The notes below the pieces were generated by a model. It worked only from the letters and a program-made list of their open reading frames with translations, was not told the DNA's origin and made no database searches. The position numbers and the translations under genes were made by a program. This document shows positions 1 through 64,000 of a stretch of 64,000 nt of DNA, piece after piece. Numbering within the stretch: the first letter of the stretch is position 1; each line of letters starts with the position of its first letter. Location: the IMG/VR virus record IMGVR_UViG_3300017727_000002. One strand, given 5' to 3'. This DNA comes from a virus.

Positions 1-1263
1 ACGAATTTAGTTGACCAGTCATCAACTGCTATAAATGTCCCAGAGATTGACCAGAAAAAATTAATTAATACTGGAGATATTGGTTTAGCATTATCAACTT
101 CCTCGGGAACTGGTACTGTGAGTACAACTTCTGCTAGTCCTACTGTGACTGGTTCAGGAACTGCCTTTACAACCCAAGTCTCAGTTGGCGACACATTAAC
201 AACATCTGCTGGTGCATTAGGTAGAGTAAGAACTGTAGGAAGTGACACAAGTATAACACTATGTGATAACACTGCTCAAGTTTCTACTGGGGCAACTTTC
301 CAAATTACTTCTGACCCAGTAATTACATTTAAACATGGAGCAAAAGCTGTAGAGTCAAATGTAGATGCGATTGATAATCTACTTGATAATGTTACAGCAG
401 GAAGTCAGTTATACTTAACTAACATACACCCAGAATTAAATGGTGCTATCGATGTAGAGTCTGTTATTGTAAGCTCAAGCACACTACCATTCGGTGGTAA
501 TCAAGAGCTCGATAAAACTACTATAAATAAAACAGCGAACTTTAGTTTTAATGAAACTAACGATATTAAATTGGATGTCGCTCAAAACTTTACTGAGCAA
601 AAAGCAGGATTTACTATTACATCACAAACAAGTTCAATTAATGTCACAGCTTCTGGTGCAGTTGATGGTAAATTAATTGCTGGTGATATATTAGTTATCG
701 AAGATGCTGATGGTGTAGGGTCTCTTGCTACTGTTGGTGGTGTACAAGTATTTAATAAAACTATTCTTGGTACAGTCGCATCAGTAAATGGTACGAACAT
801 AGCATTGGCTGCAAACGCAACTGCTGCACTTACTGCTAAGAATGTAGTTATAAGAAAAGATATATCAGCTTCTACTTGGAACTTCTCTGCTATGGAAGAG
901 TTTGTTGCTGATACTGCTCCAGTTGGTGCTACTAATTTAGCAAACTATATAACTAGAACTCTAGAATTAACTAATCCAGCTGACGCATTAAATATTACAT
1001 TCGATGCTAATGTACCGAAGTCAACAAATTTACAAGTTTTATATAAAGCATTCTCTGGTGATACAAATCCTGATACTTTAAATTGGATAGATTCTGGATT
1101 TACTGTATCATCTAAAGATGCAGTTGATGTATTTACTGAAAGGAATATAACTGTAAGCGATATCCCTGAATTTACAAAGGTTGTTGTTAAGATTGTTATG
1201 AAATCTACTGATACAATCTCTGTACCAAAAGTTCAGGCATTCCGATTAATTTGTCATAGCTAG
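1..1263 (+). CDS. Large virion structural protein, C-terminal part (DUF4815-like, cyanophage-type); 5' end lies outside the window
   Basis: Frame 1 is open from base 1, so the track start at 118 is not the real start. Thr/Ser/Gly-rich. The C-terminus (YITRTLELTNPADAL...FTKVVVKIVMKS...VPKVQAFRLIC) resembles the end of DUF4815-type structural proteins of marine T4-like phages. Confidence 0.6.
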   Translation, partial: TNLVDQSSTAINVPEIDQKKLINTGDIGLALSTSSGTGTVSTTSASPTVTGSGTAFTTQVSVGDTLTTSAGALGRVRTVGSDTSITLCDNTAQVSTGATFQITSDPVITFKHGAKAVESNVDAIDNLLDNVTAGSQLYLTNIHPELNGAIDVESVIVSSSTLPFGGNQELDKTTINKTANFSFNETNDIKLDVAQNFTEQKAGFTITSQTSSINVTASGAVDGKLIAGDILVIEDADGVGSLATVGGVQVFNKTILGTVASVNGTNIALAANATAALTAKNVVIRKDISASTWNFSAMEEFVADTAPVGATNLANYITRTLELTNPADALNITFDANVPKSTNLQVLYKAFSGDTNPDTLNWIDSGFTVSSKDAVDVFTERNITVSDIPEFTKVVVKIVMKSTDTISVPKVQAFRLICHS

Positions 1264-1271
1264 GAGTAATT

Positions 1272-1502
1272 ATGATTTGGGCAGGAACTAAAATTGAAGG
1301 CGAACCAGATTTAAGAAAAGATAACGATAGTAAAGCGATTATCAATACTAATACTGATGCATACAAAAGATATAAACAACATCAATCTGGAAAAATAGCT
1401 GAGTTGGCGGAAAAAGAACGCATAAAAAAAGAAATAAATATACTTAAAGATGATGTTAAAGATATCAAAGATATGTTAATTAAACTCACGGAGAAACTAT
1501 AA
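1272..1502 (+). CDS. Small coiled-coil hypothetical protein
   Basis: SD (AGGAG) upstream; DSKAIINTN motif and a coiled-coil tail; occupies the position usually seen after DUF4815-like genes. Confidence 0.6.
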   Translation: MIWAGTKIEGEPDLRKDNDSKAIINTNTDAYKRYKQHQSGKIAELAEKERIKKEINILKDDVKDIKDMLIKLTEKL

Positions 1503-1711
1503 TGGCAAAGGAAGCTGCAGTCGCACAAGTAAGTCAGAGTGAAACCTTTGACCAGTGGCGAGTAAAAACGAATTTGAATATTACTAAGGGAAACAACCAA
1601 GAAGATAAACTTGGCGACTTAGCACTATTACAAAATGGAGAAGCTGATTTAACATCAGCTGTTAATAACGCAAGAGATTATTCAATAGCAATTAGTATTG
1701 CACTTGGTTAG
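1502..1711 (+). CDS. Short fibre/neck-associated peptide with TFDQWRVKTN N-terminus and SIALG C-terminus
   Basis: Translationally coupled (TAATG). The TFDQWRVKTN motif is typical of N-termini of T4-like fibre/whisker proteins. Confidence 0.55.
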   Translation: MAKEAAVAQVSQSETFDQWRVKTNLNITKGNNQEDKLGDLALLQNGEADLTSAVNNARDYSIAISIALG

Positions 1712-1733
1712 TCTTTAAGAAAAGGGAAAATAA

Positions 1734-2057
1734 ATGGCAAACGATTTTAAAAATGGATTGGCGAAGGATGTTGGGTCTTCGGCAGTCACACTCTACACAA
1801 CTCCCAGCTTAAAGCAATCCATCATTATCGAATGTGATGTATGCAATACAACTTCTGCTACTATAACCACTGATGTGTTTATAGCTTCTGGCGGACAAGA
1901 CTTCCATATTGTGAAGAACGCACCAGTCCCAACAGGTGGTACTCTTCAAGTGGTTTCTAACCAGAAAATTATATTAGAAAGTGGCGAAGTTTTAAAAGTA
2001 AAAAGTAGTGCAGCATCATCTGCGGATGTTATTGCTTCAATACTTGAAGATGTATAG
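1734..2057 (+). CDS. Conserved marine-phage MANxFKN-type beta-rich structural protein
   Basis: MANDFKN...VGSSAVTLYTTP...IILESGEVLKVKSS pattern; follows an ALG-ending gene. Confidence 0.55.
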   Translation: MANDFKNGLAKDVGSSAVTLYTTPSLKQSIIIECDVCNTTSATITTDVFIASGGQDFHIVKNAPVPTGGTLQVVSNQKIILESGEVLKVKSSAASSADVIASILEDV

Positions 2058-2067
2058 GAAATAAAAT

Positions 2068-4317
2068 ATGGCATATATTGGTTCACAAACTATTAATGCG
2101 AGTACTACACTCACGCGACCTAGAGACGAGTTCGTATGTGATGGTAATACCAAAGCATTTAAATTAAGTCAAGAAGTTCCTGGAGCATTTGAGTCAAATG
2201 TTCAGGTTGTACTTGGGAATATTATTCAAGAGCCAGTAAATGCTTACACTATACAGGATGTTTATAGATTAACATACTCAAATTTATCATTAACAATTGG
2301 TGCTAACCAACCAGCTCGTGGCGATTTAATTACGCAAGGTGCAAATACATTCTTAGTCACAGAAGCTACTACAGGAATTTTAGATGTAATGGCTGCAACT
2401 GCTGGTGGACCAGTACCAACTACTGGGGCAGGTTTAACATTAAATGTACCTAATATAGATTTCGGTGTAGATACGCAAGTTAAACATGATGATAATACAA
2501 TATCATATACTACTGGAACAATTACAGGAGTCAGTATTGTACAAAGTGGTGGCTCAGGATATGCTACTACTGATACAATTTTTATAGGTGCACCAAATAT
2601 TGGTGGTAATGAAACAGCTACTGCTAGTGTATCAATTTCTGCTCAAGGAGCAGTTCAAGAAATTACTGTCACTAAAGCTGGTAAAGGTTATACATCTGCA
2701 CCTGCTGTAAATATTACTTCTACAGGAAGTGGTACTAACGCAACTGCTACTGCTACTCTAGACTCTGATGGTGGTGTTGCTTCTATTGCTGTTGACTCAG
2801 GTGGGTCAGGTTATGACTCAACTACAACTACCATTACAATAGAAGATGCTACTACTGGTGGTGTTCAAGCAAAAGCAAGTATTACAAGTGTAGATGGTAG
2901 TGGTGCGATTACTGGTGTGACAATGACATCAGGTGGTTCTGGTTATACATCTAAACCAACTATATTTGTTTCAACTGGTGGTGCTACTACAACAAGTGGT
3001 ACAGGTACTATAAGTGTTGCTGCCAATTCAGCTACTGTGACTGGTGTAGGATCTGCCTTTTCAAGTCAACTAACTGTAGGAAATACATTATTCGTTGGTC
3101 AAAGTGTTGTAGGTGTAATTGATGCTATCGCTAGTGATACTTCATTAACTATTAAAACAGCAATTGGATCGACAGCTGTTAATAGTTCAGCATATAGTTT
3201 CGGTGTAAGAGCTGAATTAGATTTAACATTTACTGGTAATGAAGGAACACTTCAAGTTGATTCTGTAGAAACATTACAAAGAAGAGGTTTATATTTTAAT
3301 GGTGTTCCTAGACCAGAAGAAAATTTATATATTAATCACTTAGGTGGGTCAAGTTTCCAAAATGTTCCTTCTGCTGGATCTGTGACAGAAGATACCTTAG
3401 CAACTAATTTAAAAACATTTACTGTAGATAAATTTACTTCTACAGCTTCACAGTCAGCATTTACTTTATCTAAAACTCCACCAAGTGGTAATTCTATTCT
3501 AGTAATTATTAATGGTTCAGTACAAACTGAAACTACACACTACTCAGTATCTGGTACGACTTTAACATTAGTCACTCCATTATCTGCTGGTGTGACTGTC
3601 ACAGTTGTTCATATGGGTTTCAGTACAGTATCTAGAAACGCATTCGTAGATGGTACATTAACATCATCAGCATTTGCTGACTTAACATTAACTGGTAGCA
3701 AGATTGCTCAGAACACAATAGATAATACAAAACTTGCTACAAATACAGTTGTTAATCATTTAGGATATACTCCTGTAGCATCTAATGCAGGTTCAGCTCA
3801 AAGTATTAATGCTCAGTTAGCAATAACTGGCGACTTAGATTTATCTGCTGCTACAGCAGGACAAATTAAATTCCCACCATCACAAAATTCTTCATCTAAT
3901 GGTCAAACTTTAGATGACTACAGAGAAAGTTCATTAGCAACTTCTATGGGATTTGGTGGTGCTCAAGTTGGTTTACAAGCTGGAGCAACAGCTGTAAATA
4001 CAACATACTTTACTAAAGTTGGGAATATAGTTATGCTGAATATGGAAATGACTATTACTGCTAAAGGATCTTCTACAGGAAATGCAGCAATAGTATTACC
4101 AATCGTGGCTAATGCAGATGGCGATGCTATCATTCCTATCTGGTTTGAAGGAATGGCTTCTGGCGTGACAAGTATGATAGGTAGAATAGAAGGTGGATCT
4201 CAGTCTTTAAAATTATTTAAAAGAGATACTGATGGTGAATACACTACAGCAACCCATGCTGATTTTACTGATGCTTCACATCTGATTGGTTCAGGTACAT
4301 ATAGAAGTGCAACATAA
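2068..4317 (+). CDS. Tail-fibre-like virion structural protein (749 aa)
   Basis: Gly/Thr/Ser-rich with repeated xTxxGxGYTSxPxVxI units and FTxTxSQSAFTLS modules; lies in the structural block. Confidence 0.7.
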   Translation: MAYIGSQTINASTTLTRPRDEFVCDGNTKAFKLSQEVPGAFESNVQVVLGNIIQEPVNAYTIQDVYRLTYSNLSLTIGANQPARGDLITQGANTFLVTEATTGILDVMAATAGGPVPTTGAGLTLNVPNIDFGVDTQVKHDDNTISYTTGTITGVSIVQSGGSGYATTDTIFIGAPNIGGNETATASVSISAQGAVQEITVTKAGKGYTSAPAVNITSTGSGTNATATATLDSDGGVASIAVDSGGSGYDSTTTTITIEDATTGGVQAKASITSVDGSGAITGVTMTSGGSGYTSKPTIFVSTGGATTTSGTGTISVAANSATVTGVGSAFSSQLTVGNTLFVGQSVVGVIDAIASDTSLTIKTAIGSTAVNSSAYSFGVRAELDLTFTGNEGTLQVDSVETLQRRGLYFNGVPRPEENLYINHLGGSSFQNVPSAGSVTEDTLATNLKTFTVDKFTSTASQSAFTLSKTPPSGNSILVIINGSVQTETTHYSVSGTTLTLVTPLSAGVTVTVVHMGFSTVSRNAFVDGTLTSSAFADLTLTGSKIAQNTIDNTKLATNTVVNHLGYTPVASNAGSAQSINAQLAITGDLDLSAATAGQIKFPPSQNSSSNGQTLDDYRESSLATSMGFGGAQVGLQAGATAVNTTYFTKVGNIVMLNMEMTITAKGSSTGNAAIVLPIVANADGDAIIPIWFEGMASGVTSMIGRIEGGSQSLKLFKRDTDGEYTTATHADFTDASHLIGSGTYRSAT

Positions 4318-4318
4318 A

Positions 4319-4325
4319 CTAAATA
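4319..4325 (+). promoter_or_regulatory. gp55-type late promoter (CTAAATA)
   Basis: Intergenic CTAAATA just upstream of a structural gene; the same motif recurs before many late genes. Confidence 0.6.
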
Positions 4326-4344
4326 GGGTATAAGAGGAAATAAA

Positions 4345-4575
4345 ATGCCAATATCAAGAGTAAAATCTAACAGTTTAACTAAGAATATAGAATTACAAGG
4401 AGAATCATTTAGATTCCCCATTGGTACACAGGCAAACCGACCTTCACCTGCTAAGAAGGGAGATCTAAGATATAATTCAGATCTCGATAAAACTGAAATT
4501 TACGATGGCTCAAAGTGGGATGTATATAATTCGCAGGCAGTATCACTAGCTTTGAGTGTTGCTTTAGGAGGATAA
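4345..4575 (+). CDS. Small fibre-associated protein ending in ALSVALGG
   Basis: PIGTQANRP...GDLRYNSD...EIYDGSKW motif is common in tail-fibre modules; SD upstream. Confidence 0.6.
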   Translation: MPISRVKSNSLTKNIELQGESFRFPIGTQANRPSPAKKGDLRYNSDLDKTEIYDGSKWDVYNSQAVSLALSVALGG

Positions 4576-4578
4576 ATT

Positions 4579-5283
4579 ATGCACATTAATGTGCATGACG
4601 ACGACCAGTGGAACTGGGAAATTATTGCTACTAGAGCAAAACAAAATTTCATGGTGACTAAAGCTACTGGTAGAAAAGGTCAAACTGGTGTCATTGGGAT
4701 ACCGAATATTGAAAAGTGTACACTAACTTGCGTACACACTGGATTTATAGAGATACTTGATGAAGAAAAACAAGTATTGGGTACTATGGGTCCAGGAGCA
4801 AAGTTTCATTATGGGATACTTCAACAAGGTATTTCAGCAATGAAGCCAGAGTTGGGGAAAGTCGACTACTTAGGAAAGCCGATTCCCTCAGAAGAAGTTT
4901 GTAAGAGAGTGGCTAGTTATACTCATGTTCTTTTACGAACTGCTAGTGAAGAGAGTATATTTTATTGTTGTTCCGATCCTAAGGATATGTTCATTTGGGA
5001 AGGTGACAATTATGCTTTTGGGAACTTTTCAAGTTTTGATACCGATTGGGATTTAGAACTTGGTTCCGAGTTTGTTGTTGAACCAGAAATGGGTAAATAC
5101 TTTTTTGGTTATTCTGACAATCTTGAAATAAATGGAAAAAAAGTACCTAAATATAACAAGATAAACTCTTATGTATATGATGAACCCATGAGAATAAGAG
5201 GTGGTGAAGGTGATGCCTTCTCAATTTTTACTCAAGAGGGTATGTATAAAGAAACAAGTGGTAATAGAAGATACCAAATTTAA
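4579..5283 (+). CDS. Hypothetical protein (234 aa)
   Basis: Long ORF with SD (GGAGG); globular composition unlike the neighbouring fibres; no family recognised. Confidence 0.6.
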   Translation: MHINVHDDDQWNWEIIATRAKQNFMVTKATGRKGQTGVIGIPNIEKCTLTCVHTGFIEILDEEKQVLGTMGPGAKFHYGILQQGISAMKPELGKVDYLGKPIPSEEVCKRVASYTHVLLRTASEESIFYCCSDPKDMFIWEGDNYAFGNFSSFDTDWDLELGSEFVVEPEMGKYFFGYSDNLEINGKKVPKYNKINSYVYDEPMRIRGGEGDAFSIFTQEGMYKETSGNRRYQI

Positions 5284-5300
5284 TTTTATAGGAAATACTA

Positions 5301-8300
5301 ATGGCAAAAAAACTCATCGCAACTGGTTATACGATTAATGCAGCACAGAACCAGATTACTGTTCCTGGCATTATTCAACCAGTAAGGTTGCTATTAATAA
5401 CAGATATTAATAACAATACAATTTTATATAACTTCGCAGATCCAGCAACAGGTTTAGCCAATTTTGCTTACAACTATACTGCGGATACCACGACTTTCAC
5501 TACTACACTTGACTTGAGTGCTAATGGTGTCGAAAACTCACACGGATTACAGATATTCTATGAAACAGACTTTTCTAGACAAGGGTTTGAAGAAGCGATG
5601 CTTGACCCTGTTAATAAGTTGCGTGTTTCAAACCCAGAGAACTTAATTGATACTGACTTTGAGTATGGTCTTCAATCTTCTAAATGGGAAACTCTACAAA
5701 CAGTTTTAAATATTCCTACAATTTATTCACAAGCAGGTGATGTACCTCTTGAGCAATTAAGTTCAATTACAACTACTGCTAACTCTAAGCAAGTTAAAGT
5801 GACCACTACTGCCAACTCTGGTTTATCACTAGGGGATCCAGTTCTAGTACAAGGTACGACACTAAATGCTGCAGATGGTTTCTTCTTAGTGTCTGGTTTA
5901 ACTTCACAATTAGAATTCTTTTATGAAATGGATAATGCTGCAGAATCTACTGCAACTATTTCAGGTTCATATACTTCAGTTATCCCTGCTAAATTCTTTG
6001 AGGGATCTAACTTAAATATAGATTTAACAAGTACTGCGATTGAAACTGATGGAGCAAACCCATCTATAATGACAGTGACTACTGCTCAAACTCATGGACT
6101 TAAAGCTGGTACAAGAGTTTATTTAAGACAAACAGTTGGTCCGAAAAATTTAAGAATCGCTGACCCAACTGCTAATGGTGGAAACGCACCTGATGGCGCA
6201 CCATGGGTTGATACTCGTGCTACAATTACAACAACTACTACTGTAGATGCTACTACTGCTATCGGTGGTGGTGGTGCTCAAGAATTCCCTGTTGTCACTT
6301 GGGACTGGGAAGGTACATATAACTTGTATCTTGCTGCTTCAATGATTAATACAGGGTCAGATAGAATTACATGGACAAACCATGGATTTACTGATAATGC
6401 TTCACTAATATTTCAAACACAAATTAGAGGTCAAACGAATGGTGGTTTAGTAGATGGTACAGTTTACTATGTAAATGTTGTTGACGCAAACACAATCGAA
6501 TTATATTCTGACTATGGTACTCTTGGTTCAAGAATGAATTTAACTTCTTTTGATTTCACTAGAGGTCATCCTAGATTAACACTGGTATATAAAATCGAAG
6601 GAAATAATGGTACGCAAAGATTTACTGCTTTCTATAAAAGAAACCTAGTGACTGGTAGAGCTTTCCAAAACGCACAGGCAACTCAGAATACTACTAATAC
6701 ACAATCATTTAACTTTAGTATTACAACTTCAGGTTATACACCTATTAAAGCGACACTTACAAGAATCGCTTATGCTGGAAACTTAAACGATAGTGACGAA
6801 ACAGTTGCTGTATCAATACAAGCTAGAAACTATCTAGGACTTGGATCTAATAACTATGGTGTCACTGTTGGTGGTGTTGGTTCTTCAAACGGAAACCTTT
6901 ACCCTAACGCAGATGTGACTCGTTGTATTTATCAACAAGGTTCTAACTTCTACTTAACAACTTCATATACTCCAACTTCTTCAGTTATTGAAACTGATAA
7001 AGCTGGTTCTGTGACTACAGATTATCAATTAACTTTTTATGCAACTACTGACGAACTACCAACTTCAATGAATACTGCACACTCTGGTGCTGACTTAGCA
7101 TCTGGTAATAATAACTTCGGTCTTGGTGGTTCACAAGGTTCTAAATTATTTGCCTTTACTGGCAGATCTTCTGGAGGATCTTCAGGTACTTCTGCTGATA
7201 ACTATGCAAATAGTAATGACCCAGCTAGATTCGGTACAGGTATTCTAAGACAAACTGGTGCAGCAACTGCTTCATCAGTATCAGGTATTATTACAGTAAA
7301 CCAATCAGATGCGAATGCTGAAGATTATTCTTCTAATAGTACGCATGTCTATTATGGTTTCGCAAACGAATTAACTTCTTATAGAAATACTATCTATGCT
7401 CAAGCACATAATTTTATTGATGGTAATTCTGCTGTTATTAATGTAAACTCATATTCTACTACTAACAGATTTGAGTTCGTAGATTCTTCAGGAAATAATG
7501 TTCCTATTGCTCAAGCACAATTTAATGCTACGATTACTGTTATATCAGCTGACTATTTCAGATTACAAATTGCTCAGTCGCCAAATACTGATGATATATC
7601 GGCATTCCCTGAGTCATTTACAGTTGCTACAGCAACACCGAATACAACTTATAACTCAATTTATATTTCAAACCATAAATTAACAGGTGGTAATTTATCA
7701 TCTTACTCTACTACAGGTACAGTAATTGGTGGTCTAACTGGTGGTGCTAACTACACACTTCAGTACTTGAACGACTCCAGATTGATTATCAAGGATCCTA
7801 ATTTATCCTCTGGAAGTGGTTCTGCTACTACAGGTGCATTTGGTAGTACTTCTAACAATGCGTCTCAGTCGTTTACTGTAGATATCCAGACACCTCTTGG
7901 AATAACTCCATCAACTGCTACGATTACTCAAGTACAGTATAGAGGTGACTTTAGAAATACAAACGAATATGTTGATTTAGCATTCTCTGATGGCGATACT
8001 TATAGGATTGGTTCAGAGGGTGGTCAGGATACTAACCAGTTCTTGATTGACTCAGCTTTCGGTTCTAAAAATATTTCAAACCTATTAACTGGTTCGCCTA
8101 AGTCTATTAATGTGACAGTAAGTCCATCCTCTCAGGTAAACTTCTCTGTACAAGGTATGTCTAACTGGTGGGAAATAAGATTCGCAGTGACTGCTGCATC
8201 TGGTGATGTTATTCTATCATCTGCTGGTACAGGCGAACAATTATTTGAGTTGGCTGCAAACGAAGGTGCATACGATGGTGTGTATGGTATCGCTTCAGTT

Positions 8301-10796
8301 CCAAGTGCTACGACCTTTACTCTAAGTTCAGAGTTCCAGATTCCTAACAGGTTAATAACATTTGATGGTTCTAGTAAAGTAAACAGTGGTACAGATAAAA
8401 TTACACTAGGAACACAATCACCATTCCTTCCGCATAACTTATATCCTGGAGAGCAGGTCACTTATTCTAATGGTGGTAATACTGATATCGGTGTATTTAC
8501 TGATGTATCTCAACTTTATGTTATAGCAAATAACTCTATTGATATTCAGTTAGCATCTTCTTATGCTTCTGCTATCGCAGGAACTGCTCTTAACTTAACA
8601 GCAACTTCTGGTACTCATACCCTTACATCTAACTCGCTAGTTAAGATGACAAAAGCTGATGGTAATGTAGATTTCGCTAATGGCGGAAATATGGTCACTG
8701 GTACGACTACTACATTCTTAAAAGATTATAAGAGATTCGATAAGATTTACATTATCGTGAATGACTTAATCAGAGCATTTACTGTTGACGCAGTTATGAC
8801 TGATGAGAAAATGAGAATACAAGAAACATTCCCAGGAGCTGGTACTTCTGTTGAATACTTTAAAATTACTCAGTTATCATTACGACCTGATGGATTCGCA
8901 CTACATAAATCGTTTGATGGTGGTGTAGATATTACTGCGGGAACTTCGCCTAATAGTAAAATTGTTAGACAATCTCGTAAGTACTTTAGATATCAGTCTG
9001 GTAAAGGTATTCAAAACTCATTCGCGATTAACTTCTCGCCAGCAAAAGTTTTATCTTCACTAACTTATGCTTCAAGTGGTAATGTTGTTACAGCAATTAC
9101 TCAGGAGCCACATAACTTAGTGGTCGGAGATAGGATTACTGTTGAAGGTGCAGAAGTGACACTAGGAGAAAACTTATATCTTGGTACATTCCAAGTAGCA
9201 AGTGTTCCTAACGCAACAACTTATACTTATGTTGCTGCTGGTACTATTACTCAAACAAAAGCTGCAGGATTCCCAGAATATTACAGAGAATCTTGGAACG
9301 ACTCGTTCGTAAGAGCTGGTATGTTTGATGACCAGAATGGTTTCTTCTATGAGTACGATGGTCAAAAACTATATTGTGTAAGACGATCTTCTACTCTACA
9401 GATTTCAGGTAAAGTAAACACTACTGCTAACTCTCAGGTTGTGACAGGTACGACTACTTCGTTCACTACTCAGTTGGCTGCAGGCGACAAGTGTTCAATT
9501 AGGGGACAATCTTATCAGGTTGTTGCTGTTGACTCTGACCAAAGGATGATTATCCAACCTGCATATAAAGGTATATCTTCTACCAATGTTAAAATTACTA
9601 AAACAGTGGATATTAAAGTAGCACAGGAAAACTGGAATGTTGACCCATGTGATGGATTAGGTGATACAGGATTTAACTTGAATGTACATAAAATTCAAAT
9701 GGGATATGCTGACTATTCTTGGTATGGTGCTGGTAAAATTAGATTTGGTTTCAAAGATAGAAATGGTCATGTTCACTATAACCACGAATTTATTCACAAT
9801 AACAGAATTAACGAATCATACTTCCGTTCAGGAAACTTGCCAGGACGATATGAGATTGAGAATGGAAACGCTCCATCCTCTGCTCCTACCTTGTTCCACT
9901 TTGGTACATCTATAATTATGGATGGTACTTTCGATGACGATAAGGCATACTTGTTCTCGGCTAATAGTAAACCAATGGTATTTAAAGCAGGTTCTACAAC
10001 AACCTTTACTTCTGATGCAGTATCAACTTTCGATCTAGTGACTCTAGATAATAAGAGGGTGTATGTTTATGCAGTACCTTGTTCAGAGTCTGAAGCACAA
10101 ACAGTGACAGTGGGTCAGTTAATTAAAGACGCTGAAGGAAGAATACCTGCTGATGCTCTAGCTTATGTCACTCAGGTGATTGTAGATGGGTCTAACTCAA
10201 AAGTATTTACTTCTTATCCTGCTACTTCTAATGCACCAGAAACTGCTACTTATCCAAACATAACATCTGGTGTCACTATGACAATTGGTGAGAATGCTTA
10301 TGGTGGTGGCTCTGTTGATATGACAAGACCACACCCTCTAATCTCTATTAGATTGGCACCTTCAGTTGACTCAGGTTTAACAGGTGCGATTGGTGAGAAA
10401 GAAGTTATCAACAGAATGATATTGTCACTAAACAACGCAGGTGTGACAACTAACAAAGACTTAACAGCATTCTTTATCTTGAATGGTTTACCATCTAAGC
10501 TAGATTATACTAATGTTCAAAACCCTGCTTTATCGCAACTTATCTCACATGATACAGGTGATATCGTTCAACAAGGTACAGTGGTGTTCTCACAAGCTGT
10601 GTCAACTGGTTCATTGAACATTGACTTGACTGCTTTGATTGATATGGGTAATAGTATATTGGGTGGTGACTCAGTATTCCCAGCTGGTCCAGACTTGATG
10701 ACATTAGCAATACAGGCGAAGGATACTTCGACAATTACTGCTTCGTCACCATTTATCGTATCTGGTAAATTATCATGGAAAGAGTCGCAAACATAA
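5301..10796 (+). CDS. Giant virion structural / tail-fibre-like protein (1831 aa)
   Basis: Thr/Ser/Gly/Asn-rich; at least six H-x-L-x-x-G-x-x-V-type beta repeats (e.g. THGLKAGTRV, PHNLVVGDRI); structural neighbourhood. Confidence 0.75.
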   Translation: MAKKLIATGYTINAAQNQITVPGIIQPVRLLLITDINNNTILYNFADPATGLANFAYNYTADTTTFTTTLDLSANGVENSHGLQIFYETDFSRQGFEEAMLDPVNKLRVSNPENLIDTDFEYGLQSSKWETLQTVLNIPTIYSQAGDVPLEQLSSITTTANSKQVKVTTTANSGLSLGDPVLVQGTTLNAADGFFLVSGLTSQLEFFYEMDNAAESTATISGSYTSVIPAKFFEGSNLNIDLTSTAIETDGANPSIMTVTTAQTHGLKAGTRVYLRQTVGPKNLRIADPTANGGNAPDGAPWVDTRATITTTTTVDATTAIGGGGAQEFPVVTWDWEGTYNLYLAASMINTGSDRITWTNHGFTDNASLIFQTQIRGQTNGGLVDGTVYYVNVVDANTIELYSDYGTLGSRMNLTSFDFTRGHPRLTLVYKIEGNNGTQRFTAFYKRNLVTGRAFQNAQATQNTTNTQSFNFSITTSGYTPIKATLTRIAYAGNLNDSDETVAVSIQARNYLGLGSNNYGVTVGGVGSSNGNLYPNADVTRCIYQQGSNFYLTTSYTPTSSVIETDKAGSVTTDYQLTFYATTDELPTSMNTAHSGADLASGNNNFGLGGSQGSKLFAFTGRSSGGSSGTSADNYANSNDPARFGTGILRQTGAATASSVSGIITVNQSDANAEDYSSNSTHVYYGFANELTSYRNTIYAQAHNFIDGNSAVINVNSYSTTNRFEFVDSSGNNVPIAQAQFNATITVISADYFRLQIAQSPNTDDISAFPESFTVATATPNTTYNSIYISNHKLTGGNLSSYSTTGTVIGGLTGGANYTLQYLNDSRLIIKDPNLSSGSGSATTGAFGSTSNNASQSFTVDIQTPLGITPSTATITQVQYRGDFRNTNEYVDLAFSDGDTYRIGSEGGQDTNQFLIDSAFGSKNISNLLTGSPKSINVTVSPSSQVNFSVQGMSNWWEIRFAVTAASGDVILSSAGTGEQLFELAANEGAYDGVYGIASVPSATTFTLSSEFQIPNRLITFDGSSKVNSGTDKITLGTQSPFLPHNLYPGEQVTYSNGGNTDIGVFTDVSQLYVIANNSIDIQLASSYASAIAGTALNLTATSGTHTLTSNSLVKMTKADGNVDFANGGNMVTGTTTTFLKDYKRFDKIYIIVNDLIRAFTVDAVMTDEKMRIQETFPGAGTSVEYFKITQLSLRPDGFALHKSFDGGVDITAGTSPNSKIVRQSRKYFRYQSGKGIQNSFAINFSPAKVLSSLTYASSGNVVTAITQEPHNLVVGDRITVEGAEVTLGENLYLGTFQVASVPNATTYTYVAAGTITQTKAAGFPEYYRESWNDSFVRAGMFDDQNGFFYEYDGQKLYCVRRSSTLQISGKVNTTANSQVVTGTTTSFTTQLAAGDKCSIRGQSYQVVAVDSDQRMIIQPAYKGISSTNVKITKTVDIKVAQENWNVDPCDGLGDTGFNLNVHKIQMGYADYSWYGAGKIRFGFKDRNGHVHYNHEFIHNNRINESYFRSGNLPGRYEIENGNAPSSAPTLFHFGTSIIMDGTFDDDKAYLFSANSKPMVFKAGSTTTFTSDAVSTFDLVTLDNKRVYVYAVPCSESEAQTVTVGQLIKDAEGRIPADALAYVTQVIVDGSNSKVFTSYPATSNAPETATYPNITSGVTMTIGENAYGGGSVDMTRPHPLISIRLAPSVDSGLTGAIGEKEVINRMILSLNNAGVTTNKDLTAFFILNGLPSKLDYTNVQNPALSQLISHDTGDIVQQGTVVFSQAVSTGSLNIDLTALIDMGNSILGGDSVFPAGPDLMTLAIQAKDTSTITASSPFIVSGKLSWKESQT

Positions 10797-10808
10797 GAGG
10801 ACTCTAAT

Positions 10809-11420
10809 ATGGCATATCTCGGCAGAGAAATACAGTTTGGCAGTTATGAGAAGCAAACCTTTGCTACCAATGGGGCAGATACAAGTTTCACATTAAACTT
10901 CCCAGCACCTAGAGAAGAAGCACTTCTAGTAGTAAAAGATGGTGTGGTTCTAAAACCTGGAACTGGATATACTTTATCTAATGGTGGTGTTACAATTAAT
11001 ATTACAGGTGGAGCATTAGCATCTTCTGTAGATTTATATTGTGTATTCTTAGGAAAAGAACTTACCATACAAAATGTTGGTGACAATTCAGTCACCCATT
11101 CTAAACTTACTACACCTATACGACAGTCAGTAAAAACAGATTTTACTGTAATCAATAGTACTCAAACCCTTGTAGCTTCTAGGCATTATTTTGTTGACAC
11201 TACAGCAGGTGTTGTGACTGTCACCTTTCCTGCATCTCCATCTCTTGGAGATACTGTATATGTTTCTGATGCTTATGGGACTTGGGATACAAATAATTGT
11301 ACTGTAAATCCTAATAACAATTCTATTAATGGCTCATCAGGAAACGCAACGCTCTCATCAGAGTACGATTCAAAAGAATACATTTTTATTGGCGGAACAG
11401 CTGGTTGGCGAACTGTTTAA
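10809..11420 (+). CDS. Fibre-associated structural protein
   Basis: FATNGADTSFTL module and a C-terminal YFVDTTAGVVTVTFPASPSLGDTV...DAYGTWDTNNCTVNPN domain typical of phage fibre proteins. Confidence 0.65.
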   Translation: MAYLGREIQFGSYEKQTFATNGADTSFTLNFPAPREEALLVVKDGVVLKPGTGYTLSNGGVTINITGGALASSVDLYCVFLGKELTIQNVGDNSVTHSKLTTPIRQSVKTDFTVINSTQTLVASRHYFVDTTAGVVTVTFPASPSLGDTVYVSDAYGTWDTNNCTVNPNNNSINGSSGNATLSSEYDSKEYIFIGGTAGWRTV

Positions 11421-11424
11421 TTAA

Positions 11425-11431
11425 CTAAATA
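11425..11431 (+). promoter_or_regulatory. Late promoter (CTAAATA)
   Basis: Intergenic, 18 nt before the ATG at 11450. Confidence 0.6.
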
Positions 11432-11449
11432 GTCACTAAGGAGAACTTA

Positions 11450-11785
11450 ATGGCTGCAATTACAGATATATTCATTGACCAAGGAACTGACTTTACATTA
11501 CAACTAAGTGTTGTAGATACAGTTGGTACTGCTAAGAATTTAACTGGGGCAACTATTACAGCTCAAGCTAGGAAAGATTTCACTAGTGCAAATCCTACTG
11601 CTACATTTACTACTGCTGTGACTAACGCAATCGGTGGTGTATGTACTATAACTTTGCCAGCTGCAACTACTGCTGGCATAAAAGCAGGAAGATATGTTTA
11701 CGATGTGAATGTATTAGATTCAACTAACACTACAACTAGAGCAGTCGAAGGATTAATGACTGTAAGACCAGAGGTGACAAGATAA
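11450..11785 (+). CDS. Conserved marine-myophage structural protein (IDQGTDF motif; BppU-like beta-sandwich)
   Basis: IFIDQGTDFTLQL...AGRYVYDV...RAVEGLMTVRPEVTR pattern; SD AGGAG. Confidence 0.6.
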   Translation: MAAITDIFIDQGTDFTLQLSVVDTVGTAKNLTGATITAQARKDFTSANPTATFTTAVTNAIGGVCTITLPAATTAGIKAGRYVYDVNVLDSTNTTTRAVEGLMTVRPEVTR

Positions 11786-12084
11786 TGCCTGATGTAAAAA
11801 GTACGATAGCAACGCAAGAAGGAACTAATCCTACAGTTCCAAGTACAGGTACACAGACTACAACTACTATTACTACTGGTACAAGTCAATCGGCTACTGT
11901 ATCATCTGTAGGTGTTGCTGGAACAAGTGGTACTGCTGTAAATTTAGAGCAGGGTCAAAATGTAGATGCTACAACTGATGGTTTACAAAATGGATCTATC
12001 TTAGTATATAAAACAGCGACCTCCCAATGGCAGGTCACAAAATTAATGAACGAGGGTCAACAGCTCGATTCAGGAGAATTTTAA
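11785..12084 (+). CDS. Small Thr-rich structural protein
   Basis: Coupled to the previous gene (TAATG); C-terminal NGSILVY...QWQ...LDSGEF motif. Confidence 0.55.
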   Translation: MPDVKSTIATQEGTNPTVPSTGTQTTTTITTGTSQSATVSSVGVAGTSGTAVNLEQGQNVDATTDGLQNGSILVYKTATSQWQVTKLMNEGQQLDSGEF

Positions 12085-12096
12085 TAGGAGACAAAG

Positions 12097-13932
12097 ATGG
12101 CAGCAATTGTTAGAATAAAAAGATCGGCGACTTCGGGTAATCCCACCACACTTGGTGCAGGAGAACTCGCATATTCAGGTCTTACCGATAATGGATCCAA
12201 TGGTGGTGATAGACTATATGTTGGATTCGGTACAGAAACTGCAGGTAATGCAGCAAACCACTTCGTAATAGGTGGTAAATATTTTACAGATGAAGTAGAT
12301 GCAGCAACGACTGCTAATACAGCAAGTACGATTGTAAAACGAAATGGAAGTGGAAACTTCTCAGCAGGAACTATTACTGCTACACTAAGTGGTAATGCTA
12401 CATCAGCAACTTCTGCTGCAGCTTGGACTACTGGAAGAACTATAACTATCGATGGCGATGTAGATGGTTCTGCTTCAGGTGTTGATGGTTCAGGTGATGT
12501 TACAATTACTACTGCCTTAGATGCTACAGGAGTCTCCGCAGGATCTTATGGTAGTACAACTGCTATCCCAATTATTACTGTTGATGCTAAGGGTCGTATT
12601 ACTGCTGCAAGTACTGGCTCAATATCAACTTCATTTACACTAACTGATGGATCTAATTCAGAAACTATCGCAGGTGGCAACACATTAACTGTCACAGCTG
12701 GTGAAGGTATTGATGCAGTAGTTGGTTCAACTGATACTCTAACTATTTCAGCAGAAGATGCTACCTCTTCTAATAAAGGTATTGCTTCTTTCGGTGGAGA
12801 CTTTAGTGTATCAAGTGGTGCTGTATCACTAGCTAATAACTCAGTCACAATCGGATCTGACGCAGTAGCACTAGGTGGTTCAAGAACAGATATAAATGGA
12901 TTAACAAGTTTAGATGTAGATAATATGACATTAGATGCTAATGCTATTTCTACAACAGATACAAATGGAAATTTAGAACTATCGCCAAATGGTACTGGTA
13001 CTGTTGTTGTTCCAGCTTCATACGAAGCTAGAGCAGGTTTCTCAAGTCAATCGCTAGTAAATAAATCATATGTTGATTCGGTCACTTCAGGTTTATCAGT
13101 TAAGTCGCCTGTTAAAGTGGCTACTACTGGCAACCTTGCTGCAACTTATAATAATGGAGCAGGTACATTAACAGCAAACTCTAACTTCGCATTATCAGTT
13201 GATGGTGTCACAGTTTCAGTAAACGATAGAGTATTAGTTAAAGACCAAAGTACTGCTGCTCAAAATGGTTTTTATAAAGTCACAGCTACTGGTTCAGGAT
13301 CTGCTGCTTTCGTTTTAACCAGAACTCCTGACGCAGATGCTGCTTCAGAATTAGTTGCTGGTGCATTCGCTTTCGTTGAAGAAGGAACTGCTAACGCAGA
13401 TAATGGTTATGTACTATCAACTGATGGAGCTGTCACACTAGGTACGACTGCTATTAACTTTGAGCAGTTTTCAGGTGCTGGGCAAATTAGTGCTGGTGAT
13501 GGTTTAGCAAAAACAGGAAACTCATTATCTTTAAATGTAGATAATAGTTCAATAGAAATAAATGCTGATACTGCTAGAGTGAAAGCATTAGGTGTTACCA
13601 ATGCTATGTTAGCAGGAAGTATTACCAATGCAAAATTATCAAACTCAAGTGTCACAATTAATAGTAATTCGCTCGCATTAGGTGCTTCTTTAACACTAGA
13701 TTCAGACGACATAGGCGAAGGATCTACAAACGAATACTTTACTAATACCAGAGCAAGAGGTGCACTAAGTGTGACATCTTCAACTGGTTTAACATATAAT
13801 AATAGTACAGGTGTTCTAGCAGGTCTTGACGCAACAGCATCGGTGAAAGGTATAGCATCTTTCGCTTCAGCAAACTTTACAGTCACAAGTGGAGCAGTAG
13901 CAATAACTGGTGTTGATGGCGGAACATACTAA
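12097..13932 (+). CDS. Tail fibre protein with Mtd-like N-terminal motif (611 aa)
   Basis: IVRIKRSATSGNPTTLGAGELAYS N-terminus; KSPVKVATTGNL...DRVLVKDQSTAAQNGFY fibre module; ends DGGTY. Confidence 0.75.
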   Translation: MAAIVRIKRSATSGNPTTLGAGELAYSGLTDNGSNGGDRLYVGFGTETAGNAANHFVIGGKYFTDEVDAATTANTASTIVKRNGSGNFSAGTITATLSGNATSATSAAAWTTGRTITIDGDVDGSASGVDGSGDVTITTALDATGVSAGSYGSTTAIPIITVDAKGRITAASTGSISTSFTLTDGSNSETIAGGNTLTVTAGEGIDAVVGSTDTLTISAEDATSSNKGIASFGGDFSVSSGAVSLANNSVTIGSDAVALGGSRTDINGLTSLDVDNMTLDANAISTTDTNGNLELSPNGTGTVVVPASYEARAGFSSQSLVNKSYVDSVTSGLSVKSPVKVATTGNLAATYNNGAGTLTANSNFALSVDGVTVSVNDRVLVKDQSTAAQNGFYKVTATGSGSAAFVLTRTPDADAASELVAGAFAFVEEGTANADNGYVLSTDGAVTLGTTAINFEQFSGAGQISAGDGLAKTGNSLSLNVDNSSIEINADTARVKALGVTNAMLAGSITNAKLSNSSVTINSNSLALGASLTLDSDDIGEGSTNEYFTNTRARGALSVTSSTGLTYNNSTGVLAGLDATASVKGIASFASANFTVTSGAVAITGVDGGTY

Positions 13933-13934
13933 AA

Positions 13935-13960
13935 GTTATAAGAAATAGTTTTTTTATAAC
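13935..13960. repeat. Inverted repeat GTTATAA-N12-TTATAAC
   Basis: Intergenic palindrome between two fibre genes; identical arms and spacing at 29825-29850. Confidence 0.5.
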
Positions 13961-13982
13961 TAATTTAATTTAGGAATGGTTT

Positions 13983-16016
13983 ATGTCCACTGTAATAAAA
14001 GTAAAAAGATCTGAAGTCGCATCAAGTGTTCCAAGCACTTCTGATTTAGCTGTCGGCGAAATTGCAGTAAATACCCAAGATAAAAAGATTTATGTTCGTG
14101 CTTCAGGTGGTGTAGTAGAAGTTGCGAATGTTGTAGCAGGTGGTGCTTCAGGAGATATTACCGAAGTTCTTACTGCAACTGGTTCAGGTTTAACAGGTGG
14201 CTCTACTTCTGGTTCAGCAAATCTAGCAATTAATGTAGACGATTCTTCTCTACAAATATCAGGAAATACAGTACAAGTAAAAGCAAGTGGTGTCACGAAT
14301 GCCATGCTTGCTAATTCAGGTGTGACTATAAACTCACAGTCATTATCATTAGGTGGTACACTAACATTAGACTCAGATAATATTGGTGAAGGATCTACTA
14401 ATCTTTACTACTCTAATGAACGAGTTGATGATAGAATATCAGCTCTAGTTCAAAATGGTACAGGTCTTTCTTGGACTTACGATGACAACGCAAACTCATT
14501 TACACCTGCTGTCACACTTTCGCCTTTTGATACTTATAATTTATCAGAAGGATCTACCAACAAATACTTTAGCAATACATTAGCAAATAGTGCAATAGAT
14601 GCACGAGTCACAAAAACTTTTGTTGATAATTTAAATGTAGTTGCTGCAAGTGCTACAGGTAATGCTGCCACTGCTACAGCTTTGGCTAGTGCTCAAAATT
14701 TTAGTTTGACTGGAGATGTCACTGCTTCAGCAGTTTCATTTGATGGTCAGGGTGCAGTTCAACTTACTACCGATATTGCTGCCAACTCTATTACTCCTAC
14801 TGAATTAAATGTCACAGATGCTGCAGGTGCATTACAATCTGATGGAGCAGGAAACTTATCATTCGCTCCAGCTACTGCATCATTTTCTGCGATAGGAGAA
14901 CATGTATTACCATCAGTTGATGATACTTACGATCTAGGATCCTCTACTAAAAAATGGAGAAACTTATATGTTGGTGGCGATACTATATTCCTAGACGACG
15001 CTAAAATTATGAAACAGGGTTCATCATTAATGATGAATCCAGGAGTATCTAACTCTATATCGTCAGTCACAGTAAATAACGATGGTGCTGGTTATTTAGA
15101 ACAACCAAACTTGTCATTCCCATTACCAAACACTTCAGGTGTAGATGTTGTCACTATGACTAATGCTGGTGGTGGATATACTGGTCCACCAGCAGTCACG
15201 ATAGATGCACCAAGTACGACTCCTGGAGTTCAAGCAACAGGAACAGCTGTAATGGTTGATGATGGCACTGGAAATAATACATTCGCTGTAAGTGGTGTTA
15301 CAATTAATAATGGTGGGTCAGGTTATCCGACTGCACCAAATATCACGATTGCTGCAACACCGAATGCTGGAGGAGGTGCTGTTCAGGCAACTGCTAATAC
15401 TACAGTTTCGCCAGCAACTAATGGTGGAAGTATAGCAGGAGCGTATGCTACTATTGATGTAAATACTGGAAAAGTATTAACTGTGGTAATAACCGATGCT
15501 GGTGGGGGATATACAACTGTTCCTACTATAACTGTAGATAGTCCAAATAAAGATATTACATTTAATACAACTGTATATAATGATTATAGTACAGGAAATA
15601 ATTACTACACATTATCAGGTGGCATAAACCAACAATTGGATATTATACAAGGTCAAACTTATACCTTTGACTTATCATCAGCTACACACTCTGGGCACTT
15701 ATTTGCTTTGAGTTCAACTCAAGATGGTATTCATGGTGGTGGTACAAAATTAACATCAGGTGTGACTTATACTGGTACACAAGGCACGACAGGTGCTAAA
15801 ATGGTACTGGTGGTAGATGCTAACACACCGACTACACTATACCCTTATTGTGAAACACACTCTGGTATGGGTGGTACAGCATCATTAACAAAGATTTCTA
15901 GTGGTACGACTGCTGTTTTAACTCCTGTTCTAAGTAGTTATAACTCAGCATTAGACAAGAAATTTGCTATGGAACCATTTTCAATAGCAATGTCTATCGC
16001 ACTAGGGGGATCATAA
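13983..16016 (+). CDS. Tail fibre protein with Mtd-like N-terminus, cupredoxin-like domain and SIALGGS C-terminus (677 aa)
   Basis: VIKVKRSEVASSVPSTSDLAVGEIAVN N-terminus; EGSTNLYY repeats; GxGYxxxP repeats; H...CETHSGM motif. Confidence 0.75.
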   Translation: MSTVIKVKRSEVASSVPSTSDLAVGEIAVNTQDKKIYVRASGGVVEVANVVAGGASGDITEVLTATGSGLTGGSTSGSANLAINVDDSSLQISGNTVQVKASGVTNAMLANSGVTINSQSLSLGGTLTLDSDNIGEGSTNLYYSNERVDDRISALVQNGTGLSWTYDDNANSFTPAVTLSPFDTYNLSEGSTNKYFSNTLANSAIDARVTKTFVDNLNVVAASATGNAATATALASAQNFSLTGDVTASAVSFDGQGAVQLTTDIAANSITPTELNVTDAAGALQSDGAGNLSFAPATASFSAIGEHVLPSVDDTYDLGSSTKKWRNLYVGGDTIFLDDAKIMKQGSSLMMNPGVSNSISSVTVNNDGAGYLEQPNLSFPLPNTSGVDVVTMTNAGGGYTGPPAVTIDAPSTTPGVQATGTAVMVDDGTGNNTFAVSGVTINNGGSGYPTAPNITIAATPNAGGGAVQATANTTVSPATNGGSIAGAYATIDVNTGKVLTVVITDAGGGYTTVPTITVDSPNKDITFNTTVYNDYSTGNNYYTLSGGINQQLDIIQGQTYTFDLSSATHSGHLFALSSTQDGIHGGGTKLTSGVTYTGTQGTTGAKMVLVVDANTPTTLYPYCETHSGMGGTASLTKISSGTTAVLTPVLSSYNSALDKKFAMEPFSIAMSIALGGS

Positions 16017-16020
16017 GGAA

Positions 16021-16027
16021 CTAAATA
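16021..16027 (+). promoter_or_regulatory. Late promoter (CTAAATA) for gp13
   Basis: Ends 5 nt before the gp13 ATG. Confidence 0.65.
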
Positions 16028-16032
16028 GTACT

Positions 16033-17004
16033 ATGGCAAATCCAGCAACAAGAGACCAATTAAAAGATTACGCATTGCGAAGTCTAGGATCGCCAGTGAT
16101 TGAAATAAATGTAGCTGACGAACAGTTAGAAGATCGCTTAGACGAAGCGATAGAATATTTTAATATTAATCATTGGAATGGTACTGAACGAGCATATTTC
16201 CAACATGTAATAGTTGGCACCAAACTAACACTTACTGCTGCTGTCGCAGGAAATTTTACTGGAGGGGAAACTATTACTGGTGGAACCACAGGTGCTAAAG
16301 CAGTTGTACATAAAAGTTCAACTGGTTCTGATATATTCTATCAAGTATTAATTAATCCTGGACCAGACCAAGTAAAATTTCAGGGTGGCGAAACTATTAC
16401 TGGTGACCAATCTGGTGCTACAGCAATTATATCAACTATTACTAGAGGAGACTGCGAAAATGGATTTATTCCAGTCACTGATGAGATATTTGGTGTAAAT
16501 AAAGTTTTTACAGTTTTTTCTAATACTACAGATTCTAGAAATATATTCGACTTACAATATCAATTAAGATTAAATGATTTATACGACTTGACCTCTACAA
16601 GTATTGTTTACTACACTACTGTTATGGGTCATTTAAGTTTACTTGATTTAATGTTAAATGGTAAAACTTTGTATCGTTTTAACAGAATGCAAAATAAACT
16701 ATTTCTAGATGTTGACTTCCGAAGCGATGTAAAAATCGGAGACTCTGTGATGGTCGATGTTTATAAAGCATTAAGTGGTACAGAATATCCAAAAGTATTT
16801 GGCGAACCATGGTTGAAAAAATATACTGCTGCTCTGTTTAAGAAACAGTGGGGACTTAATCTTAAAAAGTTTTCGGGACTAGTTTTACCTGGAGGTGTTT
16901 CAATGGATGGCGATGGTATATATAACGAAGCCATGAACGAACTACAACAACTAGAAGACGAACTCATAGGAAAAGGTGCACCACTAGAGTTCTTTACAGG
17001 GTAA
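16033..17004 (+). CDS. 13: Neck protein gp13
   Basis: LRSLGSPVIEINVADEQLEDRLDEAIEYF and WLKKYTAALFKKQWGLNLKKF...LPGGV motifs; synteny. Confidence 0.92.
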   Translation: MANPATRDQLKDYALRSLGSPVIEINVADEQLEDRLDEAIEYFNINHWNGTERAYFQHVIVGTKLTLTAAVAGNFTGGETITGGTTGAKAVVHKSSTGSDIFYQVLINPGPDQVKFQGGETITGDQSGATAIISTITRGDCENGFIPVTDEIFGVNKVFTVFSNTTDSRNIFDLQYQLRLNDLYDLTSTSIVYYTTVMGHLSLLDLMLNGKTLYRFNRMQNKLFLDVDFRSDVKIGDSVMVDVYKALSGTEYPKVFGEPWLKKYTAALFKKQWGLNLKKFSGLVLPGGVSMDGDGIYNEAMNELQQLEDELIGKGAPLEFFTG

Positions 17005-17007
17005 TAA

Positions 17008-17937
17008 ATGGCTGGAAGAAATACTTACATATCTCAAGGAGTAGCGTCTGAACAGAATTTAATAGAGTCTTTAATTATTGAGTCTTTAAAAATTTATGGT
17101 CAGAATGTTTTCTATATCCCTAGAACTCAAGTAGCTAAAGATGAAATCTTAGGCGAAGATCCATTATCTAAATTTGAGCAAGCATTTCCTATCGAAATGT
17201 ATTTCGAGAATGTAGATAACTTAGGTGGGCAAGGTCCATTTATACAAAAGTTTGGATTGTTTAATGAGATGTCTGCTACTCTAGTTGTAGCAAGATCTAG
17301 GTGGCAAGAATTAGTTGGGCAACATGGTAATACCTTTGTGCCTAATAGACCGAACGAAGGAGACTTAATTTATTTTCCATTAACTAAAGGATTATTTGAA
17401 ATTAAATTCGTACAACACCAAGACCCCTTTTATCAACTAGGAAAATTATATACATTTAAAATGGAAGTCGAGTTATTTCAATATGCTTCTGAGAAAATTG
17501 ATACAGGTGTTGCCGATATTGATAAGTTTGAAGAACTTAAAACTTTCTCACAAGATCCTACAAGGTCAGAGAATATGTTTGTTGATACAATAACATTTAC
17601 TAATGTCGGTGCAGGTTATACTACTCCGCCAACTCTAACTTTCTCAGGTGGTACTCCTAGTGTCATTGCTACTGCTACTTGTACTGTTGATGGAACTACA
17701 GGTAAAGTAAATGGTGTCACTCTTACTAATGTGGGGGATGGTTATAATGCTGTTCCTACAATCGATGTTTCTGCTCCACCAGCAGGTGGTACTCAAGCTG
17801 TCGCAGTTGCTACTATTAAATTAAATGTAGATAAACAAGGTGGCTTCGCTGATAACTTAGAACTAGAAACTGAAAGACAACCTGACACTAACGAAAAAGT
17901 TGCGTGGTCAGAAAATAATCCGTTTGGAGAATTTTAA
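17008..17937 (+). CDS. 14: Neck protein gp14
   Basis: ESLKIYGQNVFYIPR, PNEGDLIYFP, FYQLGK motifs; ends NPFGEF. Confidence 0.92.
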   Translation: MAGRNTYISQGVASEQNLIESLIIESLKIYGQNVFYIPRTQVAKDEILGEDPLSKFEQAFPIEMYFENVDNLGGQGPFIQKFGLFNEMSATLVVARSRWQELVGQHGNTFVPNRPNEGDLIYFPLTKGLFEIKFVQHQDPFYQLGKLYTFKMEVELFQYASEKIDTGVADIDKFEELKTFSQDPTRSENMFVDTITFTNVGAGYTTPPTLTFSGGTPSVIATATCTVDGTTGKVNGVTLTNVGDGYNAVPTIDVSAPPAGGTQAVAVATIKLNVDKQGGFADNLELETERQPDTNEKVAWSENNPFGEF

Positions 17938-18689
17938 TGCTCGGAAAACCACCATTCTATCATCAAACTGTGAGAAACTGTATCATTGGTTTCGGCAAGA
18001 TGTTTTCAGATGTAGAGTTTGAAAGATTCGATAATGCTGGCACAGCACAACAAAAAATATTAGTACCAATCGCTTATGGTCCAAAAGAAAAATGGGTACA
18101 AAGATTAGAGCAAGATCCTAGTTTAGAAGAACAAGTATATACTACTCTTCCTCGTATGTCGTTTGAAATGGCTGCAATATCTTATGACCCACTTAGAAAA
18201 ACTAATCGTATGGGTACTCTTAAGATAAATAGGACTTCTGCTGCAGGTGGTTCAGGTAAAAGGGAAAAACTATTTGCCCCAGTACCATTTAACTTGGATA
18301 TGCAATTAAACTGTCTTACAAAGACTACAGAAGATGGATTACAAATAGTTGAGCAAATACTACCATTTTTTACACCTGAATTTACTATGAAAATTAAAAA
18401 TACCGATCCAAAATTAGAAACAGAAACAGATGTCCCAATAATACTAAATAGTACTAGCTTCGTAGATGATTACGATGGAACTTTCGAAATAAGAAGGTTC
18501 GTGACTTGGACATTTAACTTTACTTTAAAAATATTATTATTTGGTGGAGTTGATGACACAGGTAATGTAATTACATCTACATTCGTAGATTTAGGCAACC
18601 CAGATGAACAACATAAAGCTACTGGCGACCTAAATAATTTACAAGTGACTGACTTGGGTTGGAATGAAACTCAAAAAACAGATTTATAG
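17937..18689 (+). CDS. 15: Tail terminator / sheath stabiliser gp15
   Basis: FYHQTVR...IGFGKMF, VPIAYGPKEKW, TLPRMSFE, PFFTPEF motifs. Confidence 0.92.
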   Translation: MLGKPPFYHQTVRNCIIGFGKMFSDVEFERFDNAGTAQQKILVPIAYGPKEKWVQRLEQDPSLEEQVYTTLPRMSFEMAAISYDPLRKTNRMGTLKINRTSAAGGSGKREKLFAPVPFNLDMQLNCLTKTTEDGLQIVEQILPFFTPEFTMKIKNTDPKLETETDVPIILNSTSFVDDYDGTFEIRRFVTWTFNFTLKILLFGGVDDTGNVITSTFVDLGNPDEQHKATGDLNNLQVTDLGWNETQKTDL

Positions 18690-18701
18690 GAGAAATTATA
18701 A

Positions 18702-19601
18702 ATGGCAAAACAAGATTTAAATATTGGTTCTCTAGCCAATGACGGAACAGGGGATACCCTTAGAGATGGTGGAGATAAAATTAAAGATAACTTTAATGAG
18801 TTATACACAGCTCTTGGTGGAAGCACTGTTCAGATTGCCATTCCAGCATCTGGTATTACTAATGGTCAGGTTCTAAAATACAGCTCAAGCAATTCTGCAT
18901 TTGAGCCTGGAGCCGATACTAATGTAAACACTACTTATAGTGTATCAGCAGAAACTTCTGGTACTGATGCTTCAATTAGATTAACTGGTTCAGACGCAAG
19001 TACTGATAATGTAAATATCGTATCTGGTACTGGTATTAATATTGATAGAACTGATGCCAACAATATTACTGTAAACAATACAGTCACGAATACTACTTAC
19101 GCAACCTCTATAGAATCTGTCACTGCTGGTTCTAAAGAATTAAGACTAGCTGGTTCAAACTCAGTAAATGATGACATTACTATTACTCAAGGAGATGGTA
19201 TTGAGCTAACAAGTTCTTCTACTTCTCAACTAGGTATTAAAGCAGTATCATTACAACAGTTTGACTTTACAGCTGGTGATGGTACTAACTATACAGTACA
19301 AGGTTCAGGTCTTTTATCTGCTGGCGAAAACGATCCGCAGTTATTTGTATATAGAGGACATACTTATCGTTTCAGACATACGATTGCTGGAAACGCACAC
19401 CCACTTGACATCGTAGAGTTCGGTACATCTACTGCACCTGCTGCTGATTATATCAGCTCAACTAACGCAACTAGAAACCTTGCTACCACTAACGACATTA
19501 TTACATTCACTATCCCAATGAATGCTGCAACAGGAAATACATACCAATATAGATGTACTGCTCACCCAAGCAACATGCTTGGTACTATTACTGTTGTTTA
19601 A
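18702..19601 (+). CDS. Fibre-like protein with gp9/gp10-type N-terminus and C-terminal cupredoxin-like domain
   Basis: MAKQDLNIGSLANDGTGDTLRDGGDKIKDNFNELY is the baseplate gp9/10-like N-terminal motif; C-terminus has AHPL...YRCTAHPSNMLGTITVV. Confidence 0.7.
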   Translation: MAKQDLNIGSLANDGTGDTLRDGGDKIKDNFNELYTALGGSTVQIAIPASGITNGQVLKYSSSNSAFEPGADTNVNTTYSVSAETSGTDASIRLTGSDASTDNVNIVSGTGINIDRTDANNITVNNTVTNTTYATSIESVTAGSKELRLAGSNSVNDDITITQGDGIELTSSSTSQLGIKAVSLQQFDFTAGDGTNYTVQGSGLLSAGENDPQLFVYRGHTYRFRHTIAGNAHPLDIVEFGTSTAPAADYISSTNATRNLATTNDIITFTIPMNAATGNTYQYRCTAHPSNMLGTITVV

Positions 19602-19622
19602 TAATCTCCGCAAGGAGGACTA

Positions 19623-21212
19623 ATGGCTACAACTTATTATAATGCAAATCAAAATTTAAAAGCTGTAGGAGTTCCTGTAGAATTTACAGAGGAACAGGTA
19701 AAAGAGTACATAAAGTGTAAACGCAACGCAGTGTACTTTATCGAGAACTACTGCAAGATTGTATCTCTAGATGAAGGAGTTGTTGATTTTAAACTATACC
19801 CTTGCCAAAGAAAAAAAGTAAAACACATTATGAAGAATCGTCAGACGATTCTAATGGAAGGAAGGCAACAAGGTAAAACTGTCACAAGTGCTGCATGTAT
19901 ATTACATTTTACATTATTTAATGATAATAAAACTGCTGCCATTATGGCAAACAAAGCTACTGCTGCCAGAGAAGTTTTATCTAGATACCAATTAATGTAT
20001 GAGTATCTACCAAACTGGATGCAACAAGGTGTAGCTGTATGGAACAAAGGGGATATAGAATTAGAAAATGGTTCCAAAATATTTACTGCTGCGACATCTA
20101 GTTCGGCGATTCGTGGTAAATCTGTAAACTGGTTGTATATTGATGAAGCTGCAATTATACCGAACAATGTAGCTGAAGAATTTTTTACTTCTGTATATCC
20201 TACTATTTCAGCTGGTAAAGAAACAAAGGTATTACTTTCCTCTACACCTCTAGGATATAATCATTTTTGGAGATACTGGGAAGCTGCAAAAGAAGGCAGG
20301 AATGATTTTAAACCACTCTTTATACCTTATACTGATATTCCAGGAAGAACAAAAACTTGGGCAGAAAAACAAAGAGCATTACTTGGCGAATTAAAATTTA
20401 ATCAAGAAGTATTATGTGAGTTCTTAGGATCTAGTGCTACTCTTATAAGTGCTACTGCTATCGGCGAAATGAAACCAAAACCATTTGTATTACAAAGAGA
20501 TGGTTTAGATATACAAGAAGAGCCGATTCCTGGACATACATATACTTTAATAGCAGATACTGCTAAAGGTGTGGGTGGAGATTATAGTGCTTTCGTGGTG
20601 ATAGATACTACCGAAACACCATATAAGGTTGTAGCAAAATATAGGAATAATTCTATTAGTCCTTTACTGTATCCAAATATAATACATAAAGTTGGTACAG
20701 AATATTATAATGCTCAAGTATTAGTAGAAATAAATTCTAGTGAACAAGTACCTTATATATTACACAACGAATTAGAGTACGAGAATATGATTATGGTATC
20801 TCGTACAAATATGGGTCAAAAAATTACTGGTGGCTTCGGCTCAGGTAAATCACAATATGGTGTACAGACCGATAGAAAAATAAAAAGAATTGGTTGCCAA
20901 AACTTTAAAACATTAATAGAGCAAGGCAAACTTAAATTATGGGATGGTGATATTATTGGCGAAATTAGTACCTTTATAGAAAACAAAGGAACATATGCTG
21001 CCGATGAAGGATACCATGATGACTTGGTTATGTGCCTAGTGTTATTTGGTTGGCTTACCTCTGACCAGTATTTTACTGAATATAATGATGTAAATTTACG
21101 AGAAGAGATGTATAAAAACCAAATGAAACAGATCGAAGAGGAACTTACACCTTTTGGTTTTATTAATGATGGGCAGAAATATGACGATGATGAAGAACTT
21201 TTAAACTTCTAA
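19623..21212 (+). CDS. 17: Terminase large subunit gp17
   Basis: EGRQQGKT Walker A, YIDEAA Walker B, SSTPLG coupling motif, ADTAKGVGGDYSAF nuclease, HDDLVM. Confidence 0.97.
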   Translation: MATTYYNANQNLKAVGVPVEFTEEQVKEYIKCKRNAVYFIENYCKIVSLDEGVVDFKLYPCQRKKVKHIMKNRQTILMEGRQQGKTVTSAACILHFTLFNDNKTAAIMANKATAAREVLSRYQLMYEYLPNWMQQGVAVWNKGDIELENGSKIFTAATSSSAIRGKSVNWLYIDEAAIIPNNVAEEFFTSVYPTISAGKETKVLLSSTPLGYNHFWRYWEAAKEGRNDFKPLFIPYTDIPGRTKTWAEKQRALLGELKFNQEVLCEFLGSSATLISATAIGEMKPKPFVLQRDGLDIQEEPIPGHTYTLIADTAKGVGGDYSAFVVIDTTETPYKVVAKYRNNSISPLLYPNIIHKVGTEYYNAQVLVEINSSEQVPYILHNELEYENMIMVSRTNMGQKITGGFGSGKSQYGVQTDRKIKRIGCQNFKTLIEQGKLKLWDGDIIGEISTFIENKGTYAADEGYHDDLVMCLVLFGWLTSDQYFTEYNDVNLREEMYKNQMKQIEEELTPFGFINDGQKYDDDEELLNF

Positions 21213-21225
21213 ATATCGTAAAAAA

Positions 21226-21232
21226 CTAAATA
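21226..21232 (+). promoter_or_regulatory. Late promoter (CTAAATA) for gp18; second copy at 21209-21215
   Basis: Two CTAAATA copies upstream of the sheath gene. Confidence 0.6.
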
Positions 21233-21294
21233 AAAGCATGAGAGTTAAATAAGCTCTCACTGAATTTAATAATTCATTTAATAAGGAGAAACAA

Positions 21295-22971
21295 ATGGCT
21301 TTTCAACTCAGTCCTGGAGTAGTTGTCAAAGAACAAGATTTCACTTCAATTGTACCTAATGTGGCGACATCGTCTGGTGCTTTTGCTGGGAATTTTCAAT
21401 GGGGTCCAATCGAAGACCCTGTTCAAATTGTTTCGGAAAATAACTTAGTAGAGAGATTCGGTCCACCGACTGACGCAACATTTACCAGTTTTTTCACGGC
21501 AGCAAACTTCCTATCATATTCAAATAATCTTTTAACAGTACGAGCTGACACAACTGCTGCAAGAAACGCAGTCGCAACTGGTACTGCTGTAAAGATTAAA
21601 AACTTAAATGACTACACTTCTAACAATGTTGGTGGGTCAAATAATGTCGGTACTGTTGCTGCTAAGTGGGCAGGTACTAGAGGAAACTCACTCAAAGTAG
21701 AAATTGCTGACTCAGCAACTTTTGCTGCTTGGGGTAACAAAGGAAATTTCGACAGAATCCCTGGAACTTCAGCATCTGTTGCCACTGCTGGTGGTTCTGA
21801 TGACGAACTTCATGTATTAGTAATTGACGAAGATGGTTTATTTACTGGTACAGCTGGAGCAATTTTAGAAACATTTGCTCATGTATCTGCTGCAAGCGAT
21901 GCTAAAAAGTTTGACGGATCTAATAATTTTTATAAAGATGTAATTAACTCACAGTCAAGATTTATCTGGTGGATGGATCATCCAACTGTCACAGGTACTG
22001 CATGGGGTGCTGCTTCAAGTGGTACTACTTTTGGTGACCTTGGTGCAGTTTACTCAGTAAGTCTAACTGGTGGTATAGATACTGCCCCAACTGCTGGTAA
22101 CATTCAAACTGGTCTAGCAATATTTGCTAATGACGAGTTGTATGACATTTCATTAGTTATGGTTGGTAAAGCAGATGCTGCTACATCAACTTTCGCAATT
22201 AATAATATTGCTGAAGTAAGAAAAGACTGTATGGTATTCTGTTCTGCTGAAGATGCTTCAGGGAACACTATCCTAGCAACTGATGCTGACCCAGTGGGCG
22301 ACATTACTACTTACAGAAACTCATTACCAAGTTCATATTATGGTGTACTTGATACTGGTTCTAAATACCAGTATGACAGATATAATGATAAATACAGATA
22401 TGTACCACTAAATGGTGACATAGCAGGTCTCGCTGCCAGAACTGACTATGACCAAGACGCATGGTTCTCACCTGCTGGTGCTACTAGAGGTCAAGTTAAG
22501 AATGTTGTTAAACTAGCATTCTCACCAAACAAAACTCAAAGGGATACTTTATATCAAAGTAATGTAAACCCTGTTGTGACATTCCCAGGAAATGGTACAC
22601 AACTATTTGGTGACAAAACTTTACTAGGATCTGAATCTGCGTTCAACAGAATAAATGTTCGTAGATTGTTTATCGTATTAGAAAAAGCGATTGCGATTGC
22701 TGCTAAAGCACAACTATTTGAATTCAACGATGAGTTCACTAGAAATGACTTTAAAAATGCAGTTAATCCTTTCCTAAGAGATGTACAAGGAAGACGAGGA
22801 ATTACTGACTTTACAGTAGTCTGTGACGGAACTAATAACACAGGCGATGTAATAGATAGAAATGAATTCCGTGCAGATATCTTCATTAAACCAAACAGAG
22901 CAATTAATTTCATTACTCTTACATTTGTAGCAAGTAAATCAAGTGTAGACTTTAGTGAAATTGGTGGCTAA
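21295..22971 (+). CDS. 18: Tail sheath protein gp18
   Basis: MAFQLSPGVVVKEQD, FQWGPI, FNRINVRRLFIVLEKAI, IKPNRAINFITLTF. Confidence 0.97.
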   Translation: MAFQLSPGVVVKEQDFTSIVPNVATSSGAFAGNFQWGPIEDPVQIVSENNLVERFGPPTDATFTSFFTAANFLSYSNNLLTVRADTTAARNAVATGTAVKIKNLNDYTSNNVGGSNNVGTVAAKWAGTRGNSLKVEIADSATFAAWGNKGNFDRIPGTSASVATAGGSDDELHVLVIDEDGLFTGTAGAILETFAHVSAASDAKKFDGSNNFYKDVINSQSRFIWWMDHPTVTGTAWGAASSGTTFGDLGAVYSVSLTGGIDTAPTAGNIQTGLAIFANDELYDISLVMVGKADAATSTFAINNIAEVRKDCMVFCSAEDASGNTILATDADPVGDITTYRNSLPSSYYGVLDTGSKYQYDRYNDKYRYVPLNGDIAGLAARTDYDQDAWFSPAGATRGQVKNVVKLAFSPNKTQRDTLYQSNVNPVVTFPGNGTQLFGDKTLLGSESAFNRINVRRLFIVLEKAIAIAAKAQLFEFNDEFTRNDFKNAVNPFLRDVQGRRGITDFTVVCDGTNNTGDVIDRNEFRADIFIKPNRAINFITLTFVASKSSVDFSEIGG

Positions 22972-22974
22972 ATA
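22968..22974 (+). promoter_or_regulatory. Late promoter (CTAAATA) for gp19
   Basis: Overlaps the gp18 stop codon. Confidence 0.55.
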
Positions 22975-22995
22975 GAATAAAAGGAGAAAAAACAA

Positions 22996-23589
22996 ATGGC
23001 TAATATTGCTGATTTTAAAGCTAACATGACTGGTGGCGGAGCTCGTCCTAATCAGTTTCGTGTAGATTTGGCTTTCCCTTCTTATGTCACTGGTGGAAGA
23101 GTTGCTGCTGTACAAGGACAGTTTCTTTGCAAAGCTGCACAATTACCAGCTAGTACATTAGAAAACTTGCCAATCCAATATAGAGGTCGTGCTGTAAACT
23201 TTGCTGCTGAGCGTACTTTCGCTCCTTGGACAGTCACAGTTTATAACGACACTGACTTCGGTATTAGAAACGCAATCGAAAGATGGCAAAATGGTATTCA
23301 GGAATATGCGACTACAGAAGGTCGTACTAATCCGAATGATTACCAAGCTGACTTACTTGTAACACAACTAGATAGAAATGGTGCTGGAGTAAAACAATAT
23401 AAATTTGTTGATGCTTACCCACTGTCTATCGGTATTGTTCAGTTGGATTATGACACTACAAATGCTATTGAAACATTTGATGTTGAATTCCAATACAACT
23501 TCTTTACAAGTAATACAAGCGAAAGTGGTGGATTAGGAGTTAATATATCAATCGATACTCCGATTGGTTCATTCCCAATCAACATTTAA
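22996..23589 (+). CDS. 19: Tail tube protein gp19
   Basis: GGGARPNQFRV, RTFAPWTVTVYND, ETFDVEFQY motifs. Confidence 0.96.
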   Translation: MANIADFKANMTGGGARPNQFRVDLAFPSYVTGGRVAAVQGQFLCKAAQLPASTLENLPIQYRGRAVNFAAERTFAPWTVTVYNDTDFGIRNAIERWQNGIQEYATTEGRTNPNDYQADLLVTQLDRNGAGVKQYKFVDAYPLSIGIVQLDYDTTNAIETFDVEFQYNFFTSNTSESGGLGVNISIDTPIGSFPINI

Positions 23590-23612
23590 TTATTAATAAA
23601 GGTGAATAAATT

Positions 23613-25160
23613 ATGGCTGAATTTTTCGGTTTCGAGATTACACGAAAGAGGAATAGAGAACCACTAAGTCCTGTCGCTCCATCAAAAGATGATGGCTCGA
23701 CAGTCCTTACAGATGTAAGTGCTTACTATGGGGTCACCCTCGATTTAGATAACTCGATAAAAAGTGAAAACGCTTTAATCAAAAGATATCGTGAAGTTGC
23801 TCAATATCCAGATTGTGATGGTGCGATAGAAGATATAACTAATGAAGCAATCACAATTGAGACTGACGCACCCAGTGTCAGTTTAAGTCTTGACGACTTA
23901 CCTGTATCCGATAATATTAAAGATAAAATGCATGAGGAGTTCGAGGAGATCTACGATCTGCTTCAGTTCGACCATAAAGGGCATGATATTTTTAAGACTT
24001 GGTATGTAGATGGAAGATTATACTACCATTTAATTGTAGATCCTAAAAATCCAAAGTTGGGTATTCAGGAACTAAGGTATGTAGATCCACAAAAGATTCG
24101 TAAGATTAAAAATATTAAGAAAAAGAAGAATCAACAAGGGATCGAGGTAGTAGAAAGTCAAGAAGAATACTTTATATACAACGATAAAGGTATTACTGAC
24201 TCAAATACTAAAGGAATTAAACTGAGTAAAGACTCAGTTGTATTTTGTCCATCTGGTAATGTTGACCAAAATACTGGCATAGTATTGGGTCATTTACAAA
24301 AAGCTGTTAAACCAGTAAACCAGTTGAAGATGATTGAGGACGCTGTAGTCATTTATAGACTAAGTCGTGCTCCTGAAAGAAGAATATTTTATGTTGATGT
24401 AGGAAACCTGCCTAAGATAAAAGCAGAACAATATGTCAACGATATCATGAATAAGTATCGAAACAAAGTAGTTTACGATGCGAATACAGGTGAAGTAAGA
24501 GACGATAGAAAACACCTAAGCATGATGGAAGATTTTTGGATGCCTAGAAGAGAGGGTGGTCGTGGTACAGAAATTACTACACTTCCTGGAGGGCAAAACC
24601 TTGGAGATATAGCAGACATACAATATTTCCAAAGGAAACTTTACCAGTCACTTAATGTGCCTATGTCAAGATTACAAGGTGAGACTGGATTTACTTTAGG
24701 TCGTGCTTCTGAAATTACTAGAGACGAATTAAAGTTTAACAAATTTGTTCAGAGAGTTCAAAGAAAATTTAGTCAGGTACTGATTGATATTCTTAGAGTT
24801 CAGTTAATTGCTAAGGGAGTAATGACTGAAGAAGATTTTGAAGAAAGCAGACATCATATAAGAATCGATTTTCTACAAGATAATCACTTTACTGAATTAA
24901 AGAATAACGAGTTGCTACAACAACGAGTTGGTATGCTAGGGCAGATTGAACCATACCTTGGCAAGTTCTACTCATTAGAGTGGGCAAGAAGAAATATTTT
25001 AATGCAATCTGAAGAAGAGATGAAAGATATCGACGACCAGATTGAAGCAGAAAAAGCTGAACAGGAACAGGATACTGACCAAGGTGGGGAAGTCCCTGAT
25101 ATGGATAGTATGCAGTCTGAACCAGCTGATGATAATGAAGGAGAAGAAGATGGGAACTAA
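23613..25160 (+). CDS. 20: Portal protein gp20
   Basis: WYVDGRLYYH, IYRLSRAPERRIFYVDVGNLPK, EDFWMPRREGGRGTEITTLPGG. Confidence 0.98.
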   Translation: MAEFFGFEITRKRNREPLSPVAPSKDDGSTVLTDVSAYYGVTLDLDNSIKSENALIKRYREVAQYPDCDGAIEDITNEAITIETDAPSVSLSLDDLPVSDNIKDKMHEEFEEIYDLLQFDHKGHDIFKTWYVDGRLYYHLIVDPKNPKLGIQELRYVDPQKIRKIKNIKKKKNQQGIEVVESQEEYFIYNDKGITDSNTKGIKLSKDSVVFCPSGNVDQNTGIVLGHLQKAVKPVNQLKMIEDAVVIYRLSRAPERRIFYVDVGNLPKIKAEQYVNDIMNKYRNKVVYDANTGEVRDDRKHLSMMEDFWMPRREGGRGTEITTLPGGQNLGDIADIQYFQRKLYQSLNVPMSRLQGETGFTLGRASEITRDELKFNKFVQRVQRKFSQVLIDILRVQLIAKGVMTEEDFEESRHHIRIDFLQDNHFTELKNNELLQQRVGMLGQIEPYLGKFYSLEWARRNILMQSEEEMKDIDDQIEAEKAEQEQDTDQGGEVPDMDSMQSEPADDNEGEEDGN

Positions 25161-25389
25161 AGAATTAATAGATGCTATTCAGTCAGGTGATGCTGAAGGA
25201 ATAGAAAGTACTTTCCAAGGTGTAATGTCTGCGAAAGTTGGAGATAAATTAGACACGATGAAGAAAGAAATGGCTTCAACTATGTTTAAAACTCCAGAAG
25301 AACAGGATGAGATTGCTGGTGAACCAGAACAACCTGAAGTACCAGCTGAACCAGTAGAGGAACCAGCTGAGAATGTCGAAGAAGTTTAA
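25150..25389 (+). CDS. 67: Prohead core protein, gp67-like (start corrected to ATG 25150)
   Basis: Position after gp20; acidic tail; MGTKELIDAIQSGD start overlaps the end of gp20. Confidence 0.55.
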   Translation: MGTKELIDAIQSGDAEGIESTFQGVMSAKVGDKLDTMKKEMASTMFKTPEEQDEIAGEPEQPEVPAEPVEEPAENVEEV

Positions 25390-25780
25390 AGATATCTATA
25401 CTCATACGATTACTTCGACTGAGGAGCGAGAACAACAGCTAGTAGATAGTATTGATGTTCTTCTACCTGAAGAAAGAGTTGCTGAATATATAGCGAAACA
25501 CTCAGATGATATTATTACTGATGAGTTGGTTGAGTCATATATTCAAAAAGCATCGTCAACTGACTTTAATGTTGACCCAATCATAACTGAGATTAAGGTT
25601 GGACAAGCAAAAGAATTAAGAAATAAACTAGATTATGTATTAAAAGATGGTACGAAGATCGCAATTAGCGAGGAAAACCAAATTTTACTAAATAGTTTAC
25701 TGAAAGACAAGGATGAGATTGTTTCTCATATGTCGGAGAATAAAAACAACTTTATCGAAGTTTTAAAAGGAGTGTACTAA
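25373..25780 (+). CDS. 68: Prohead core protein, gp68-like
   Basis: Synteny; LKDGTKIAISE...LNSLL...SENKNNFIEVL pattern. Confidence 0.5.
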   Translation: MSKKFKDIYTHTITSTEEREQQLVDSIDVLLPEERVAEYIAKHSDDIITDELVESYIQKASSTDFNVDPIITEIKVGQAKELRNKLDYVLKDGTKIAISEENQILLNSLLKDKDEIVSHMSENKNNFIEVLKGVY

Positions 25781-26191
25781 ATGGCAATAACGAAAACAGT
25801 TCTGGCAAAAGATAATCGTAAAGCTATCGTCAGAGTCACTGCGACTGGTACTAATGAGAATGTCACTATTGATATCGACGCAGACTTAAAATTAACAAAC
25901 GAAACGATTACTACTTCTGCTCTTAAAGTTGCCATACAGAAAATCGAGTACAGCTGTGAAGCTGCAAAAGATATTACTGTTGTAAGAAACTCTGTCCTCG
26001 TGGCTACTGTTCATCCAGGAGCACCGAAAATTGAAACATCGATACAGGATGAAGGCAACCAAGATATTGTTGTCACATTTGGTGGCAAAGGTATGATACT
26101 TCTTCATCTTTCTAAAATGGGTGGATTTAATGACCCAGTAGAAACTCCTGAGTTTGGAGCTTACGATGACCAAGATGCGGTAGGAAGCTAA
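25781..26191 (+). CDS. Hypothetical protein between gp68 and gp21
   Basis: Clean ORF coupled to both neighbours. Confidence 0.6.
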   Translation: MAITKTVLAKDNRKAIVRVTATGTNENVTIDIDADLKLTNETITTSALKVAIQKIEYSCEAAKDITVVRNSVLVATVHPGAPKIETSIQDEGNQDIVVTFGGKGMILLHLSKMGGFNDPVETPEFGAYDDQDAVGS

Positions 26192-26192
26192 T

Positions 26193-26849
26193 ATGAAATT
26201 AATTAAAGAACATACAGAAGTTGTAAACTACCTTATCGAAGAAGATAAAGAAACTGGTAAGAAGAATTACAACATTGAGGGAGTATTCCTCCAAGCTGAT
26301 ATTAAAAACAGGAATGGAAGATTATACCCTACAGAGATTCTTGACAAAGAAGTTAAAAGATATGTTAAAGAAAATGTCAAGAAAAATCGTGCGTATGGTG
26401 AGTTAGGACACCCTGATTCTCCAACTATCAATTTAGATAGAGTATCGCACATGATTAAGGATTTGAAGCTAGAAGATAAAAACTTTATCGGAAAAGCTAA
26501 GATAATGGATACACCTTATGGTAAGATTGTTAAATCGTTGATTGACGAAGGAGCAAGTCTAGGTGTATCTTCTAGAGGGATGGGTTCATTGAAAACTACC
26601 AAAGACGGAACTTCAGAAGTCCAAAAGGATTTTATGCTTGCCACTGCTGCTGATATAGTTGCAGATCCGTCGGCACCAGATGCATTTGTACGAGGTGTTA
26701 TGGAGGGCAAGGAATGGATGTTCGTTGATGGGAAGTTTGTCGAGCAAGATATTGATGCTATAAAGAGTTCAATAACTAAGGCAACAAGATCTCAACTCGA
26801 AGAAGCAAAACTTTTCGCATTTGCGAAGTTTTTAAAGAAAATACAATAA
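26193..26849 (+). CDS. 21: Prohead protease gp21
   Basis: IEGVFLQADIKNRNGRLYP, GELGHP, LGVSSRGMGSL, DIVADPSAPDAFV. Confidence 0.97.
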   Translation: MKLIKEHTEVVNYLIEEDKETGKKNYNIEGVFLQADIKNRNGRLYPTEILDKEVKRYVKENVKKNRAYGELGHPDSPTINLDRVSHMIKDLKLEDKNFIGKAKIMDTPYGKIVKSLIDEGASLGVSSRGMGSLKTTKDGTSEVQKDFMLATAADIVADPSAPDAFVRGVMEGKEWMFVDGKFVEQDIDAIKSSITKATRSQLEEAKLFAFAKFLKKIQ

Positions 26850-26871
26850 CCCATACTTTAAGGAGACAAAC

Positions 26872-28041
26872 ATGTCAAGTATAGAACAAAAAATCGCAGA
26901 ACTCCTTGGTGAGAGTAAGAAAGCTGAAGAGCAAATCGATACTCTTGAGGAGTCTGAAGGCTGGAAAAAATCTAGCGATGAAGCTGAAGCTGAAGCACCT
27001 GCTGAAGAAGTAGTGGCTGAAGAAGAAGCACCAGCTGAGGAAGAGGTAGAAGAAATCGAAGAGGGTGAATTACCACCTGCTTTGAAGAAAGCTATCGAAA
27101 AGAAAAAGAAAAAAGATGGCGACGACGATGACGACGACGACGACGATGATGACGATGATGAAAAGTCTAAAGATAAAGAAAAAGACGAATCATATATGAC
27201 ATCTTCTAAAAAGAAAGAGAAGATGAAAGATATGAAAAAAGAAGAATCTGAGTCTGACGAAGAAGTTGTAGCAGAAGAAGCTGAAGAAGATGAAATCGCA
27301 GTAGATGTTTCAGAAGATGTTGAAGCATTATTAAATGGCGAAGAACTTTCTGAAGAGTTCAAAGAAAAAGCTACTACTATATTCGAAACTGTAGTTGTAT
27401 CTCGTGTTAAAAGCGAAGTCGCTAAGTTTAAAAAAGAATTATCTGAGTCTAATGCTGTTGCAATAGACGAAGCTAAAGAGAGTCTAGTTGAAAAAGTTGA
27501 TGGATATCTCAGCTATGTAGTTGAGCAGTGGATAAGTGAAAATGAAATCGCTCTCGAATCTGGTATGAAGTCGGAGATTTTAGATGGCTTCATTAATGGT
27601 ATGAAAAATCTGTTCGCTGAACATTATGTTGATGTTCCTGAAGACAGATTTGACTTACTTGGAGACGCTCAAGAAAAGGTCGAAGAATTAGAGAAGAAGC
27701 TCAATGAGCAACTTGAAGCTAATGTCGAACTTAACAAGAGTGTAAAAGCTATGGAGAAGGACGAAGTCCTTTCTAAAGCATCCGATGGTATGGCTGAAAC
27801 TGATAAAGAAAAATTTGCTGGATTAACTGAGGATCTCAGTTTTGAAGACAAAGAATCTTTTGAGAAAAAAGTCAGCACTATCAGAGAATCTTACTTTGCT
27901 TCTAAACCAAGCAAAACAAATGTAGAAACTGTTGTTACTGATGAGCCAGTACAGTTAGAAGAAGAAACTAAGAAGTCTATTTCAGACCCTAAAATTTCTG
28001 CTTATGCTGACATGCTTGACAGAAGCAACAAAAATAATTAA
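26872..28041 (+). CDS. 22: Prohead scaffold protein gp22
   Basis: Acidic coiled coil; LSEEFKEKATTIFETVV and VEKVDGYLSYVVEQW motifs. Confidence 0.95.
   Translation: MSSIEQKIAELLGESKKAEEQIDTLEESEGWKKSSDEAEAEAPAEEVVAEEEAPAEEEVEEIEEGELPPALKKAIEKKKKKDGDDDDDDDDDDDDDEKSKDKEKDESYMTSSKKKEKMKDMKKEESESDEEVVAEEAEEDEIAVDVSEDVEALLNGEELSEEFKEKATTIFETVVVSRVKSEVAKFKKELSESNAVAIDEAKESLVEKVDGYLSYVVEQWISENEIALESGMKSEILDGFINGMKNLFAEHYVDVPEDRFDLLGDAQEKVEELEKKLNEQLEANVELNKSVKAMEKDEVLSKASDGMAETDKEKFAGLTEDLSFEDKESFEKKVSTIRESYFASKPSKTNVETVVTDEPVQLEEETKKSISDPKISAYADMLDRSNKNN
27121..27159 (+). repeat. (GAC/GAT)13 poly-Asp tract inside gp22
   Basis: 13 consecutive Asp codons, flanked by Lys-rich runs. Confidence 0.9.
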
Positions 28042-28067
28042 TCTATCAACTTTAAGGAGATATAAAA

Positions 28068-29333
28068 ATGGATAGAAAATCATTAATGGAAAAATGGTCA
28101 CCTATTCTGGAACACGAAGGTGTTGCTCCCATCAAAGAGAATTACAGAAAAGAAGTCACTGCTGTCCTTCTAGAGAACCAAGAAAAGGCGATCAAAGAAG
28201 AAAAGCAAGCGATGTTCGAAGCTGTTCATGTCAATGATGCTGCAGCTCTTCCTGACACAGGTGGTGTGGCTAAATTTGATCCAGTACTAATTTCTTTAGT
28301 ACGAAGATCTGCTCCGCAAATGATCGCTTACGATATTTGTGGTGTACAACCTATGACTCAGCCTACTGGTCTTATCTTTGCTATGAAAGCAAGATACAGC
28401 ACTCAAGGTGGTACTGAGGCATTATTTAACGAAGCTGACTCAGACTTTTCTGGTGCAGGTACTCACGCAGGATCTAATCCTGTTGATGGCACTTACACTA
28501 CTGGTACTGGTATGACTACTGGTGCTGCTGAGGTACTTGGTGACGGAAGCACATTCCAAGAAATGGCTTTCTCAATCGAGAAAACTTCAGTGACTGCTAA
28601 GTCTAGAGCACTGAAAGCTGAGTACACTATCGAACTAGCACAAGACTTGAAATCAGTTCATGGTCTTGACGCTGAGGGCGAACTTTCTAATATCCTCTCT
28701 ACTGAAATTCTTTCAGAAATTAACAGAGAAGTTATCAGAACTGTGTACAAAACTGCTAAGCCAGGAGCTCAAACTGGAACAGCTACTGCGGGAACTTTCG
28801 ACCTAGATGTTGATGCATCTGGTAGATGGTCTGTTGAAAAATTCAAAGGTTTACTCTTCCAAATCGAAAGAGAAGCTAATGCGGTTGCTCAGCAAACTCG
28901 TAGAGGTAAAGCTAACTTCATCATCTGTTCTTCAGATGTTGCTAGTGCTTTAGCAATGGCTGGTGTATTAGATTACGCTCCAGCTCTATCAACTAACCTA
29001 AATGTAGATGAAGCTTCTACAACTTTTGCTGGTGTTCTTAATGGACGCTACAAAGTGTATGTAGATCCTTATTCAGCAAATGGTGCTGCTAGTCAGTACT
29101 TTGTAGTTGGATATAAAGGTACAAGTGCATTTGACGCAGGATTATTTTACTGCCCATATGTACCTCTACAATTAGTTAGAGCAGTAGATCCTTCAACTTT
29201 CCAACCAAAAATTGGTTTCAAAACAAGATATGGCTTCACAGCTAATCCGTTTATCCAATTGGATGGTTCTGGCGATCTAGTAGCTGACGAAAACTACTAC
29301 TACAGAAGAGTTAAAGTTACAAACCTAATGTAA
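28068..29333 (+). CDS. 23: Major capsid protein gp23
   Basis: GVQPMTQPTGLIFAM, KSRALKAEYTIELAQDLKSVHGLDAE, FQPKIGFKTRYG. Confidence 0.99.
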   Translation: MDRKSLMEKWSPILEHEGVAPIKENYRKEVTAVLLENQEKAIKEEKQAMFEAVHVNDAAALPDTGGVAKFDPVLISLVRRSAPQMIAYDICGVQPMTQPTGLIFAMKARYSTQGGTEALFNEADSDFSGAGTHAGSNPVDGTYTTGTGMTTGAAEVLGDGSTFQEMAFSIEKTSVTAKSRALKAEYTIELAQDLKSVHGLDAEGELSNILSTEILSEINREVIRTVYKTAKPGAQTGTATAGTFDLDVDASGRWSVEKFKGLLFQIEREANAVAQQTRRGKANFIICSSDVASALAMAGVLDYAPALSTNLNVDEASTTFAGVLNGRYKVYVDPYSANGAASQYFVVGYKGTSAFDAGLFYCPYVPLQLVRAVDPSTFQPKIGFKTRYGFTANPFIQLDGSGDLVADENYYYRRVKVTNLM

Positions 29334-29363
29334 TCTTAACCTTTTAAGGTACAATCCTGAAAA

Positions 29364-29389
29364 GGGGAGCTTCGGCTCCCCTTTTTTTT
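29364..29389 (+). terminator. Rho-independent terminator after gp23
   Basis: GGGGAGC-TTCG-GCTCCCC followed by T8. Confidence 0.92.
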
Positions 29390-29391
29390 GA

Positions 29392-29398
29392 CTAAATA
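29392..29398 (+). promoter_or_regulatory. Late promoter (CTAAATA) driving the riboswitch unit
   Basis: Directly after the terminator; the expected start of transcription (~29404) coincides with the 5' end of the aptamer. Confidence 0.65.
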
Positions 29399-29403
29399 AT
29401 TAT

Positions 29404-29524
29404 ATCGTTCATTCACTCTAAATGTAGCAGTGGACGGAAGTAAGTAGAATAGGAAAACCTCTCACGCAAGTGAGGTAAGCTAGTACCGAAAGGGAACGAG
29501 ACCGACAATCTACCGAAGGAACGC
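29404..29524 (+). ncRNA. Glutamine riboswitch aptamer (glnA / RF01739-like) with expanded P3
   Basis: P1 CGTTC (29406-10) / GAACG (29519-23); P2 hairpin 29414-29432; conserved GACGGAAGTA (29433-42) and CGAAGGAACGC (29514-24), which form the E-loop; P3 GTAGA/TCTAC. Confidence 0.8.
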
Positions 29525-29587
29525 AATAGGTGAATAGAATTGCGCAGTTTTATTCAAAGATCAACCTATTACAATCTGGAGGAAACG

Positions 29588-29752
29588 ATGACTACTTTCT
29601 ACAGAGGTATCAAAGTCACTGATGAAAATGTCGCCAAGGATAATAAATTGTCCAAAAAAGGTGGTATTTACAGAGGGATTAAACATGGTGCCATATCTAA
29701 AGAGAGTGTAAAAGTCGCTACTGGTTTACAGTATCGTGGCATAGCACACTAA
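29588..29752 (+). CDS. YRG-repeat peptide, DUF4278 / IF17-like (54 aa; start corrected to ATG 29588)
   Basis: SD GGAGG at 29578; three YRGI repeats; basic; sits downstream of a glutamine riboswitch, as DUF4278 genes do. Confidence 0.7.
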   Translation: MTTFYRGIKVTDENVAKDNKLSKKGGIYRGIKHGAISKESVKVATGLQYRGIAH

Positions 29753-29760
29753 CTTTAATT

Positions 29761-29807
29761 GGAGGGCAAGTATTATATTCTTATAACCAACTTGCCCTTC
29801 TTTTTTT
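29761..29807 (+). terminator. Rho-independent terminator closing the riboswitch unit
   Basis: GGAGGGCAAGT...ACTTGCCCTTC stem followed by T7. Confidence 0.8.
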
Positions 29808-29808
29808 A

Positions 29809-29815
29809 CTAAATA
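29809..29815 (+). promoter_or_regulatory. Late promoter (CTAAATA)
   Basis: Immediately after the terminator, same arrangement as at 29392. Confidence 0.55.
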
Positions 29816-29824
29816 ATTTCGGTG

Positions 29825-29850
29825 GTTATAAAAATTTATTTTTTTATAAC
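29825..29850. repeat. Inverted repeat GTTATAA-N12-TTATAAC
   Basis: Second copy of the palindrome at 13935-13960. Confidence 0.5.
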
Positions 29851-29878
29851 TAAATGTAAACACTTAATAGGAAAAACC

Positions 29879-30019
29879 ATGTCCACAGTTATTAAATTAA
29901 CGAAGAGCATGGTGCGAAAAACCAAAGCATTTGCCGAATTTCTAGCATACATTGCTCTTCCTTTAGGATTCCCAGTTGCCACATTCGTGACGATGCGAAT
30001 GAGTTATTTTGGATACTAA
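29879..30019 (+). CDS. Small membrane peptide (46 aa; start corrected to ATG 29879)
   Basis: AGGA upstream; basic N-terminus and one hydrophobic segment. Confidence 0.5.
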   Translation: MSTVIKLTKSMVRKTKAFAEFLAYIALPLGFPVATFVTMRMSYFGY

Positions 30020-30173
30020 AGAAAAACCTACAAAAACTCACGAGGACGATGTCGACTTTATGGTCGAGAACCCCATGCTATATATGGTATTATTACCATC
30101 CCTAGTCGCCATCGTTCCTCCTACTCTCGCAGTCGCAGCCATCTGGTTCCACCAATATTATATCGGTATATAG
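30009..30173 (+). CDS. Small membrane peptide (54 aa, TTG start; below track cut-off)
   Basis: Read by hand: LDTKEKPTK...MLYMVLLPSLVAIVPPTLAVAAIWFHQYYIGI; overlaps the previous stop. Confidence 0.4.
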   Translation: MDTKEKPTKTHEDDVDFMVENPMLYMVLLPSLVAIVPPTLAVAAIWFHQYYIGI

Positions 30174-30185
30174 ATTTCAAAAGAC

Positions 30186-30192
30186 CTAAATA
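30186..30192 (+). promoter_or_regulatory. Late promoter (CTAAATA)
   Basis: Intergenic, before the ORF at 30210. Confidence 0.55.
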
Positions 30193-30209
30193 GTAATATC
30201 GAGGATATT

Positions 30210-30350
30210 ATGTCTAAGTTGATTGAAATATACGAACAAGCGATTGACTGGTTTCAAGTCAAGTTCGAGATAGATTATTACCAACTCATTTTCATGGCAT
30301 TTTTGCTAGGACTTGCTGTTGGTTTACTTGCTCTCGGGATACTGTTATGA
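30210..30350 (+). CDS. Small membrane peptide (46 aa)
   Basis: SD GAGG; MSKLIEIYEQAIDWFQVKFEIDYYQLIFMAFLLGLAVGLLALGILL. Confidence 0.55.
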   Translation: MSKLIEIYEQAIDWFQVKFEIDYYQLIFMAFLLGLAVGLLALGILL

Positions 30351-30499
30351 ATAAAAGTTTATTAAACGATATAGAAAATCTTGATAAGATTATAGATAAA
30401 ACATCTGACCCACGATTGAAGCAAATGTGGAAAGATAAAAAGGATCTTAAAAAGAAAATCGAACAAAGAGAAAATGGCACCAGAAGAACTACTAGCTAA
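30347..30499 (+). CDS. Small basic helical peptide (50 aa)
   Basis: ATGA-coupled; MNKSLLNDIENLDKIIDKTSDPRLKQMWKDK... Confidence 0.45.
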   Translation: MNKSLLNDIENLDKIIDKTSDPRLKQMWKDKKDLKKKIEQRENGTRRTTS

Positions 30500-30614
30500 A
30501 AGAATTGCTAAACTACAAAGAGTTCTAGATCGGGCACAGAATAAACAATTTAAAAATATGTGGGCATCTCATTTGGCTCACCTAAAATTACTACAAAAGA
30601 GGAAAGTTAATTGA
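30474..30614 (+). CDS. Small basic helical peptide (46 aa), apparent paralog of 30347-30499
   Basis: MAPEELLAKRIAKLQRVLDRAQNKQFKNMWASH...; stop overlaps the gp3 start. Confidence 0.5.
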   Translation: MAPEELLAKRIAKLQRVLDRAQNKQFKNMWASHLAHLKLLQKRKVN

Positions 30615-31141
30615 CTGCATATTCTAATAAATTCCCTACCGATATATCCCCATTAAATCCTAATGGCTTTACTTTTGATGTAGCCAGATTACCAGATACT
30701 ACATTCTTTGTACAATCAGTTGGATTGCCAGGACTTACTTTGGGCGAGTTTATGCAACAAACACCTTTAGTGGCTAACCCTATTCCTGGAGAAATACTCA
30801 CATACCAAGAACTTGTAGTCGAGTTTCAAGTAGATGCTAACATGACAAACTGGAAAGCAATACATGACTGGATGATTGGACTTGGGTTCCCAATAAATCA
30901 TGAGCAATATTTGTCATACCTTACCTCTGAGGAAAGAGCGAAGATTTCCGAAATATCACAAAACTTCTCAGATGCTACACTTCAGGTATTATCTGGACAA
31001 AACCAACCTGTAAAAACATTCACATTTGTTGATTGTTTTCCTACAGCACTAGAGCCGATTCAGTTTGAAGCTAAGATGCAAGATGTTATGATGGTTTCTA
31101 CTCGTGCTACCTTTAAATATACCTATTACTACTGCGAATAG
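30611..31141 (+). CDS. 3: Tail completion / sheath stabiliser gp3
   Basis: SPLNPNGFTF...FFVQSVGLPG, FQVDANMTNWKAIHDWM, SDATLQVLSG motifs. Confidence 0.88.
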   Translation: MTAYSNKFPTDISPLNPNGFTFDVARLPDTTFFVQSVGLPGLTLGEFMQQTPLVANPIPGEILTYQELVVEFQVDANMTNWKAIHDWMIGLGFPINHEQYLSYLTSEERAKISEISQNFSDATLQVLSGQNQPVKTFTFVDCFPTALEPIQFEAKMQDVMMVSTRATFKYTYYYCE

Positions 31142-31144
31142 ACC

Positions 31145-31173
31145 TTTACTTTTAAGAATAAATCAACTAAGAT
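31145..31173 (+). promoter_or_regulatory. sigma70-type phage promoter (TTTACT-N17-TAAGAT) for uvsY
   Basis: Matches the recurring consensus. Confidence 0.55.
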
Positions 31174-31197
31174 TAAGTTGTTAGGAGTATAATTTAT

Positions 31198-31635
31198 ATG
31201 AATTTACAACAATTACAAGACGAATGGTCAAAGGACTCGATAGTCGATGACGACCACTTAGATAAAGAAGCAGTACGCATCCCAAACCTACACCAAAAGT
31301 ATTTAAAGTTCCTGATGGAGTTTAAAATGAAACTTACTAAACAAAGAGCAGAGTTTCATGCACTTCGCAGATTAAAAATACGATATTATAATGGTGAGTT
31401 GGGTCGAGACGAGTTAGTAGAACTGGGTTGGGAGCAATATCAAGGCATAAAACCTATAAAATCAGCTCAAGACGACCTATTACATGGCGATAAAGAGCTG
31501 ATAGACCAAACTGTACGCATATCTTATCTTGAAGATATGGTATATGCTACCGAAAGTATCATGAAATCAATCTCAAGTAGAGGTTGGGACATTAAAAACT
31601 CAATAGAGTGGAAAAAATTTATATCTGGTGCCTAA
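31198..31635 (+). CDS. uvsY: Recombination mediator UvsY
   Basis: WSKDSIVD...IPNLHQKYL...SRGWDIKNSIEWKKFISG. Confidence 0.92.
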   Translation: MNLQQLQDEWSKDSIVDDDHLDKEAVRIPNLHQKYLKFLMEFKMKLTKQRAEFHALRRLKIRYYNGELGRDELVELGWEQYQGIKPIKSAQDDLLHGDKELIDQTVRISYLEDMVYATESIMKSISSRGWDIKNSIEWKKFISGA

Positions 31636-33115
31636 AATAACGATAGAGAAAGCGAGTAATATACATATTCGCTGTTTTTCAGAGCCTGCAGTTGAACAGG
31701 AGCTCTGCGATTACTTTACCTATTCAGTTCCAGGTGCTCAGTTCACTCCACAGTACCGAAGTCGTATGTGGGATGGTAAAATCCGCCAATATGATAGAAT
31801 ACGACATACATTATATCTTGGATTATACCGATATGTAGAAAGATTCGCTGTTGAGCGAGGTTATGAGATAGAATGTAAGGATTTAGTAGTAATAGACCGA
31901 AAAATACCCTTTGAAGAGGTCGAAAACTGGGTAAATTCCTTAAAATTAGCATCCAAGGGGCAAAAATTGAGCTCCAGAGAATATCAAGTTGAAGCTATAC
32001 ATAAAGCCATTAATGATGAAAGAACGCTCTTGGTGAGTCCTACAGCGTCTGGAAAAAGTCTAATTATATATTCTACACTTAGATATCTATTAAATCAAGG
32101 CAAAAAAGCTATTATCATAGTACCAACAACATCCTTAGTTGAACAGTTATATAAAGACTTTGAAGATTATTCCACTATAAATGGATGGAATGTAGAGGAT
32201 AGTGTACAAAAATTATACTCAGGATTTACTAAAGATATATCTAAGCAAGTATTAATTACCACTTGGCAGTCAGTATATAAACAACCCAAAGCATGGTTCG
32301 CTCAGTTTGATGTATGTTTTGGTGACGAAGCACATCAGTTTAAAGCTAGATCTTTGACGACTTGTATGGATAAATTAATTAATTGTAATTACAGGATAGG
32401 CACGACTGGTACGATTGATGGAAAGAAAGTTCATAAGCTAGTACTAGAGGGTGTGTTTGGACCAGTCTTTGCTGTCACTACAACTAAAAAATTAATGGAA
32501 GAGAAAAAGGTTGCCGATTTAGATATTACTTGCTTACTATTAAAATATGATGACTTAGATAGACAAGGTAGAAAAAATAATAAGTATGCCGACGAGATGG
32601 ACTTCTTAGTGACTAATGATTATAGAAATAAATTTATAGTAAACTTGGCTGCAGATTTAAAAGGAAACACCTTAGTCTTATATCAGTTCGTTCAAAAGCA
32701 TGGGATTCCTTTATATGAAAACCTAAATAAAAAGGTAGATGGTTCAAAGGACATCTGGTTTGTGTCAGGGGACACAGTCGTAAAGGATAGGGAAAAGGTC
32801 AGAGAAATAGCAGGTGATACAAACAACAATATCATAGTTGCTTCTTTTGGTACATTCTCGACTGGCATTAATATACCATCTATCGAAAATATTATTTTCG
32901 CATCGCCAAGTAAAAGTAAGATAAGAAACTTACAATCTATTGGGCGAGGACTTAGACTAAAAGAGGGTAAAGAAACTTGTAATTTGTATGATATAGCTGA
33001 TGACCTTTCTTGGAAATCTTGGAAAAATCATACTTTAAAACATTTCAGTGAAAGACTCTCTATATACAGTGAAGAAAAATTTAACTACAAAATAGTAGAG
33101 GTAAATGTTGGATAA
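31628..33115 (+). CDS. uvsW: DNA helicase UvsW
   Basis: SPTASGKSLIIY, DEAH, GTFSTGINI, LQSIGRGLR. Confidence 0.96.
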   Translation: MPKITIEKASNIHIRCFSEPAVEQELCDYFTYSVPGAQFTPQYRSRMWDGKIRQYDRIRHTLYLGLYRYVERFAVERGYEIECKDLVVIDRKIPFEEVENWVNSLKLASKGQKLSSREYQVEAIHKAINDERTLLVSPTASGKSLIIYSTLRYLLNQGKKAIIIVPTTSLVEQLYKDFEDYSTINGWNVEDSVQKLYSGFTKDISKQVLITTWQSVYKQPKAWFAQFDVCFGDEAHQFKARSLTTCMDKLINCNYRIGTTGTIDGKKVHKLVLEGVFGPVFAVTTTKKLMEEKKVADLDITCLLLKYDDLDRQGRKNNKYADEMDFLVTNDYRNKFIVNLAADLKGNTLVLYQFVQKHGIPLYENLNKKVDGSKDIWFVSGDTVVKDREKVREIAGDTNNNIIVASFGTFSTGINIPSIENIIFASPSKSKIRNLQSIGRGLRLKEGKETCNLYDIADDLSWKSWKNHTLKHFSERLSIYSEEKFNYKIVEVNVG

Positions 33116-33599
33116 TCAAAAATTAATTAGGGAAGATGACGAGTTCATTATTCTTAAGCTAACCACAGGGGAAACTCTAGTGGCTACTATCAGAGCAGAC
33201 GCACCTGAAACTATATCTGTACAATATCCCTTTGAATTAAAAACTATTCATGAAAGAAGGCAAGATATGGTAGTAGATGTCACTGCTGCTGCACCATTCT
33301 GTGGTTTCGCAGAAGATAGGAACTTCACATTTAAAAAAGAAGATATTATGTTTACTAAAGTCCTTCATAATTTTTCAGTTCCATTTTATATAGAATTAGT
33401 CGAAGAGTATGAAAAACTCATCGATGTACCAGTACCAAAGAAAAGATTATCTGAAACTCAAGATGTATTACGCAAAACTGCCGAAACTATGAGACAACGC
33501 AGTGAAGAGATCTTGGGCGAAGACAGACTAGAGGATACAGCAGAAGTGCTTGATTATCTTCTAGGCAACATCGGCAAATCAAAGAAAACAATCCATTGA
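33105..33599 (+). CDS. Conserved T4-like hypothetical protein (Sm-like N-terminus)
   Basis: ILKLTTGETLVA motif; usual position between uvsW and gp55. Confidence 0.6.
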   Translation: MLDNQKLIREDDEFIILKLTTGETLVATIRADAPETISVQYPFELKTIHERRQDMVVDVTAAAPFCGFAEDRNFTFKKEDIMFTKVLHNFSVPFYIELVEEYEKLIDVPVPKKRLSETQDVLRKTAETMRQRSEEILGEDRLEDTAEVLDYLLGNIGKSKKTIH

Positions 33600-33901
33600 T
33601 AAGCATAACTCCAAAAGCTAAACAATACATACAAATCAAACTCAAAGCGAGTGGGAATAAGTACGCACGACTTGCCCTCGATGGTGGAGGTTGTGCTGGG
33701 TTTACTTATAAGTGGGAAGAAACAAACGAAGTCGCCGATGGCACCCTTATTGAAGATACGATTATAGTGGATAAATTAGCAGAGTTATATGTTATGGGAT
33801 CTGAGATTGATTATAAAGAAGATTTCGCAGGATCGCATATCGAGATTATAAATCCGAATGCTACTGGAAGTTGTGGATGTGGAGAATCAGTTGGATTCTA
33901 A
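33596..33901 (+). CDS. iscA: Fe-S cluster assembly accessory protein (IscA/HesB family)
   Basis: GGGCAGFTY and NPNATGSCGCGESV carry the three conserved Cys; TTG start. Confidence 0.9.
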   Translation: MISITPKAKQYIQIKLKASGNKYARLALDGGGCAGFTYKWEETNEVADGTLIEDTIIVDKLAELYVMGSEIDYKEDFAGSHIEIINPNATGSCGCGESVGF

Positions 33902-33932
33902 CAGTCTCGTTATCATCCCTGGAACACCCTGT

Positions 33933-33961
33933 AATCTACTCTTCAGTTTCTTAAAAAGCAA
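33933..33961 (-). promoter_or_regulatory. Antisense-oriented sigma70-type promoter (TTGCTT-N17-TAGATT on the minus strand)
   Basis: Reverse complement reads TTGCTT TTTAAGAAACTGAAGAG TAGATT, close to the gp55 promoter sequence. Confidence 0.5.
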
Positions 33962-33985
33962 GCATTAAATGAAAAAAAATAATAG

Positions 33986-34014
33986 TTGCCTTTTAAGAAT
34001 GTTTTATATAGAAT
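33986..34014 (+). promoter_or_regulatory. sigma70-type promoter for gp55 (TTGCCT-N17-TAGAAT)
   Basis: Consensus match upstream of SD AGGAGG. Confidence 0.65.
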
Positions 34015-34036
34015 TATGTTTTGATAGGAGGACTAC

Positions 34037-34588
34037 ATGGCAGTCTCAAAAAAGAAGCCCCAACATTATGTTGATAATAAACAGTTTCTACAAGCACTAA
34101 AAGATTATAAAGATGCTTGTGCTAAGGCGAGCAAAAAGAAACAAGATAAACCTAGAATCCCAGAGTATATTGGTGAATGCTTATTGAAGATTGGTACACA
34201 CCTTTCTTACAAACCTAACTTCATCAACTATACCTATCGGGATGATATGATACTGGATGGTGTTGAAAACTGTATTCAATACATACATAACTTCGACCCT
34301 GATAAATCTGGTAATCCATTTTCATACTTTACGCAAATTATTTTCTATGCTTTTTTACGAAGAATTAAAAAAGAAAAGAAACAAACTTATGTGAAGCAGA
34401 AACTAATTGCTGAGATGGATGTTGATGCGTTCATGGAAGCAGGTGAAGATAGCGAAGGTACTAACCAATATATTGAGTATATGAAAAAGAACCAAGTTCT
34501 TGACCCTTACTTTGAAGCCAAAGAGAAAAAGAAGAAAGAAAAAAAGTCCACACCCATCTCTGATGCGTTGGACGATGTAAATGAGTAA
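34037..34588 (+). CDS. 55: Late transcription sigma factor gp55
   Basis: HYVDNKQFL, LSYKPNFINYTYRDDMILDGVENC, NPFSYFTQIIFYAFLRRIKKEKKQ. Confidence 0.97.
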   Translation: MAVSKKKPQHYVDNKQFLQALKDYKDACAKASKKKQDKPRIPEYIGECLLKIGTHLSYKPNFINYTYRDDMILDGVENCIQYIHNFDPDKSGNPFSYFTQIIFYAFLRRIKKEKKQTYVKQKLIAEMDVDAFMEAGEDSEGTNQYIEYMKKNQVLDPYFEAKEKKKKEKKSTPISDALDDVNE

Positions 34589-35648
34589 AGTTGCTATTAT
34601 AACCGATCTACATTTCGGTGCTAGAGGAGATGCTATCACTTTTGTAGATTATATGGATAAATTCTATACAAATACTTTTTTCCCTGCTTTGAAGGAAAGA
34701 GGTATCAAAACTATATTAAATCTTGGTGATACATTCGATCGCCGAAAATACATCAATTACCATTCATTAAAAAGATCTAGGCAGTTCTTCTTTGACCCTA
34801 TTAAAGATGCTGGTATGCACATGTGGATGTTGGCTGGTAATCACGATACTTATTATAAGAACACCAACGATACTAATTCTATCGACTTACTATTAAATGA
34901 TTATAAAAATATTACTACTATACCTGAAGCGATGGATATAACAGTTGATGGTCGTGATATTTTTATGCTACCATGGATCTGTACTGACAATTATCAATCA
35001 AGTATGGAAGCATTAGAGGATAGTAAAGCAGAAATATGTATGGGTCATTTAGAGATAGCTGGTTTTGTAATGCATCGTGGGGTTAAATCTCATGGTGGTT
35101 TAAACGCAGAAAGGTTTAGAAAATTTGGTTTGGTTTATTCGGGTCATTACCATCATAGGAACAACGATGGGCATATATATTATCTTGGGAATCCTTATGA
35201 ATTAACTTGGTCTGATTATAAAGACCCAAGAGGATTTCATATCTGGGATACTGAAACTATGGAACTTGAGTTTATTGAGAATCCATATACTATGTTTGAA
35301 AGAGTAGAGTACGATGATGTGACCAATAATTATGATGACTTTGATGCTAGTATTATGGCTGATAAGTATGTCAAAGTGATTGTAGCTAACAAGTCAGACT
35401 TTAATAAGTTTGATACATTTATGAAAGGGATTTATAAAGCTGGTCCACACGATGTTAAAATTATCGAGGACTTCGCTGAGTTTAAAGATGGCGAGATTGA
35501 TGAAGAGATAAACTTAGAAGATACCATGAATATATTGAATAGTTATGTTGATAGTGTAGAAACAAATTTAGATAAGGAAAAAGTAAAAGGATTCCTTAAA
35601 GGATTATATGCTGAAGCACAACAAACTGAAAGTGAAACTGCTGAATGA
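34581..35648 (+). CDS. 47: Recombination nuclease subunit gp47 (Mre11/SbcD-like)
   Basis: ITDLHFG, LGDTFD, GNHD, SGHYH metallophosphoesterase motifs. Confidence 0.96.
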   Translation: MSKVAIITDLHFGARGDAITFVDYMDKFYTNTFFPALKERGIKTILNLGDTFDRRKYINYHSLKRSRQFFFDPIKDAGMHMWMLAGNHDTYYKNTNDTNSIDLLLNDYKNITTIPEAMDITVDGRDIFMLPWICTDNYQSSMEALEDSKAEICMGHLEIAGFVMHRGVKSHGGLNAERFRKFGLVYSGHYHHRNNDGHIYYLGNPYELTWSDYKDPRGFHIWDTETMELEFIENPYTMFERVEYDDVTNNYDDFDASIMADKYVKVIVANKSDFNKFDTFMKGIYKAGPHDVKIIEDFAEFKDGEIDEEINLEDTMNILNSYVDSVETNLDKEKVKGFLKGLYAEAQQTESETAE

Positions 35649-37366
35649 TTACTTTTGAAAAACTTAAATGGCGAAACCTATTAAGCACAGGAAACGCATG
35701 GACTGAAGTAGATCTTAATCGTTCTACTACTACATTAATTGTAGGTAAAAATGGTGAGGGTAAATCTACTATCCTTGACGCACTCATGTTCTCTCTGTTC
35801 GGGAGACCTTTTCGTAAAGTAAAAAAAGACCAACTCGTAAATAGTATTAATGGTAAGAATCTCGAAGTAGAGATTGAGTTTATGATTCGTAATAAACATT
35901 ATAAGATATTACGAGGTGCTAAACCGAACAAAGTAGAATTATATGTAGATGGTTTAAAACTAGATTCCTTCGCCAGCAATGCTGATACGCAGACTTATAT
36001 ACAAACTCAAATAATAGGTTTTGATTGGCGAACTTTTAATAAGCTGGTCATTCTAGGATCTGCTAGTTATGCACCATTTATGCAGTTAAACTTATGGCAC
36101 AGGCGACAAGTTATTGAGGACATCTTAGATATCGGTATATTTAGAACTATGAATGAGTTGCTTACTGATAGAGCAAAACTTACTAAAGAACAACTCATGA
36201 AAGTTGATAATGATATTACTGTCGCTAAACAACAAGTAGATTCTCAGAAAGAATTACTCGAACAATTAAGCAGTGTAAAAGAAGAAGCTGTAGAAAAGAT
36301 AAATGAAAAGATTCGTAATAATGAAGAGTCTATAACCAATATTACTAATTCTATCGAACAACTAATGAAAGATGTTGATTACTTAAATACTCAGATATCT
36401 GATGGCGACCAAGTTAATAAAGATCTAGAAGAAGCTAAGAAACTATTGGCTGGTTATGATAATAAGAAGTCAGGCATTACTAATGATATTGCTTTCTTTG
36501 AAGATAATGAAGTATGCCCACAATGTGAGCAAGGTATAGAACACGACCATAAGAATAACATCTTAACTAAATTAAACGACAAGCTGGGCAAAGCAAGTAA
36601 TCATTTATCTTCCCTAAGTCAAGCACTTGAAAAGCTAAATAAAAGATATGAGGAGATTGCTACTATAAACCAGACCATAATGAGCAAGAACTCAGAGGTA
36701 TCTGCTCTCAATCAATCACTCAGTTTGTTGGGTAAAACAAACAAGGATTTAGTAGAAGAACAATCGACTTTAAATATTGATGATGAAAATGTGGTAACAC
36801 AGAAAGCGAAACTTAAAGAACTAGCACAATCTGCTGTAAAAGCAGTCGAGGAAAAAACGCAAGTTGAAGAACAAAAACAAATTGAAGATGTATCTAAAAC
36901 ACTTCTCGCTGAGTCTGGCATTAAAACTGAGATTATTCGCCAGTATCTTCCTATCATTAACAAACTTATCAACAAATATCTACAAGCAATGGACTTCTTC
37001 GTTCACTTTGAACTGGATGAAACATTCAATGAAACTATTCGCTCAAGATATAGGGACGAGTTTACATATGATAGTTTTTCTGAGGGCGAAAAGTTGAGGA
37101 TAGATCTAGCAATATTATTTACTTGGAGACAAATAGCCAAGATGAAGAATTCAGTAAATACAAATCTATTACTACTAGATGAAATTTTTGATAGTAGTAT
37201 GGATGCGAGTGGTACTGACTTGTTCCTACAAGTACTAAATGAAATCGGCGAGGGAACAAATGTTTTCGTTATATCTCATAAAGGGGATCAACTTTTTGAC
37301 AAGTTTAGAAGTGTAATTAAATTTGTTAAGAAGAATGATTTTTCATCAATCGAACAAGGAGTATAA
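35645..37366 (+). CDS. 46: Recombination ATPase gp46 (Rad50/SbcC-like)
   Basis: GKNGEGKST, CPQC hook, FSEGEK signature, LLLDEIFD. Confidence 0.97.
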   Translation: MITFEKLKWRNLLSTGNAWTEVDLNRSTTTLIVGKNGEGKSTILDALMFSLFGRPFRKVKKDQLVNSINGKNLEVEIEFMIRNKHYKILRGAKPNKVELYVDGLKLDSFASNADTQTYIQTQIIGFDWRTFNKLVILGSASYAPFMQLNLWHRRQVIEDILDIGIFRTMNELLTDRAKLTKEQLMKVDNDITVAKQQVDSQKELLEQLSSVKEEAVEKINEKIRNNEESITNITNSIEQLMKDVDYLNTQISDGDQVNKDLEEAKKLLAGYDNKKSGITNDIAFFEDNEVCPQCEQGIEHDHKNNILTKLNDKLGKASNHLSSLSQALEKLNKRYEEIATINQTIMSKNSEVSALNQSLSLLGKTNKDLVEEQSTLNIDDENVVTQKAKLKELAQSAVKAVEEKTQVEEQKQIEDVSKTLLAESGIKTEIIRQYLPIINKLINKYLQAMDFFVHFELDETFNETIRSRYRDEFTYDSFSEGEKLRIDLAILFTWRQIAKMKNSVNTNLLLLDEIFDSSMDASGTDLFLQVLNEIGEGTNVFVISHKGDQLFDKFRSVIKFVKKNDFSSIEQGV

Positions 37367-37369
37367 TAC

Positions 37370-37549
37370 ATGAACGCACAAGCACATCTAATGGAACAAT
37401 ATAATAGAGTTAATTACGAACATAATGAAATACATGAAGAAGTTGAAAAGCATCGATTTGACTCTGAAAAACTCAAACAACTAAAACTTACCAAACTCAA
37501 ACTAAAAGATAAACTTACTAATCTGGAGAAAAAACTAGGAATCTCATAA
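37370..37549 (+). CDS. DUF465/YdcH-like small coiled-coil protein (59 aa, below track cut-off)
   Basis: SD AGGAG; LKQLKLTKLKLKDKLTNLE motif; TAATG-coupled to def. Confidence 0.55.
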   Translation: MNAQAHLMEQYNRVNYEHNEIHEEVEKHRFDSEKLKQLKLTKLKLKDKLTNLEKKLGIS

Positions 37550-38115
37550 TGAATGTACTTGATGATGCAAAAGGTGAATTAATACCATACAACGATCCAT
37601 TACTAACTTCCCCACAAGACGAGTGGAACTTTGATGAAAATCCACAAGAGGAAGCAGCAAAACTTGGATTGTTATTAATTGAGACTTCTAGAAAATTACA
37701 GGGTGCAGGATTATCAGCCAATCAAATAGGATTACCATATAAAGTATTCGCATTGACTGCTGAGGAACAAATGGACTTACCAGCTATGGCTATATTCAAC
37801 CCTGAGATATTAGAATCTTCAGAAGAAGTTAGTATAATGACTGAGGGATGTTTATCTAGACCCAACCTTTGGCTCATGGTTTCTCGACCTAGACTTATCA
37901 AAGTGAAATACCAAACATTTAAAGGCGAAGAAATCAGGACTACATTATCTGGTTATGTCTCTCGTGTGTTCCAACATGAGTATGACCATATGCTAGGAAT
38001 AGATTTCACGCAAAGAGTATCTAAGATGAAACTCGATAGAGCCATTAAAAAGATGAAAAAAGACGCAAAAAGTGGTCGTACAACCCAAGTAATTAGAGGT
38101 AATTTCAACCAATAG
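37549..38115 (+). CDS. def: Peptide deformylase
   Basis: GAGLSANQIG, EGCLS and QHEYDH, the three PDF motifs. Confidence 0.95.
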   Translation: MNVLDDAKGELIPYNDPLLTSPQDEWNFDENPQEEAAKLGLLLIETSRKLQGAGLSANQIGLPYKVFALTAEEQMDLPAMAIFNPEILESSEEVSIMTEGCLSRPNLWLMVSRPRLIKVKYQTFKGEEIRTTLSGYVSRVFQHEYDHMLGIDFTQRVSKMKLDRAIKKMKKDAKSGRTTQVIRGNFNQ

Positions 38116-38210
38116 TTATAAGTACTTGATTTTATATAATAAAATAATCTAAAAAAAGAGACGATTTTACTTTACTTTTGGGTCAAACGAGAGTAGAATG
38201 ACTGTATAAA
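38115..38210 (+). repeat. Early-promoter cassette, copy 1 (IHF-like site, A/T tract, TTTACT-N17-TAGAAT)
   Basis: Near-identical to 42960-43055 and 61092-61200; -35 at 38171, -10 at 38194. Confidence 0.8.
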
Positions 38211-38231
38211 TTAAATTATTTGAGAGGTAAA

Positions 38232-40604
38232 ATGAATAATTCTAAAGATATACTTGCTAAATTACTCAGTACTGAAGATGTACAAGTAGTTCGTGCTTCA
38301 GTTCCTACTGCATCGTTCGATGTAAAAAATCGTGTTCTTACACTTCCAACTTTCGTAAATCTTGAAGAGACTGTTGAAAACTTGATGATTGGTCATGAAG
38401 TTGGTCATGCTTTATGGACTGACCCCAATTATGCTACTGAAGAAGTCATGAAGGATAAACTTACTAAAAACTATGCGAATGTTATTGAAGATGTTCGTAT
38501 TGAAAAGCTAATTCAAGCTGAGTATCCTGGACTTCGTACTGACTTTTTACAAGGTTATAAAAAACTTGCTGATGATGACTTCTTTCAAATTAAAGGTAAA
38601 GATGTAAACTCTCTACACCTAATTGATAAAATTAACCTGTATTTTAAAATTGGTCTTAAGTCTGGTATCAAATTTTCTGATGAAGAATTCAAAATAGTTT
38701 CTAGAGTTGATAGCTGTAAAACTTTCCCGCAGGTTATTGAACTTGCTAAAGAGTTGGCTGAGTATGCTCGTAAAAAGAAAAAAGAAGAAGAAGAAGCACT
38801 TCAGGAACAAATGGCTCAAGCAGGTGACCTGAATGATGCTGACCTCGACGAAGAATATGAAACTAAAGAAAGCGATGACGATACTGAATACGATGAAAGC
38901 GATTCAGAATCTAATAGTGAAGAGGTTGAAACTAAAGAAAGCGATGACGATAATGGTGATAGTTTCTCATCTGGTCTTGAAGGTGGTTCGGGTCAAGCTG
39001 ACCAAACTCCTGAATATTCTGATACTTCTTTAGAATCTCAAACTCAAGCATCGCTTGATACTAAGATGACTGAACATGCTAAGTATGATGGTAAGATATT
39101 TAGAAATGTTCAAATGGAAGAATATCCTATGGGTGTAGATCCTAAAATTTCTTACAAAAAAATTCTTAAGCAGATTAAAACTCCAGGAGCTGATGGTTAT
39201 AAAAGCGATAACGAATCTGTTCATAGTGAAATTATGAATGATAGTAAAGTTATTAAAGATAATGGTTCGTCTGTATATTTGGATAGTGGTTGGCATGCTG
39301 GTGATACAGAAACATTTAAAGACTACTATGGTAGAGAATATCTTGGCGATAAGTCTGGTGCATACTATAAAGAAGACTATGATAATTTTATGAACAATAT
39401 TAAGTCTGATATTGATTATATGGTAAAAGAGTTTGAGATGAAAAAATCTGCTCAAAGGTATGCTCGTACTGAAACTGCTAAGACTGGTCAGTTAGATGTA
39501 AAAAAACTTTACAACTACAAACTGTCTGAAGATTTATTCAAAAGAATTAATGTTGTTTCTGATGATAAAAATCATGGATTCGTTATGTTAGTTGACTGGT
39601 CTGGTTCTATGCAAAATATTATGCGTGATACTATGAGACAAGTAATTATTCTTTCAACTTTCTGTCGTAAAGTGAATATTCCTTTCGAAGTATTGGCATT
39701 TTCTAATCATGATAATGTACATAACAGATATTCTAATGATAATGAAAATTCTGTAGAGTTAGTATCCCAGGAAGATTACGAAAAAGTGGTTGCTGCAAAA
39801 TCTGCTAATAATGAAAAACTACATCATATTAGAAGAGAAAATATGTGGTTGTACCAACTACTTACTAATGAGATGAATAATAAAGAGTTTGATGAAATGT
39901 GTTTTTACTTACACTCTTTCTTATGGTACTACTCATACAACCTTTCACTTTCAGGTACTCCTTTGACTGAAGCACTTGAAATTATGGTTGGTTATACTTC
40001 TAGATTTCAAAAGCAACATAATCTTGATAAATTAAACTTTATCACTTTGACTGATGGTGCTGGATATAGTAGAGGTATTCAATCTAATTACCAACTTGAA
40101 AGGGAACTGTATCCTGATATCAATGGTCGTCCTTTGAGAGGTTCTTATGTTGATACTCTTATAGATCCTGTGACTAAAAAGAAATATGTTGTTTCAGGTT
40201 CTAGAAATAATTTTGATTTTGCTTTCCTCGATGCTATCAAGTCTAGAGGTTGTACTACTATCGGATATTTCCTAGGAAGAAATTCTTTTAGAGGTATGCA
40301 ACAGTTCTATCACTACAACCATCCTTCTTACGATGGGAATGGTGAATATCCTATGTTTGGGTTTGATAAAGCTAGATTAGAGATTCGTAAGAATGGTGGT
40401 TGGGGATCTTTCTCTGACTTCGGTCGCGATGAAATGTTTTTCTTAGATACAGCTAAATTAAATCCTGCTAGTGTAGATGCTACTGATATTGATAACATCG
40501 AGAAAAAAACTGCTAGTCAAATCGCTAGGCAATTCACTAAAGGTTTGAAAACTAACAGGCAATCTAAAGTTCTTATGAATACTTTCGTAGATAGGGTAGC
40601 ATGA
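38232..40604 (+). CDS. CobT-like protein: N-terminal HExxH metallopeptidase-like domain, acidic linker and VWA domain
   Basis: GHEVGHALWT; DWSGSM MIDAS; LSGTPL and LTDG; start corrected to the ATG after GAGG. Confidence 0.8.
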   Translation: MNNSKDILAKLLSTEDVQVVRASVPTASFDVKNRVLTLPTFVNLEETVENLMIGHEVGHALWTDPNYATEEVMKDKLTKNYANVIEDVRIEKLIQAEYPGLRTDFLQGYKKLADDDFFQIKGKDVNSLHLIDKINLYFKIGLKSGIKFSDEEFKIVSRVDSCKTFPQVIELAKELAEYARKKKKEEEEALQEQMAQAGDLNDADLDEEYETKESDDDTEYDESDSESNSEEVETKESDDDNGDSFSSGLEGGSGQADQTPEYSDTSLESQTQASLDTKMTEHAKYDGKIFRNVQMEEYPMGVDPKISYKKILKQIKTPGADGYKSDNESVHSEIMNDSKVIKDNGSSVYLDSGWHAGDTETFKDYYGREYLGDKSGAYYKEDYDNFMNNIKSDIDYMVKEFEMKKSAQRYARTETAKTGQLDVKKLYNYKLSEDLFKRINVVSDDKNHGFVMLVDWSGSMQNIMRDTMRQVIILSTFCRKVNIPFEVLAFSNHDNVHNRYSNDNENSVELVSQEDYEKVVAAKSANNEKLHHIRRENMWLYQLLTNEMNNKEFDEMCFYLHSFLWYYSYNLSLSGTPLTEALEIMVGYTSRFQKQHNLDKLNFITLTDGAGYSRGIQSNYQLERELYPDINGRPLRGSYVDTLIDPVTKKKYVVSGSRNNFDFAFLDAIKSRGCTTIGYFLGRNSFRGMQQFYHYNHPSYDGNGEYPMFGFDKARLEIRKNGGWGSFSDFGRDEMFFLDTAKLNPASVDATDIDNIEKKTASQIARQFTKGLKTNRQSKVLMNTFVDRVA

Positions 40605-40906
40605 CACAAGAAGAAATAAAACAAAAGATTAAGCAAAGGCGAACACAAATGTTAGTCCACTCCTGCATTTATTATGAAATGAATGACAACATTGTCGATG
40701 ATGCGACATGGCAGAAGTGGGCTGACGAACTTCGTGATTTGCAAAACGAACATCCATTACTTTGTCAAATAGAATTTTTTGATGAAGTATTTGCTCGGTG
40801 GGATGGATCCACTGGTCATCATTTACCTCTCAGAGATCCGTGGGTTTTTGACCGAGCAACCCTTTTAATAAATGCTAAAGAGAAAGGATATGGTACTTCT
40901 TTATGA
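40601..40906 (+). CDS. Stand-alone NAD-dependent DNA ligase domain Ia-like protein
   Basis: HSCIYYEMNDNIVDDATWQKWADELRDLQNEHP aligns by eye with the LigA Ia pattern H..xYY..D.P.I.D.xYD.L..EL..LE..HP. Confidence 0.55.
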   Translation: MTQEEIKQKIKQRRTQMLVHSCIYYEMNDNIVDDATWQKWADELRDLQNEHPLLCQIEFFDEVFARWDGSTGHHLPLRDPWVFDRATLLINAKEKGYGTSL

Positions 40907-41142
40907 GAAAAGAGAAAACACCCCCACCCAATTCAAAACTAAGATATCATGTAAAGCGAAAAGGTAAATCTTTTCATGTGATAGAAAATGGTGGCGATTA
41001 TCAAAACAAAGTTATCCATGAAACTTCTGATAAAAAAGAAGCATATCGGATATCTAAAATACAAAGTAAAACTCAACAGTGGGCACCGAATGCTGGTGTA
41101 CCTTTATATCTATGTCCTACTCAGGTTATACAGCAGTCATAG
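40903..41142 (+). CDS. Small basic hypothetical protein
   Basis: ATGA-coupled ORF. Confidence 0.5.
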   Translation: MRKEKTPPPNSKLRYHVKRKGKSFHVIENGGDYQNKVIHETSDKKEAYRISKIQSKTQQWAPNAGVPLYLCPTQVIQQS

Positions 41143-41963
41143 GAATTTTAATCAGTGACAACCACAGTAAAGAAGATATTCTTAACTGTATGAAAAGTTG
41201 TCAAGGATATCCTATATGGGTACACGCGAACACCAATGATACTAATTGGGCAGATAGGATGAAGATTGCTTGTGAAGAAACAGGTTGTCATTATTTTTCT
41301 AGCACTAGAAGTAATGGTAATCCAGGATTTGGTAAAAACTTGATGATGAGAAACTTTGGTATGGATACTAATTTAAGATTCTTTAGTTATTGCTTTCTAA
41401 TAGATGGCGATGACGCATGGGGATCTACACTGCCTGAGTTATTCAAAAGGAAGTACGATGGCGACTTCTTATTCTCATCAGGTGGCAAGTATAAGTGGAA
41501 AGATGAGATATATGAAAAGGTTGAACTGGCTCAGCTGAGCGAACAAATAAGAAAGGATATGGGGGATAAGTACGATAAGCCAACATCCTATATATCTGAG
41601 TGGTTGGATTTAAGAGAGTTATTACAGAAATTTTATCAGCATCCTAATAATGAGCATGGCACATTAAATAGATTGATAGGATTTCATAAGGGTTCAATCT
41701 ATAAATTACAGTTTAAAGAAGATATTAAAATAGCTGAAGACCTAATTTTTCATATTGAAGCATTGATGGCTGACAAAAGAAAAGAGTTTAAGATACAATA
41801 TTTACATGATGATGACTTATACTTATATCAACCAAATGAAAGAGGAATACATTATTACTCTTTTTCTAGACCAAAAGAAAACTGGTTAGCGAGAGTAAGA
41901 GCATATCTACCAAAGGCATATCCTAAAAGTTTGAAAAAATATAAAGTGGACTGGATAAAATGA
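41112..41963 (+). CDS. Putative GT-A fold glycosyltransferase
   Basis: SNGNPGFGKN and FLIDGDD (DxD) motifs, and a later EDL; start moved to ATG 41112. Confidence 0.5.
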   Translation: MSYSGYTAVIGILISDNHSKEDILNCMKSCQGYPIWVHANTNDTNWADRMKIACEETGCHYFSSTRSNGNPGFGKNLMMRNFGMDTNLRFFSYCFLIDGDDAWGSTLPELFKRKYDGDFLFSSGGKYKWKDEIYEKVELAQLSEQIRKDMGDKYDKPTSYISEWLDLRELLQKFYQHPNNEHGTLNRLIGFHKGSIYKLQFKEDIKIAEDLIFHIEALMADKRKEFKIQYLHDDDLYLYQPNERGIHYYSFSRPKENWLARVRAYLPKAYPKSLKKYKVDWIK

Positions 41964-42613
41964 CATATATCGTTCCTAAAAAAGTTTATTACATACATAT
42001 CCCCAAAGCTGGTGGTACGACTGAGAAGTACAAACTGAAGGAACTATATGGTAATGATATGAAAGAAGTGACCACAGGAAAGCATAGTCCTTATGATAAA
42101 CAGTATGCTGATTATGATTGTATATATACACATGTAAGGAATCCGCATGATAGATTATTGTCAATTTATTTGTTTTGGTTTGAACTTAAATTTATGCCAC
42201 AAAAACATATTACTGATAAAAGAATAGACTTTATGCAATATGAACACAAACAAAGAATATCGCAAAATTTTGGACATTATATGGGTGGGATGTCAAAGTT
42301 TGATACTATGCTTTACAATAAGATAACTCCACTTATTCAAGATAATAATCCTGAAAATTATTACAAGTGGTTAGATACTGTAGGAAAAGCAAATGATGAA
42401 ATGGATTGTTTCTTTGAATATCGACCATGGCTTCAACAACATTTATGGTTGGCTGATAATGTATTCGTAAAGAAGATTGAAGATGAAGGTGGCGAAAAAT
42501 TAAATATTACCAGCAGAATGCCAGAACATGATGATAATGATTACTTACAAATAGGCAAACCACTAATAGAAAAATATTACAAAGAAGACTTAGAAAGGTT
42601 CGGATATGAATAG
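41960..42613 (+). CDS. Sulfotransferase family 2-like protein
   Basis: YIHIPKAGGTT (5'-PSB loop) and VRNPHDRLLSIY (3'-PB motif). Confidence 0.75.
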   Translation: MTYIVPKKVYYIHIPKAGGTTEKYKLKELYGNDMKEVTTGKHSPYDKQYADYDCIYTHVRNPHDRLLSIYLFWFELKFMPQKHITDKRIDFMQYEHKQRISQNFGHYMGGMSKFDTMLYNKITPLIQDNNPENYYKWLDTVGKANDEMDCFFEYRPWLQQHLWLADNVFVKKIEDEGGEKLNITSRMPEHDDNDYLQIGKPLIEKYYKEDLERFGYE

Positions 42614-42696
42614 GTTTAAATTTTATCTAGAAATAATTACCTGCTTTTTTATTATCGCAGGGATAATACGACATTATTAACAAGGAGAACTATAAC

Positions 42697-42954
42697 ATGG
42701 GAAAACATATAAAAACATCAATGGACGAAAAGGTAGTGGATTATCTTGCTATTGAATTATGGCGAAAAGATCCAAACAATAAAGTCCTCCATCAGTTGAT
42801 GGGTATGCAGAATGAGGAAGGAAACCATATTCGTAAGACTATCGATGCTTATGATAAAACAGGTGAGTTTCCAACCCACTATAATACCGATGGAACATGG
42901 AAATATTCGTCTGGACAGATAAGTTTTGACGCATTTTTATCACAAGGAAAGTAA
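42697..42954 (+). CDS. Hypothetical protein
   Basis: SD AGGAG; clean ORF. Confidence 0.6.
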   Translation: MGKHIKTSMDEKVVDYLAIELWRKDPNNKVLHQLMGMQNEEGNHIRKTIDAYDKTGEFPTHYNTDGTWKYSSGQISFDAFLSQGK

Positions 42955-42959
42955 AAAAG

Positions 42960-43055
42960 GTTATAAGTAGTTGTTTTTTAATAATAAAAAAATCTTAAAA
43001 AATGGACGATTTTACTTTACTTTTGGGTCAAATGAGAGTAGAATCATCTGTATAA
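42960..43055 (+). repeat. Early-promoter cassette, copy 2
   Basis: GTTATAAGTAG...GACGATTTTACTTTACTTTTGGGTCAAATGAGAGTAGAAT; -35 at 43016, -10 at 43039. Confidence 0.8.
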
Positions 43056-43083
43056 GTTAATAAATTAAAGCGAGGTATATATT

Positions 43084-44289
43084 ATGACAAACTTATCTAA
43101 AGAAACTGCTTTCCTAGAAAGAGCATTTGAGCTTTTTCCTGAAGCAAGTGACAGTCGTGAAATGACTGCCAAACAAATACTAGAAGTCAGATCTTCTGGT
43201 ATTTCTGTACCAGGATCTATCTGGGAAAATAAAGTTGCTAACAGCAAACCAGCACTTTATGTAATTCCAGGTGGTTCTGTTTCTAAACCAGTTGCTGACC
43301 CAGTTGCTGTTGATACTGTATCAACACCATCTACTAAGTCTTCAGCTGTTTCAACAACTGTTGATAAAAATAGTTTGGTTCCATGTGTGGATCCTAACTA
43401 TGTTCCTTTCGGAAACTATCGTGACTTACAAATTATTGTGAAGTCTGGTATGTTTTATCCTTCTTACATAGCAGGTCCGACTGGTAATGGTAAATCTACT
43501 AGCATTGAGCAAATCTGTGCTAAGCAGAAAAAACCTTTAATTCGTGTCAACTTAAATACTATGACTGATGAAGACCAGTTGATTGGTTCTAAAACTTTGG
43601 TCGATGGTAATGTTGAAATCGTAGAAGGTCCAATTGTAATCGCTATGAGATTTGGTATCCCTCTTCTTCTTGATGAGATTGATGCTGGTGGTGCGAATAC
43701 ACTTCTTTGTTTACAACCTATCCTTGAAGGAAAACCATTTTATTTCAAATTAAAAAATGAAATGATTACTCCTGCTCCAGGATTTAATATCTTCGCAACT
43801 GCGAACACTAAAGGTAAAGGATCTGACGATGGTAGATACATCGGTACGAATGTCCTTAACGAAGCATTCCTAGAAAGGTTTGCTGTGACTTTTAACCAAC
43901 CTTACCCAACTGAAAAAGTTGAGTTAGAGATTGTTAAAAATCTGTTCGTTCACTTTGGTCTAGCTGACCAGAAGAAAACTATCAACCAATCTAAAAGTCT
44001 TGACGACTTTGCTTCTAACTTAGTTAAGTGGGCAGCAGTTGTTCGTAAGACTTTTGATGATGGTGGGTGTGACGAGAATATCACTACTCGTAGGTTGACT
44101 CACATTGTTCGTGCTTTTTCTATCTTTAAAAACGAGAAGAAAGCAATTGAACTTTGCTTGAATAGGTTTGATGATGTCACTAAAATGGCATTCCTTGACC
44201 TTTACACTAAAATCTCTGCTGGGGAAATGGATTCTCCAGCTGAGGAAGATAGTGATAGAAACCCATTTACTGAAGAGGTATCTGAATAA
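43084..44289 (+). CDS. MoxR-type AAA+ ATPase (CobS-like)
   Basis: GPTGNGKS Walker A, LLLDEID Walker B, ATANTKG sensor, AFLERF. Confidence 0.9.
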   Translation: MTNLSKETAFLERAFELFPEASDSREMTAKQILEVRSSGISVPGSIWENKVANSKPALYVIPGGSVSKPVADPVAVDTVSTPSTKSSAVSTTVDKNSLVPCVDPNYVPFGNYRDLQIIVKSGMFYPSYIAGPTGNGKSTSIEQICAKQKKPLIRVNLNTMTDEDQLIGSKTLVDGNVEIVEGPIVIAMRFGIPLLLDEIDAGGANTLLCLQPILEGKPFYFKLKNEMITPAPGFNIFATANTKGKGSDDGRYIGTNVLNEAFLERFAVTFNQPYPTEKVELEIVKNLFVHFGLADQKKTINQSKSLDDFASNLVKWAAVVRKTFDDGGCDENITTRRLTHIVRAFSIFKNEKKAIELCLNRFDDVTKMAFLDLYTKISAGEMDSPAEEDSDRNPFTEEVSE

Positions 44290-44729
44290 TGGAACTTACA
44301 CCATACGAACTTCTTACTAAGTTTCAAAAGCGATGGGTAGATAACATGATTGTTGTCTATCCTGAACTTGAGACTGGTGGTGCTATTACTTTGGAAAAAT
44401 GTACTGAAGGGATTGTTAAGCTGAAAGAAAAACATGCTGAAGATCCTAGTTTTCCTAAGATCGGTACACCTAATTGGAATTATAAGATTAACAAGATCGA
44501 CAAAGGCATCTATTTCTTTCCTGCTCCAGGAGCAGACTCAGAGATGGCGATTCGTGAAGCTGAGGATATAAAGATATCTCGTTTACCGAAACCAAAGTTT
44601 GTCATAAAAGACGAGGAAGATGCCGACTTCGTTCAGGAACTGAAAGACTTCGGTATTGATATAGATGTCGCCGATGAAGATAATGGTGTTTCAGTTCCTG
44701 ATTTAAGGGATTCATCTGTTATTGACTGA
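44289..44729 (+). CDS. Hypothetical protein
   Basis: TAATG-coupled to the AAA ATPase; acidic tail. Confidence 0.6.
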   Translation: MELTPYELLTKFQKRWVDNMIVVYPELETGGAITLEKCTEGIVKLKEKHAEDPSFPKIGTPNWNYKINKIDKGIYFFPAPGADSEMAIREAEDIKISRLPKPKFVIKDEEDADFVQELKDFGIDIDVADEDNGVSVPDLRDSSVID

Positions 44730-44745
44730 CGATAGCTGATGATAG

Positions 44746-44776
44746 AAAGGGAAGGACTGCCATCTCCTTCCCTTTT
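44746..44776 (+). terminator. Hairpin / probable terminator or processing signal before the tRNA
   Basis: AAAGGGAAGGA-8 nt-TCCTTCCCTTT perfect 11-bp stem. Confidence 0.55.
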
Positions 44777-44795
44777 GCATTTATTTACAGTGGAT

Positions 44796-44871
44796 GGACT
44801 CGTGGTGAAACTGGATATCACACTAGTCTTCTAAACTTGTATTACAGGTTCGAGTCCTGTCGAGTCCACCA
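44796..44871 (+). tRNA. trnR-UCU: tRNA-Arg (anticodon UCU)
   Basis: Acceptor GGACTCG/CGAGTCC; D-stem GTGA/TCAC; anticodon loop CT-TCT-AA (one T-T mismatch in the stem); T-arm ACAGG-TTCGAGT-CCTGT; encoded CCA. Confidence 0.92.
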
Positions 44872-44872
44872 C

Positions 44873-44901
44873 TTTACTTTTAAGTTTTTTTAATATAGAG
44901 T
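44873..44901 (+). promoter_or_regulatory. sigma70-type promoter (TTTACT-N17-TAGAGT)
   Basis: Begins directly after the tRNA CCA; consensus match. Confidence 0.65.
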
Positions 44902-44908
44902 ATTGAAT

Positions 44909-45202
44909 ATGAAAAATAAAAATCCTAATATTGATTATAAATTTGATGAAGATAAACTTATTGAAGACTTCAAAGAATATATTGATAAAACTTACATGGG
45001 GCACTACAGTAAAAACTCATTTCAAGCAAGTGAATTTATTATTGATTGTGGTCATGGTATGGGATTTTTTATGGGTAATGTATTGAAGTATGCCCAAAGG
45101 TATGGCAAGAAAGATGGTTATAATCGTGCCGATATTTTAAAAATACTTCACTATGCATTGATGGCTTTACATCAACATGATAAAATTAACAAGGAGAAAT
45201 AA
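44909..45202 (+). CDS. DUF3310 (SaV-like) protein
   Basis: HY...FFMGNVLKYAQRYGKKDG...DILKILHY. Confidence 0.8.
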   Translation: MKNKNPNIDYKFDEDKLIEDFKEYIDKTYMGHYSKNSFQASEFIIDCGHGMGFFMGNVLKYAQRYGKKDGYNRADILKILHYALMALHQHDKINKEK

Positions 45203-45206
45203 TATT

Positions 45207-45872
45207 ATGAAAATTTCAAAAGAAACTTTGAGTGTCCTTAAGAACTTTGCCACTATTAATGGCAATATTCTTATTAAAGCTGGTAATCGTTTATCGACTA
45301 TATCAGCACAAAAAAATGTTATGGCTAGTACTACTGTCCAAGAAAACTTTGATGGTGAGTTTGGTATCTATGACTTAAATGAGTTTTTGGGTGTGTATTC
45401 TTTATTTGATGCAGATCCTGAACTTGCCTTTGATGAAAAGTTTGTCACTGTAGCAAATGGTAAATCTAAAGTAAAATATTTTGCTGCCGATCCATCAGTT
45501 CTAGCATCGCCAACTAAAGATGCTCTTCCTGTTGATGCAGATATTGAATTCGACTTATCAAAAACTATGTATGATATGATTATGAAAACATCTTCAGTAT
45601 TGAGATCTGGTGATGTATCATTCATTGGTGATGGTTCGAATGTTAGTGTAGTTGTAGCTGATAAAAAGAATGCTACTTCTAACTCTTGGGATGCTACTTT
45701 GGGCACAACTGATAAAGTGTTTAAAGTAAATTTCAGGATTGATAATTTCAAAATGCTAGATGGGGATTATGTAGTTTCTATTTCTAAGAAAAGAATCTCT
45801 AAGTTTGCTTCTAAGATGAATGACTTGACTTACTTCATCGCAGTTGAAGCTGACTCTACTTTTGACTTTTAA
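45207..45872 (+). CDS. 45: Sliding clamp gp45 (start corrected to ATG 45207)
   Basis: MKISKETLSVLKNFATIN, FGIYDLNEFL, YFIAVE. Confidence 0.96.
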   Translation: MKISKETLSVLKNFATINGNILIKAGNRLSTISAQKNVMASTTVQENFDGEFGIYDLNEFLGVYSLFDADPELAFDEKFVTVANGKSKVKYFAADPSVLASPTKDALPVDADIEFDLSKTMYDMIMKTSSVLRSGDVSFIGDGSNVSVVVADKKNATSNSWDATLGTTDKVFKVNFRIDNFKMLDGDYVVSISKKRISKFASKMNDLTYFIAVEADSTFDF

Positions 45873-45893
45873 TTTTACTGAGAGATTTATATT

Positions 45894-46832
45894 ATGGATG
45901 ACCAATTTATTTGGGTCGAGAAATACAGACCTAAGACTATTGAGGAGTGTGTCCTTCCTGACAGTTTAAGGGATACATTCAAAGAGTTTGTTGCTAGTGG
46001 GCAACTGCCGAACTTCCTGTTCTGTGGTACTGCTGGTGTCGGTAAAACTACTGTCGCCAAAGCACTATGCAACGAAGTCGGTGCTGAGTATCTGTTCATT
46101 AATGGTTCCGAAGAATCTGGCATTGATGTGATACGAACAAAAATCAAAAACTTTGCTTCGTCGGTTTCCCTGACTGACTCAAAGAAAATCGTTATTCTTG
46201 ATGAAGCTGATTATTTGAATCCGAACAGTACTCAGCCAGCACTGAGAGCATTTATCGAAGAGTTCTCTGGGAACTGCCGATTTATATTTACCTGTAATTT
46301 TAAGAATAGGATTATTGAGCCACTTCACTCTAGATGTGCTGTGGTTGAGTTTAGGACTGATGCTAAGGATAAACCAGCAGTTGCTACAGCTTTCTATAAA
46401 AGAGTGGAGCATATTCTTAATACTGAGGGTGTGGACTTTGAGCAAAAAGCAGTTGTAGAAATTATACAAAAACATTATCCTGACTTCCGAAGGGTGCTGA
46501 ACGAACTTCAAAGATATTCAGTATCTGGTAAGATAGATAGTGGCATTATGATTAATGTCAGTGAAGAGTCCTGGAATAATCTCTTTACACTTCTAAAGGA
46601 TAAGAACTTCAAAGAGGTTCGTAAATGGGTCACTAAAAATAGTGATATTGAAACAACCCAATTATTTTCTGATATATTTAATAATGCTAATAACAAACTA
46701 GAATCTGCTTCAGTTCCACAAATGGTTCTGATTCTCGCAGATTATCAGTATAAAGCAGCATTTGTCGCTGACCATGAACTTAATAAAATGGCAGCACTTA
46801 CAGAGATAATGGCTTCCTGTAAGTTTAAATAA
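45894..46832 (+). CDS. 44: Clamp loader large subunit gp44
   Basis: WVEKYRPKTIEECVLP, GTAGVGKT, ILDEAD, PLHSRC. Confidence 0.97.
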   Translation: MDDQFIWVEKYRPKTIEECVLPDSLRDTFKEFVASGQLPNFLFCGTAGVGKTTVAKALCNEVGAEYLFINGSEESGIDVIRTKIKNFASSVSLTDSKKIVILDEADYLNPNSTQPALRAFIEEFSGNCRFIFTCNFKNRIIEPLHSRCAVVEFRTDAKDKPAVATAFYKRVEHILNTEGVDFEQKAVVEIIQKHYPDFRRVLNELQRYSVSGKIDSGIMINVSEESWNNLFTLLKDKNFKEVRKWVTKNSDIETTQLFSDIFNNANNKLESASVPQMVLILADYQYKAAFVADHELNKMAALTEIMASCKFK

Positions 46833-47215
46833 TGGCAAACCCTTTCCTTTATATTAACAACATAACTAACGACAAGAAGGATCTATTCCAGGATAATCCT
46901 CTTGCCGATAAGGATTATGTACCCTTTATTATTAATAGAGGTTTGAGTTATTTCCCTGACACAATAATGCAGTCCAACATGATGAACCAATATCATGATA
47001 TCCCGAAGTCTTGGCAATACTATTTTTTACTAAATACTATTACAAAAGGCAAAAGGTTCTCGAAGTGGCATAAAAATGAGAAGCAAACCGAGTCTTTGAA
47101 ACTGGTTATGGAATATTATGGATATTCTCCAGAAAAGGCTCGTCAGGTGATGGATATATTAACAACTGACCAGATGAGCATTATTGAACAAAAACTAAAT
47201 AAAGGTGGTAAATAG
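46832..47215 (+). CDS. 62: Clamp loader small subunit gp62
   Basis: YVPFIINRGLSYFPDT, KRFSKW, YYGYSPEKA. Confidence 0.93.
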   Translation: MANPFLYINNITNDKKDLFQDNPLADKDYVPFIINRGLSYFPDTIMQSNMMNQYHDIPKSWQYYFLLNTITKGKRFSKWHKNEKQTESLKLVMEYYGYSPEKARQVMDILTTDQMSIIEQKLNKGGK

Positions 47216-47217
47216 AC

Positions 47218-47634
47218 ATGTCAGTTGAAATGATACATTACGATTGGACTGCGGAGAAGATGCTTGAAGTCACACTCCCAGAGCCAGATAACTTTCTAAA
47301 AGTTAGAGAAACCCTAACTCGAATAGGAATATCTTCTCGCACAGAAAACAAACTATTTCAGTCTTGCCATATTTTACATAAACAAGGCAAGTATTTCATA
47401 GTACATTTTAAAGAACTTTTCGCATTAGATGGTAAAGAATCTAATATAGCTAATAACGATATTGAGCGAAGGAATACTATTGCTGTTCTGCTACAAGATT
47501 GGGAACTATTAAATATTGTAGATTCTAGTCAAGCTGAGCCAAAAGCATCCCTCTCTCAGATTAAGGTTTTATCCCATAAAGATAAATCTTCTTGGGAATT
47601 AGTACCTAAATATAATATTGGGAAAAAGAAATAA
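47218..47634 (+). CDS. regA: Translational repressor RegA
   Basis: PDNFLKVRETLTRIG, QSCHILHKQGKYFIVHFKELFALDG. Confidence 0.97.
   Translation: MSVEMIHYDWTAEKMLEVTLPEPDNFLKVRETLTRIGISSRTENKLFQSCHILHKQGKYFIVHFKELFALDGKESNIANNDIERRNTIAVLLQDWELLNIVDSSQAEPKASLSQIKVLSHKDKSSWELVPKYNIGKKK
47606..47612 (+). promoter_or_regulatory. Late promoter (CTAAATA) embedded in the regA 3' end
   Basis: 31 nt before the ATG of the inserted fibre gene. Confidence 0.5.
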
Positions 47635-47643
47635 GGAGAGTAA

Positions 47644-48897
47644 ATGGCTGACGCAAAGATTAGTGAACTTCCAGTATTAGCGACCCCAGAGTCCATTGAT
47701 AAATTACTGATTGTTGACACTTCCGAATCTACTACAAAACATATTACATATGGAAATCTAGTATCTGCATTACAGGGTGCGAATGTGACATTGGCATCAC
47801 TAGGAGATGTAAATACTACTGGACTTTCTAATGGTCAGGTTTTAAAATACAACGCATCTGCTGGGGAATGGCAACCTGGATCCGATACAGCTGGTATCTT
47901 ATATACAGATTTATCAGCCATCAATGCTTCAGCATCTGGTACTGGATCTTTGGCATTTAATAATGTCACAGGTGTATTTACTAATACTCCACCTGACTTA
48001 ACAGGATTTATTACAGCGTCTTCTACAGACACACTTACTAATAAGTCTGGAAATATTTCTATGTTCACTAATAATAGTGGATATATCACAGCATCTTCAT
48101 CTGATACTCTTACTAATAAAGCTGGTAATGTTGATATGTTTACCAATAATGCTGGCTACCTAACTGGAACATCTACTGATACTTTAACAAATAAAACTAT
48201 TGATGCTGATGGTACTGGCAACTCTATTTCAAATATTGAAGATGCTAATATAAAAGCATCTGCTGCGATTGACGCAACTAAGATTGCTGATGGAACTGTG
48301 ACTAACACAGAGTTTCAACATATTAATAGTGTGACTGGAAATGTACAAACACAGATAAATGCGAAAGCAGATACTTCTTCGCTGGCAGCATCGGCAACTA
48401 CTGATACAACTAATGCTACTAATATAGCAAGTGGTACTTTAAACAAAGCTAGATTGCCTTCATCTATTGATGCAGATACTACTGGGAATGCTCTAACAGC
48501 AACCACTGCTACAACTGCTACTAACTCAACAAATTTACCATCTACAGCTTTAGGAGATAATCAGTCTTATGCTTTCCTATACTATTTCAATGATTTAGCT
48601 GGTACAACTCCAGACTTTATTAATGTTGGAAATACTGTATCTGGTGACAAACTTTGGTATCATACTGGAACTATAAGCACAAGTGACTTGGGTCCAGGAT
48701 ATACAAGCAATTATTCGCCACCCAATACTGCTTCAGGTTTAAACCCTGGAGACGCAGGTGGTTTGAACAGCTGGGCACAAATAGATTCTACAGGTAATAG
48801 CACTTGGAGAAATATGGGTCCACAGCAAGCAACATCGTACGATCCTGCAGGAGCTGACTGGTACAAAGTGCCAGCATTATTCGTGAGGGTCTCGTAA
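47644..48897 (+). CDS. Tail-fibre-like protein inserted in the replication module
   Basis: MADAKISELP...DKLLIVD N-terminus; LGDVNTTGLSNGQVLKYN; three ITASSxDTLTNK repeats. Confidence 0.7.
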   Translation: MADAKISELPVLATPESIDKLLIVDTSESTTKHITYGNLVSALQGANVTLASLGDVNTTGLSNGQVLKYNASAGEWQPGSDTAGILYTDLSAINASASGTGSLAFNNVTGVFTNTPPDLTGFITASSTDTLTNKSGNISMFTNNSGYITASSSDTLTNKAGNVDMFTNNAGYLTGTSTDTLTNKTIDADGTGNSISNIEDANIKASAAIDATKIADGTVTNTEFQHINSVTGNVQTQINAKADTSSLAASATTDTTNATNIASGTLNKARLPSSIDADTTGNALTATTATTATNSTNLPSTALGDNQSYAFLYYFNDLAGTTPDFINVGNTVSGDKLWYHTGTISTSDLGPGYTSNYSPPNTASGLNPGDAGGLNSWAQIDSTGNSTWRNMGPQQATSYDPAGADWYKVPALFVRVS

Positions 48898-48915
48898 AAT
48901 AATTTATATAAAGGA

Positions 48916-48943
48916 CTTGAAATTTTTGTAATGATACCTATAT
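48916..48943 (+). promoter_or_regulatory. RpoH (sigma32)-type promoter for hsp20: CTTGAA-N15-CCTATAT
   Basis: Matches the proteobacterial RpoH consensus, upstream of a heat-shock gene. Confidence 0.6.
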
Positions 48944-49007
48944 ATAATGTAGAGAGAATGCCATAATGGGTTCTCGTAAATTAAACTCGCTTCATAAGGA
49001 GGAAAAT

Positions 49008-49433
49008 ATGACGCATTATAATCTATGGAGGGACAGCAGACTTGCTCCCTTTTCAATCGGCTTCGACAATTTATTCGATACATTCGATAGAGTCGGAGAA
49101 ATCCACAAACAAGAAACTTATCCACCATACAATATCAAAAGACTCAGCGATGAGAAGTTTGCTATTGAAATGGCTGTGGCTGGGTTTTCTAAAAAAGATA
49201 TTACAGTTGAACATCAGGAGAACACTTTGACTATTAAGTCGGTGCCTTCTGAAGAAACAACTGAAGAAGAATATGTACATAGAGGTATCTCTAAGAGAAA
49301 CTTTGCTCGTACATTTACAGTTGCTGATGATGTTATAGTCAAAGGTGGCACTCTAAAAGATGGAATGCTTTCCGTCGAACTCGAAAGGATTATTCCTGAA
49401 GAGAAGAAACTTAAAGTCATCGACATTAAGTAA
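49008..49433 (+). CDS. hsp20: Small heat-shock protein Hsp20 (start corrected to ATG 49008)
   Basis: YPPYNI, IEMAVAGF, YVHRGISKRNF, DGMLSVELERIIPEEKK; SD AGGAGG. Confidence 0.95.
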   Translation: MTHYNLWRDSRLAPFSIGFDNLFDTFDRVGEIHKQETYPPYNIKRLSDEKFAIEMAVAGFSKKDITVEHQENTLTIKSVPSEETTEEEYVHRGISKRNFARTFTVADDVIVKGGTLKDGMLSVELERIIPEEKKLKVIDIK

Positions 49434-49443
49434 TTAACCAAGA

Positions 49444-49465
49444 CTCCCCAGCCGATGCTGGGGAG
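49444..49465 (+). other. GC-rich stem-loop after hsp20 (no U tract)
   Basis: CTCCCCAGC-CGAT-GCTGGGGAG 9-bp stem. Confidence 0.6.
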
Positions 49466-49490
49466 CACCACTTTAATATGGAGATATATT

Positions 49491-49805
49491 ATGAAAGATG
49501 AAAATATCAAATTGTTTATGATGAACTCAGGTGAGATTATCGTAGCAGAAATAGTCGACTTCGGTGTTGAGCAATATGAATGTAAAGTTCCAAGTATGCT
49601 AGTCACCGATAACCCTAATGACCAAGGAAAATCACAAGTAGGATTAGCACCTTATTGCCCATATGGCGATCCAGCTAATTCTATCATATTTTACAAAACA
49701 GCTATACAGTCTGTTGTAATTCCAACCCAACAATTAAAAGACGAATATAAGAGAATATGGGGAAGTCCTAGTATTATGACTCCCGAAAAAAAATTAATTG
49801 TATAA
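49491..49805 (+). CDS. Conserved Sm-like hypothetical protein (start corrected to ATG 49491)
   Basis: KLFMMNSGEIIVAE...GLAPY...IMTPEKKLIV; usual position between hsp20 and gp43. Confidence 0.65.
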   Translation: MKDENIKLFMMNSGEIIVAEIVDFGVEQYECKVPSMLVTDNPNDQGKSQVGLAPYCPYGDPANSIIFYKTAIQSVVIPTQQLKDEYKRIWGSPSIMTPEKKLIV

Positions 49806-49806
49806 C

Positions 49807-49835
49807 TTTACTTTTAAACAAATCTAGAGTAGAGT
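49807..49835 (+). promoter_or_regulatory. sigma70-type promoter for gp43 (TTTACT-N17-TAGAGT)
   Basis: -10 ends 7 nt before the ATG. Confidence 0.65.
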
Positions 49836-49842
49836 TGTATTA

Positions 49843-52326
49843 ATGAAGTTTTATACAAATGTTCATCCCCATGGTAATCAGCTTCTAGTCAGATATATTT
49901 CTGGCACGAAGCGAAAAGCCGAGAAGATACCTTTCAAACCCAGTGTATGGGTCACAAAAGGTAAAGGCGAAACACCATACAAAACTCTTAAAGGGCATCC
50001 TGCTTATAAAATCCAACAAGGATCTATAAAGGATGCTAAAGACTTTGTACACCGATACAATGATGTTATGGAAGTACATGGTCAAACTCAGTGGCATTAC
50101 CAATATATGCATGATGAGTTTAAGGATGATATTGAATGGGATAAAGAACTTATTAAGATTTGGTCAATAGATATTGAGACTGAAACTGAAGAAGGATTCC
50201 CTAATATTGAACGAGCCAACGAGAAACTTCTACTAATTACTTTACAAGATAATCATTCAAAAGAGATTATTACTTTCGGCACTAAAGAATATACAGGTGA
50301 CGAAAAGCAACATAATAACTGGCGATATGTATATTGTCGTGATGAAAAGATTTTATTTCACAAGTTCCTAGATTACTGGATTGAAAATTATCCTGATGTA
50401 ATTACAGGTTGGAACTCTCAGTTTTTTGACCTCGCATATTTATGGCGAAGAATGTGTCATGTAATTGGCGAAGACCATGCTCGTAGATTGTCTCCTTGGA
50501 AAATTGTACATGAACGAGAGATATTCGTAAAAGGTAATAAAGAGTTCGCCATAGCAATCGCAGGTATTGCTCAACTTGATTATCTTGACCTCTATAAAAA
50601 ATATACTTACACAGCACAAGAATCTTATCGTCTAGATAATATTGCCTTCGTTGAACTTGGTCAAAAGAAACTTGACCATAGTGAGTACGCAACATTCTCA
50701 GAGTTCTATAGAAATGATTGGAATAAATTTGTTGATTATAATGTTATTGATACAGTATTAGTTGACAGGCTAGAAGATAAAATGAAGCTGATTGAACTTC
50801 AGCTTACTATGGCATATAATGCTAAGATTAATTATGATGATGTATTTTCTCAGGTTCGTATGTGGGATATGATTGTTCACAATTATCTGATGAAAGTAAA
50901 TGTGGTAATACCACCGAAATCTAATGAAGATAAAAAGACTAAGTTTGAAGGAGCATTCGTAAAAGAGCCATTGATTGGTTTACATAAATGGGTTGCTTCA
51001 TTTGACTTGAACTCGCTGTATCCCCATTTAATTATGCAATATAATATATCTCCCGAAACTCTACAACCTGAGTCTGTAGAAAAAGGAGTTGAGCATTATC
51101 TTAAAAACCCTGCCATAGATTCGGAGTTTGCTGTTGCTGCCAATGGCTCTCAATATAGAAAAGATTTCAGAGGTGTATTCCCTAGTATTATGGAAGACTT
51201 CTATAATCAAAGGAAGATCGCTAAGAAAGAGATGCTTCAAGCACAGCAATTATATGAGGATGAGAAAGATACTCGTCAGCTAAAAGTTATATCAAGTAAG
51301 AATAATTATCAGATGGGTTTGAAGATTGCTCTTAACTCAGCTTATGGTGCACTTGGTAATCAATACTTCAGATACTTTAATTTAAAAATGGCTGAAGCTA
51401 TTACTACTTCTGGTCAATTATCTATTCGTTGGATACACGATAGAATGAATGAATATCTCAACAAGATAATCGGTACAGAAAACGAAGATTATATTATCGC
51501 TGTTGATACAGATTCTATATATGTGACATTCGAAAAACTTGTAGATAAAGTTATGGGAGATAAACAATCTGACATAAATAAAACCATCAAGTTCCTAGAC
51601 ACTATATGTAATGATAAATTTATGCCATATATAAATGAACAATATTCTGAACTGGCTAATAGGCAAAATGCCTTTGCTAACAAGATGGTTATGGAAAGAG
51701 AAGTTCTAGCTGATAAAGGTTTATGGACTGCGAAAAAAAGGTATGTTCTTTCAGTGTATAATTCTGAAGGTGTGTCCTATAAAAAACCTAAGATGAAAAT
51801 TATGGGACTAGAGATGATTAAATCTTCTACTCCCTATGCTGTTCGTGAACTTCTAAAGGGTGTGATACCAGTTATCCTACATGGCGATAATAATGAACTC
51901 TTCAAATATATTGAAGAGACTAGAAACTATTTCAACTCTTTACCTATTGAAGAGATTTCCTTCCCTAGATCTGTAAATGGTCTCAGCAACTATAAAGATT
52001 CTATGAGCATATATAGGAAAGCAACTCCTATTCATGTCAGAGGTGCTTTACTTTATAATCATTATTTGAAAGAAAAGAACATAGACCTAAGATACAATGA
52101 TATTAAAGAGGGTGAGAAAATTAAATTCGTTTACTTGAAAAAACCTAATGTCATCAGGGAGAATGTTATATCCTTCCTAGATGTTGTTCCTAAAGAGTTC
52201 GGCATACATGATTATGCTGATTATGACTTGATGTTTGAAAAGGTATTCTTAGATCCAGTCGATATCATGATACAATCACTTGGATGGAAAGTAAAGCAAA
52301 CAGCCAGTCTTGAGGATTTCTTTTAA
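49843..52326 (+). CDS. 43: Family B DNA polymerase gp43
   Basis: DIETE exo I, SFDLNSLYPHLI, KIALNSAYG, VDTDS, KKRY; C-terminal SLEDFF clamp-binding peptide. Confidence 0.99.
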   Translation: MKFYTNVHPHGNQLLVRYISGTKRKAEKIPFKPSVWVTKGKGETPYKTLKGHPAYKIQQGSIKDAKDFVHRYNDVMEVHGQTQWHYQYMHDEFKDDIEWDKELIKIWSIDIETETEEGFPNIERANEKLLLITLQDNHSKEIITFGTKEYTGDEKQHNNWRYVYCRDEKILFHKFLDYWIENYPDVITGWNSQFFDLAYLWRRMCHVIGEDHARRLSPWKIVHEREIFVKGNKEFAIAIAGIAQLDYLDLYKKYTYTAQESYRLDNIAFVELGQKKLDHSEYATFSEFYRNDWNKFVDYNVIDTVLVDRLEDKMKLIELQLTMAYNAKINYDDVFSQVRMWDMIVHNYLMKVNVVIPPKSNEDKKTKFEGAFVKEPLIGLHKWVASFDLNSLYPHLIMQYNISPETLQPESVEKGVEHYLKNPAIDSEFAVAANGSQYRKDFRGVFPSIMEDFYNQRKIAKKEMLQAQQLYEDEKDTRQLKVISSKNNYQMGLKIALNSAYGALGNQYFRYFNLKMAEAITTSGQLSIRWIHDRMNEYLNKIIGTENEDYIIAVDTDSIYVTFEKLVDKVMGDKQSDINKTIKFLDTICNDKFMPYINEQYSELANRQNAFANKMVMEREVLADKGLWTAKKRYVLSVYNSEGVSYKKPKMKIMGLEMIKSSTPYAVRELLKGVIPVILHGDNNELFKYIEETRNYFNSLPIEEISFPRSVNGLSNYKDSMSIYRKATPIHVRGALLYNHYLKEKNIDLRYNDIKEGEKIKFVYLKKPNVIRENVISFLDVVPKEFGIHDYADYDLMFEKVFLDPVDIMIQSLGWKVKQTASLEDFF

Positions 52327-52346
52327 ATTCAAAGACTTAGCAGAGG

Positions 52347-52375
52347 TTTACTTTTAAGTTTTTTAAGAGTAGAAT
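52347..52375 (+). promoter_or_regulatory. sigma70-type promoter (TTTACT-N17-TAGAAT)
   Basis: Consensus match. Confidence 0.65.
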
Positions 52376-52382
52376 GATGATA

Positions 52383-52682
52383 ATGAATAAAGTAATAGCT
52401 ATATTGATGATGCTTGGAGTCACTATGTGTTCTCCTCCAGCCTATACTGCACCTTTGACTAAGGTTGTAGCATATGGTCCAAACTGTACTACAGAGACGA
52501 CTCAGGTTGTCCAAAATGGTATTATAGTTAAGGAGATAACTACTAGAACATGTAAGGAAGAAACTAAGCAGGGAAAACAAAAGTTTGACCCAGATGCTAA
52601 CGCAACTGATGCCCTATTATATGAGGGTGCTCAGTTATTAATGTATTCTGTATTCGTGAAGCTAATTACGGAAATGAACTAG
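52383..52682 (+). CDS. Exported hypothetical protein
   Basis: MNKVIAILMMLGVTMCSPPAYT signal peptide; two Cys in the mature part; ATG 52383 preferred because 52374 overlaps the -10 box. Confidence 0.55.
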   Translation: MNKVIAILMMLGVTMCSPPAYTAPLTKVVAYGPNCTTETTQVVQNGIIVKEITTRTCKEETKQGKQKFDPDANATDALLYEGAQLLMYSVFVKLITEMN

Positions 52683-52696
52683 GAGATAACTATATT

Positions 52697-52816
52697 ATGA
52701 AATATATTATTGGAGTTGCTATCGGGATTGGGATTACTTACTTCTATCCTGAAATGGCAAATAACATAATTGAAATCGTGAAGGAGGTTTATAATGTCAT
52801 CATTTCAAAATTTTAA
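52697..52816 (+). CDS. Small membrane peptide (39 aa)
   Basis: SD AGGAG; MKYIIGVAIGIGITYFYPEMANNII... Confidence 0.45.
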   Translation: MKYIIGVAIGIGITYFYPEMANNIIEIVKEVYNVIISKF

Positions 52817-53357
52817 AATCTTACTAATCTCAGGTATGCTGGTATTTTTGGCAGCATGTTCTACTACTAAGATTGCCACTGAAGCAAATCGTGATGGTGT
52901 TCTTAATAAAGTGCCGACTTGGTACTTAGACGCAGAAGTAGAAAAAGGATTAATTAGAAACAGGGATGCCGAAGAATTTATTTATGGTGTCGGCTCTTCA
53001 GTTTCTTACGATCTTCAGTTTGCTCTTGATAAAGCTACTACTATCGCAAAGTCGGATTTAGCTGACCAAGTGAATGGCAGGATTACTCAAAATGAGAGTA
53101 TATATAAAGAAGAAGGATCTGGTGAAGGTGAAGACTTAATGGTTGAAAGATCTACAAGTCAAACTAACAACATAATCACTCCTACTTCTCTTCCTGGATA
53201 TGAAGAGTGGAACAAAGATGTATTCATTACAGCTGATGGGTTGTATCGAGTATATGTCGGATTGAAATGGTCTGAAACAAATAATAGGTTGGCACCTAAC
53301 ATTAAGATGCAAAAGTTAGAGCCAGTAGAATCTAAACCTATTGACGCATCTATTTAA
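52794..53357 (+). CDS. Lipoprotein (LPP20-like)
   Basis: Lipobox LAAC; VPTWY...GVGSSVS.DLQFALDKA...AKSDLA pattern. Confidence 0.7.
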   Translation: MSSFQNFKILLISGMLVFLAACSTTKIATEANRDGVLNKVPTWYLDAEVEKGLIRNRDAEEFIYGVGSSVSYDLQFALDKATTIAKSDLADQVNGRITQNESIYKEEGSGEGEDLMVERSTSQTNNIITPTSLPGYEEWNKDVFITADGLYRVYVGLKWSETNNRLAPNIKMQKLEPVESKPIDASI

Positions 53358-53374
53358 CTAAAGGAGAAAATTAT

Positions 53375-54418
53375 ATGGTTGGGTATTTAAACGACCTTAT
53401 AGATAATCTCGATAACGAGTACGCAGGACTTGCGGAAAATGCTCTAGACTCTGATGTCGGTTTTGTTGACACAGGGTCTTACGCATTTAATGCTTTATTG
53501 AGTGGTTCTATTTATGGTGGACTTCCAGGAAACAAGGTGACTGCCCTTGCTGGTGAGAGTTCTACAGGTAAAACTTTTTTCGCTCTAGGAGTTGCTAAAA
53601 ACTTCCTAGACATGGATAAAGAAGCAGGTGTTATATATTTTGAAACAGAGGGTGCACTTACTAAGCAAATCCTTGAAGATAGAGATATTGACACAAACAG
53701 ATTTGTTATTGTACCAGTGACAACTATTCAAGAGTTTCGTACTCAAGCTGTGCGTATTCTTGAAAATCATAAAACTGTACCTGAACAGGCAAGGAAACCT
53801 ATCCTATTTTGTTTAGACTCTTTGGGTATGCTCTCTACAAATAAAGAAGTAGCAGATGTAGCAGAGGGTAAGGATACTCGTGATATGACGAGAGCACAAT
53901 TAGTTAGAGGTGCTTTCAGAGTATTGAGTCTAAAACTCGCACAGCTTGATGTACCAATGATTGTGACCAATCATACTTTCGATGTTATAGGATCTTATGT
54001 ACCTATGAAAGACATGGGTGGTGGAGGTGGCTTAAAATATGCTGCATCTACAATCGTGTTCTTGGGTAAAAGTAAAGATCGTGATGGTACAGAAATCGTG
54101 GGCAATATTATTAAAGCAACTACTCAGAAGTCTAGATTTACTAAGGAGCAAATGAAAGTTGAATGTAAACTTAATTTTGAAACAGGTTTATCTAGATATC
54201 ATGGACTTACCGACCTTGCTGTTGAAGCAGGTATCTGGGAAAGTGCTGGTGGTCGTATTACTGTAGATGGTAAAAAAGTATTTGGTAAAGTTATTATGAA
54301 AGAGCCAGAAAAGTTTTTTACTGAAGAAGTATTAAAACAGATTGACGAACACTGTAAATCTAAATTTATGTATGGGACTGAAAGTGAGCAAGAAACCGAA
54401 GATAATACAGGGGAATAA
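53375..54418 (+). CDS. uvsX: Recombinase UvsX (RecA-like)
   Basis: AGESSTGKT, YFETEG, LDSLG, DMTRAQ, GGGGLKY. Confidence 0.97.
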   Translation: MVGYLNDLIDNLDNEYAGLAENALDSDVGFVDTGSYAFNALLSGSIYGGLPGNKVTALAGESSTGKTFFALGVAKNFLDMDKEAGVIYFETEGALTKQILEDRDIDTNRFVIVPVTTIQEFRTQAVRILENHKTVPEQARKPILFCLDSLGMLSTNKEVADVAEGKDTRDMTRAQLVRGAFRVLSLKLAQLDVPMIVTNHTFDVIGSYVPMKDMGGGGGLKYAASTIVFLGKSKDRDGTEIVGNIIKATTQKSRFTKEQMKVECKLNFETGLSRYHGLTDLAVEAGIWESAGGRITVDGKKVFGKVIMKEPEKFFTEEVLKQIDEHCKSKFMYGTESEQETEDNTGE

Positions 54419-54863
54419 TCCTAAAGAGTACCAACCAATCCACTCTGCTAATGATTATGTATCTGAAGAAGATTACTTAAAAGCAAAAGAGGAATGGGAA
54501 AAGGAAAACTATCATACTGACAAGTTGAGAGATACAGGTCAGCAACAACTTCCACATACAGTATTAGAAGAAACCAACGAACAAGGTTTCATGAAACTTA
54601 AAGTCAATCAAGGCATCCTAGAAGATAAAATAGTTTCCTTTGGTAAAGTTTCTTTTCAACCCACTGAAGATGGTACTATTAAACTTGACTATAATTATGA
54701 GATAGATGGTCCAGATAAATATAGACCAGTACCAAAGGTTGAAGTTGAGAAAATACTTGGCGACTTCCTAATGGCTATGATAAAAGAACAAATGGCTGAA
54801 AAAGCAGTTCTTTTTAGAGGTGGCGAGGATGAAATGAAGGAAGCATTAGGAGAAGATGCCTAG
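54384..54863 (+). CDS. Hypothetical protein at the gp40 position (head vertex assembly chaperone-like)
   Basis: Between uvsX and gp41 as in T4; SFGKVSF...IKLDYNYEI; GTG start at 54384 is tentative. Confidence 0.45.
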   Translation: MSKKPKIIQGNNPKEYQPIHSANDYVSEEDYLKAKEEWEKENYHTDKLRDTGQQQLPHTVLEETNEQGFMKLKVNQGILEDKIVSFGKVSFQPTEDGTIKLDYNYEIDGPDKYRPVPKVEVEKILGDFLMAMIKEQMAEKAVLFRGGEDEMKEALGEDA

Positions 54864-54864
54864 T

Positions 54865-54893
54865 TTGACATTTAACTTTTTTACAGGTAGAAT
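54865..54893 (+). promoter_or_regulatory. sigma70-type promoter for gp41 (TTGACA-N17-TAGAAT)
   Basis: Perfect -35; -10 ends 6 nt before the ATG. Confidence 0.75.
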
Positions 54894-54899
54894 CTAACT

Positions 54900-56291
54900 A
54901 TGCGTATTGAAGACACTATATTAAATAATCTTATTCATAATGATGAGTACTGCCGAAAAGTAGTACCATTTATTAAAGCTGAATATTTCCAAGATAGAAC
55001 TGAAAAGATAATATTTGAAGAGTTTGATAAACTGTTCTTACAGTACAACAACATTCCTAATCCTGATATGATTGCTTCTGAAGTTTTTGAACGAAAAGAT
55101 TTATTTGAAAACGAGCATGCTCTTATTCAGGAAAAAATACAGCAGATGTCTGAGCCAAAATCTATTAATGATAATTGGCTATATGATAAAACTGAGGAAT
55201 GGTGTAAAGAACGAGCAGTACATAATACTATTATGGACTCTATCAAAATTATCGATGGTCGTGATAAAGTACATACCAAAGATGCGATTCCTAAAATGAT
55301 GCAGGATGCTTTGGGTGTTTGCTTTGATGACTCTGTCGGTCATGATTATCTTGAAGATGCTGATGATAGATTTCAATTTTATCATAAGATTGAAGAAAAA
55401 ATTAAATTTGATATTGATTTATTGAATACTATTACTCGTGGTGGTTTGAGTAAAAAAACTCTTAACATCGCCATGGCTGGTACTGGTGTTGGTAAATCTT
55501 TGTTTATGTGTCATCATGCATCTAGTGTATTGAACGAGGGTATGAATGTTCTTTATGTCACTATGGAGATGGCTGAAGAAAAGATATCTGAAAGGATTGA
55601 CGCAAACTTATTGAACTTGGGTATGGATGAAATTAAAGTTGTTGACCATGATATATTCAGTAAGAGAATTAATAAAGTAAAAGAAAACAGTAAAGGTAAA
55701 CTGATTGTAAAAGAATATCCTACAGGTGCTGCTCATGCAGGTCACTTCAGAGCATTACTTGAAGAACTTAAAATGAAAAAAGGTTTCAAAGCAGATATTA
55801 TATTTATCGATTATCTAAATATCTGTGCTTCGCAAAGACTAAGGATGGGTGCCAATGTAAATACTTATTCTTATATCAAATCTATTGCTGAAGAACTAAG
55901 AGGTCTGGCAGTTGAATATAACTGTCCTATCGTATCAGCTACTCAAACTACAAGAGGTGGATATAATAATACTGATGTTGGTCTTGAAGATACTTCGGAG
56001 TCTTTCGGTTTACCAGCTACTGCCGATCTAATGTTTGCGATTATTGCTAGTGAAGAACTGGATAATATGGGACAATGGATGATTAAACAACTTAAAAACA
56101 GATATTCAGATCCTAACTATTATAAGAGATTTGTAGTTGGGGTTGATAAAAACAAGATGAGATTGTACAATGTTGAAGAATCTGCCCAAAGTAATATAAT
56201 GGATAGTGGGCAGGAAGAAAAAGATATCGGAGCAGTATTTGATAAAACCGATGCAGGTGAACGATTAAGTATGGAAGGATTTAAGGTATGA
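54900..56291 (+). CDS. 41: Replicative helicase gp41
   Basis: AGTGVGKS, TMEMAEEKI, IDYLNI, SATQTTR, QLKNRY. Confidence 0.97.
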   Translation: MRIEDTILNNLIHNDEYCRKVVPFIKAEYFQDRTEKIIFEEFDKLFLQYNNIPNPDMIASEVFERKDLFENEHALIQEKIQQMSEPKSINDNWLYDKTEEWCKERAVHNTIMDSIKIIDGRDKVHTKDAIPKMMQDALGVCFDDSVGHDYLEDADDRFQFYHKIEEKIKFDIDLLNTITRGGLSKKTLNIAMAGTGVGKSLFMCHHASSVLNEGMNVLYVTMEMAEEKISERIDANLLNLGMDEIKVVDHDIFSKRINKVKENSKGKLIVKEYPTGAAHAGHFRALLEELKMKKGFKADIIFIDYLNICASQRLRMGANVNTYSYIKSIAEELRGLAVEYNCPIVSATQTTRGGYNNTDVGLEDTSESFGLPATADLMFAIIASEELDNMGQWMIKQLKNRYSDPNYYKRFVVGVDKNKMRLYNVEESAQSNIMDSGQEEKDIGAVFDKTDAGERLSMEGFKV

Positions 56292-57589
56292 CAAAAACAA
56301 TAACAGCACCTAAGAAATTTGACTGTGAAAATATATTGGGTAGATTTGGTGACGAAAGTCATTATGAGTTGTTAGTTGATTATGATTGTGATTTTTATGC
56401 TCCTACACCTATGGGTGAGGAAAACTCTGAAGAAAATATTATATTCAAGTTTAGAAAGAACTTCTTTTCTCAAGAACAACAAGACGAAGCATATAAAGGA
56501 CTTCGTGAAGCAGCAGGTGCCACTGAAAATCGTGGACTCGCAGCAGGTATAGAAAAAACCAAATCGCTTGGCTCTAGAGATTGGGTCACTAATTACCATG
56601 AAGAATTATTGGCATATTTTCAAAACCCATCTACAACACTAGATGGTTCTGACCCAGTAGAAAATATTAAAGCTAAGTGGAAAGGTAGAGAGAATATTGC
56701 TGATGACAGTAGAGGTAATGTATGGTTGGCTCTTAAAGTTGCTGAGGAAGCATTTGAGTTTGAAGCATGGGTTGAAGAGATAAGGTTATTACCCAAAGAT
56801 GAAATGGTAGCTGAAGCGAATAGAGTTAGAGATAAACTTACATCTACAACTTCTTATGCTAATCAGGTTTTCTCAGGTATCGCAGGTTATTTTGACAGAT
56901 ATCCTCGTATTCCTTTTGGTCGTCCTACAACTTACACTCGTGATAATTATGATAAGTTTGAGATGGCACTTCCTTTCTTACAACAACTTAGTAAAGGATT
57001 TGAAGATCTATTACCTGTCAGATATGGTAAGCAGAATGAAGCATGTGGTAAATTAGATTCTAAGTTTATTATTCCAGGAACTGTATTTACTACTGCTACT
57101 GTAAACAAAACTTTTAGAACAGCTTACCATAGAGATGCTGGTGATTTGAATGAAGGTTTTTCTAATCTTACTGTTGTATCTAATAATGGTAAATACTCAG
57201 GTGGTCATTTAATACTTCCTGAATATAAGGTTGCTGTAAACATTCGTCCTGGAGATTTATTACTAATTAATAATCATGACGGAATACATGGTAATACACC
57301 TATGGTTATGGAATCTGATGATGCTGAAAGAATATCATTCGTGTGTTATTTTAGGGAAAAAATGTTAGAACTTGGATCTTGGGATTATGAAAGGGCAAGG
57401 GAAGATTATGTCACTGCTCGTAGAACTAATAAAGAACACCCTTTACAAAGAAAATTATGGAATGGTATCAGTCCTGGAATGTGGGATGAAAGTGAGTGGT
57501 ACGATTTCTTAGAAAATAAATTAGGTATAGATGTATTGACTAAGTATCATCCCGACAGTCAGTCATCAAGTTTGGAGGAATTTTTCTAA
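56288..57589 (+). CDS. TET/JBP-family 2OG-Fe(II) dioxygenase (DNA base hydroxylase)
   Basis: FTTATVNKTFRTAYHRDAGD (HxD), HGNT (distal His), ERISFVCYFRE (2OG-binding Arg); ends SSLEEFF. Confidence 0.8.
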   Translation: MTKTITAPKKFDCENILGRFGDESHYELLVDYDCDFYAPTPMGEENSEENIIFKFRKNFFSQEQQDEAYKGLREAAGATENRGLAAGIEKTKSLGSRDWVTNYHEELLAYFQNPSTTLDGSDPVENIKAKWKGRENIADDSRGNVWLALKVAEEAFEFEAWVEEIRLLPKDEMVAEANRVRDKLTSTTSYANQVFSGIAGYFDRYPRIPFGRPTTYTRDNYDKFEMALPFLQQLSKGFEDLLPVRYGKQNEACGKLDSKFIIPGTVFTTATVNKTFRTAYHRDAGDLNEGFSNLTVVSNNGKYSGGHLILPEYKVAVNIRPGDLLLINNHDGIHGNTPMVMESDDAERISFVCYFREKMLELGSWDYERAREDYVTARRTNKEHPLQRKLWNGISPGMWDESEWYDFLENKLGIDVLTKYHPDSQSSSLEEFF

Positions 57590-58413
57590 TGGACATTTTA
57601 AAAGATTATCAAATCTGTATCCCATCATATAAGCGACACGAAACTGTGATGAATAAAACCATCGAGGTATTAAAGTCATATAATATTGACCCAGCTAGGA
57701 TTAAAGTATTCGTGAATGATGAGGAGCCAGGAGAGTATGACAATTATGTAGATACTTTATCTAAAACTGAATACACAAAAAATATTGAAGTCGTAAAAGG
57801 TGTACCAACTATTGGTAAGCAAAGAAACTTCATAGAGAAGTATTATCCTGAAGGAACTTATGTCATGTCTTTTGATGATGATATTGAAGAAGTACAAGTT
57901 AAGGATGGCGAGCAAAACTTACTGCGTGTTGAAGACTTTGAAAAAGAAGTTATACTTAGAGGTTTCCAAGCATGTGAAGATAACGATGCTAAGACTTTCG
58001 GTATATATGCAGCATCAAATGCGTACTTTATGAAGCATCGTACATATACGAAACTTTGTTATATTATCGCTAGTATGTATGGATTTATAGCTGACCACGA
58101 TCCTGAATTAGATCGTCATACTAATCATGGTGAAGATTATGAGTATAGTATGCGTCAATATAGAAAACATGGTGTTGTCGTAAGACTTGATGATATTACT
58201 GTAAAATCTAATTACTATAAAGAGGTTGGTGGCTTACAAACATTTAGAACTGCTGAAAATATTAAGTCAAGTATTGAGTGGATTGCTGAGAACTTTGACG
58301 ATTTATGTACGATGTATATTCGTAAGACTACTGGGCATGCTGAATTAAAATTGCGTGATACATCTGGTGGTAAATATGATAAAAATTTAAGCACATTAGA
58401 AGGTTTCTTTTGA
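57589..58413 (+). CDS. TET-associated glycosyltransferase (TAGT, GT-A fold)
   Basis: ICIPSYKR, QRNFI, FDDDI (DxD), GEDYEYS, YYKEVGGLQ; coupled to the TET gene; ends STLEGFF. Confidence 0.78.
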   Translation: MDILKDYQICIPSYKRHETVMNKTIEVLKSYNIDPARIKVFVNDEEPGEYDNYVDTLSKTEYTKNIEVVKGVPTIGKQRNFIEKYYPEGTYVMSFDDDIEEVQVKDGEQNLLRVEDFEKEVILRGFQACEDNDAKTFGIYAASNAYFMKHRTYTKLCYIIASMYGFIADHDPELDRHTNHGEDYEYSMRQYRKHGVVVRLDDITVKSNYYKEVGGLQTFRTAENIKSSIEWIAENFDDLCTMYIRKTTGHAELKLRDTSGGKYDKNLSTLEGFF

Positions 58414-58541
58414 ACGAATTAAAACCATTTATCTTAGGTATAGCAATAGCAATGTTATTTGTTGGTCTTATAATATGGATAAGTCCATATGGTGGTCAGC
58501 ATGAGCCATTAGATATATTAATTAGAATCTATCAACAATGA
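58410..58541 (+). CDS. Small membrane peptide (43 aa, TTG start)
   Basis: Fills the gap with 4-nt overlaps at both ends; one hydrophobic helix. Confidence 0.45.
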   Translation: MNELKPFILGIAIAMLFVGLIIWISPYGGQHEPLDILIRIYQQ

Positions 58542-58957
58542 GAACTGGTATAACTGCTTCAACTTTCGACCTGCTTCATGCTGGTCATGTACAAATGTTA
58601 AGGGATGCCAAATCTCAATGCGATTATTTAATAGCATGTTTACAGATAGATCCTAGTATAGATAGAAAAGATAAAAATGCTCCAATACAAACTGTCGTTG
58701 AAAGATACACACAATTAAAAGCAGTAAAATATGTTGATGAGATTATACCATATTCAAGCGAAAAAGATTTAGAAGATATCTTAGAATTATATGAGATTGA
58801 TGTTAGAATACTAGGCGAGGAATATAGAGAAAAAGATTTTACTGGTAAGGATATATGTAAGAGAAGAGATATAGAATTATATTTTAATAAGAGGGAACAT
58901 AGGTTTTCCTCCACAGATTTGAGAGAAAGGGTGAGTGAGCAATGGTCTGGAAAGTAG
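58538..58957 (+). CDS. Cytidylyltransferase (TagD / glycerol-3-phosphate cytidylyltransferase-like)
   Basis: STFDLLHAGH (HxGH), KYVDEIIPY, RFSSTDLRERV. Confidence 0.88.
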   Translation: MRTGITASTFDLLHAGHVQMLRDAKSQCDYLIACLQIDPSIDRKDKNAPIQTVVERYTQLKAVKYVDEIIPYSSEKDLEDILELYEIDVRILGEEYREKDFTGKDICKRRDIELYFNKREHRFSSTDLRERVSEQWSGK

Positions 58958-59256
58958 CAAAGAAAGACGAAAGATATACTGTATTAGATTATGAAGGATT
59001 GAATGTTCTCGTACCTTCTCTCACAATTTTACAACCTGGATGTGAAACTAATGGTCATGTACACAGTGACCCACAACAGGAAGAAGTTTATGTATTTACA
59101 ACTGGCACTGGACTCATGGAAGTTGAAGATGAAACGATCTCTGTAAAAGCTGGAGACATCATCCCAGTGCCAGCCAATAAATTTCATAAAGTCTATAATA
59201 ATGATGTAGTGCCATTACACTTTGCTGCTGTATTCAATGGTGCTAGATATGAGTAA
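58942..59256 (+). CDS. Cupin domain protein
   Basis: GHVH...EEVYVF..G.G...GDII.VP....HKVYN cupin metal motif. Confidence 0.8.
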   Translation: MVWKVAKKDERYTVLDYEGLNVLVPSLTILQPGCETNGHVHSDPQQEEVYVFTTGTGLMEVEDETISVKAGDIIPVPANKFHKVYNNDVVPLHFAAVFNGARYE

Positions 59257-59278
59257 ACCCAACCTTTTCCCAATATCA

Positions 59279-59285
59279 CTAAATA
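59279..59285 (+). promoter_or_regulatory. Late promoter (CTAAATA)
   Basis: 6 nt before the ATG at 59292. Confidence 0.55.
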
Positions 59286-59291
59286 GTTGAT

Positions 59292-59840
59292 ATGGCAAAG
59301 TGGTATAGAGATAAAGCAATAATCAATGTCAGAGGTGGAGATGCCGAGACTAGAAAACTTGTTCGCTCTATCGCCCACTGGGTTTCTCGAAAAACTATGG
59401 ATGTTCGACTCCGAACATCTGTCACTGTAAATATCGTAATACAAAAAAACTTATATCTTAAGGAAAAAGTCCAAGGATTATCTTGGATTGACGATGAAGC
59501 ATATCGTCCTAAGAAATTTAAGATACAGGTTGAAAAGGAATCTAGACTAAGACCTTTGCTAGAAACTATTGCCCATGAAATGATACATGTTAAGCAATGG
59601 GCATCTGGTGAAATGTATGAATATTCTGATGGCTTTAGGACTCGTTATAGAAAGCAAGGGTTTAACACTAAAAAGTTAGATTATTGGGATGCTCCTTGGG
59701 AAGTAGAAGCACATGGTAAAGAGGTTGGTCTATTCGTAAGATGGGCAGAAGAAGAAGGATATAACAAACTTCCTTGGGCACAAATTGACTTCCTAAAACC
59801 TGAGTATGCCAAGAAAATTAAAAATCAAATAAAATCGTAA
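59292..59840 (+). CDS. HExxH zinc metallopeptidase-like protein
   Basis: ETIAHEMIHVKQW and YWDAPWEVEAHG. Confidence 0.8.
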   Translation: MAKWYRDKAIINVRGGDAETRKLVRSIAHWVSRKTMDVRLRTSVTVNIVIQKNLYLKEKVQGLSWIDDEAYRPKKFKIQVEKESRLRPLLETIAHEMIHVKQWASGEMYEYSDGFRTRYRKQGFNTKKLDYWDAPWEVEAHGKEVGLFVRWAEEEGYNKLPWAQIDFLKPEYAKKIKNQIKS

Positions 59841-59847
59841 AAAGTCC

Positions 59848-59875
59848 TTTACTTTTGTTCAAATTTAAGTAGAAT
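59848..59875 (+). promoter_or_regulatory. sigma70-type promoter (TTTACT-N16-TAGAAT) overlapping ATAAATA
   Basis: Consensus with a 16-nt spacer; the late-type ATAAATA at 59874-59880 suggests dual timing. Confidence 0.5.
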
Positions 59876-59885
59876 AAATAGTGTT

Positions 59886-61091
59886 ATGTCTAAATTTGAA
59901 AACGACCTAGATCTTGTAAAAGCCAAACAGAATGCAGTGAGAGCAAAAGCTACACTGGAAAAACGATTTGCTTCAGATCCTAAAATACAACAAATACTTG
60001 ATAAAATAACACCCAATAAACAAGTTATGTGTTATATCTTTTCTAAGAGTATAGCATTTCGTGTGGGTCGTGGTAGTATAAAATCTATCGCAGGATTTCC
60101 TGCTGGACTTAAAAATAGTTTTACAGGTATTAATACTGCCAAATCAACTTTCAATCCTTTAAAGATACCAGCAGAAACTAAAAGCTATTCTAAATCAGAT
60201 ACTGTTTTATTACTTGCTTTACATTATTTAATTAATTTTTCTGATAGAGTAAAAAGCGAAACTGATAAAACCGAAGCAGTTGAAAGTGAGCAAGTTATGA
60301 CAGTACAAGCTGACTTAAAAAAATTAATTAGAGAATATGGTATAGTGAGATTACAAGTAGGAAAAGAAACTTTTGATGTAGATAATTTTAAACAAGTTCC
60401 TGGAAGACCGAAAGCAGATATGGTGTTCGAATATAAAGGCAGACCAAATATTTTTGTATCACATAAAAAAGGAACTAAACCTGCTGCCTTCCAACAGTAT
60501 GGTGGTTTTGCTGTTGACCTCCAAGTGAAAGATTTACAATCAGCTAGAGCATATCCAGAAATAGAACAGTTTTTAAAAGATATAAACGAAACTATGAAAG
60601 CTATGGGTGTGAAAAAAGATTCGGCTGGTCGTTATGATTTAAATGATTTACAAAGAGGAAGTAATATGGCTCGTCTTATTCATGATGAAGATGTTGCTAA
60701 TACTGTTAAGTTTGGTAAAGATTTTAAAACTAAAAAAATGGGTCTAGACAATTGTTCTATACTTATAGATGGTGACATCGTATTTAAACCAATGACTGGA
60801 AATATATTTGAATTATGTGGAAGTTTTCATACAGATATAAATCCTGAATTACAAAAAAAGAAAAAAAGATTTATATCAGATAAAAATGATGTGTACTCTC
60901 CTGCTATGTTTATTTTAAAGTCAGAACAGCAAGGTCTAAATCAAGCAGGGTTGGCTAATGCTAGAGCAGTTATTTGGCCAAATAACCAGATTATTCAAGG
61001 ATATACAGCACAGTTTGAAAGGATGTTTAGAGGAGTAAAAACTAAGAACAGCAATACCATAGAAGGATTGAAGAAAGAATTTAAAAAATAG
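59886..61091 (+). CDS. Putative PD-(D/E)xK restriction-endonuclease-like protein
   Basis: PGRPKADMVF...IFVSHKKG...FQQYGG matches the (P)D...(S)xK variant of the fold; weak. Confidence 0.45.
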   Translation: MSKFENDLDLVKAKQNAVRAKATLEKRFASDPKIQQILDKITPNKQVMCYIFSKSIAFRVGRGSIKSIAGFPAGLKNSFTGINTAKSTFNPLKIPAETKSYSKSDTVLLLALHYLINFSDRVKSETDKTEAVESEQVMTVQADLKKLIREYGIVRLQVGKETFDVDNFKQVPGRPKADMVFEYKGRPNIFVSHKKGTKPAAFQQYGGFAVDLQVKDLQSARAYPEIEQFLKDINETMKAMGVKKDSAGRYDLNDLQRGSNMARLIHDEDVANTVKFGKDFKTKKMGLDNCSILIDGDIVFKPMTGNIFELCGSFHTDINPELQKKKKRFISDKNDVYSPAMFILKSEQQGLNQAGLANARAVIWPNNQIIQGYTAQFERMFRGVKTKNSNTIEGLKKEFKK

Positions 61092-61200
61092 GTTATAAGT
61101 ACCTGTTTTTATATAATAAAATAGTCTAAAAAAAAGACGATTCGGTCGACGATTTTACTTGACATTTGTCTAAAAATGGAGTAGAATTACTGTATAAATT
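61092..61200 (+). repeat. Early-promoter cassette, copy 3 (TTGACA-N17-TAGAAT)
   Basis: Same upstream block as copies 1 and 2, with an extra GACGATT duplication; -35 at 61159, -10 at 61182. Confidence 0.8.
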
Positions 61201-61218
61201 GATAAAAAAGAGGTAAAT

Positions 61219-61608
61219 ATGACTATGACAATTTTAAAAATGACTGAGGAAAAAGGTTCTTATCAAAGAACTGTACATTCTTTTGAGAACCAATTAGTTG
61301 GTGTTGATGAAATCAGAATCGCTGGTAGAGATTATACAAGGCAATCTGACTTTTTTGATAACCAGTGGTCGACTACTTCAAACTCTGTAGAGTTTGCTAA
61401 GAATAGTGGTGGTTTCTATGTTGATGATGAGAGTATCGTTAGATGGCATTCAAATAACCAAGAGCCATTCGGTGATATGCTTCTTGACTTACATGAAGCT
61501 GGTCATATTACTTTAGACCAAGTTGACAGAACTTGTATGTCTAAAGAAATTAAAACTGAACAGTTCTGGAAAGAACAGTTCGAAAATATTAATATGGAGG
61601 ATAAATAA
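61219..61608 (+). CDS. Hypothetical early protein
   Basis: SD GAGG; first gene after cassette 3. Confidence 0.65.
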   Translation: MTMTILKMTEEKGSYQRTVHSFENQLVGVDEIRIAGRDYTRQSDFFDNQWSTTSNSVEFAKNSGGFYVDDESIVRWHSNNQEPFGDMLLDLHEAGHITLDQVDRTCMSKEIKTEQFWKEQFENINMEDK

Positions 61609-61790
61609 TGTCACACTGGAGTACCGATGCAATTATCGATAAAATTAATGATGAGATCGATGGTATGTCTGCTCATGAGAAACACATATACCTTTTCAAG
61701 AATAAGCTACAAACTGCTTATAGAGAAGATTGGAATGATGTGATTGCTCAGGACATGTTCGATAAAAAAATGGAAGAGAGTCCTTACTAA
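61608..61790 (+). CDS. Small acidic hypothetical protein
   Basis: TAATG-coupled. Confidence 0.55.
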   Translation: MSHWSTDAIIDKINDEIDGMSAHEKHIYLFKNKLQTAYREDWNDVIAQDMFDKKMEESPY

Positions 61791-62131
61791 TGGCACAAGT
61801 ACACGAAATGTTATACATGAAAATGGATAATGGTGATTATATCTATGGTACTAATTTAGATATTGGTAAATACTCAGTAAAGTTTGACCCACCACTTGAA
61901 TGTAAATATGAGTTTGACCATGTACCACCTATGAAACTAGAAGGACAAGGTGGCTACTCGGAAGGATCTAAAGCATTCAAGTATGTTGGTACTGACCACG
62001 ATCCTATGACAGTTTCTCATCCACCTAGCCAAGAGATGATGAGAGTGACTGCTCGAGGTGATAAAGAATTCTATAAAACTAATGGCTGGGATTATGAAAC
62101 AGGGGAGTTAATATACAACGAAAAATGGTAA
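61790..62131 (+). CDS. Hypothetical protein
   Basis: TAATG-coupled. Confidence 0.55.
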   Translation: MAQVHEMLYMKMDNGDYIYGTNLDIGKYSVKFDPPLECKYEFDHVPPMKLEGQGGYSEGSKAFKYVGTDHDPMTVSHPPSQEMMRVTARGDKEFYKTNGWDYETGELIYNEKW

Positions 62132-63372
62132 AATCATTTAAGACATTAATTACTGAGCAAAAAAATGTTCATATGGAACATATTGAAGACATCCTCTTTG
62201 ACGAGGGTGTCGCTGGTGCTAGACGAGCAATTAATTTCATGCAAGGTATGCGTGATATGTTGGCTGGTAAATCATCAAACAAAGTAAATGCTACAGTAAA
62301 ATGGGATGGTGCACCAGCAATCTTTGCTGGTACAGATCCTAGAAATGGAAAAAAGTTTGTTGCTAAAAAAGGTATCTTCAATAAAGATCCTAAAGTTTAT
62401 TATACACCTGCCGATGTTAAGAAAGATACATCTGGGGACTTACAAGCAAAGCTATTAATTTGCTTGAAATATTTACCCAAGATTCTACCAGATCGTGGTA
62501 TCTTTCAAGGAGACTTAATGTGGGCAGGTCGTAATGACTTAAAATTAAAAGATATAGATGGTCAGTCTATGGTGACTTTTCAACCTAATACTATCGTCTA
62601 TGCTGTTCCTGCTATATCAGGATTATCAAATGTTATTCGTCGTGCTCATATGGGTATCGTCTGGCATACTGAATATACTGGAAATACATTCGATACTCTT
62701 AGAGCATCGTTTGGTAAAAACATTGCTAAGAAAATGAAACAACCTGGAATACTAGGTGGCGATGTTTGGTTTGATGATGCTACTTATAAAGATGTATCAG
62801 GTCAAGCATCTATGACTGCTAAAGAAACAGCTGAGTTTACTAAGCAACTATCTGCTATCGGTACTCAGTTTAGAAAAGTAAATGCTAATATATTGAACAG
62901 TATTAATGCTAATAAAGATTTGCTTATCAATATCAAGGCATTTAACAATACTAAGATAAAAGCAGGGAAAAGGATTACCAACCCAAGCCAGCATGTGACG
63001 CAAATGTTTCATTATATTGCTAACAAGTATAAGAAAGAAATAGATAGCAAGAAAACTGAAGCTGGTAAGAATACTTGGAAAGCTAAAAAGAATGATGTAC
63101 TGTCATTTTTTATAAATGACAAACAAAAAATCGTTGAGATATTTAAGCTGATGAATATGATGGTGGATGCAAAGCAAACACTAATCAATAAAATGAACCA
63201 AATTGGATCTATGAAAACTTTTGTAAGGACTCGCAATGGGTTTAAAGTGACAGGAGTTGAGGGTTATGTGGCTATTGACAAGATGTCAGGGAAAGCTGTA
63301 AAACTGGTAGATAGACTTGAGTTCTCTCGCCTGAATTTTTCTCCTGAAATATTGAAAGGTTGGAATAAATAA
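62125..63372 (+). CDS. DUF6267-like protein with a ligase-type KxDG motif
   Basis: KNVHMEHIED, TVKWDGAPAIFAG, FQGDLMW, FQPNTIVY, EGYVAID...AVKLVDRLEFSRLNF. Confidence 0.75.
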   Translation: MVKSFKTLITEQKNVHMEHIEDILFDEGVAGARRAINFMQGMRDMLAGKSSNKVNATVKWDGAPAIFAGTDPRNGKKFVAKKGIFNKDPKVYYTPADVKKDTSGDLQAKLLICLKYLPKILPDRGIFQGDLMWAGRNDLKLKDIDGQSMVTFQPNTIVYAVPAISGLSNVIRRAHMGIVWHTEYTGNTFDTLRASFGKNIAKKMKQPGILGGDVWFDDATYKDVSGQASMTAKETAEFTKQLSAIGTQFRKVNANILNSINANKDLLINIKAFNNTKIKAGKRITNPSQHVTQMFHYIANKYKKEIDSKKTEAGKNTWKAKKNDVLSFFINDKQKIVEIFKLMNMMVDAKQTLINKMNQIGSMKTFVRTRNGFKVTGVEGYVAIDKMSGKAVKLVDRLEFSRLNFSPEILKGWNK

Positions 63373-63376
63373 ATAC

Positions 63377-63383
63377 CTAAATA
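63377..63383 (+). promoter_or_regulatory. Late promoter (CTAAATA) inside the palindrome ATACCTA-AATA-TAGGTAT
   Basis: Intergenic; palindrome spans 63373-63390. Confidence 0.55.
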
Positions 63384-63412
63384 TAGGTATATTTAATCGA
63401 TGGGACAAATAA

Positions 63413-64000
63413 ATGAAAGACTTTAAAACACTTCTTAATGAAGTGCCTGCTAAAAAAATGGTCATAGGGTTTGGAAGATTTAATCCTCCAACCACTGGTC
63501 ACGAATTACTTATCAATAAGGTGACCCAGTATGCTCGTTCAAAAGGCAGTCCCTCCAAAATATATGTCACAGCTACTGAAGACAAAAAGAAAAACCCACT
63601 AAAACAAGAACGCAAAATCTATTACATGAAAAGGATGTTCGGTGTGAACGCTCCTTTCGTGCCAACGAAGTCGCCTAATCAAAGAACAATTATAGAAGTA
63701 GCAAAGTATCTCAATACAAAAGAAAAGATTACTGAACTAACACTTATTGCTGGTAGTGATAGGATTGCTGAATACAAGAGATTACTCAACCAATATAATG
63801 GTAAAGATTACAACTTTGATAAGATAACTGTATTATCTTCTGGTCGTAGAGACCCTGACTCAGATATGGCTGAGGGAATGTCAGCTACTAAAATGAGAAC
63901 TGCTGCCAGTTCTGGTAAATTTACTGACTTCAAACGAGGTATCCCTCGTAGAATGACTATGGCTGATAGTAAAAGATTATTTAACGAAGTACGCAAAGGC
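63413..64000 (+). CDS. Cytidylyltransferase / NMNAT-fold protein, 3'-partial (absent from the ORF track)
   Basis: Read by hand: MKDFKTLLNEVPAKKMVIGFGRFNPPTTGHELLI...AGSDRIAEY...GRRDPDSDMAEGMSATKMR; open to the window end. Confidence 0.85.
   Translation, partial: MKDFKTLLNEVPAKKMVIGFGRFNPPTTGHELLINKVTQYARSKGSPSKIYVTATEDKKKNPLKQERKIYYMKRMFGVNAPFVPTKSPNQRTIIEVAKYLNTKEKITELTLIAGSDRIAEYKRLLNQYNGKDYNFDKITVLSSGRRDPDSDMAEGMSATKMRTAASSGKFTDFKRGIPRRMTMADSKRLFNEVRKG

Follow-up and report, generated by a model that had tools for sequence, protein, structure and literature searches.

Purging of the pentamer GTWAC from an uncultured marine T4-like phage and the rest of its genus-level clade

The palindromic pentamer GTWAC (GTTAC and GTAAC) is strongly avoided by an uncultured marine T4-like phage, and this avoidance is common to one genus-level clade. 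Within the window, by which we mean the whole 64-kb stretch of DNA that was analyzed (positions 1..64000), only 12 sites remain. Silent codon changes have removed about nine in ten GTWAC copies. Such loss is a known mark of escape from DNA-cutting defence enzymes, and the purge is one more case of an established counter-defence. The new element of this analysis is the dependence of the depletion on the bases that flank the site. As the agent, we infer a site-specific double-strand nuclease met in a putative marine host, with GTWAC as its probable target and a Type IIP enzyme of a restriction-modification (R-M) system as its likeliest form.

Depletion of GTWAC in the window

A sequence-only reading of this DNA had drawn attention to the Val-Thr codon pairs of five plus-strand open reading frames (ORFs 118, 1734, 2068, 4579 and 5301, within 118..10796), and our recount of 33 such pairs equals its figure exactly. 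The Val codon before Thr is GTG in 19, GTC in 12 and GTT in two, giving 31/33 pairs of the form GTS-ACN and 2/33 GTT-ACA. The pattern continues over the whole window, as that reading had supposed, with 107 of 117 Val-Thr pairs using GTS and 10 using GTW. Val codons elsewhere are indeed mostly GTT or GTA: the W-ending share is 9% in Val-Thr pairs, whereas for Val ahead of the 15 other next-dinucleotides it ranges over 63-92% (85% for AA, 63% for AG and 79% for AT). The few exceptions that had been listed (391, 13595 and 27934) are all real GTWAC sites, the second lying at 13594 on recount.

When codons were shuffled synonymously within genes (200 shuffles), 134.4 GTWAC sites were expected versus the 12 present (z = -17.4), an 11-fold depletion, and GTWAC ranks first for depletion among all 4-6-mers under this codon control, the count that the sequence-only reading had proposed as a check. 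The maximal-order Markov expectation for the window is 90 sites. GTSAC is doubled, with approximately 138-139 sites in the window versus 65 expected. Neither of the two objections that the sequence-only reading had raised against itself holds: GTWAC is far from its expected frequency in codon-shuffled sequence, and because all of the one-base neighbour words (NTWAC, GTWAN, GNWAC and GTWNC) stand at 0.78-1.27, no dinucleotide or general codon-pair effect accounts for the loss.

The depletion acts at the DNA level, independent of frame and strand. GTTAC and GTAAC, which together make up the palindrome, are each depleted on the coding strand, and present versus expected counts are 10/86 in frame 0, 2/39 in frame 1 and 0/7.6 in frame 2, with no GTWAC in the 3.2 kb of intergenic DNA of the window. 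Where a codon of the form xGT is followed by Tyr or Asn, there are two WAC codons versus 313 WAT, compared to 2483 versus 5271 after other codons (Fisher test, 4e-48).

GTWAC is one among about 20 mostly palindromic words purged in this phage. They include the classical Type II words ACGT (0/114), CCGG (0/32), GCGC (2/25), GGCC (1/28), AAGCTT, GGTACC, GTTAAC, GTATAC, ACCWGGT and TGATC, and also ACSGT. Among clade members, ACTAGT is avoided in the window only, and the avoidance of TGATC is weak in the relative G002; such differences in some of the avoided words would be the expected outcome of strain-variable R-M repertoires. The restriction-site avoidance described for virulent dsDNA phages (Rusinov et al. 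2018, PMC6286503) is similar in that short palindromes are strongly under-represented, sites are lost by synonymous substitution and the depletion is lineage-specific. Unlike the avoidance surveyed there, the purge found here is unusually broad in its number of words, has a measurable flank dependence and coexists with a DNA-modification module.

Clade limits and turnover of residual sites

Four IMG/VR relatives with 83-96% nucleotide identity to the window also avoid GTWAC, the numbers present versus the Markov expectation being 2/34 in G001, 8/150 in G002 and 7/95 in G003. The next relatives are normal (270/279 in G130, 344/314 in G131 and 416/382 in G132), as are Melnitz (101/92) and Mosig (99/85), and the cultured SAR11 and OM43 phages show no GTWAC avoidance. 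Among 162 loci, the 21 that fall below 0.3 are all clade members, leaving approximately 140 others without avoidance, and avoidance is confined to loci with at least 87% portal identity. Outgroups with equal GC content and codon usage have no bias against GTWAC; what the depletion tracks is the lineage or the host range of the phage, not composition.

Ten of the 12 residual sites in the window (Table 1) are absent from G002 and G003, where the position mostly reads GTSAC. That the residual sites are mostly lineage-specific indicates ongoing purging.

Table 1. Residual GTWAC sites (flanking bases in lower case) and two further features of the window
Feature	Position	Strand	Remarks
tGTTACa	391..395		T..A flanks, frame 0; G002 reads GTTAT there
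tGTTACa	9087..9091		Frame 0; GTCAC and GTGAC in G002 and G003
tGTTACa	10989..10993		Frame 0
tGTTACa	12499..12503		Frame 0; GTCAC in relatives
tGTTACc	13594..13598		One of just two sites kept in G002 and G003
tGTTACa	15297..15301		Frame 0
gGTAACa	21734..21738		Frame 1; within tail sheath gene
gGTAACa	22097..22101		Frame 1; within tail sheath gene
tGTAACa	23359..23363		Kept in G002, G003 and five more clade loci
tGTTACt	27934..27938		GTGAC in G001, G002 and G003
aGTTACa	29316..29320		End of major capsid gene
gGTAACa	36794..36798		Sole residual site beyond structural module
TET/JBP dioxygenase and TAGT glycosyltransferase	56288..58413	+	Pfam PF12851 (2e-20) and PF20691 (1e-11)
Accessory restriction-endonuclease-like gene in swap slot	59886..61091	+	AF2 model pLDDT 89

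Flank dependence and the DNA-modification module

The extent of depletion depends on the two flanking bases, with 0/218 for VGTWACB, 8/224 for sites with one T or A flank and 19/53 for TGTWACA. The effect is symmetric, a 5' T occurring in 23/25 and a 3' A in 21/25. In relatives, GGCC and CGCG show the same T..A exemption. Protection by T..A flanks in general was considered and rejected, as it fails for ACGT (0/40), CCGG (0/~34 pooled) and TGATCA (0/60). The GCGC pattern of G130 and G132 is accounted for by RGCGCY and CGCG. A Trp-Pro coding constraint behind the residual TGGCCA of outgroups was also discarded, with TGG-CCN in just 3/11 and 4/20.

The TET/JBP-glycosyltransferase module of the window (Table 1) is also found in G002, G003 and G130-G132, and it is a candidate cause of the T..A exemption. 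The exemption may then reflect a DNA modification directed at thymine instead of one enzyme's quirk, a reading that we consider unlikely. The module could make base-J-like glycosyl-hmU at T-G/T-C steps, and this mark would partly shield abutting restriction sites, with avoidance covering the remaining ones. If this is true, the map of avoided sites would reveal in which sequence context an undescribed phage base occurs. As a test for context-specific DNA modification in TET/JBP phages, the flank rule is cheap and needs only sequence.

Phage C5-methyltransferase/TET hypermodification clusters (Burke et al. 2021, PMC8256090) are similar in having a TET/JBP dioxygenase beside a glycosyltransferase in marine phage. 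However, a C5-methyltransferase accompanies the phage TETs that have been characterised (PMC8256090), whereas none was found in this phage or in any other of the module carriers G002, G003 and G130-G132, including the complete genome of G132. A search of G001-G005 for methyltransferases of the families PF00145, PF01555 and PF02086 also found none.

A probable host restriction enzyme and its alternatives

Two causes had been put forward in the sequence-only reading, a GTWAC-cutting enzyme of the host and the phage's own nuclease at 59886-61091. The first is the best-supported, as indicated by the palindrome, the loss in all frames, the co-purged Type II sites, the restriction to one clade and the ongoing purging; the second is rejected on evidence given below. 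In the DNA examined, the phage encodes no methyltransferase of the three families searched, so that in the proposed course of events genomes with GTWAC would be cut and variants having lost the word by synonymous change would become fixed. Val-Thr pairs would lose it by changing GTW to GTS, and Gly, Ser, Cys or Arg followed by Tyr or Asn by changing xGT-WAC to xGT-WAT or xGN-WAC. Mutation would keep making new GTWAC sites, which purging would remove. Selection is most intense at VGTWACB and least so at TGTWACA, so either the enzyme would disfavour a T at -1 and an A at +1, or such sites would be partly shielded. The predicted restriction specificity is GTWAC, with those two flanking bases disfavoured. 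Two points count against a host enzyme: the T..A exemption at other words in other phages, for which a property of a single enzyme cannot account, and the TET/JBP-glycosyltransferase module, which could be expected to spare the phage any need for site avoidance.

We know of no prototype enzyme for GTWAC. MaeIII (GTNAC) and Tsp45I (GTSAC), both Type IIP enzymes and REBASE prototypes, resemble the predicted activity in recognizing a GT-N-AC palindrome of five bases whose centre is degenerate. Neither specificity fits, because GTSAC is enriched two-fold in this phage; the likely target here is the complementary, W-centred subset. GTWAC itself has been reported as a methylated motif in marine metagenome-assembled genomes, where according to the authors it was without match among REBASE methyltransferase motifs (Hiraoka et al. 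2022, PMC8919816). The word is identical and the habitat shared, with the carrier genome left unnamed in the main text of that study.

Two scans of genome contigs gave no host lead. A riboswitch-linked 54-aa peptide had no relative in the first, its homologues all being phage-like, and in the second, with the peptide deformylase, every contig matched was distant or probably mis-binned, and all were GTWAC-normal. Using AGTWACY as a 12-bit probe on a single marine gammaproteobacterial order (121 genomes), we found none depleted in GTWAC, a result that does not exclude the order as host because hosts methylate their own sites. Matching the full list of purged words to long-read methylomes would provide a practical way to assign a host to this abundant uncultured phage genus.

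Self-immunity against another clade-conserved phage nuclease that targets GTWAC is an improbable alternative to the host enzyme. The swap slot of the clade, with its three unrelated nuclease-like genes, indicates that solitary endonucleases are part of clade biology, and approximately 64 kb of G002 lies beyond the window and outside annotation. However, the genes of the window region that are conserved in, and specific to, the clade encode a GT-A-like transferase, a sulfotransferase-like protein, a fibre-like protein and a lipoprotein, none of them nuclease-like, and the number of purged words is far beyond what the phage's own nucleases could explain.

It is highly unlikely that GTWAC serves as a functional signal of the phage (for packaging, nicking or regulation) allowed only at set places. 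Sites 13594 and 23359 are conserved across the clade as such a role would have it, but the other ten are not, all 12 are coding and share no longer motif apart from the T..A flanks, and the phage has been purged of many unrelated palindromes as well.

We give very little credence to biased mutation or repair, either as a very-short-patch (VSP)-type conversion of GTWAC to GTSAC tied to a GT(5mC)AC methylase or as a general codon-pair or dinucleotide bias. The doubling of GTSAC would agree with conversion, and GTTAC would be the deamination product of GT(5mC)AC. Conversion is nevertheless ruled out by the frame 1 data, since the losses there are synonymous changes, such as WAC to WAT, that do not create GTSAC and that it cannot yield. 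The normal neighbour words, the deficit that persists under the maximal-order Markov model, the unbiased outgroups of equal composition and the failure to find a C5 methylase argue against mutational bias as well.

The phage's own nuclease, ORF 59886-61091, cutting GTWAC (for example in host DNA breakdown) with site absence as self-protection, has next to no probability: gene and avoidance do not co-occur across genomes, as G002 and G003 avoid GTWAC equally strongly with no copy detected by tblastn, though the slot flanks are syntenic on both sides, and eight other phage lineages with homologues (37-64% identity) have normal GTWAC. In its favour were the lack of any methyltransferase found in the phage, the restriction-endonuclease-like fold and the conserved D..SxK motif, with invariant D178 and S192-x-K194. 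From its structural model, the product may be an endonuclease of the MspI/HinP1I/HhaI type, which has a PD-(D/E)XK core fold and a second motif residue that is non-acidic (D...N/Q/S-x-K); these are its top structural matches, all with Z below 8 (MspI 6.1, HinP1I 5.7 and HhaI 5.4, others at most 3.9), and Foldseek against the PDB gave nothing significant and Pfam no match. The nuclease-like genes of the swap slot are likewise not supported as the cause of CCGG, GCGC and GGCC loss, since carriers of ORF 59886 homologues in other lineages keep those words.

GTWAC avoidance and its flank dependence

GTWAC (GTTAC/GTAAC) was found 12 times in the window against 134.4 expected from 200 within-gene synonymous shuffles (z -17.4), and it is the most extreme outlier among all 4- to 6-mers in this test; the maximal-order Markov expectation is 90, and GTSAC (GTCAC/GTGAC) occurs 139 times. 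The sequence-only reading had noticed the bias in Val-Thr pairs of five ORFs (starting at 118, 1734, 2068, 4579 and 5301), and its hand count proved exact: 33 pairs, 31 with GTC or GTG and two with GTT. The bias continues across the window as it had proposed, with GTC or GTG in 107 of 117 pairs, and GTA and GTT make up 63-92% of Val codons before each other dinucleotide. Each reading frame is depleted (observed/expected 10/86, 2/39 and 0/7.6), and in frame 1 the loss goes by a synonymous route other than Val-Thr: pooled over three genomes, xGT codons are followed by WAC twice and by WAT 313 times, and all other codons by WAC 2483 and by WAT 5271 times. Single-base neighbour words of GTWAC all lie at 0.78-1.27 of expectation. 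Taken together, the shuffles and neighbour words show that GTWAC is neither at its expected frequency nor carried along by a general dinucleotide or codon-pair effect, either of which the earlier reading had held against its own claim, and thus the avoidance targets exactly the palindromic 5-mer at the DNA level.

Survival of GTWAC depends on its flanks. Pooling the window with G002 and G003, two IMG/VR relatives within its clade, observed/expected counts are 0/218 for VGTWACB (no T or A flank), 8/224 with one such flank and 19/53 for TGTWACA (both). Likewise, GTA or GTT is kept in 19 of 111 Val-Thr pairs with T before and ACA after, in 4/125 and 2/76 with one flank, and in 0/106 with neither. 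The effect is alike on both sides of the word, a symmetry expected of a DNA-level effect on a palindrome, and recurs in other clade fragments.

Distribution among phages and site turnover

The window is 64 kb of DNA from an uncultured marine T4-like myovirus (36% GC, every gene on the + strand), with structural genes first (portal, sheath, capsid) and then genes for recombination, replication, TET/JBP dioxygenase and TAGT glycosyltransferase; its closest cultured phages by portal amino acid identity are Methylophilales phage Melnitz (57%) and Pelagibacter phage Mosig (54%). Depletion is common to IMG/VR relatives at 83-96% nucleotide identity (GTWAC observed/expected 2/34 in G001, 8/150 in the 131-kb G002 and 7/95 in G003) and to more fragments of the clade. 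The next relatives, with portal identity of at most 69%, are normal (270/279 in G130, 344/314 in G131 and 416/382 in G132), as are Melnitz (101/92) and Mosig (99/85). The ratio had a median of 1.04 among 162 loci, each 6 kb or longer, and fell below 0.3 in 21, all from the window's clade.

GTWAC sites arise and are purged continuously; 10 of the 12 residual sites in the window are absent from G002 and G003, mostly with GTSAC there, and only those at 13594 and 23359 are conserved. Residual sites are concentrated in the structural module (window 391-29316, G002 85.6-116.3 kb), which holds 11/12 in the window, 6/7 in G003 and 8/8 in G002, where it contains only 38% of GTSAC (p = 4e-4). This clustering could stem from sequence brought into fibre genes by recombination, or from purging that is less strong.

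Features of the window and of related loci
Feature	Location	Remark
Glutamine riboswitch (RF01739)	window 29404-29527	40.8 bits; upstream of a 54-aa DUF4278 peptide
GT-A-like transferase (DGDD motif) and adjacent sulfotransferase-like protein	window 41079-42613	clade-specific pair; missing from all outgroup phages examined
tRNA-Arg(TCT)	window 44796-44871	single tRNA
TET/JBP dioxygenase and glycosyltransferase	window 56288-58413	likewise in G130, G131 and G132
Swap slot	window 59886-61091; phage loci L085:11069-12139 (-) and L090:7694-9034 (-)	a different, unrelated gene in each of three related phages

Probable host restriction and the phage's own nuclease

Of the two causes offered by the sequence-only reading, a host GTWAC restriction system stands as the most likely, and we consider avoidance of such a host enzyme the probable mechanism; scans of genome contigs gave no lead to the host. 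As a restriction target, GTWAC would be an orphan specificity. Marine metagenome-assembled genomes are reported to carry a methylated GTWAC motif that matches nothing in REBASE (PMC8919816); it is the kind of host mark predicted but is not tied to this phage.

The other proposed cause, the phage's own ORF 59886, was reasonably labelled a nuclease: its fold is predicted with confidence (pLDDT 89), three related endonucleases, MspI, HinP1I and HhaI, lead its structural matches (Z 6.1-5.4, with no other above 3.9), and residues D178...S192-x-K194 are invariant. Its slot lies between ORF 61219 and a conserved gene of 182 aa and is filled in G002 and G003 by two further, unrelated genes, for which the protein atlas offers no more than restriction-enzyme leads; all three swap-slot genes are thereby restriction-endonuclease-like candidates, and no methyltransferase of the families searched was found in the phage. 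ORF 59886 is excluded as the cause because G002 and G003, with other genes in its slot, avoid GTWAC equally, and the DNA around its homologues in eight further phage lineages is normal for GTWAC. No nuclease-like genes were found among the clade-specific conserved genes of the window region.

Other purged words and the TET/JBP module

About 20 words, GTWAC among them, are purged in the window, part clade-wide and part differing among clade members. Strongly purged (observed/expected) are ACGT (0/114), ACSGT (0/62), CCGG (0/32), GCGC (2/25), GGCC (1/28) and TGATC (7/115), and AAGCTT, GGTACC, GTTAAC, GTATAC, ACCAGG and others are purged too. ACWGT is normal, making ACSGT a second W/S-discriminating 5-mer, for which we know of no enzyme. 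ACGT is also fully missing in G001-G003 and in the SAR11 phage Mosig (0/47), and ACTAGT is avoided in the window alone (2/18, versus 33/39 and 17/21 in other members). No methyltransferases of the C5, N6/N4 or D12 families were found in G001-G005; this is how restriction-site avoidance classically looks (Rusinov et al. 2018, PMC6286503).

Across the window, G002 and G003, GATC is avoided solely with a T or A flank (ratio 1.36 with no flank, 0.14 with one; TGATCA 0/60) and so behaves as the asymmetric 5-mer TGATC, whose avoidance is much weaker in G002 (42/201). GGCC avoidance in these three genomes extends to the amino-acid level: Trp-Pro forces TGG-CCN and hence GGCC, and such dipeptides number 1, 0 and 0, respectively, versus about 28 expected (883 Trp in all). 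In most of the wider pelagimyophage-like family (loci L013-L080, G130-G132), including phages retaining ACGT and GTWAC, CCGG is missing and GGCC and CGCG nearly so; G132 has TGTACA at 1/27. The non-palindromic ACGG/CCGT stands at 18/132 in the window, surviving at 0.39 and 0.22 after C and G and at 0.05 and 0.04 after A and T.

The dose-response on flanks also holds for other words in outgroup phages (none/one/both flanks): GGCC gives 0/38, 5/55 and 11/19 in G132 and 0/29, 0/41 and 10/14 in G131, and CGCG 0/43, 6/52 and 7/13 in G132. This pattern is not due to Trp-Pro coding constraint, and flank exemption was not seen for ACGT, CCGG or TGATCA. Either the enzymes themselves prefer certain flanks, or a T-directed modification shields part of the sites, and we do not favour one over the other. 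All phages showing the flank effect carry TET/JBP. Characterised phage TETs act on 5mC put in by a co-encoded methylase (PMC8256090); no PF00145 C5-methyltransferase was found across the phage family with TET/JBP, including the complete 162-kb G132, and the dioxygenase, paired with a glycosyltransferase, may therefore act on thymine.

Follow-up and report, generated by a model that had tools for sequence, protein, structure and literature searches.

The 64,000-nt stretch of viral DNA analyzed here (IMG/VR virus record IMGVR_UViG_3300017727_000002; the window) comes from the late, structural part of a T4-like myovirus genome, in which a glutamine riboswitch aptamer and a small gene for a YRG-repeat peptide follow the major capsid gene gp23 (Table 1). 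Strong terminators flank the unit of aptamer and peptide gene, and a late-promoter motif precedes the aptamer. The upstream terminator, the CTAAATA motif, the Shine-Dalgarno (SD) sequence, and the downstream terminator were all found where an earlier, sequence-only reading of this DNA had placed them, as was the proposed expression hairpin, which abuts P1. The predicted transcription start, ~6 nt downstream of CTAAATA, is position 1 of the aptamer, with 5 nt separating motif and aptamer. This spacing fits a T4-type late promoter, whose -10 element is TATAAATA-like, stands ~6 nt ahead of the start, and has no accompanying -35. With 25 copies observed vs. 22.4 expected, CTAAATA is not above chance in the window; 22 of these copies are on the coding strand and many lie within intergenic gaps. 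The next copy, at 29809, stands directly past the closing terminator and opens a series of tiny ORFs of 45-54 aa, some of them hydrophobic (window 29809-30350). The first tiny ORF past the cassette (29880-30019) is 96-100% conserved in close relatives.

Table 1. Features of the riboswitch-peptide unit and of neighboring genes, in window coordinates
Feature	Position	Strand	Sequence or evidence
Prohead scaffold gene	26872-28041		
Major capsid gene gp23	28068-29333		
Intrinsic terminator after gp23 (GC-rich hairpin 29359-29386 and U8)	29359-29389	+	fold -20.2 kcal/mol, z -4.4
CTAAATA, T4-type late-promoter motif	29392-29398	+	sequence; putative promoter activity
Type-1 glutamine riboswitch aptamer, P3-expanded subclass	29404-29527	+	RF01739 cmscan
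P1	29406-29410 paired with 29519-29523	+	CGUUC/GAACG
P2	29412-29434	+	
Core strands	29433-29442; 29515-29524		GACGGAAGUA; GAAGGAACGC
P3 and inserted three-way junction	29443-29514	+	71 unique homologues with the same segments
P3 stem	29444-29448 paired with 29509-29513	+	GUAGA/UCUAC
J1	29453-29459	+	GAAAACC
Hairpin A	29460-29475	+	CUCAC-GCAA-GUGAG
Loop-E-like arm	29478-29485 and 29494-29500	+	AGCU-AGUA and GAA-C-GAG
Hairpin B	29486-29493	+	CC-GAAA-GG; enclosed by the loop-E-like arm
J3	29501-29505	+	ACCGA
Platform helix (29525-29531 with 29564-29570), enclosing hairpin 29532-29555	29525-29570	+	AAUAGGU/ACCUAUU; fold z -2.9
SD	29578-29582	+	GGAGG, context C[U/C]GGAGG conserved; sequence and cassette comparison
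Triple-YRG peptide gene, 54 aa (ATG 29588, stop 29750-29752)	29588-29752	+	PF14105
Intrinsic terminator closing the unit (hairpin 29761-29800 and U7)	29761-29807	+	-19.9 kcal/mol, z -6.5
gp19-like match	30611-31141		weak, below Pfam cut-off

By covariance model, the RNA encoded at 29404-29527 is a genuine RF01739-class aptamer. Cmscan matched the full model (positions 1-53) with 40.8 bits (E 2e-5) against a gathering score of 35 bits. In the alignment to the model the core agrees at every strongly conserved letter, and the RF01739 core features are present: P1 (CGUUC/GAACG), the E-loop with its strands GACGGAAGUA and CGAAGGAACGC, and stems P2 and P3, both of which covary among 71 relatives. 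The short consensus P3 hairpin is replaced, with 65 nt taking the place of three model positions in the P3 loop, so that the earlier description as a glnA-class core with an expanded, multibranched P3 holds. Because this region is variable and expanded sequences are already part of the founding alignment of the family, the expansion marks a subclass and not an exclusion from RF01739; all ten expanded relatives tested against the model were detected, with 40-55 bits. The aptamer occupies a 5'-UTR position, ending 60 nt before the ATG of the PF14105 peptide. Plain minimum free energy (MFE) folding did not recover the aptamer (z-score -0.48), and neither the cassette nor the peptide gave a relevant match by blastn and tblastn among 50,697 phage records. 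From its sequence, the aptamer is predicted to respond to glutamine.

We searched viral contigs for the two core strands spaced 45-75 nt apart, which returned 100 loci in three classes, namely true P3-expanded aptamers, tandem canonical aptamers, and aptamers with a second kind of P3 insert. Cellular copies were sought with an insert-only pattern in one genome per prokaryotic species, and counts for them are counts among the matches listed. Gp23 is the usual upstream neighbor of the cassette in T4-like phage contigs: at least 15 of these, with a gp23 that is 58-67% identical to that of the window, have the cassette immediately behind gp23 and on its strand, and the arrangement is identical in a set of close relatives (gp23 94-100% identical). 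Judged by gp23, the cultured phages most similar to the window phage are Methylophilales phage Melnitz (66%), Pelagibacter phage HTVC008M (64%), and several cyanophages (62-64%). The hosts of these nearest phages are OM43, SAR11, and cyanobacteria, about equally, and those phages that were checked are all Kyanoviridae. As the best cultured gp23 identities are 62-66%, the window phage has no close cultured relative.

Among the matches listed, all 36 cellular loci with a complete expanded aptamer belong to SAR86 single-cell genomes or metagenome-assembled genomes (MAGs) or to unnamed Gammaproteobacteria MAGs. The contigs that carry them are up to 1.1 Mb long, and the cassette adjoins glnK-amtB in 22 of these 36 loci. 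A comparison of window ORFs of at least 90 aa found none of the phage structural or replication genes in the cellular cassette loci. An hsp20 gene (window 48966-49433) is 48% identical to a gene elsewhere in SAR86 locus L188 and is the only window ORF of at least 90 aa with a homologue there. The SAR86 chromosomal cassette shares with the window copy the insert architecture, identical invariant strands, the SD context CUGGAGG, and a peptide of the same family (53-54 aa, up to 63% identity). It differs in having a TAnAAT sigma-70 promoter, mostly a GUUGAGAAGGGUGUA-hairpin-UGUACGAAAUCGA platform, and often a position beside glnK-amtB, whereas the window copy stands after gp23, is preceded by CTAAATA, and forms a platform helix of its own. 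A TAnAAT -10 box lies 7-11 nt before the aptamer in 27 of 32 unique cellular copies. NTAAATA is missing from all 32 unique SAR86 cassettes, whereas 14 of 39 phage cassettes have it at a distance of 5-9 nt from P1, and most of the remaining ones ~20 nt upstream.

Outside its own clade, the window peptide has its nearest relatives in SAR86 (61-63% identity). Phage and SAR86 peptides interleave in a maximum-likelihood tree that includes one well-supported mixed clade, and no fewer than two changes of label are needed to explain the well-supported branches; on this tree, the cassette has crossed between cells and phages at least twice. As SAR86 copies are under sigma-70 promoters and often beside glnK-amtB, the phage version probably derives from SAR86-like hosts and was rewired to late transcription. 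We infer that a SAR86-type module was exchanged with SAR86 phages, and the window phage itself probably infects SAR86 or a close relative. GC content is similar (window 35.8%, SAR86 loci 34.9%), which we judged too weak a signal for host identification. Taken together, we consider it likely that the window contains a host-type nitrogen-sensing cassette in a marine T4-like (Kyanoviridae-like) phage that is driven by a late promoter and probably derived from SAR86.

The peptide is basic (pI 10.1), with the three YRGI repeats noticed earlier in the forms FYRGI, IYRGI, and QYRGI, and matches DUF4278 (PF14105, 26.3 bits vs. a cut-off of 25.3; profile positions 1-56 of 57). This exact peptide is encoded on 51 contigs. 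Three YRG motifs are present in 56 of 60 unique homologous peptides and two in the rest of the set, with a median pI of 10. Every unique expanded aptamer with covered downstream sequence is followed by a YRG peptide. Sequence searches with the peptide in PDB and in NCBIfam gave no match. DUF4278 forms the N-terminal moiety of IF17, a stabilizing part that is dispensable for inactivation of glutamine synthetase (GS), and the inhibitory residues (arginines and a lysine) are carried by the IF7-like C-terminal moiety (PMC6316151). DUF4278 accounts for the whole of the window peptide, which has no IF7-like C-terminal moiety. In five SAR86 genomes, the only GS is a 327-aa GlnII-type (eukaryote-like) enzyme (L223:1210-2193), which is GlnII-like and not a confirmed equivalog as it scores 358 bits against NF041605 with a curated cut-off of 500, and no GlnE adenylyltransferase was found in these five genomes. 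With only a GlnII-type GS and no GlnE in SAR86, the cyanobacterial GSI-IF paradigm is not simply transferable. The proposal of the sequence-only reading that the phage makes a GS modulator is not supported, given a DUF4278-only peptide and the GlnII-type GS of SAR86, and the glutamine-synthetase-inhibitor reading is a weak one. The YRG protein may target GS, GlnK-AmtB, or something else.

Cyanobacteria have small, basic PII-binding proteins that are induced by nitrogen status. The peptide could act on GlnK-AmtB (PII/ammonium transport) or another nitrogen-signaling protein and not on GS, an explanation in line with the glnK-amtB neighborhood of 22 of the 36 SAR86 loci, several of which (e.g., L204) have the cassette directly downstream on the same strand. 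Gene neighborhood alone is weak evidence for such a target, however, 14 of the 36 loci have no glnK-amtB within the 8 kb examined, and the phage copy is without glnK-amtB neighbors, so that we consider this explanation rather unlikely.

An alternative is a cyanophage that, late in infection, monitors the nitrogen status of its host and produces an IF17-like inhibitor of host GSI. It builds on the cyanobacterial systems, in which glutamine riboswitches control gifB and DUF4278 genes (PMC6212724), DUF4278 is a part of IF17, and GS is reportedly inactivated more effectively with the N-terminus of IF17 (PMC6316151). Cyanophage gp23 proteins that are 62-64% identical to that of the window would also fit. 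This alternative is nevertheless improbable. The peptide is without the inhibitory IF7-like moiety, and the part of IF17 that it does correspond to is disposable for function (PMC6316151). The cyanobacterial framing of the cassette is also not supported by its cellular copies, which among the matches listed are all SAR86 or unnamed Gammaproteobacteria, and by the composition of the SAR86 nitrogen system with its GlnII-type GS and without GlnE. In addition, psbA was not found in a 117-kb close relative (gp23 97% identical).

The 65-nt P3 insert is a conserved, structured three-way junction, as comparison of its homologues shows. All 71 unique expanded aptamers, viral and cellular (the latter among the matches listed), parse into the same segments in the same order: an extended P3 stem, GAAAACC, hairpin A, two variable nucleotides, AGC-N-AGUA, hairpin B, GAA-N-GAG, ACCGA, and the second strand of the P3 stem. 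Both joining strands, GAAAACC and ACCGA, are invariant, hairpin A is closed by an invariant U.G and a C-G pair, and the AGUA/GAA strands around hairpin B form a loop-E (sarcin-ricin-like) module. Covariation was measured on an anchor-parsed alignment (Python), as MAFFT misaligns the variable hairpins. Hairpin A occurs in 50 distinct sequences, with positions 3-8 being 97-100% canonical in two to five pair types; positions 1-2 of hairpin B are 100% canonical in three pair types, and all 21 distinct pairs of P3 strands are able to pair. The strict module pattern was inside a glutamine aptamer in 36 of 36 cases and in none of 84 other pattern matches. Of the hairpins predicted for P3 in the sequence-only reading, CUCAC-GCAA-GUGAG and the possible third one, hairpin B, covary, whereas AGG-AAAA-CCU is not conserved: GAAAACC is an invariant joining strand, and this hairpin lies outside the conserved fold because many relatives read CCUGAAAACC, from which it cannot form.

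The junction is most likely a peripheral folding or tuning domain. The invariant unpaired GAAAACC and ACCGA strands, together with the loop-E-like module, could provide a pocket or a protein-binding or RNA-docking site, and conservation of the domain across phages and SAR86 might likewise be taken to mean that the insert is a second sensor or a specificity changer, which would make this a two-input or non-glutamine switch. We consider this very improbable, as the core nucleotides of the glutamine aptamer are all unchanged, the insert is located distally in P3, in a part that is variable in the family consensus, and the gene association of expanded aptamers also is unchanged, always being with a YRG peptide. 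Moreover, the isolated insert gave only chance-level matches against Rfam (cmscan, E up to 10); it is thus neither a nested aptamer nor a known family.

Two other arrangements were recovered in the viral loci. A second, unrelated kind of P3 insert (CGGAACGGAUCGUUCAUUCGC...GCGAACGCAAACG) is present in L003, L038, L047, L054, L073, and L075 (e.g., L003:770-900); it resembles a partial aptamer nested in P3 and in L003 and L038 lies upstream of cyanobacterial-style YRG peptides. Tandem pairs of canonical glutamine aptamers, an arrangement of glnA RNAs noted in 2010, make up 28 of 101 pattern matches (L008, L016, L021, L025, and 24 other viral loci; e.g., L016:2150-2300). They stand behind ATAAATA or CTAAATA motifs, and in L016 a YRG peptide follows. 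The long P2 loop CUCUAAAUGUAGCAG of the window (extra CUA/UAG stem; 29412-29434) also occurs in L024 and in the second aptamers of L016, L021, and L039. Its conservation across otherwise different aptamer classes suggests either recombination of cassettes or a functional P2 extension.

How the aptamer might be connected to translation is indicated by the leader between P1 and the SD. Common to all cassette classes is a helix that extends from one nucleotide after GAACGC to shortly before the SD. The helix covaries in the class of SAR86 and L001 (CGUU/AACG, CAU/AUG, CUA/UAG, CUU/AAG), and in the class of L014 and L024 the SD itself is paired, with a U-rich tract that immediately follows P1. The platform helix of the window stops 7 nt short of the SD, without direct SD sequestration. 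MFE folds repeatedly pair C[U/C]GGAGG with CCGAAGG of the aptamer, which could be an alternative pairing. The leader has no terminator-like element, and control is thus most likely translational. Both types of glutamine riboswitch exert ON-type control of DUF4278 genes, and Klaehn et al. postulated that glutamine binding melts an inhibitory pairing of the ribosome-binding site near the 3' end of P1 (PMC6212724). Nearest-neighbor modeling with P1 either enforced or blocked gave no consistent direction of SD accessibility (35 of 65 sequences), and the ON direction that we propose therefore rests on analogy.

These features combine into a proposed mechanism. Briefly, the late promoter would start an mRNA of ~400 nt exactly at the first nucleotide of the aptamer, with its complete glutamine-binding core and a P3 prolonged into the conserved three-way junction. 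Glutamine binding, by analogy with gifB and PMM1846, might lock P1 and its 3' strand and remodel the adjoining helix (29525-29570). This would open the ribosome-binding site, and the basic triple-YRG protein would be made at high glutamine. As a free-standing copy of the IF17 N-terminal domain, the protein would probably be a nitrogen-status effector. A more far-reaching version, in which the junction is a functional module (a tuner of affinity or kinetics, or a docking site) that fits the glutamine switch to streamlined heterotrophs, the YRG effector acts on GlnII or GlnK-AmtB in bacteria other than cyanobacteria, and T4-like SAR86 phages have repeatedly captured the cassette and wired it to late expression in order to control host nitrogen flow during virion synthesis, is speculative and appears doubtful to us. 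That the cassette is instead a passenger in the phage, expressed constitutively with the capsid genes and with an aptamer of no regulatory use, is hardly credible even though the SD in the window is not obviously sequestered and strong late transcription might swamp regulation, as aptamer core, insert, and platform are kept, with compensatory changes in helices, across phage contigs with gp23 at 58-67% identity.

In marine RNA libraries of three studies, the cassette was found on separate short contigs, including contigs of 392 and 334 nt, that span 29365-29756, 29435-29767, and, in two pieces, 29495-29755. These contigs are a weak hint of cassette expression, being assemblies that may include DNA. 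Metatranscriptome contigs matching the core strands (29442, 29524) run into other expanded-P3 variants (GGAAACCUGAAAACCUC...), so that several cassette variants co-occur in one RNA library.

Among the closest known counterparts is the leader of gifB (IF17) in Synechocystis sp. PCC 6803 (PMC6212724), with which the window shares the RF01739 core, the three-stem layout, the 5'-UTR position before a DUF4278 gene, and, by analogy, translational control through a helix next to P1 and an expected ON response. Unlike the gifB leader, the window RNA has a 65-nt three-way junction in P3, a late phage promoter, and a lineage that is not cyanobacterial, and its product is a 54-aa protein of DUF4278 only instead of the 17-kDa IF17 with an IF7-like C-terminus. 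The type-2 (Downstream-peptide, RF01704) riboswitches with PMM1846-like peptides in Prochlorococcus are likewise glutamine-responsive leaders of short, free-standing DUF4278/YRG peptides, but have a pseudoknotted two-stem aptamer fold and occur only in marine picocyanobacteria. The statement in the sequence-only reading that glutamine riboswitches had been reported in marine phages was borne out by the literature (PMC5473149, PMC9964418, PMC9004378). Cultured marine phages with such riboswitches comprise two cyanophages (McCown 2017, PMC5473149) and the phages Melnitz and Pelagibacter phage Mosig (PMC9004378). All of these are RF01739 aptamers in Kyanoviridae-type myoviruses as well, but those of Melnitz and Mosig are canonical (~50 nt; 52.8 and 50 bits) and located elsewhere in the genome; a cassette after gp23 is absent in cultured Melnitz, Mosig, and HTVC008M.

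At least 12 SAR86-type expanded-P3 sequences, with the same platform and peptide, stand in the 2010 founding glnA alignment (Weinberg et al., PMC2864571, supplementary file 80), where they are uncommented in the main text, and RF01739 in SAR86 MAGs receives a brief mention in a paper from 2025. Given the expanded sequences in the 2010 alignment and their detection by Rfam, the RNA belongs to a known riboswitch class and not to a new one. We found no published description of the three-way-junction subclass, of its SAR86 home by glnK-amtB, or of its repeated capture behind gp23 under late promoters. Riboswitches have been thought rare in phages (PMC5473149), and glutamine riboswitches with IF-type small proteins have been thought a cyanobacterial specialty (PMC6212724). 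Our findings reveal a structurally elaborated switch subclass that is common in uncultured T4-like ocean phages and shared with the abundant heterotroph SAR86. It provides a handle on the role of DUF4278 mini-proteins, on the control of nitrogen assimilation in genome-streamlined heterotrophs without GlnE, and on the question of which phages infect SAR86. If the capture by SAR86 phages is true, the cassette would be a host-linking marker for the so far uncultured phages of SAR86. Furthermore, the conserved insert offers a natural experiment on the tuning of a low-affinity aptamer by a peripheral domain.

In Melnitz (MZ577097.1, ~46398-46580; L228:1501-1680), the canonical aptamer and an SD are followed by a 32-aa ORF (MTLYQQWCYLK...) without YRG; according to the published reading, the Melnitz riboswitch controls tmRNA. 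Viral contig L014 has an expanded cassette and, 3.3 kb upstream of it (L014:1848-2164), a tmRNA gene of the permuted (two-piece, alpha-type) form (RF04321, 112 bits), an arrangement that recalls Melnitz-like phages.

What the first reader, a model, noticed from the sequence alone, without database searches (positions are those of the whole stretch)
56288..58413. TET/JBP dioxygenase and its glycosyltransferase both end in the polymerase's sliding-clamp-binding peptide
Seen: C-termini are gp43 ...TASLEDFF*, TET ...SSSLEEFF* and TAGT ...LSTLEGFF*; I saw this ending on no other protein in the window. The two genes are translationally coupled directly behind helicase gp41. Established: T4-family gp43 binds the gp45 clamp through a C-terminal SLDFLF-type peptide, and phage TET/JBP plus TAGT pairs hydroxylate and glycosylate DNA pyrimidines. 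Inference: a clamp-tethered, two-step, co-replicative DNA hypermodification machine riding the replisome behind the polymerase. No C5-methyltransferase is in the window, so the substrate may be 5mC made elsewhere or thymine (a base J-like product).
Basis: partly seen in the sequence, partly recalled or inferred. Interest (0 to 1): 0.85.

Follow-up and report, generated by a model that had tools for sequence, protein, structure and literature searches.

The report
Clamp-binding tails on phage DNA-modifying enzymes
In this T4-like phage a DNA-base dioxygenase and its partner glycosyltransferase end in the same short peptide that the phage's DNA polymerase uses to hold its sliding clamp. Relatives show the same on several other DNA-modifying enzymes, so DNA hypermodification is probably tethered to the clamp on newly copied DNA.

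Summary
gp43, TET/JBP and TAGT end in SLEDFF, SLEEFF and TLEGFF. These are the only three occurrences of [ST]L[DE]xFF in the window's proteome, and all sit at the extreme C-terminus (about 3e-4 expected).

The gp43 tail aligns with the RB69 gp43 peptide that was crystallised on gp45. The tail is conserved on 120/120 TET and about 112/120 TAGT homologs, behind a variable linker.

In 80 related contigs, only five of 45 protein families carry it: gp43, TET, amino-acid:DNA transferase and two GNAT families. Background is 6/767 ORFs. A GT1 glycosyltransferase and a Dam methylase carry it too.

The tail changes "dialect" together with the polymerase's tail in Cr30, Cygsa01 and ViI-like Det7. In Det7 the AADT and the 5-hmdU DNA kinase match gp43. 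TET and TAGT in phages without gp45 lack the tail, and most of those sit next to ParB. T4's own glucosyltransferases and Dam lack it.

The complex prediction gave only weak support (0.51 against 0.02 for the best control). No C5-methyltransferase was found, so thymine is the likelier substrate.

The scan flagged the same phenomenon in other genomes (e1-5344882, e1-5324504, e1-5388986). I found no paper describing it.

Verdict: a new variant of a known kind. Binding is well supported by comparison but has not been shown physically.

The parts
45207..45872 (+). gp45 sliding clamp (221 aa), the proposed docking platform. The true start is 45207, not the first in-frame start at 45177.
   Evidence: PHROG 223 processivity factor, E 5e-71. 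Homologous over its full length to T4 gp45 (1CZD) and RB69 gp45 (1B77, 1B8H), E 1e-20 to 1e-23. Homologs begin at ORF residue 11 and an AAGGAG Shine-Dalgarno precedes 45207.
45894..47215 (+). Clamp loader: gp44 (45894-46832) and gp62 (46832-47215).
   Evidence: PHROG 168, E 1e-121, and PHROG 225, E 8e-42.
49843..52326 (+). gp43 family-B DNA polymerase (827 aa).
   Evidence: PF00136 and PF03104. Aligns end to end with RB69 gp43, E 3e-133.
52306..52323 (+). gp43 C-terminal tail SLEDFF, the reference clamp-binding peptide.
   Evidence: KQTASLEDFF aligns with RB69 EKKASLFDMF(DF), the C-terminal peptide solved on RB69 gp45. The tail is kept in 39/40 gp43 homologs in related contigs.
54900..56291 (+). 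gp41 replicative helicase. Its stop overlaps the TET start (ATGA).
   Evidence: PF03796 and PF00772. Overlap read. The gp41-TET order holds in 77 of 80 related loci.
56288..57589 (+). TET/JBP-type (5mYOX) 2OG/Fe(II) DNA pyrimidine dioxygenase (433 aa).
   Evidence: PF12851, 73 bits against a 34.9 cut-off. H281, D283, H334 and R348 are invariant in 22 homologs. The model's best structural matches are TET-DNA complexes (CcTet, NgTET1, TET2).
57569..57586 (+). TET C-terminal tail SLEEFF.
   Evidence: 120/120 homologs keep [ST]-L-[DE]-x-F-F-(x) behind a variable linker. In the model it follows the last helix (ends about residue 420) and a low-confidence linker. The gp45 trimer plus TET 400-433 scored 0.51 against 0.02 for the best control, rated weak support.
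57589..58413 (+). TAGT, TET-associated glycosyltransferase (274 aa). Its start overlaps the TET stop (TAATG).
   Evidence: PF20691, 45.6 bits against a 27.5 cut-off. The DDD motif (96-98) is invariant. Model pLDDT is 90.5. Overlap read.
58393..58410 (+). TAGT C-terminal tail TLEGFF.
   Evidence: 112/120 homologs keep [ST]-L-[DE]-x-[FL]-F-(x). In the model it ends a roughly 19-residue coil after the last strand (255), and pLDDT falls to 47.
58538..59256 (+). Cytidylyltransferase-like (58538-58957) and cupin (58942-59256). They probably make the activated donor for TAGT. Neither has a tail.
   Evidence: PF01467, E 3.5e-15, and PF07883, E 8e-11. C-termini lack the motif. Their role is inferred from position only.

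Best explanation
The window is the replication module of a T4-like (marine or environmental) myovirus. Directly behind the helicase gene gp41, with overlapping stop and start codons, lie a TET/JBP-type DNA dioxygenase and a TAGT glycosyltransferase.

Each is a folded enzyme with a short flexible extension that ends in [ST]-L-[DE]-x-F-F-COOH. The phage's own polymerase gp43 carries the same peptide, at the position where RB69 and T4 gp43 carry their gp45-binding tail.

The most likely mechanism is as follows.
1. The tail docks into the hydrophobic pocket on a gp45 subunit.
2. TET and TAGT are thereby concentrated on clamps that the gp44/62 loader has placed on replicating phage DNA. These may be free pockets of the polymerase's trimer or clamps left behind on new duplex.
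3. TET hydroxylates a 5-methylpyrimidine. This is most likely thymine, giving 5-hmU, because no C5-methyltransferase is present.
4. TAGT glycosylates the product, using a donor probably made by the adjacent cytidylyltransferase and cupin.

Tethering would give processivity, would time modification to replication, and would restrict it to phage DNA.

Shown here: the motif, its conservation, its co-variation with the polymerase tail, its phyletic link to gp45, and its restriction to DNA-modifying enzymes.

Inferred: physical binding, the substrate, the product and the benefit.

The same device recurs on other clients in relatives: amino-acid:DNA transferases, 5-hmdU DNA kinases, GNATs, a GT1 and a Dam.
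For: - **Homology.** The gp43 tail aligns with the RB69 gp43 C-terminal peptide, and the gp45 is homologous to T4 and RB69 gp45, including entry 1B8H. T4 gp43 and gp55 end in SLDFLFG and SLDFLYEAND. The review PMC9690074 states that gp33 and gp55 bind gp45 through a C-terminal LDFL motif.
- **Selection.** Tail positions -1, 0, +1, +3 and +4 have entropy of 0-1.5 bits. The preceding linker has 2.1-2.8 bits. This holds across 120 TET and 112 TAGT homologs down to about 56-60% identity.
- **Specificity.** In 80 related loci, of 45 families with five or more members, only gp43 (39/40), TET (79/80), AADT (20/29), GNAT-a (13/16) and GNAT-b (14/14) carry the core tail. Background is 6/767 ORFs, and one of those six is a GT1 glycosyltransferase.
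- **Co-variation of gp43 with the enzymes.**
  - Window: SLEDFF with SLEEFF and TLEGFF.
  - C48C1: TLEDFFG with SLEEFFV, plus Dam STLDAFFG.
  - DLP_6: TLDSFFA with TLGDFFV.
  - Cr30: DLSSLFD with TAGT-like DLSKLF and TET GATLF.
  - Cygsa01: SVMDFFS with AADT DLMGFFQ and kinases NVFDLF and SVLDLF.
  - Det7: VNLLSMMGKKG with AADT VNLMTLLKR and 5-hmdU kinase VSLLGLLSKG.
  - Sources.
- **Whole-genome scans.** Only 4 of 206 Det7 ORFs matched its dialect, and 4 of 234 Cygsa01 ORFs. The Cygsa01 AADT tail was seen separately.
- **Negative controls.**
  - TET or TAGT in HTVC112P, P12024L, S-CBWM1, Indlovu and Altadena have no tail.
  - The first three were tested and have no gp45 homolog.
- **Structure.** In the models both tails lie beyond the fold.
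- **Complex prediction.** ipSAE was 0.55, 0.51 and 0.48 against a best control of 0.02.
- **Gene placement.** In other lineages the TET-TAGT pair sits next to gp45, or between gp44 and gp62.
- **Precedent.** T4 alpha-glucosyltransferase pulls down gp45 (PMC13216743).
Against: - No binding has been measured.
- The tool rates the complex prediction as only weak support. It returned no interface, and a similar complex is already solved, so the score may come from memory.
- The motif is not perfectly specific. A baseplate protein (PF12322) in two relatives ends LEGLESFF.
- Some enzymes that act on DNA lack a clear tail: the PF18751 kinase of the marine cassettes and Melnitz's C5-methyltransferase.
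- About 8 of 120 TAGT homologs and 9 of 29 AADTs lack it.
- For T4 alpha-GT, the one tested case, the authors conclude that promoter strength rather than clamp binding sets the modification level.
- The linker in TET is short, about 8 residues, which may constrain its geometry on the clamp.
- The window's own genome is not held, so a C5-methyltransferase outside the 64 kb cannot be excluded.
Confidence: 0.75

Rival explanations
1. The shared tail binds a common partner other than gp45. Candidates are another replisome or replication-factory component (gp32, the gp44/62 loader, RNA polymerase) or a phage chaperone. The enzymes would still be localised, but not by the clamp.
For: No binding data exist. 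The complex prediction is only weak support and gives no interface. T4 alpha-GT binds gp45 without any canonical tail, so tail and clamp binding are not strictly linked.
Against: The polymerase tail is homologous, residue for residue, to the RB69 peptide solved on gp45. The tail is present only where gp45 is present. Controls with an unrelated receptor or an unrelated peptide scored 0.00-0.02.
Confidence: 0.1
2. The tail binds gp45, but its main role is regulatory rather than enzymatic delivery. It could compete with gp43 or gp55/gp33 for clamp pockets to time replication or late transcription. It could also simply stabilise the proteins.
For: All clients of the gp45 trimer share one kind of pocket, so competition is unavoidable. 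This follows from established T4 knowledge reviewed in PMC9690074. In T4, clamp binding by alpha-GT had little effect on glucosylation levels.
Against: The tail appears on at least six unrelated enzyme families whose only shared feature is acting on DNA bases. It is absent from enzymes that make small-molecule donors: inositol-1-P synthase, GATase, FkbM methyltransferase, cytidylyltransferase and cupin. That pattern fits substrate delivery better than regulation.
Confidence: 0.08
3. The substrate is 5-methylcytosine rather than thymine. The 5mC would be made by a C5-methyltransferase or a dCMP-methylating enzyme encoded outside the window, and the product would be glycosyl-5hmC. This rivals only the chemistry step, not the tethering, so its confidence is not additive with the others.
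For: Characterised phage TETs of clades A and B act on 5mC (PMC8256090). Melnitz, a T4-like phage, has gp43, then C5-MT, then TET in a row. The window's full genome is not held.
Against: - PF00145 is absent from three 100%-complete relatives, from the 73%-complete nearest long relative, and from DLP_6, C48C1 and Cr30. The same search did find it in Melnitz.
- There is no hit in the window.
- Sister cassettes encode GATase, 5-hmdU-type kinase and AADT, which is thymidine-hypermodification machinery.
- Only 6% of 5mYOX pathways co-occur with a C5-MT (PMC13229309).
- Pre-replicative 5mC synthesis by a thymidylate-synthase homolog was not tested.
Confidence: 0.25
4. The shared endings are chance or compositional resemblance with no function.
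For: Short motifs recur by chance. A baseplate protein also ends in LESFF.
Against: About 3e-4 chance hits are expected in the window, and three are seen. The tail is invariant across more than 100 homologs of each enzyme behind a variable linker. It co-varies across four dialects. The background rate is 0.8% even for a loose core pattern.
Confidence: 0.02

Closest known systems
C-terminal gp45-binding peptide of T4/RB69 gp43, gp55 and gp33 (RB69 clamp-peptide structure 1B8H; T4 late-transcription complex 7D7D)
   Same: It sits at the extreme C-terminus and has a hydrophobic-acidic core, (S/T)-L-(D/E)-x-(F/L)-(F/L). A cognate gp45 and gp44/62 loader are encoded nearby. The window's gp43 tail aligns with the RB69 peptide.
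   Different: The clients here are DNA base-modifying enzymes: TET, TAGT, and in relatives AADT, 5-hmdU DNA kinases, GNATs, a GT1 and a Dam. They are not polymerase or transcription factors. T4's own alpha-GT, beta-GT and Dam do not carry this tail.
T4 alpha-glucosyltransferase-gp45 interaction (Sommer et al. 2004; pull-down repeated in PMC13216743)
   Same: A DNA glycosyltransferase of a T4-type phage binds the sliding clamp. This led to the idea that glucosylation accompanies replication.
   Different: Alpha-GT belongs to another family (PF11440) and ends ...EQFDIITK with no polymerase-type tail, so its contact is different and unmapped. It acts on hmC that is incorporated before replication. 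The 2026 study found clamp binding a minor determinant of modification level.
ParB-dependent phage thymine dioxygenases (5mYOX176/ParB176; O'Toole et al. 2026, PMC13229309)
   Same: A TET/JBP-type dioxygenase needs or uses a DNA-encircling partner to act on duplex DNA. It shares associations with GATase, P-loop kinase, AADT and glycosyltransferases. The catalytic core of the window's TET is closest (45% identity) to the ParB-adjacent TET of HTVC112P among phages that are not T4-like.
   Different: No ParB is encoded in eight gp45-type genomes or records. The proposed partner is the replicative clamp, reached through a linear tail motif. That gp45 replaces ParB is my inference and is untested.
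DNMT1-PCNA (PIP-box-mediated maintenance methylation in eukaryotes)
   Same: A DNA-modifying enzyme is recruited to newly replicated DNA by a short clamp-binding motif (PMC9690074).
   Different: Different clamp, motif and chemistry, and the PIP box is internal. The resemblance is an analogy only.
C5-MT/TET/GT cytosine hypermodification clusters of phages (Burke et al. 2021, PMC8256090)
   Same: TET followed by glycosyltransferase(s), sometimes with a CTP-transferase. Some contigs carry a DNA polymerase or clamp loader next to the cluster.
   Different: Here there is no C5-methyltransferase, and the paper does not describe a clamp-binding tail. Melnitz, which is of that type, has a C5-MT without a tail and a TET with only a variant tail, NLNDFLGE.

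Membership tests
T4-family gp45-binding C-terminal peptide (gp43/gp55/gp33 type) | Located at the extreme C-terminus, with 0-2 trailing residues | tested here: met
   The TET and TAGT motifs end the proteins. In homologs 0 or 1 residue follows.
T4-family gp45-binding C-terminal peptide (gp43/gp55/gp33 type) | Hydrophobic-acidic consensus comparable to SLDFLF (T4) and SLFDMF (RB69) | tested here: met
   The window has SLEEFF and TLEGFF. T4 gp43 has SLDFLFG and gp55 SLDFLYEAND.
T4-family gp45-binding C-terminal peptide (gp43/gp55/gp33 type) | The same peptide is on the cognate polymerase, at the position homologous to the solved RB69 peptide | tested here: met
   Window gp43 KQTASLEDFF aligns with RB69 EKKASLFDMF.
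T4-family gp45-binding C-terminal peptide (gp43/gp55/gp33 type) | A gp45-type clamp and its loader are encoded by the same genome | tested here: met
   gp45, gp44 and gp62 are in the window. The tail is absent where gp45 is absent.
T4-family gp45-binding C-terminal peptide (gp43/gp55/gp33 type) | Flexible tether outside the folded domain | tested here: met
   Models show falling pLDDT and coil before the motif. The linker has high entropy.
T4-family gp45-binding C-terminal peptide (gp43/gp55/gp33 type) | Physical binding to gp45 | tested here: inconclusive
   The only test was a prediction: ipSAE 0.51 against 0.02 for the best control, rated 'weak support', with no interface returned. A biochemical assay is needed.
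TET/JBP (5mYOX) dioxygenases, PF12851 | Profile match above the curated cut-off | tested here: met
   73.1 bits against 34.9.
TET/JBP (5mYOX) dioxygenases, PF12851 | HxD...H iron triad and a 2OG-binding Arg are conserved | tested here: met
   H281, D283, H334 and R348 are invariant in 22 homologs. Their assignment to these roles is by position in the family pattern and is an inference.
TET/JBP (5mYOX) dioxygenases, PF12851 | Fold resembles solved TET-DNA complexes | tested here: met
   Foldseek against CcTet, NgTET1 and TET2 gave E 2e-8 to 1e-5, probability 1.00 and TM 0.38-0.48.
TET/JBP (5mYOX) dioxygenases, PF12851 | Oxidises 5-methylpyrimidine in DNA, and which base it oxidises | not testable with these tools
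   Needs an enzyme assay or nucleoside LC-MS.
TAGT glycosyltransferases, PF20691 | Profile match above the cut-off, adjacent to TET | tested here: met
   45.6 bits against 27.5. The start overlaps the TET stop. The pair is conserved in other lineages.
TAGT glycosyltransferases, PF20691 | GT-A-type acidic (DxD) motif | tested here: met
   D96, D97 and D98 are invariant in 40 homologs.
ParB-dependent 5mYOX subclass (O'Toole 2026) | A co-located ParB-like activator gene | tested here: not met
   PF02195 is absent from G001-G005 and from DLP_6, C48C1, Cr30, Melnitz and Det7. There is no ParB hit in the window.
C5-MT/TET cytosine-hypermodification clusters (Burke 2021, clades A/B) | A C5-cytosine methyltransferase next to TET or elsewhere in the genome | tested here: not met
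   PF00145 is absent from three complete relatives and from DLP_6, C48C1 and Cr30, and was found in the positive case Melnitz. None is in the window. The window's own full genome could not be tested.

The most novel reading that the evidence does not exclude
Delivery by a DNA-encircling sliding clamp may be a general requirement of post-replicative pyrimidine hypermodification in phages, met in two interchangeable ways.

- Phages with a T4-type replisome append their own polymerase's gp45-binding tail to the enzymes (TET, glycosyltransferases, AADT, 5-hmdU DNA kinases, GNATs, Dam). The tail co-evolves in lineage-specific dialects.
- Phages without gp45 pair TET with ParB, a CTP-gated clamp.

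If so, gp45 loaded by gp44/62 would be the missing activator of the ParB-less clade-C1 thymine dioxygenases that were reported inactive in E. coli. The variable cassette behind gp41 would then be a plug-in slot where any enzyme that acquires the tail joins the replisome's tool-belt.
Probability: 0.35. Interest if true: 0.85.

Novelty: new variant of a known kind. Interest (0 to 1): 0.72.

Why it matters
Phage DNA hypermodification is a main counter-defence against restriction and CRISPR, and a source of enzymes for epigenetic sequencing. How post-replicative enzymes reach enough of a fast-replicating genome, and only phage DNA, is unresolved. The 2026 PNAS study calls the rationale for post-replicative modification 'a mystery'.

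A polymerase-type clamp tail on the enzymes would answer this simply: they are passengers of the replication clamp. The idea has four consequences.

- It gives a sequence rule for predicting which neighbouring unknown genes act directly on DNA.
- It may explain why some phage TETs are inactive when expressed alone.
- It extends to ViI-type phages whose kinases and AADTs are already characterised biochemically.
- It is directly testable with peptides, purified gp45 and cultured relatives (Cr30, DLP_6, Det7).

Tried and rejected
- **Whole genome of the window.** It is not held. C5-MT and ParB absence outside the 64 kb therefore rests on relatives.
- **The search for related loci with the single TET protein.** It found nothing in viral contigs. 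It worked with the alignment.
- **The 85-aa ORF 42697-42954 (…ISFDAFLSQGK) as gp33.** No Pfam, PHROG or PDB support, so I dropped it. The gp55 tail region does not align with T4's. No independent clamp client could be read in the window.
- **Tested 5mYOX sequences in the supplements of the two PNAS papers.** No supplement text is held. I could not check whether the inactive ParB-less enzymes carry the tail.
- **Complex prediction (gp45 trimer plus TET 400-433).** Score 0.51, best control 0.02, 'weak support', no interface reported. I do not use it as proof. The TAGT and gp43 tails could not be run because the cap is one job.
- **'All DNA-acting enzymes carry the tail'.** Rejected. The PF18751 kinase of the marine cassettes and Melnitz's C5-MT lack it.
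- **'The tail is unique to DNA enzymes'.** Rejected as absolute. A baseplate protein ends LEGLESFF.
- **Co-variation of the optional trailing residue (FF against FFx) between gp43 and TET within the marine group.** It is only partial, so I do not use it as evidence.
- **Recent DNA duplication of the tail.** Rejected, because the codons differ.
- **Not tested.** Thymidylate-synthase-type pre-replicative 5mC or 5hmU synthesis in the relatives.

Full report
**1. What is in the window**

The region is the replication module of a T4-like myovirus of about 35% GC.

| Gene | Coordinates |
|---|---|
| gp45 clamp | 45207-45872 |
| gp44 | 45894-46832 |
| gp62 | 46832-47215 |
| regA | 47218-47634 |
| gp43 | 49843-52326 |
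| UvsX | 53375-54418 |
| gp41 | 54900-56291 |

Upstream lie gp55, gp46/47 and UvsW. The first in-frame start of gp45, at 45177, is not the real one. All 150 listed homologs begin at ORF residue 11, and a Shine-Dalgarno sequence precedes 45207.

Directly behind gp41 come a TET/JBP dioxygenase (56288-57589; PF12851, E 2e-20) and a TAGT glycosyltransferase (57589-58413; PF20691, E 1e-11). After them come a cytidylyltransferase-like gene and a cupin. The gp41 stop and TET start overlap as ATGA. The TET stop and TAGT start overlap as TAATG.

**2.

gp43, TET and TAGT end in SLEDFF, SLEEFF and TLEGFF.
- Among 278 six-frame ORFs of 40 aa or more, no other has such an end.
- The pattern [ST]L[DE]xFF occurs three times in about 20,000 residues, always at the C-terminus. 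About 3e-4 C-terminal hits are expected.
- The codons differ between the three tails. The likeness is therefore kept at the protein level and is not a recent duplication.

**3. The polymerase tail is the known clamp-binding element**

The window's gp43 aligns end to end with RB69 gp43. Its last residues, KQTASLEDFF, pair with RB69's EKKASLFDMF(DF). The window's gp45 is homologous over its full length to T4 and RB69 gp45, including the clamp-peptide entry 1B8H.

Read from the T4 record, T4 gp43 ends SLDFLFG and gp55 ends SLDFLYEAND. A review states that gp33 and gp55 bind gp45 through a C-terminal LDFL motif (PMC9690074). That the RB69 C-terminal peptide is the one crystallised on the clamp is established knowledge (Shamoo and Steitz 1999), recalled by me.

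**4. The tails on TET and TAGT are under selection**
- The 120 best TET homologs (56-100% identity) all end [ST]-L-[DE]-x-F-F with 0-1 further residue.
- 112 of 120 TAGT homologs end [ST]-L-[DE]-x-[FL]-F.
- Motif positions have entropy of 0-1.5 bits. The five or six residues before them have 2.1-2.8 bits.
- In the TET model, the last helix ends near residue 420 and a lower-confidence linker precedes the LEEF turn.
- In the TAGT model (pLDDT 90.5), the last strand ends at 255. A coil about 19 residues long, with pLDDT falling to 47, carries the motif.

Both therefore look like short linear motifs on flexible tethers.

**5. Which proteins carry the tail: an unbiased scan**

An alignment-based search gave 80 related viral contigs. 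The order gp43, UvsX, gp41, TET is nearly universal. What follows TET is a variable cassette.

I clustered all ORFs on the TET strand of 100 aa or more into families and tested a loose core, L-x-x-F plus up to 2 residues. Of the 45 families with five or more members, only these five carry it:

| Family | Members with the core tail |
|---|---|
| gp43 | 39/40 |
| TET | 79/80 |
| Amino-acid:DNA transferase (PF18724) | 20/29 |
| GNAT acetyltransferase, family a | 13/16 |
| GNAT acetyltransferase, family b | 14/14 |

The background is 6/767 ORFs. One of those six is a GT1 glycosyltransferase lying directly after TET. A second TAGT clade carries it as well (3/3).

Cassette enzymes that should act on small molecules lack the tail. 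These are inositol-1-phosphate synthase, a GATase, an FkbM methyltransferase, and the window's cytidylyltransferase and cupin.

The rule is not absolute.
- The PF18751 P-loop kinase of these cassettes has no clear tail.
- A baseplate protein (PF12322) in two complete relatives ends LEGLESFF.
- In phage C48C1 the gene after gp43, which ends STLDAFFG, is a Dam-type N6-adenine methyltransferase.

**6. Co-variation with the polymerase**

This is the strongest argument. The tail differs between lineages and changes together on gp43 and the enzymes.

| Phage | gp43 tail | Enzyme tails |
|---|---|---|
| Window | SLEDFF | TET SLEEFF; TAGT TLEGFF |
| C48C1 | TLEDFFG | TET SLEEFFV; Dam STLDAFFG |
| DLP_6 | TLDSFFA | TET TLGDFFV |
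| Cr30 | DLSSLFD | TAGT-like DLSKLF; TET GATLF |
| Cygsa01 | SVMDFFS | AADT DLMGFFQ; two 5-hmdU DNA-kinase-family proteins, NVFDLF and SVLDLF |
| Det7 (ViI-like) | VNLLSMMGKKG | AADT VNLMTLLKR; 5-hmdU DNA kinase VSLLGLLSKG |

Det7 belongs to a group whose thymidine-hypermodification enzymes are biochemically characterised (PMC8989533).

Whole-genome scans with the lineage's own pattern gave these hits:
- In Det7, 4 of 206 ORFs matched: gp43, the AADT, the kinase and a 69-aa ORF.
- In Cygsa01, 4 of 234 ORFs matched: gp43, the two kinase-family proteins and a 103-aa ORF. Its AADT tail was seen separately.

**7. Negative controls**
- TET homologs in a podovirus (HTVC112P), a siphovirus (P12024L) and S-CBWM1 have no tail. 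None of the three has a gp45 homolog.
- Cr30 and Melnitz do have a gp45 homolog.
- TET and TAGT of the actinophages Indlovu and Altadena have no tail either.
- In HTVC112P, Indlovu and Altadena a ParB-like gene sits next to TET.
- ParB is absent from all gp45-type genomes tested, 0 of 10 records.
- T4 itself does not use this device. Its alpha-GT, beta-GT and Dam lack the tail.

**8. Predicted complex**

The gp45 trimer (103-row alignment) plus TET residues 400-433 scored ipSAE 0.55, 0.51 and 0.48. The best of three controls scored 0.02. The tool rates this as weak support and returns no interface. A similar complex is already solved, so the score may come from memory. I give it little weight.

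**9. Substrate**

No C5-methyltransferase was found in any of these:
- the window;
- three 100%-complete relatives and the 73%-complete nearest long relative;
- DLP_6, C48C1 and Cr30.

The same search did detect the C5-MT of Melnitz.

Many sister cassettes combine TET with a GATase, a 5-hmdU-type kinase and an AADT. O'Toole et al. link this set to thymine dioxygenases. They also report that only 6% of 5mYOX pathways have a C5-MT.

Thymine, oxidised to 5-hmU and then glycosylated, is therefore the likelier route. I put it at about 0.55-0.6. Pre-replicative 5mC synthesis was not tested.

**10. Mechanism proposed**
1. gp44/62 loads gp45 on primed phage DNA.
2. The tails of TET and TAGT dock in the same pocket type that gp43 uses. 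They could occupy free subunits of the trimer, or clamps left behind on new duplex.
3. TET hydroxylates the base.
4. TAGT glycosylates it, with a donor made by the adjacent tail-less enzymes.

Shown here: the motif, its conservation, its co-variation, its phyletic link to gp45 and its client spectrum. Inferred: binding, chemistry and benefit. The claim that the enzymes ride 'behind the polymerase' cannot be told apart from their using orphaned clamps.

**11. Comparison with what is known**

Clamp-binding tails on gp43, gp55 and gp33 are classic. A clamp-bound DNA glucosyltransferase has a precedent in T4 alpha-GT (Sommer 2004, repeated in PMC13216743). That enzyme has no canonical tail, and clamp binding was judged a minor determinant there. 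DNMT1-PCNA is the eukaryotic analogy.

None of the searched papers describes polymerase-type tails on TET, TAGT, AADT or the kinases. The library is incomplete, so the absence of a report is not proof of novelty.

Earlier notes of this scan report the same phenomenon in other genomes (e1-5344882, e1-5324504, e1-5388986).

- the unbiased family scan;
- the Cr30, Cygsa01 and Det7 dialects;
- the kinase, GNAT, GT1 and Dam clients;
- the gp45-less negative controls;
- the T4 contrast;
- the complementary distribution with ParB.

**12. Verdict**

This is a new variant of a known kind: known clamp-binding tail, new client classes. Confidence that the tails tether the enzymes to gp45 is about 0.75. 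Interest is 0.72.

Noticed in passing
window 56262-56288 (gp41 C-terminus): gp41 has its own conserved C-terminal tail: LSMEGFKV here and [SE]-F-x-G-F-K-F in most of 77 relatives (some end SSFKFDE). It differs from the clamp tail and its partner is unknown. The helicase loader or the primase would be the obvious guesses.
   Followed up: partly
window 42697-42954: An 85-aa ORF ends ...GQISFDAFLSQGK, which resembles T4's LDFL-type tails. It has no Pfam, PHROG or PDB match, so reading it as a gp33-like clamp-binding co-activator is unsupported.
   Followed up: partly
window 45177-45872: The first in-frame start of the gp45 ORF (45177) is probably wrong. Homologs begin at residue 11, and AAGGAG precedes the ATG at 45207.
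   Followed up: yes
L008:11302-14590, L010, L012, L013 (closest relatives, TET 82-85% identical): The cassette after TET is swapped even between close relatives. They carry an FkbM methyltransferase, a 394-aa AADT and an inositol-1-phosphate synthase where the window has TAGT, a cytidylyltransferase and a cupin. This is a hypervariable plug-in slot behind gp41-TET.
   Followed up: partly
L099:1547-2431 (phage C48C1, directly after gp43): A Dam-type N6-adenine DNA methyltransferase (PF02086, E 1e-23) ends ESTLDAFFG, the same tail as that phage's gp43 (TLEDFFG) and TET (SLEEFFV).
   Followed up: partly
Det7 NC_027119 84862-85071; Cygsa01 PP179332 109399-109710: Two small ORFs (69 and 103 aa, no Pfam) are the only other genome-wide carriers of each phage's polymerase-type tail (KINLLNMMRK and NSLLDFF). 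They are candidates for gp33-like clamp-binding transcription co-activators.
   Followed up: no
L089:787-1518 and L088 (complete relatives G003, G004); window 16033-17004: A baseplate protein (PF12322) ends LEGLESFF or LEGLDSFF, inside its domain. A structural-module ORF in the window ends APLEFFTG. The bare motif therefore gives occasional false positives.
   Followed up: partly
L001, L003, L111, L113, L115 (GenBank records): There are public misannotations. These TET/JBP dioxygenases are labelled 'SNF2 DNA repair protein' (DLP_6, Cr30, S-CBWM1, HTVC112P) or 'queuine tRNA-ribosyltransferase' (actinophage Indlovu).
   Followed up: yes
L107:6700-8792 and L109:6572-8807: In other T4-like lineages the TET-TAGT pair, with tails, sits just upstream of gp45 or is inserted between gp44 and gp62. 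It lies inside the clamp and clamp-loader cluster rather than behind gp41.
   Followed up: partly
L113:3819-4673 (S-CBWM1): The TAGT-like protein ends ...HELEDLLP, although no gp45 homolog was detected in that genome. It is either chance or a tail for a different clamp.
   Followed up: no
L041:11958-12776, L048, L049, L083 (family F43, 266-272 aa): A cassette protein family with no Pfam match ends ...LLQAFAS or ...LIEAFA. It may be a further tail-bearing DNA-modifying enzyme.
   Followed up: no
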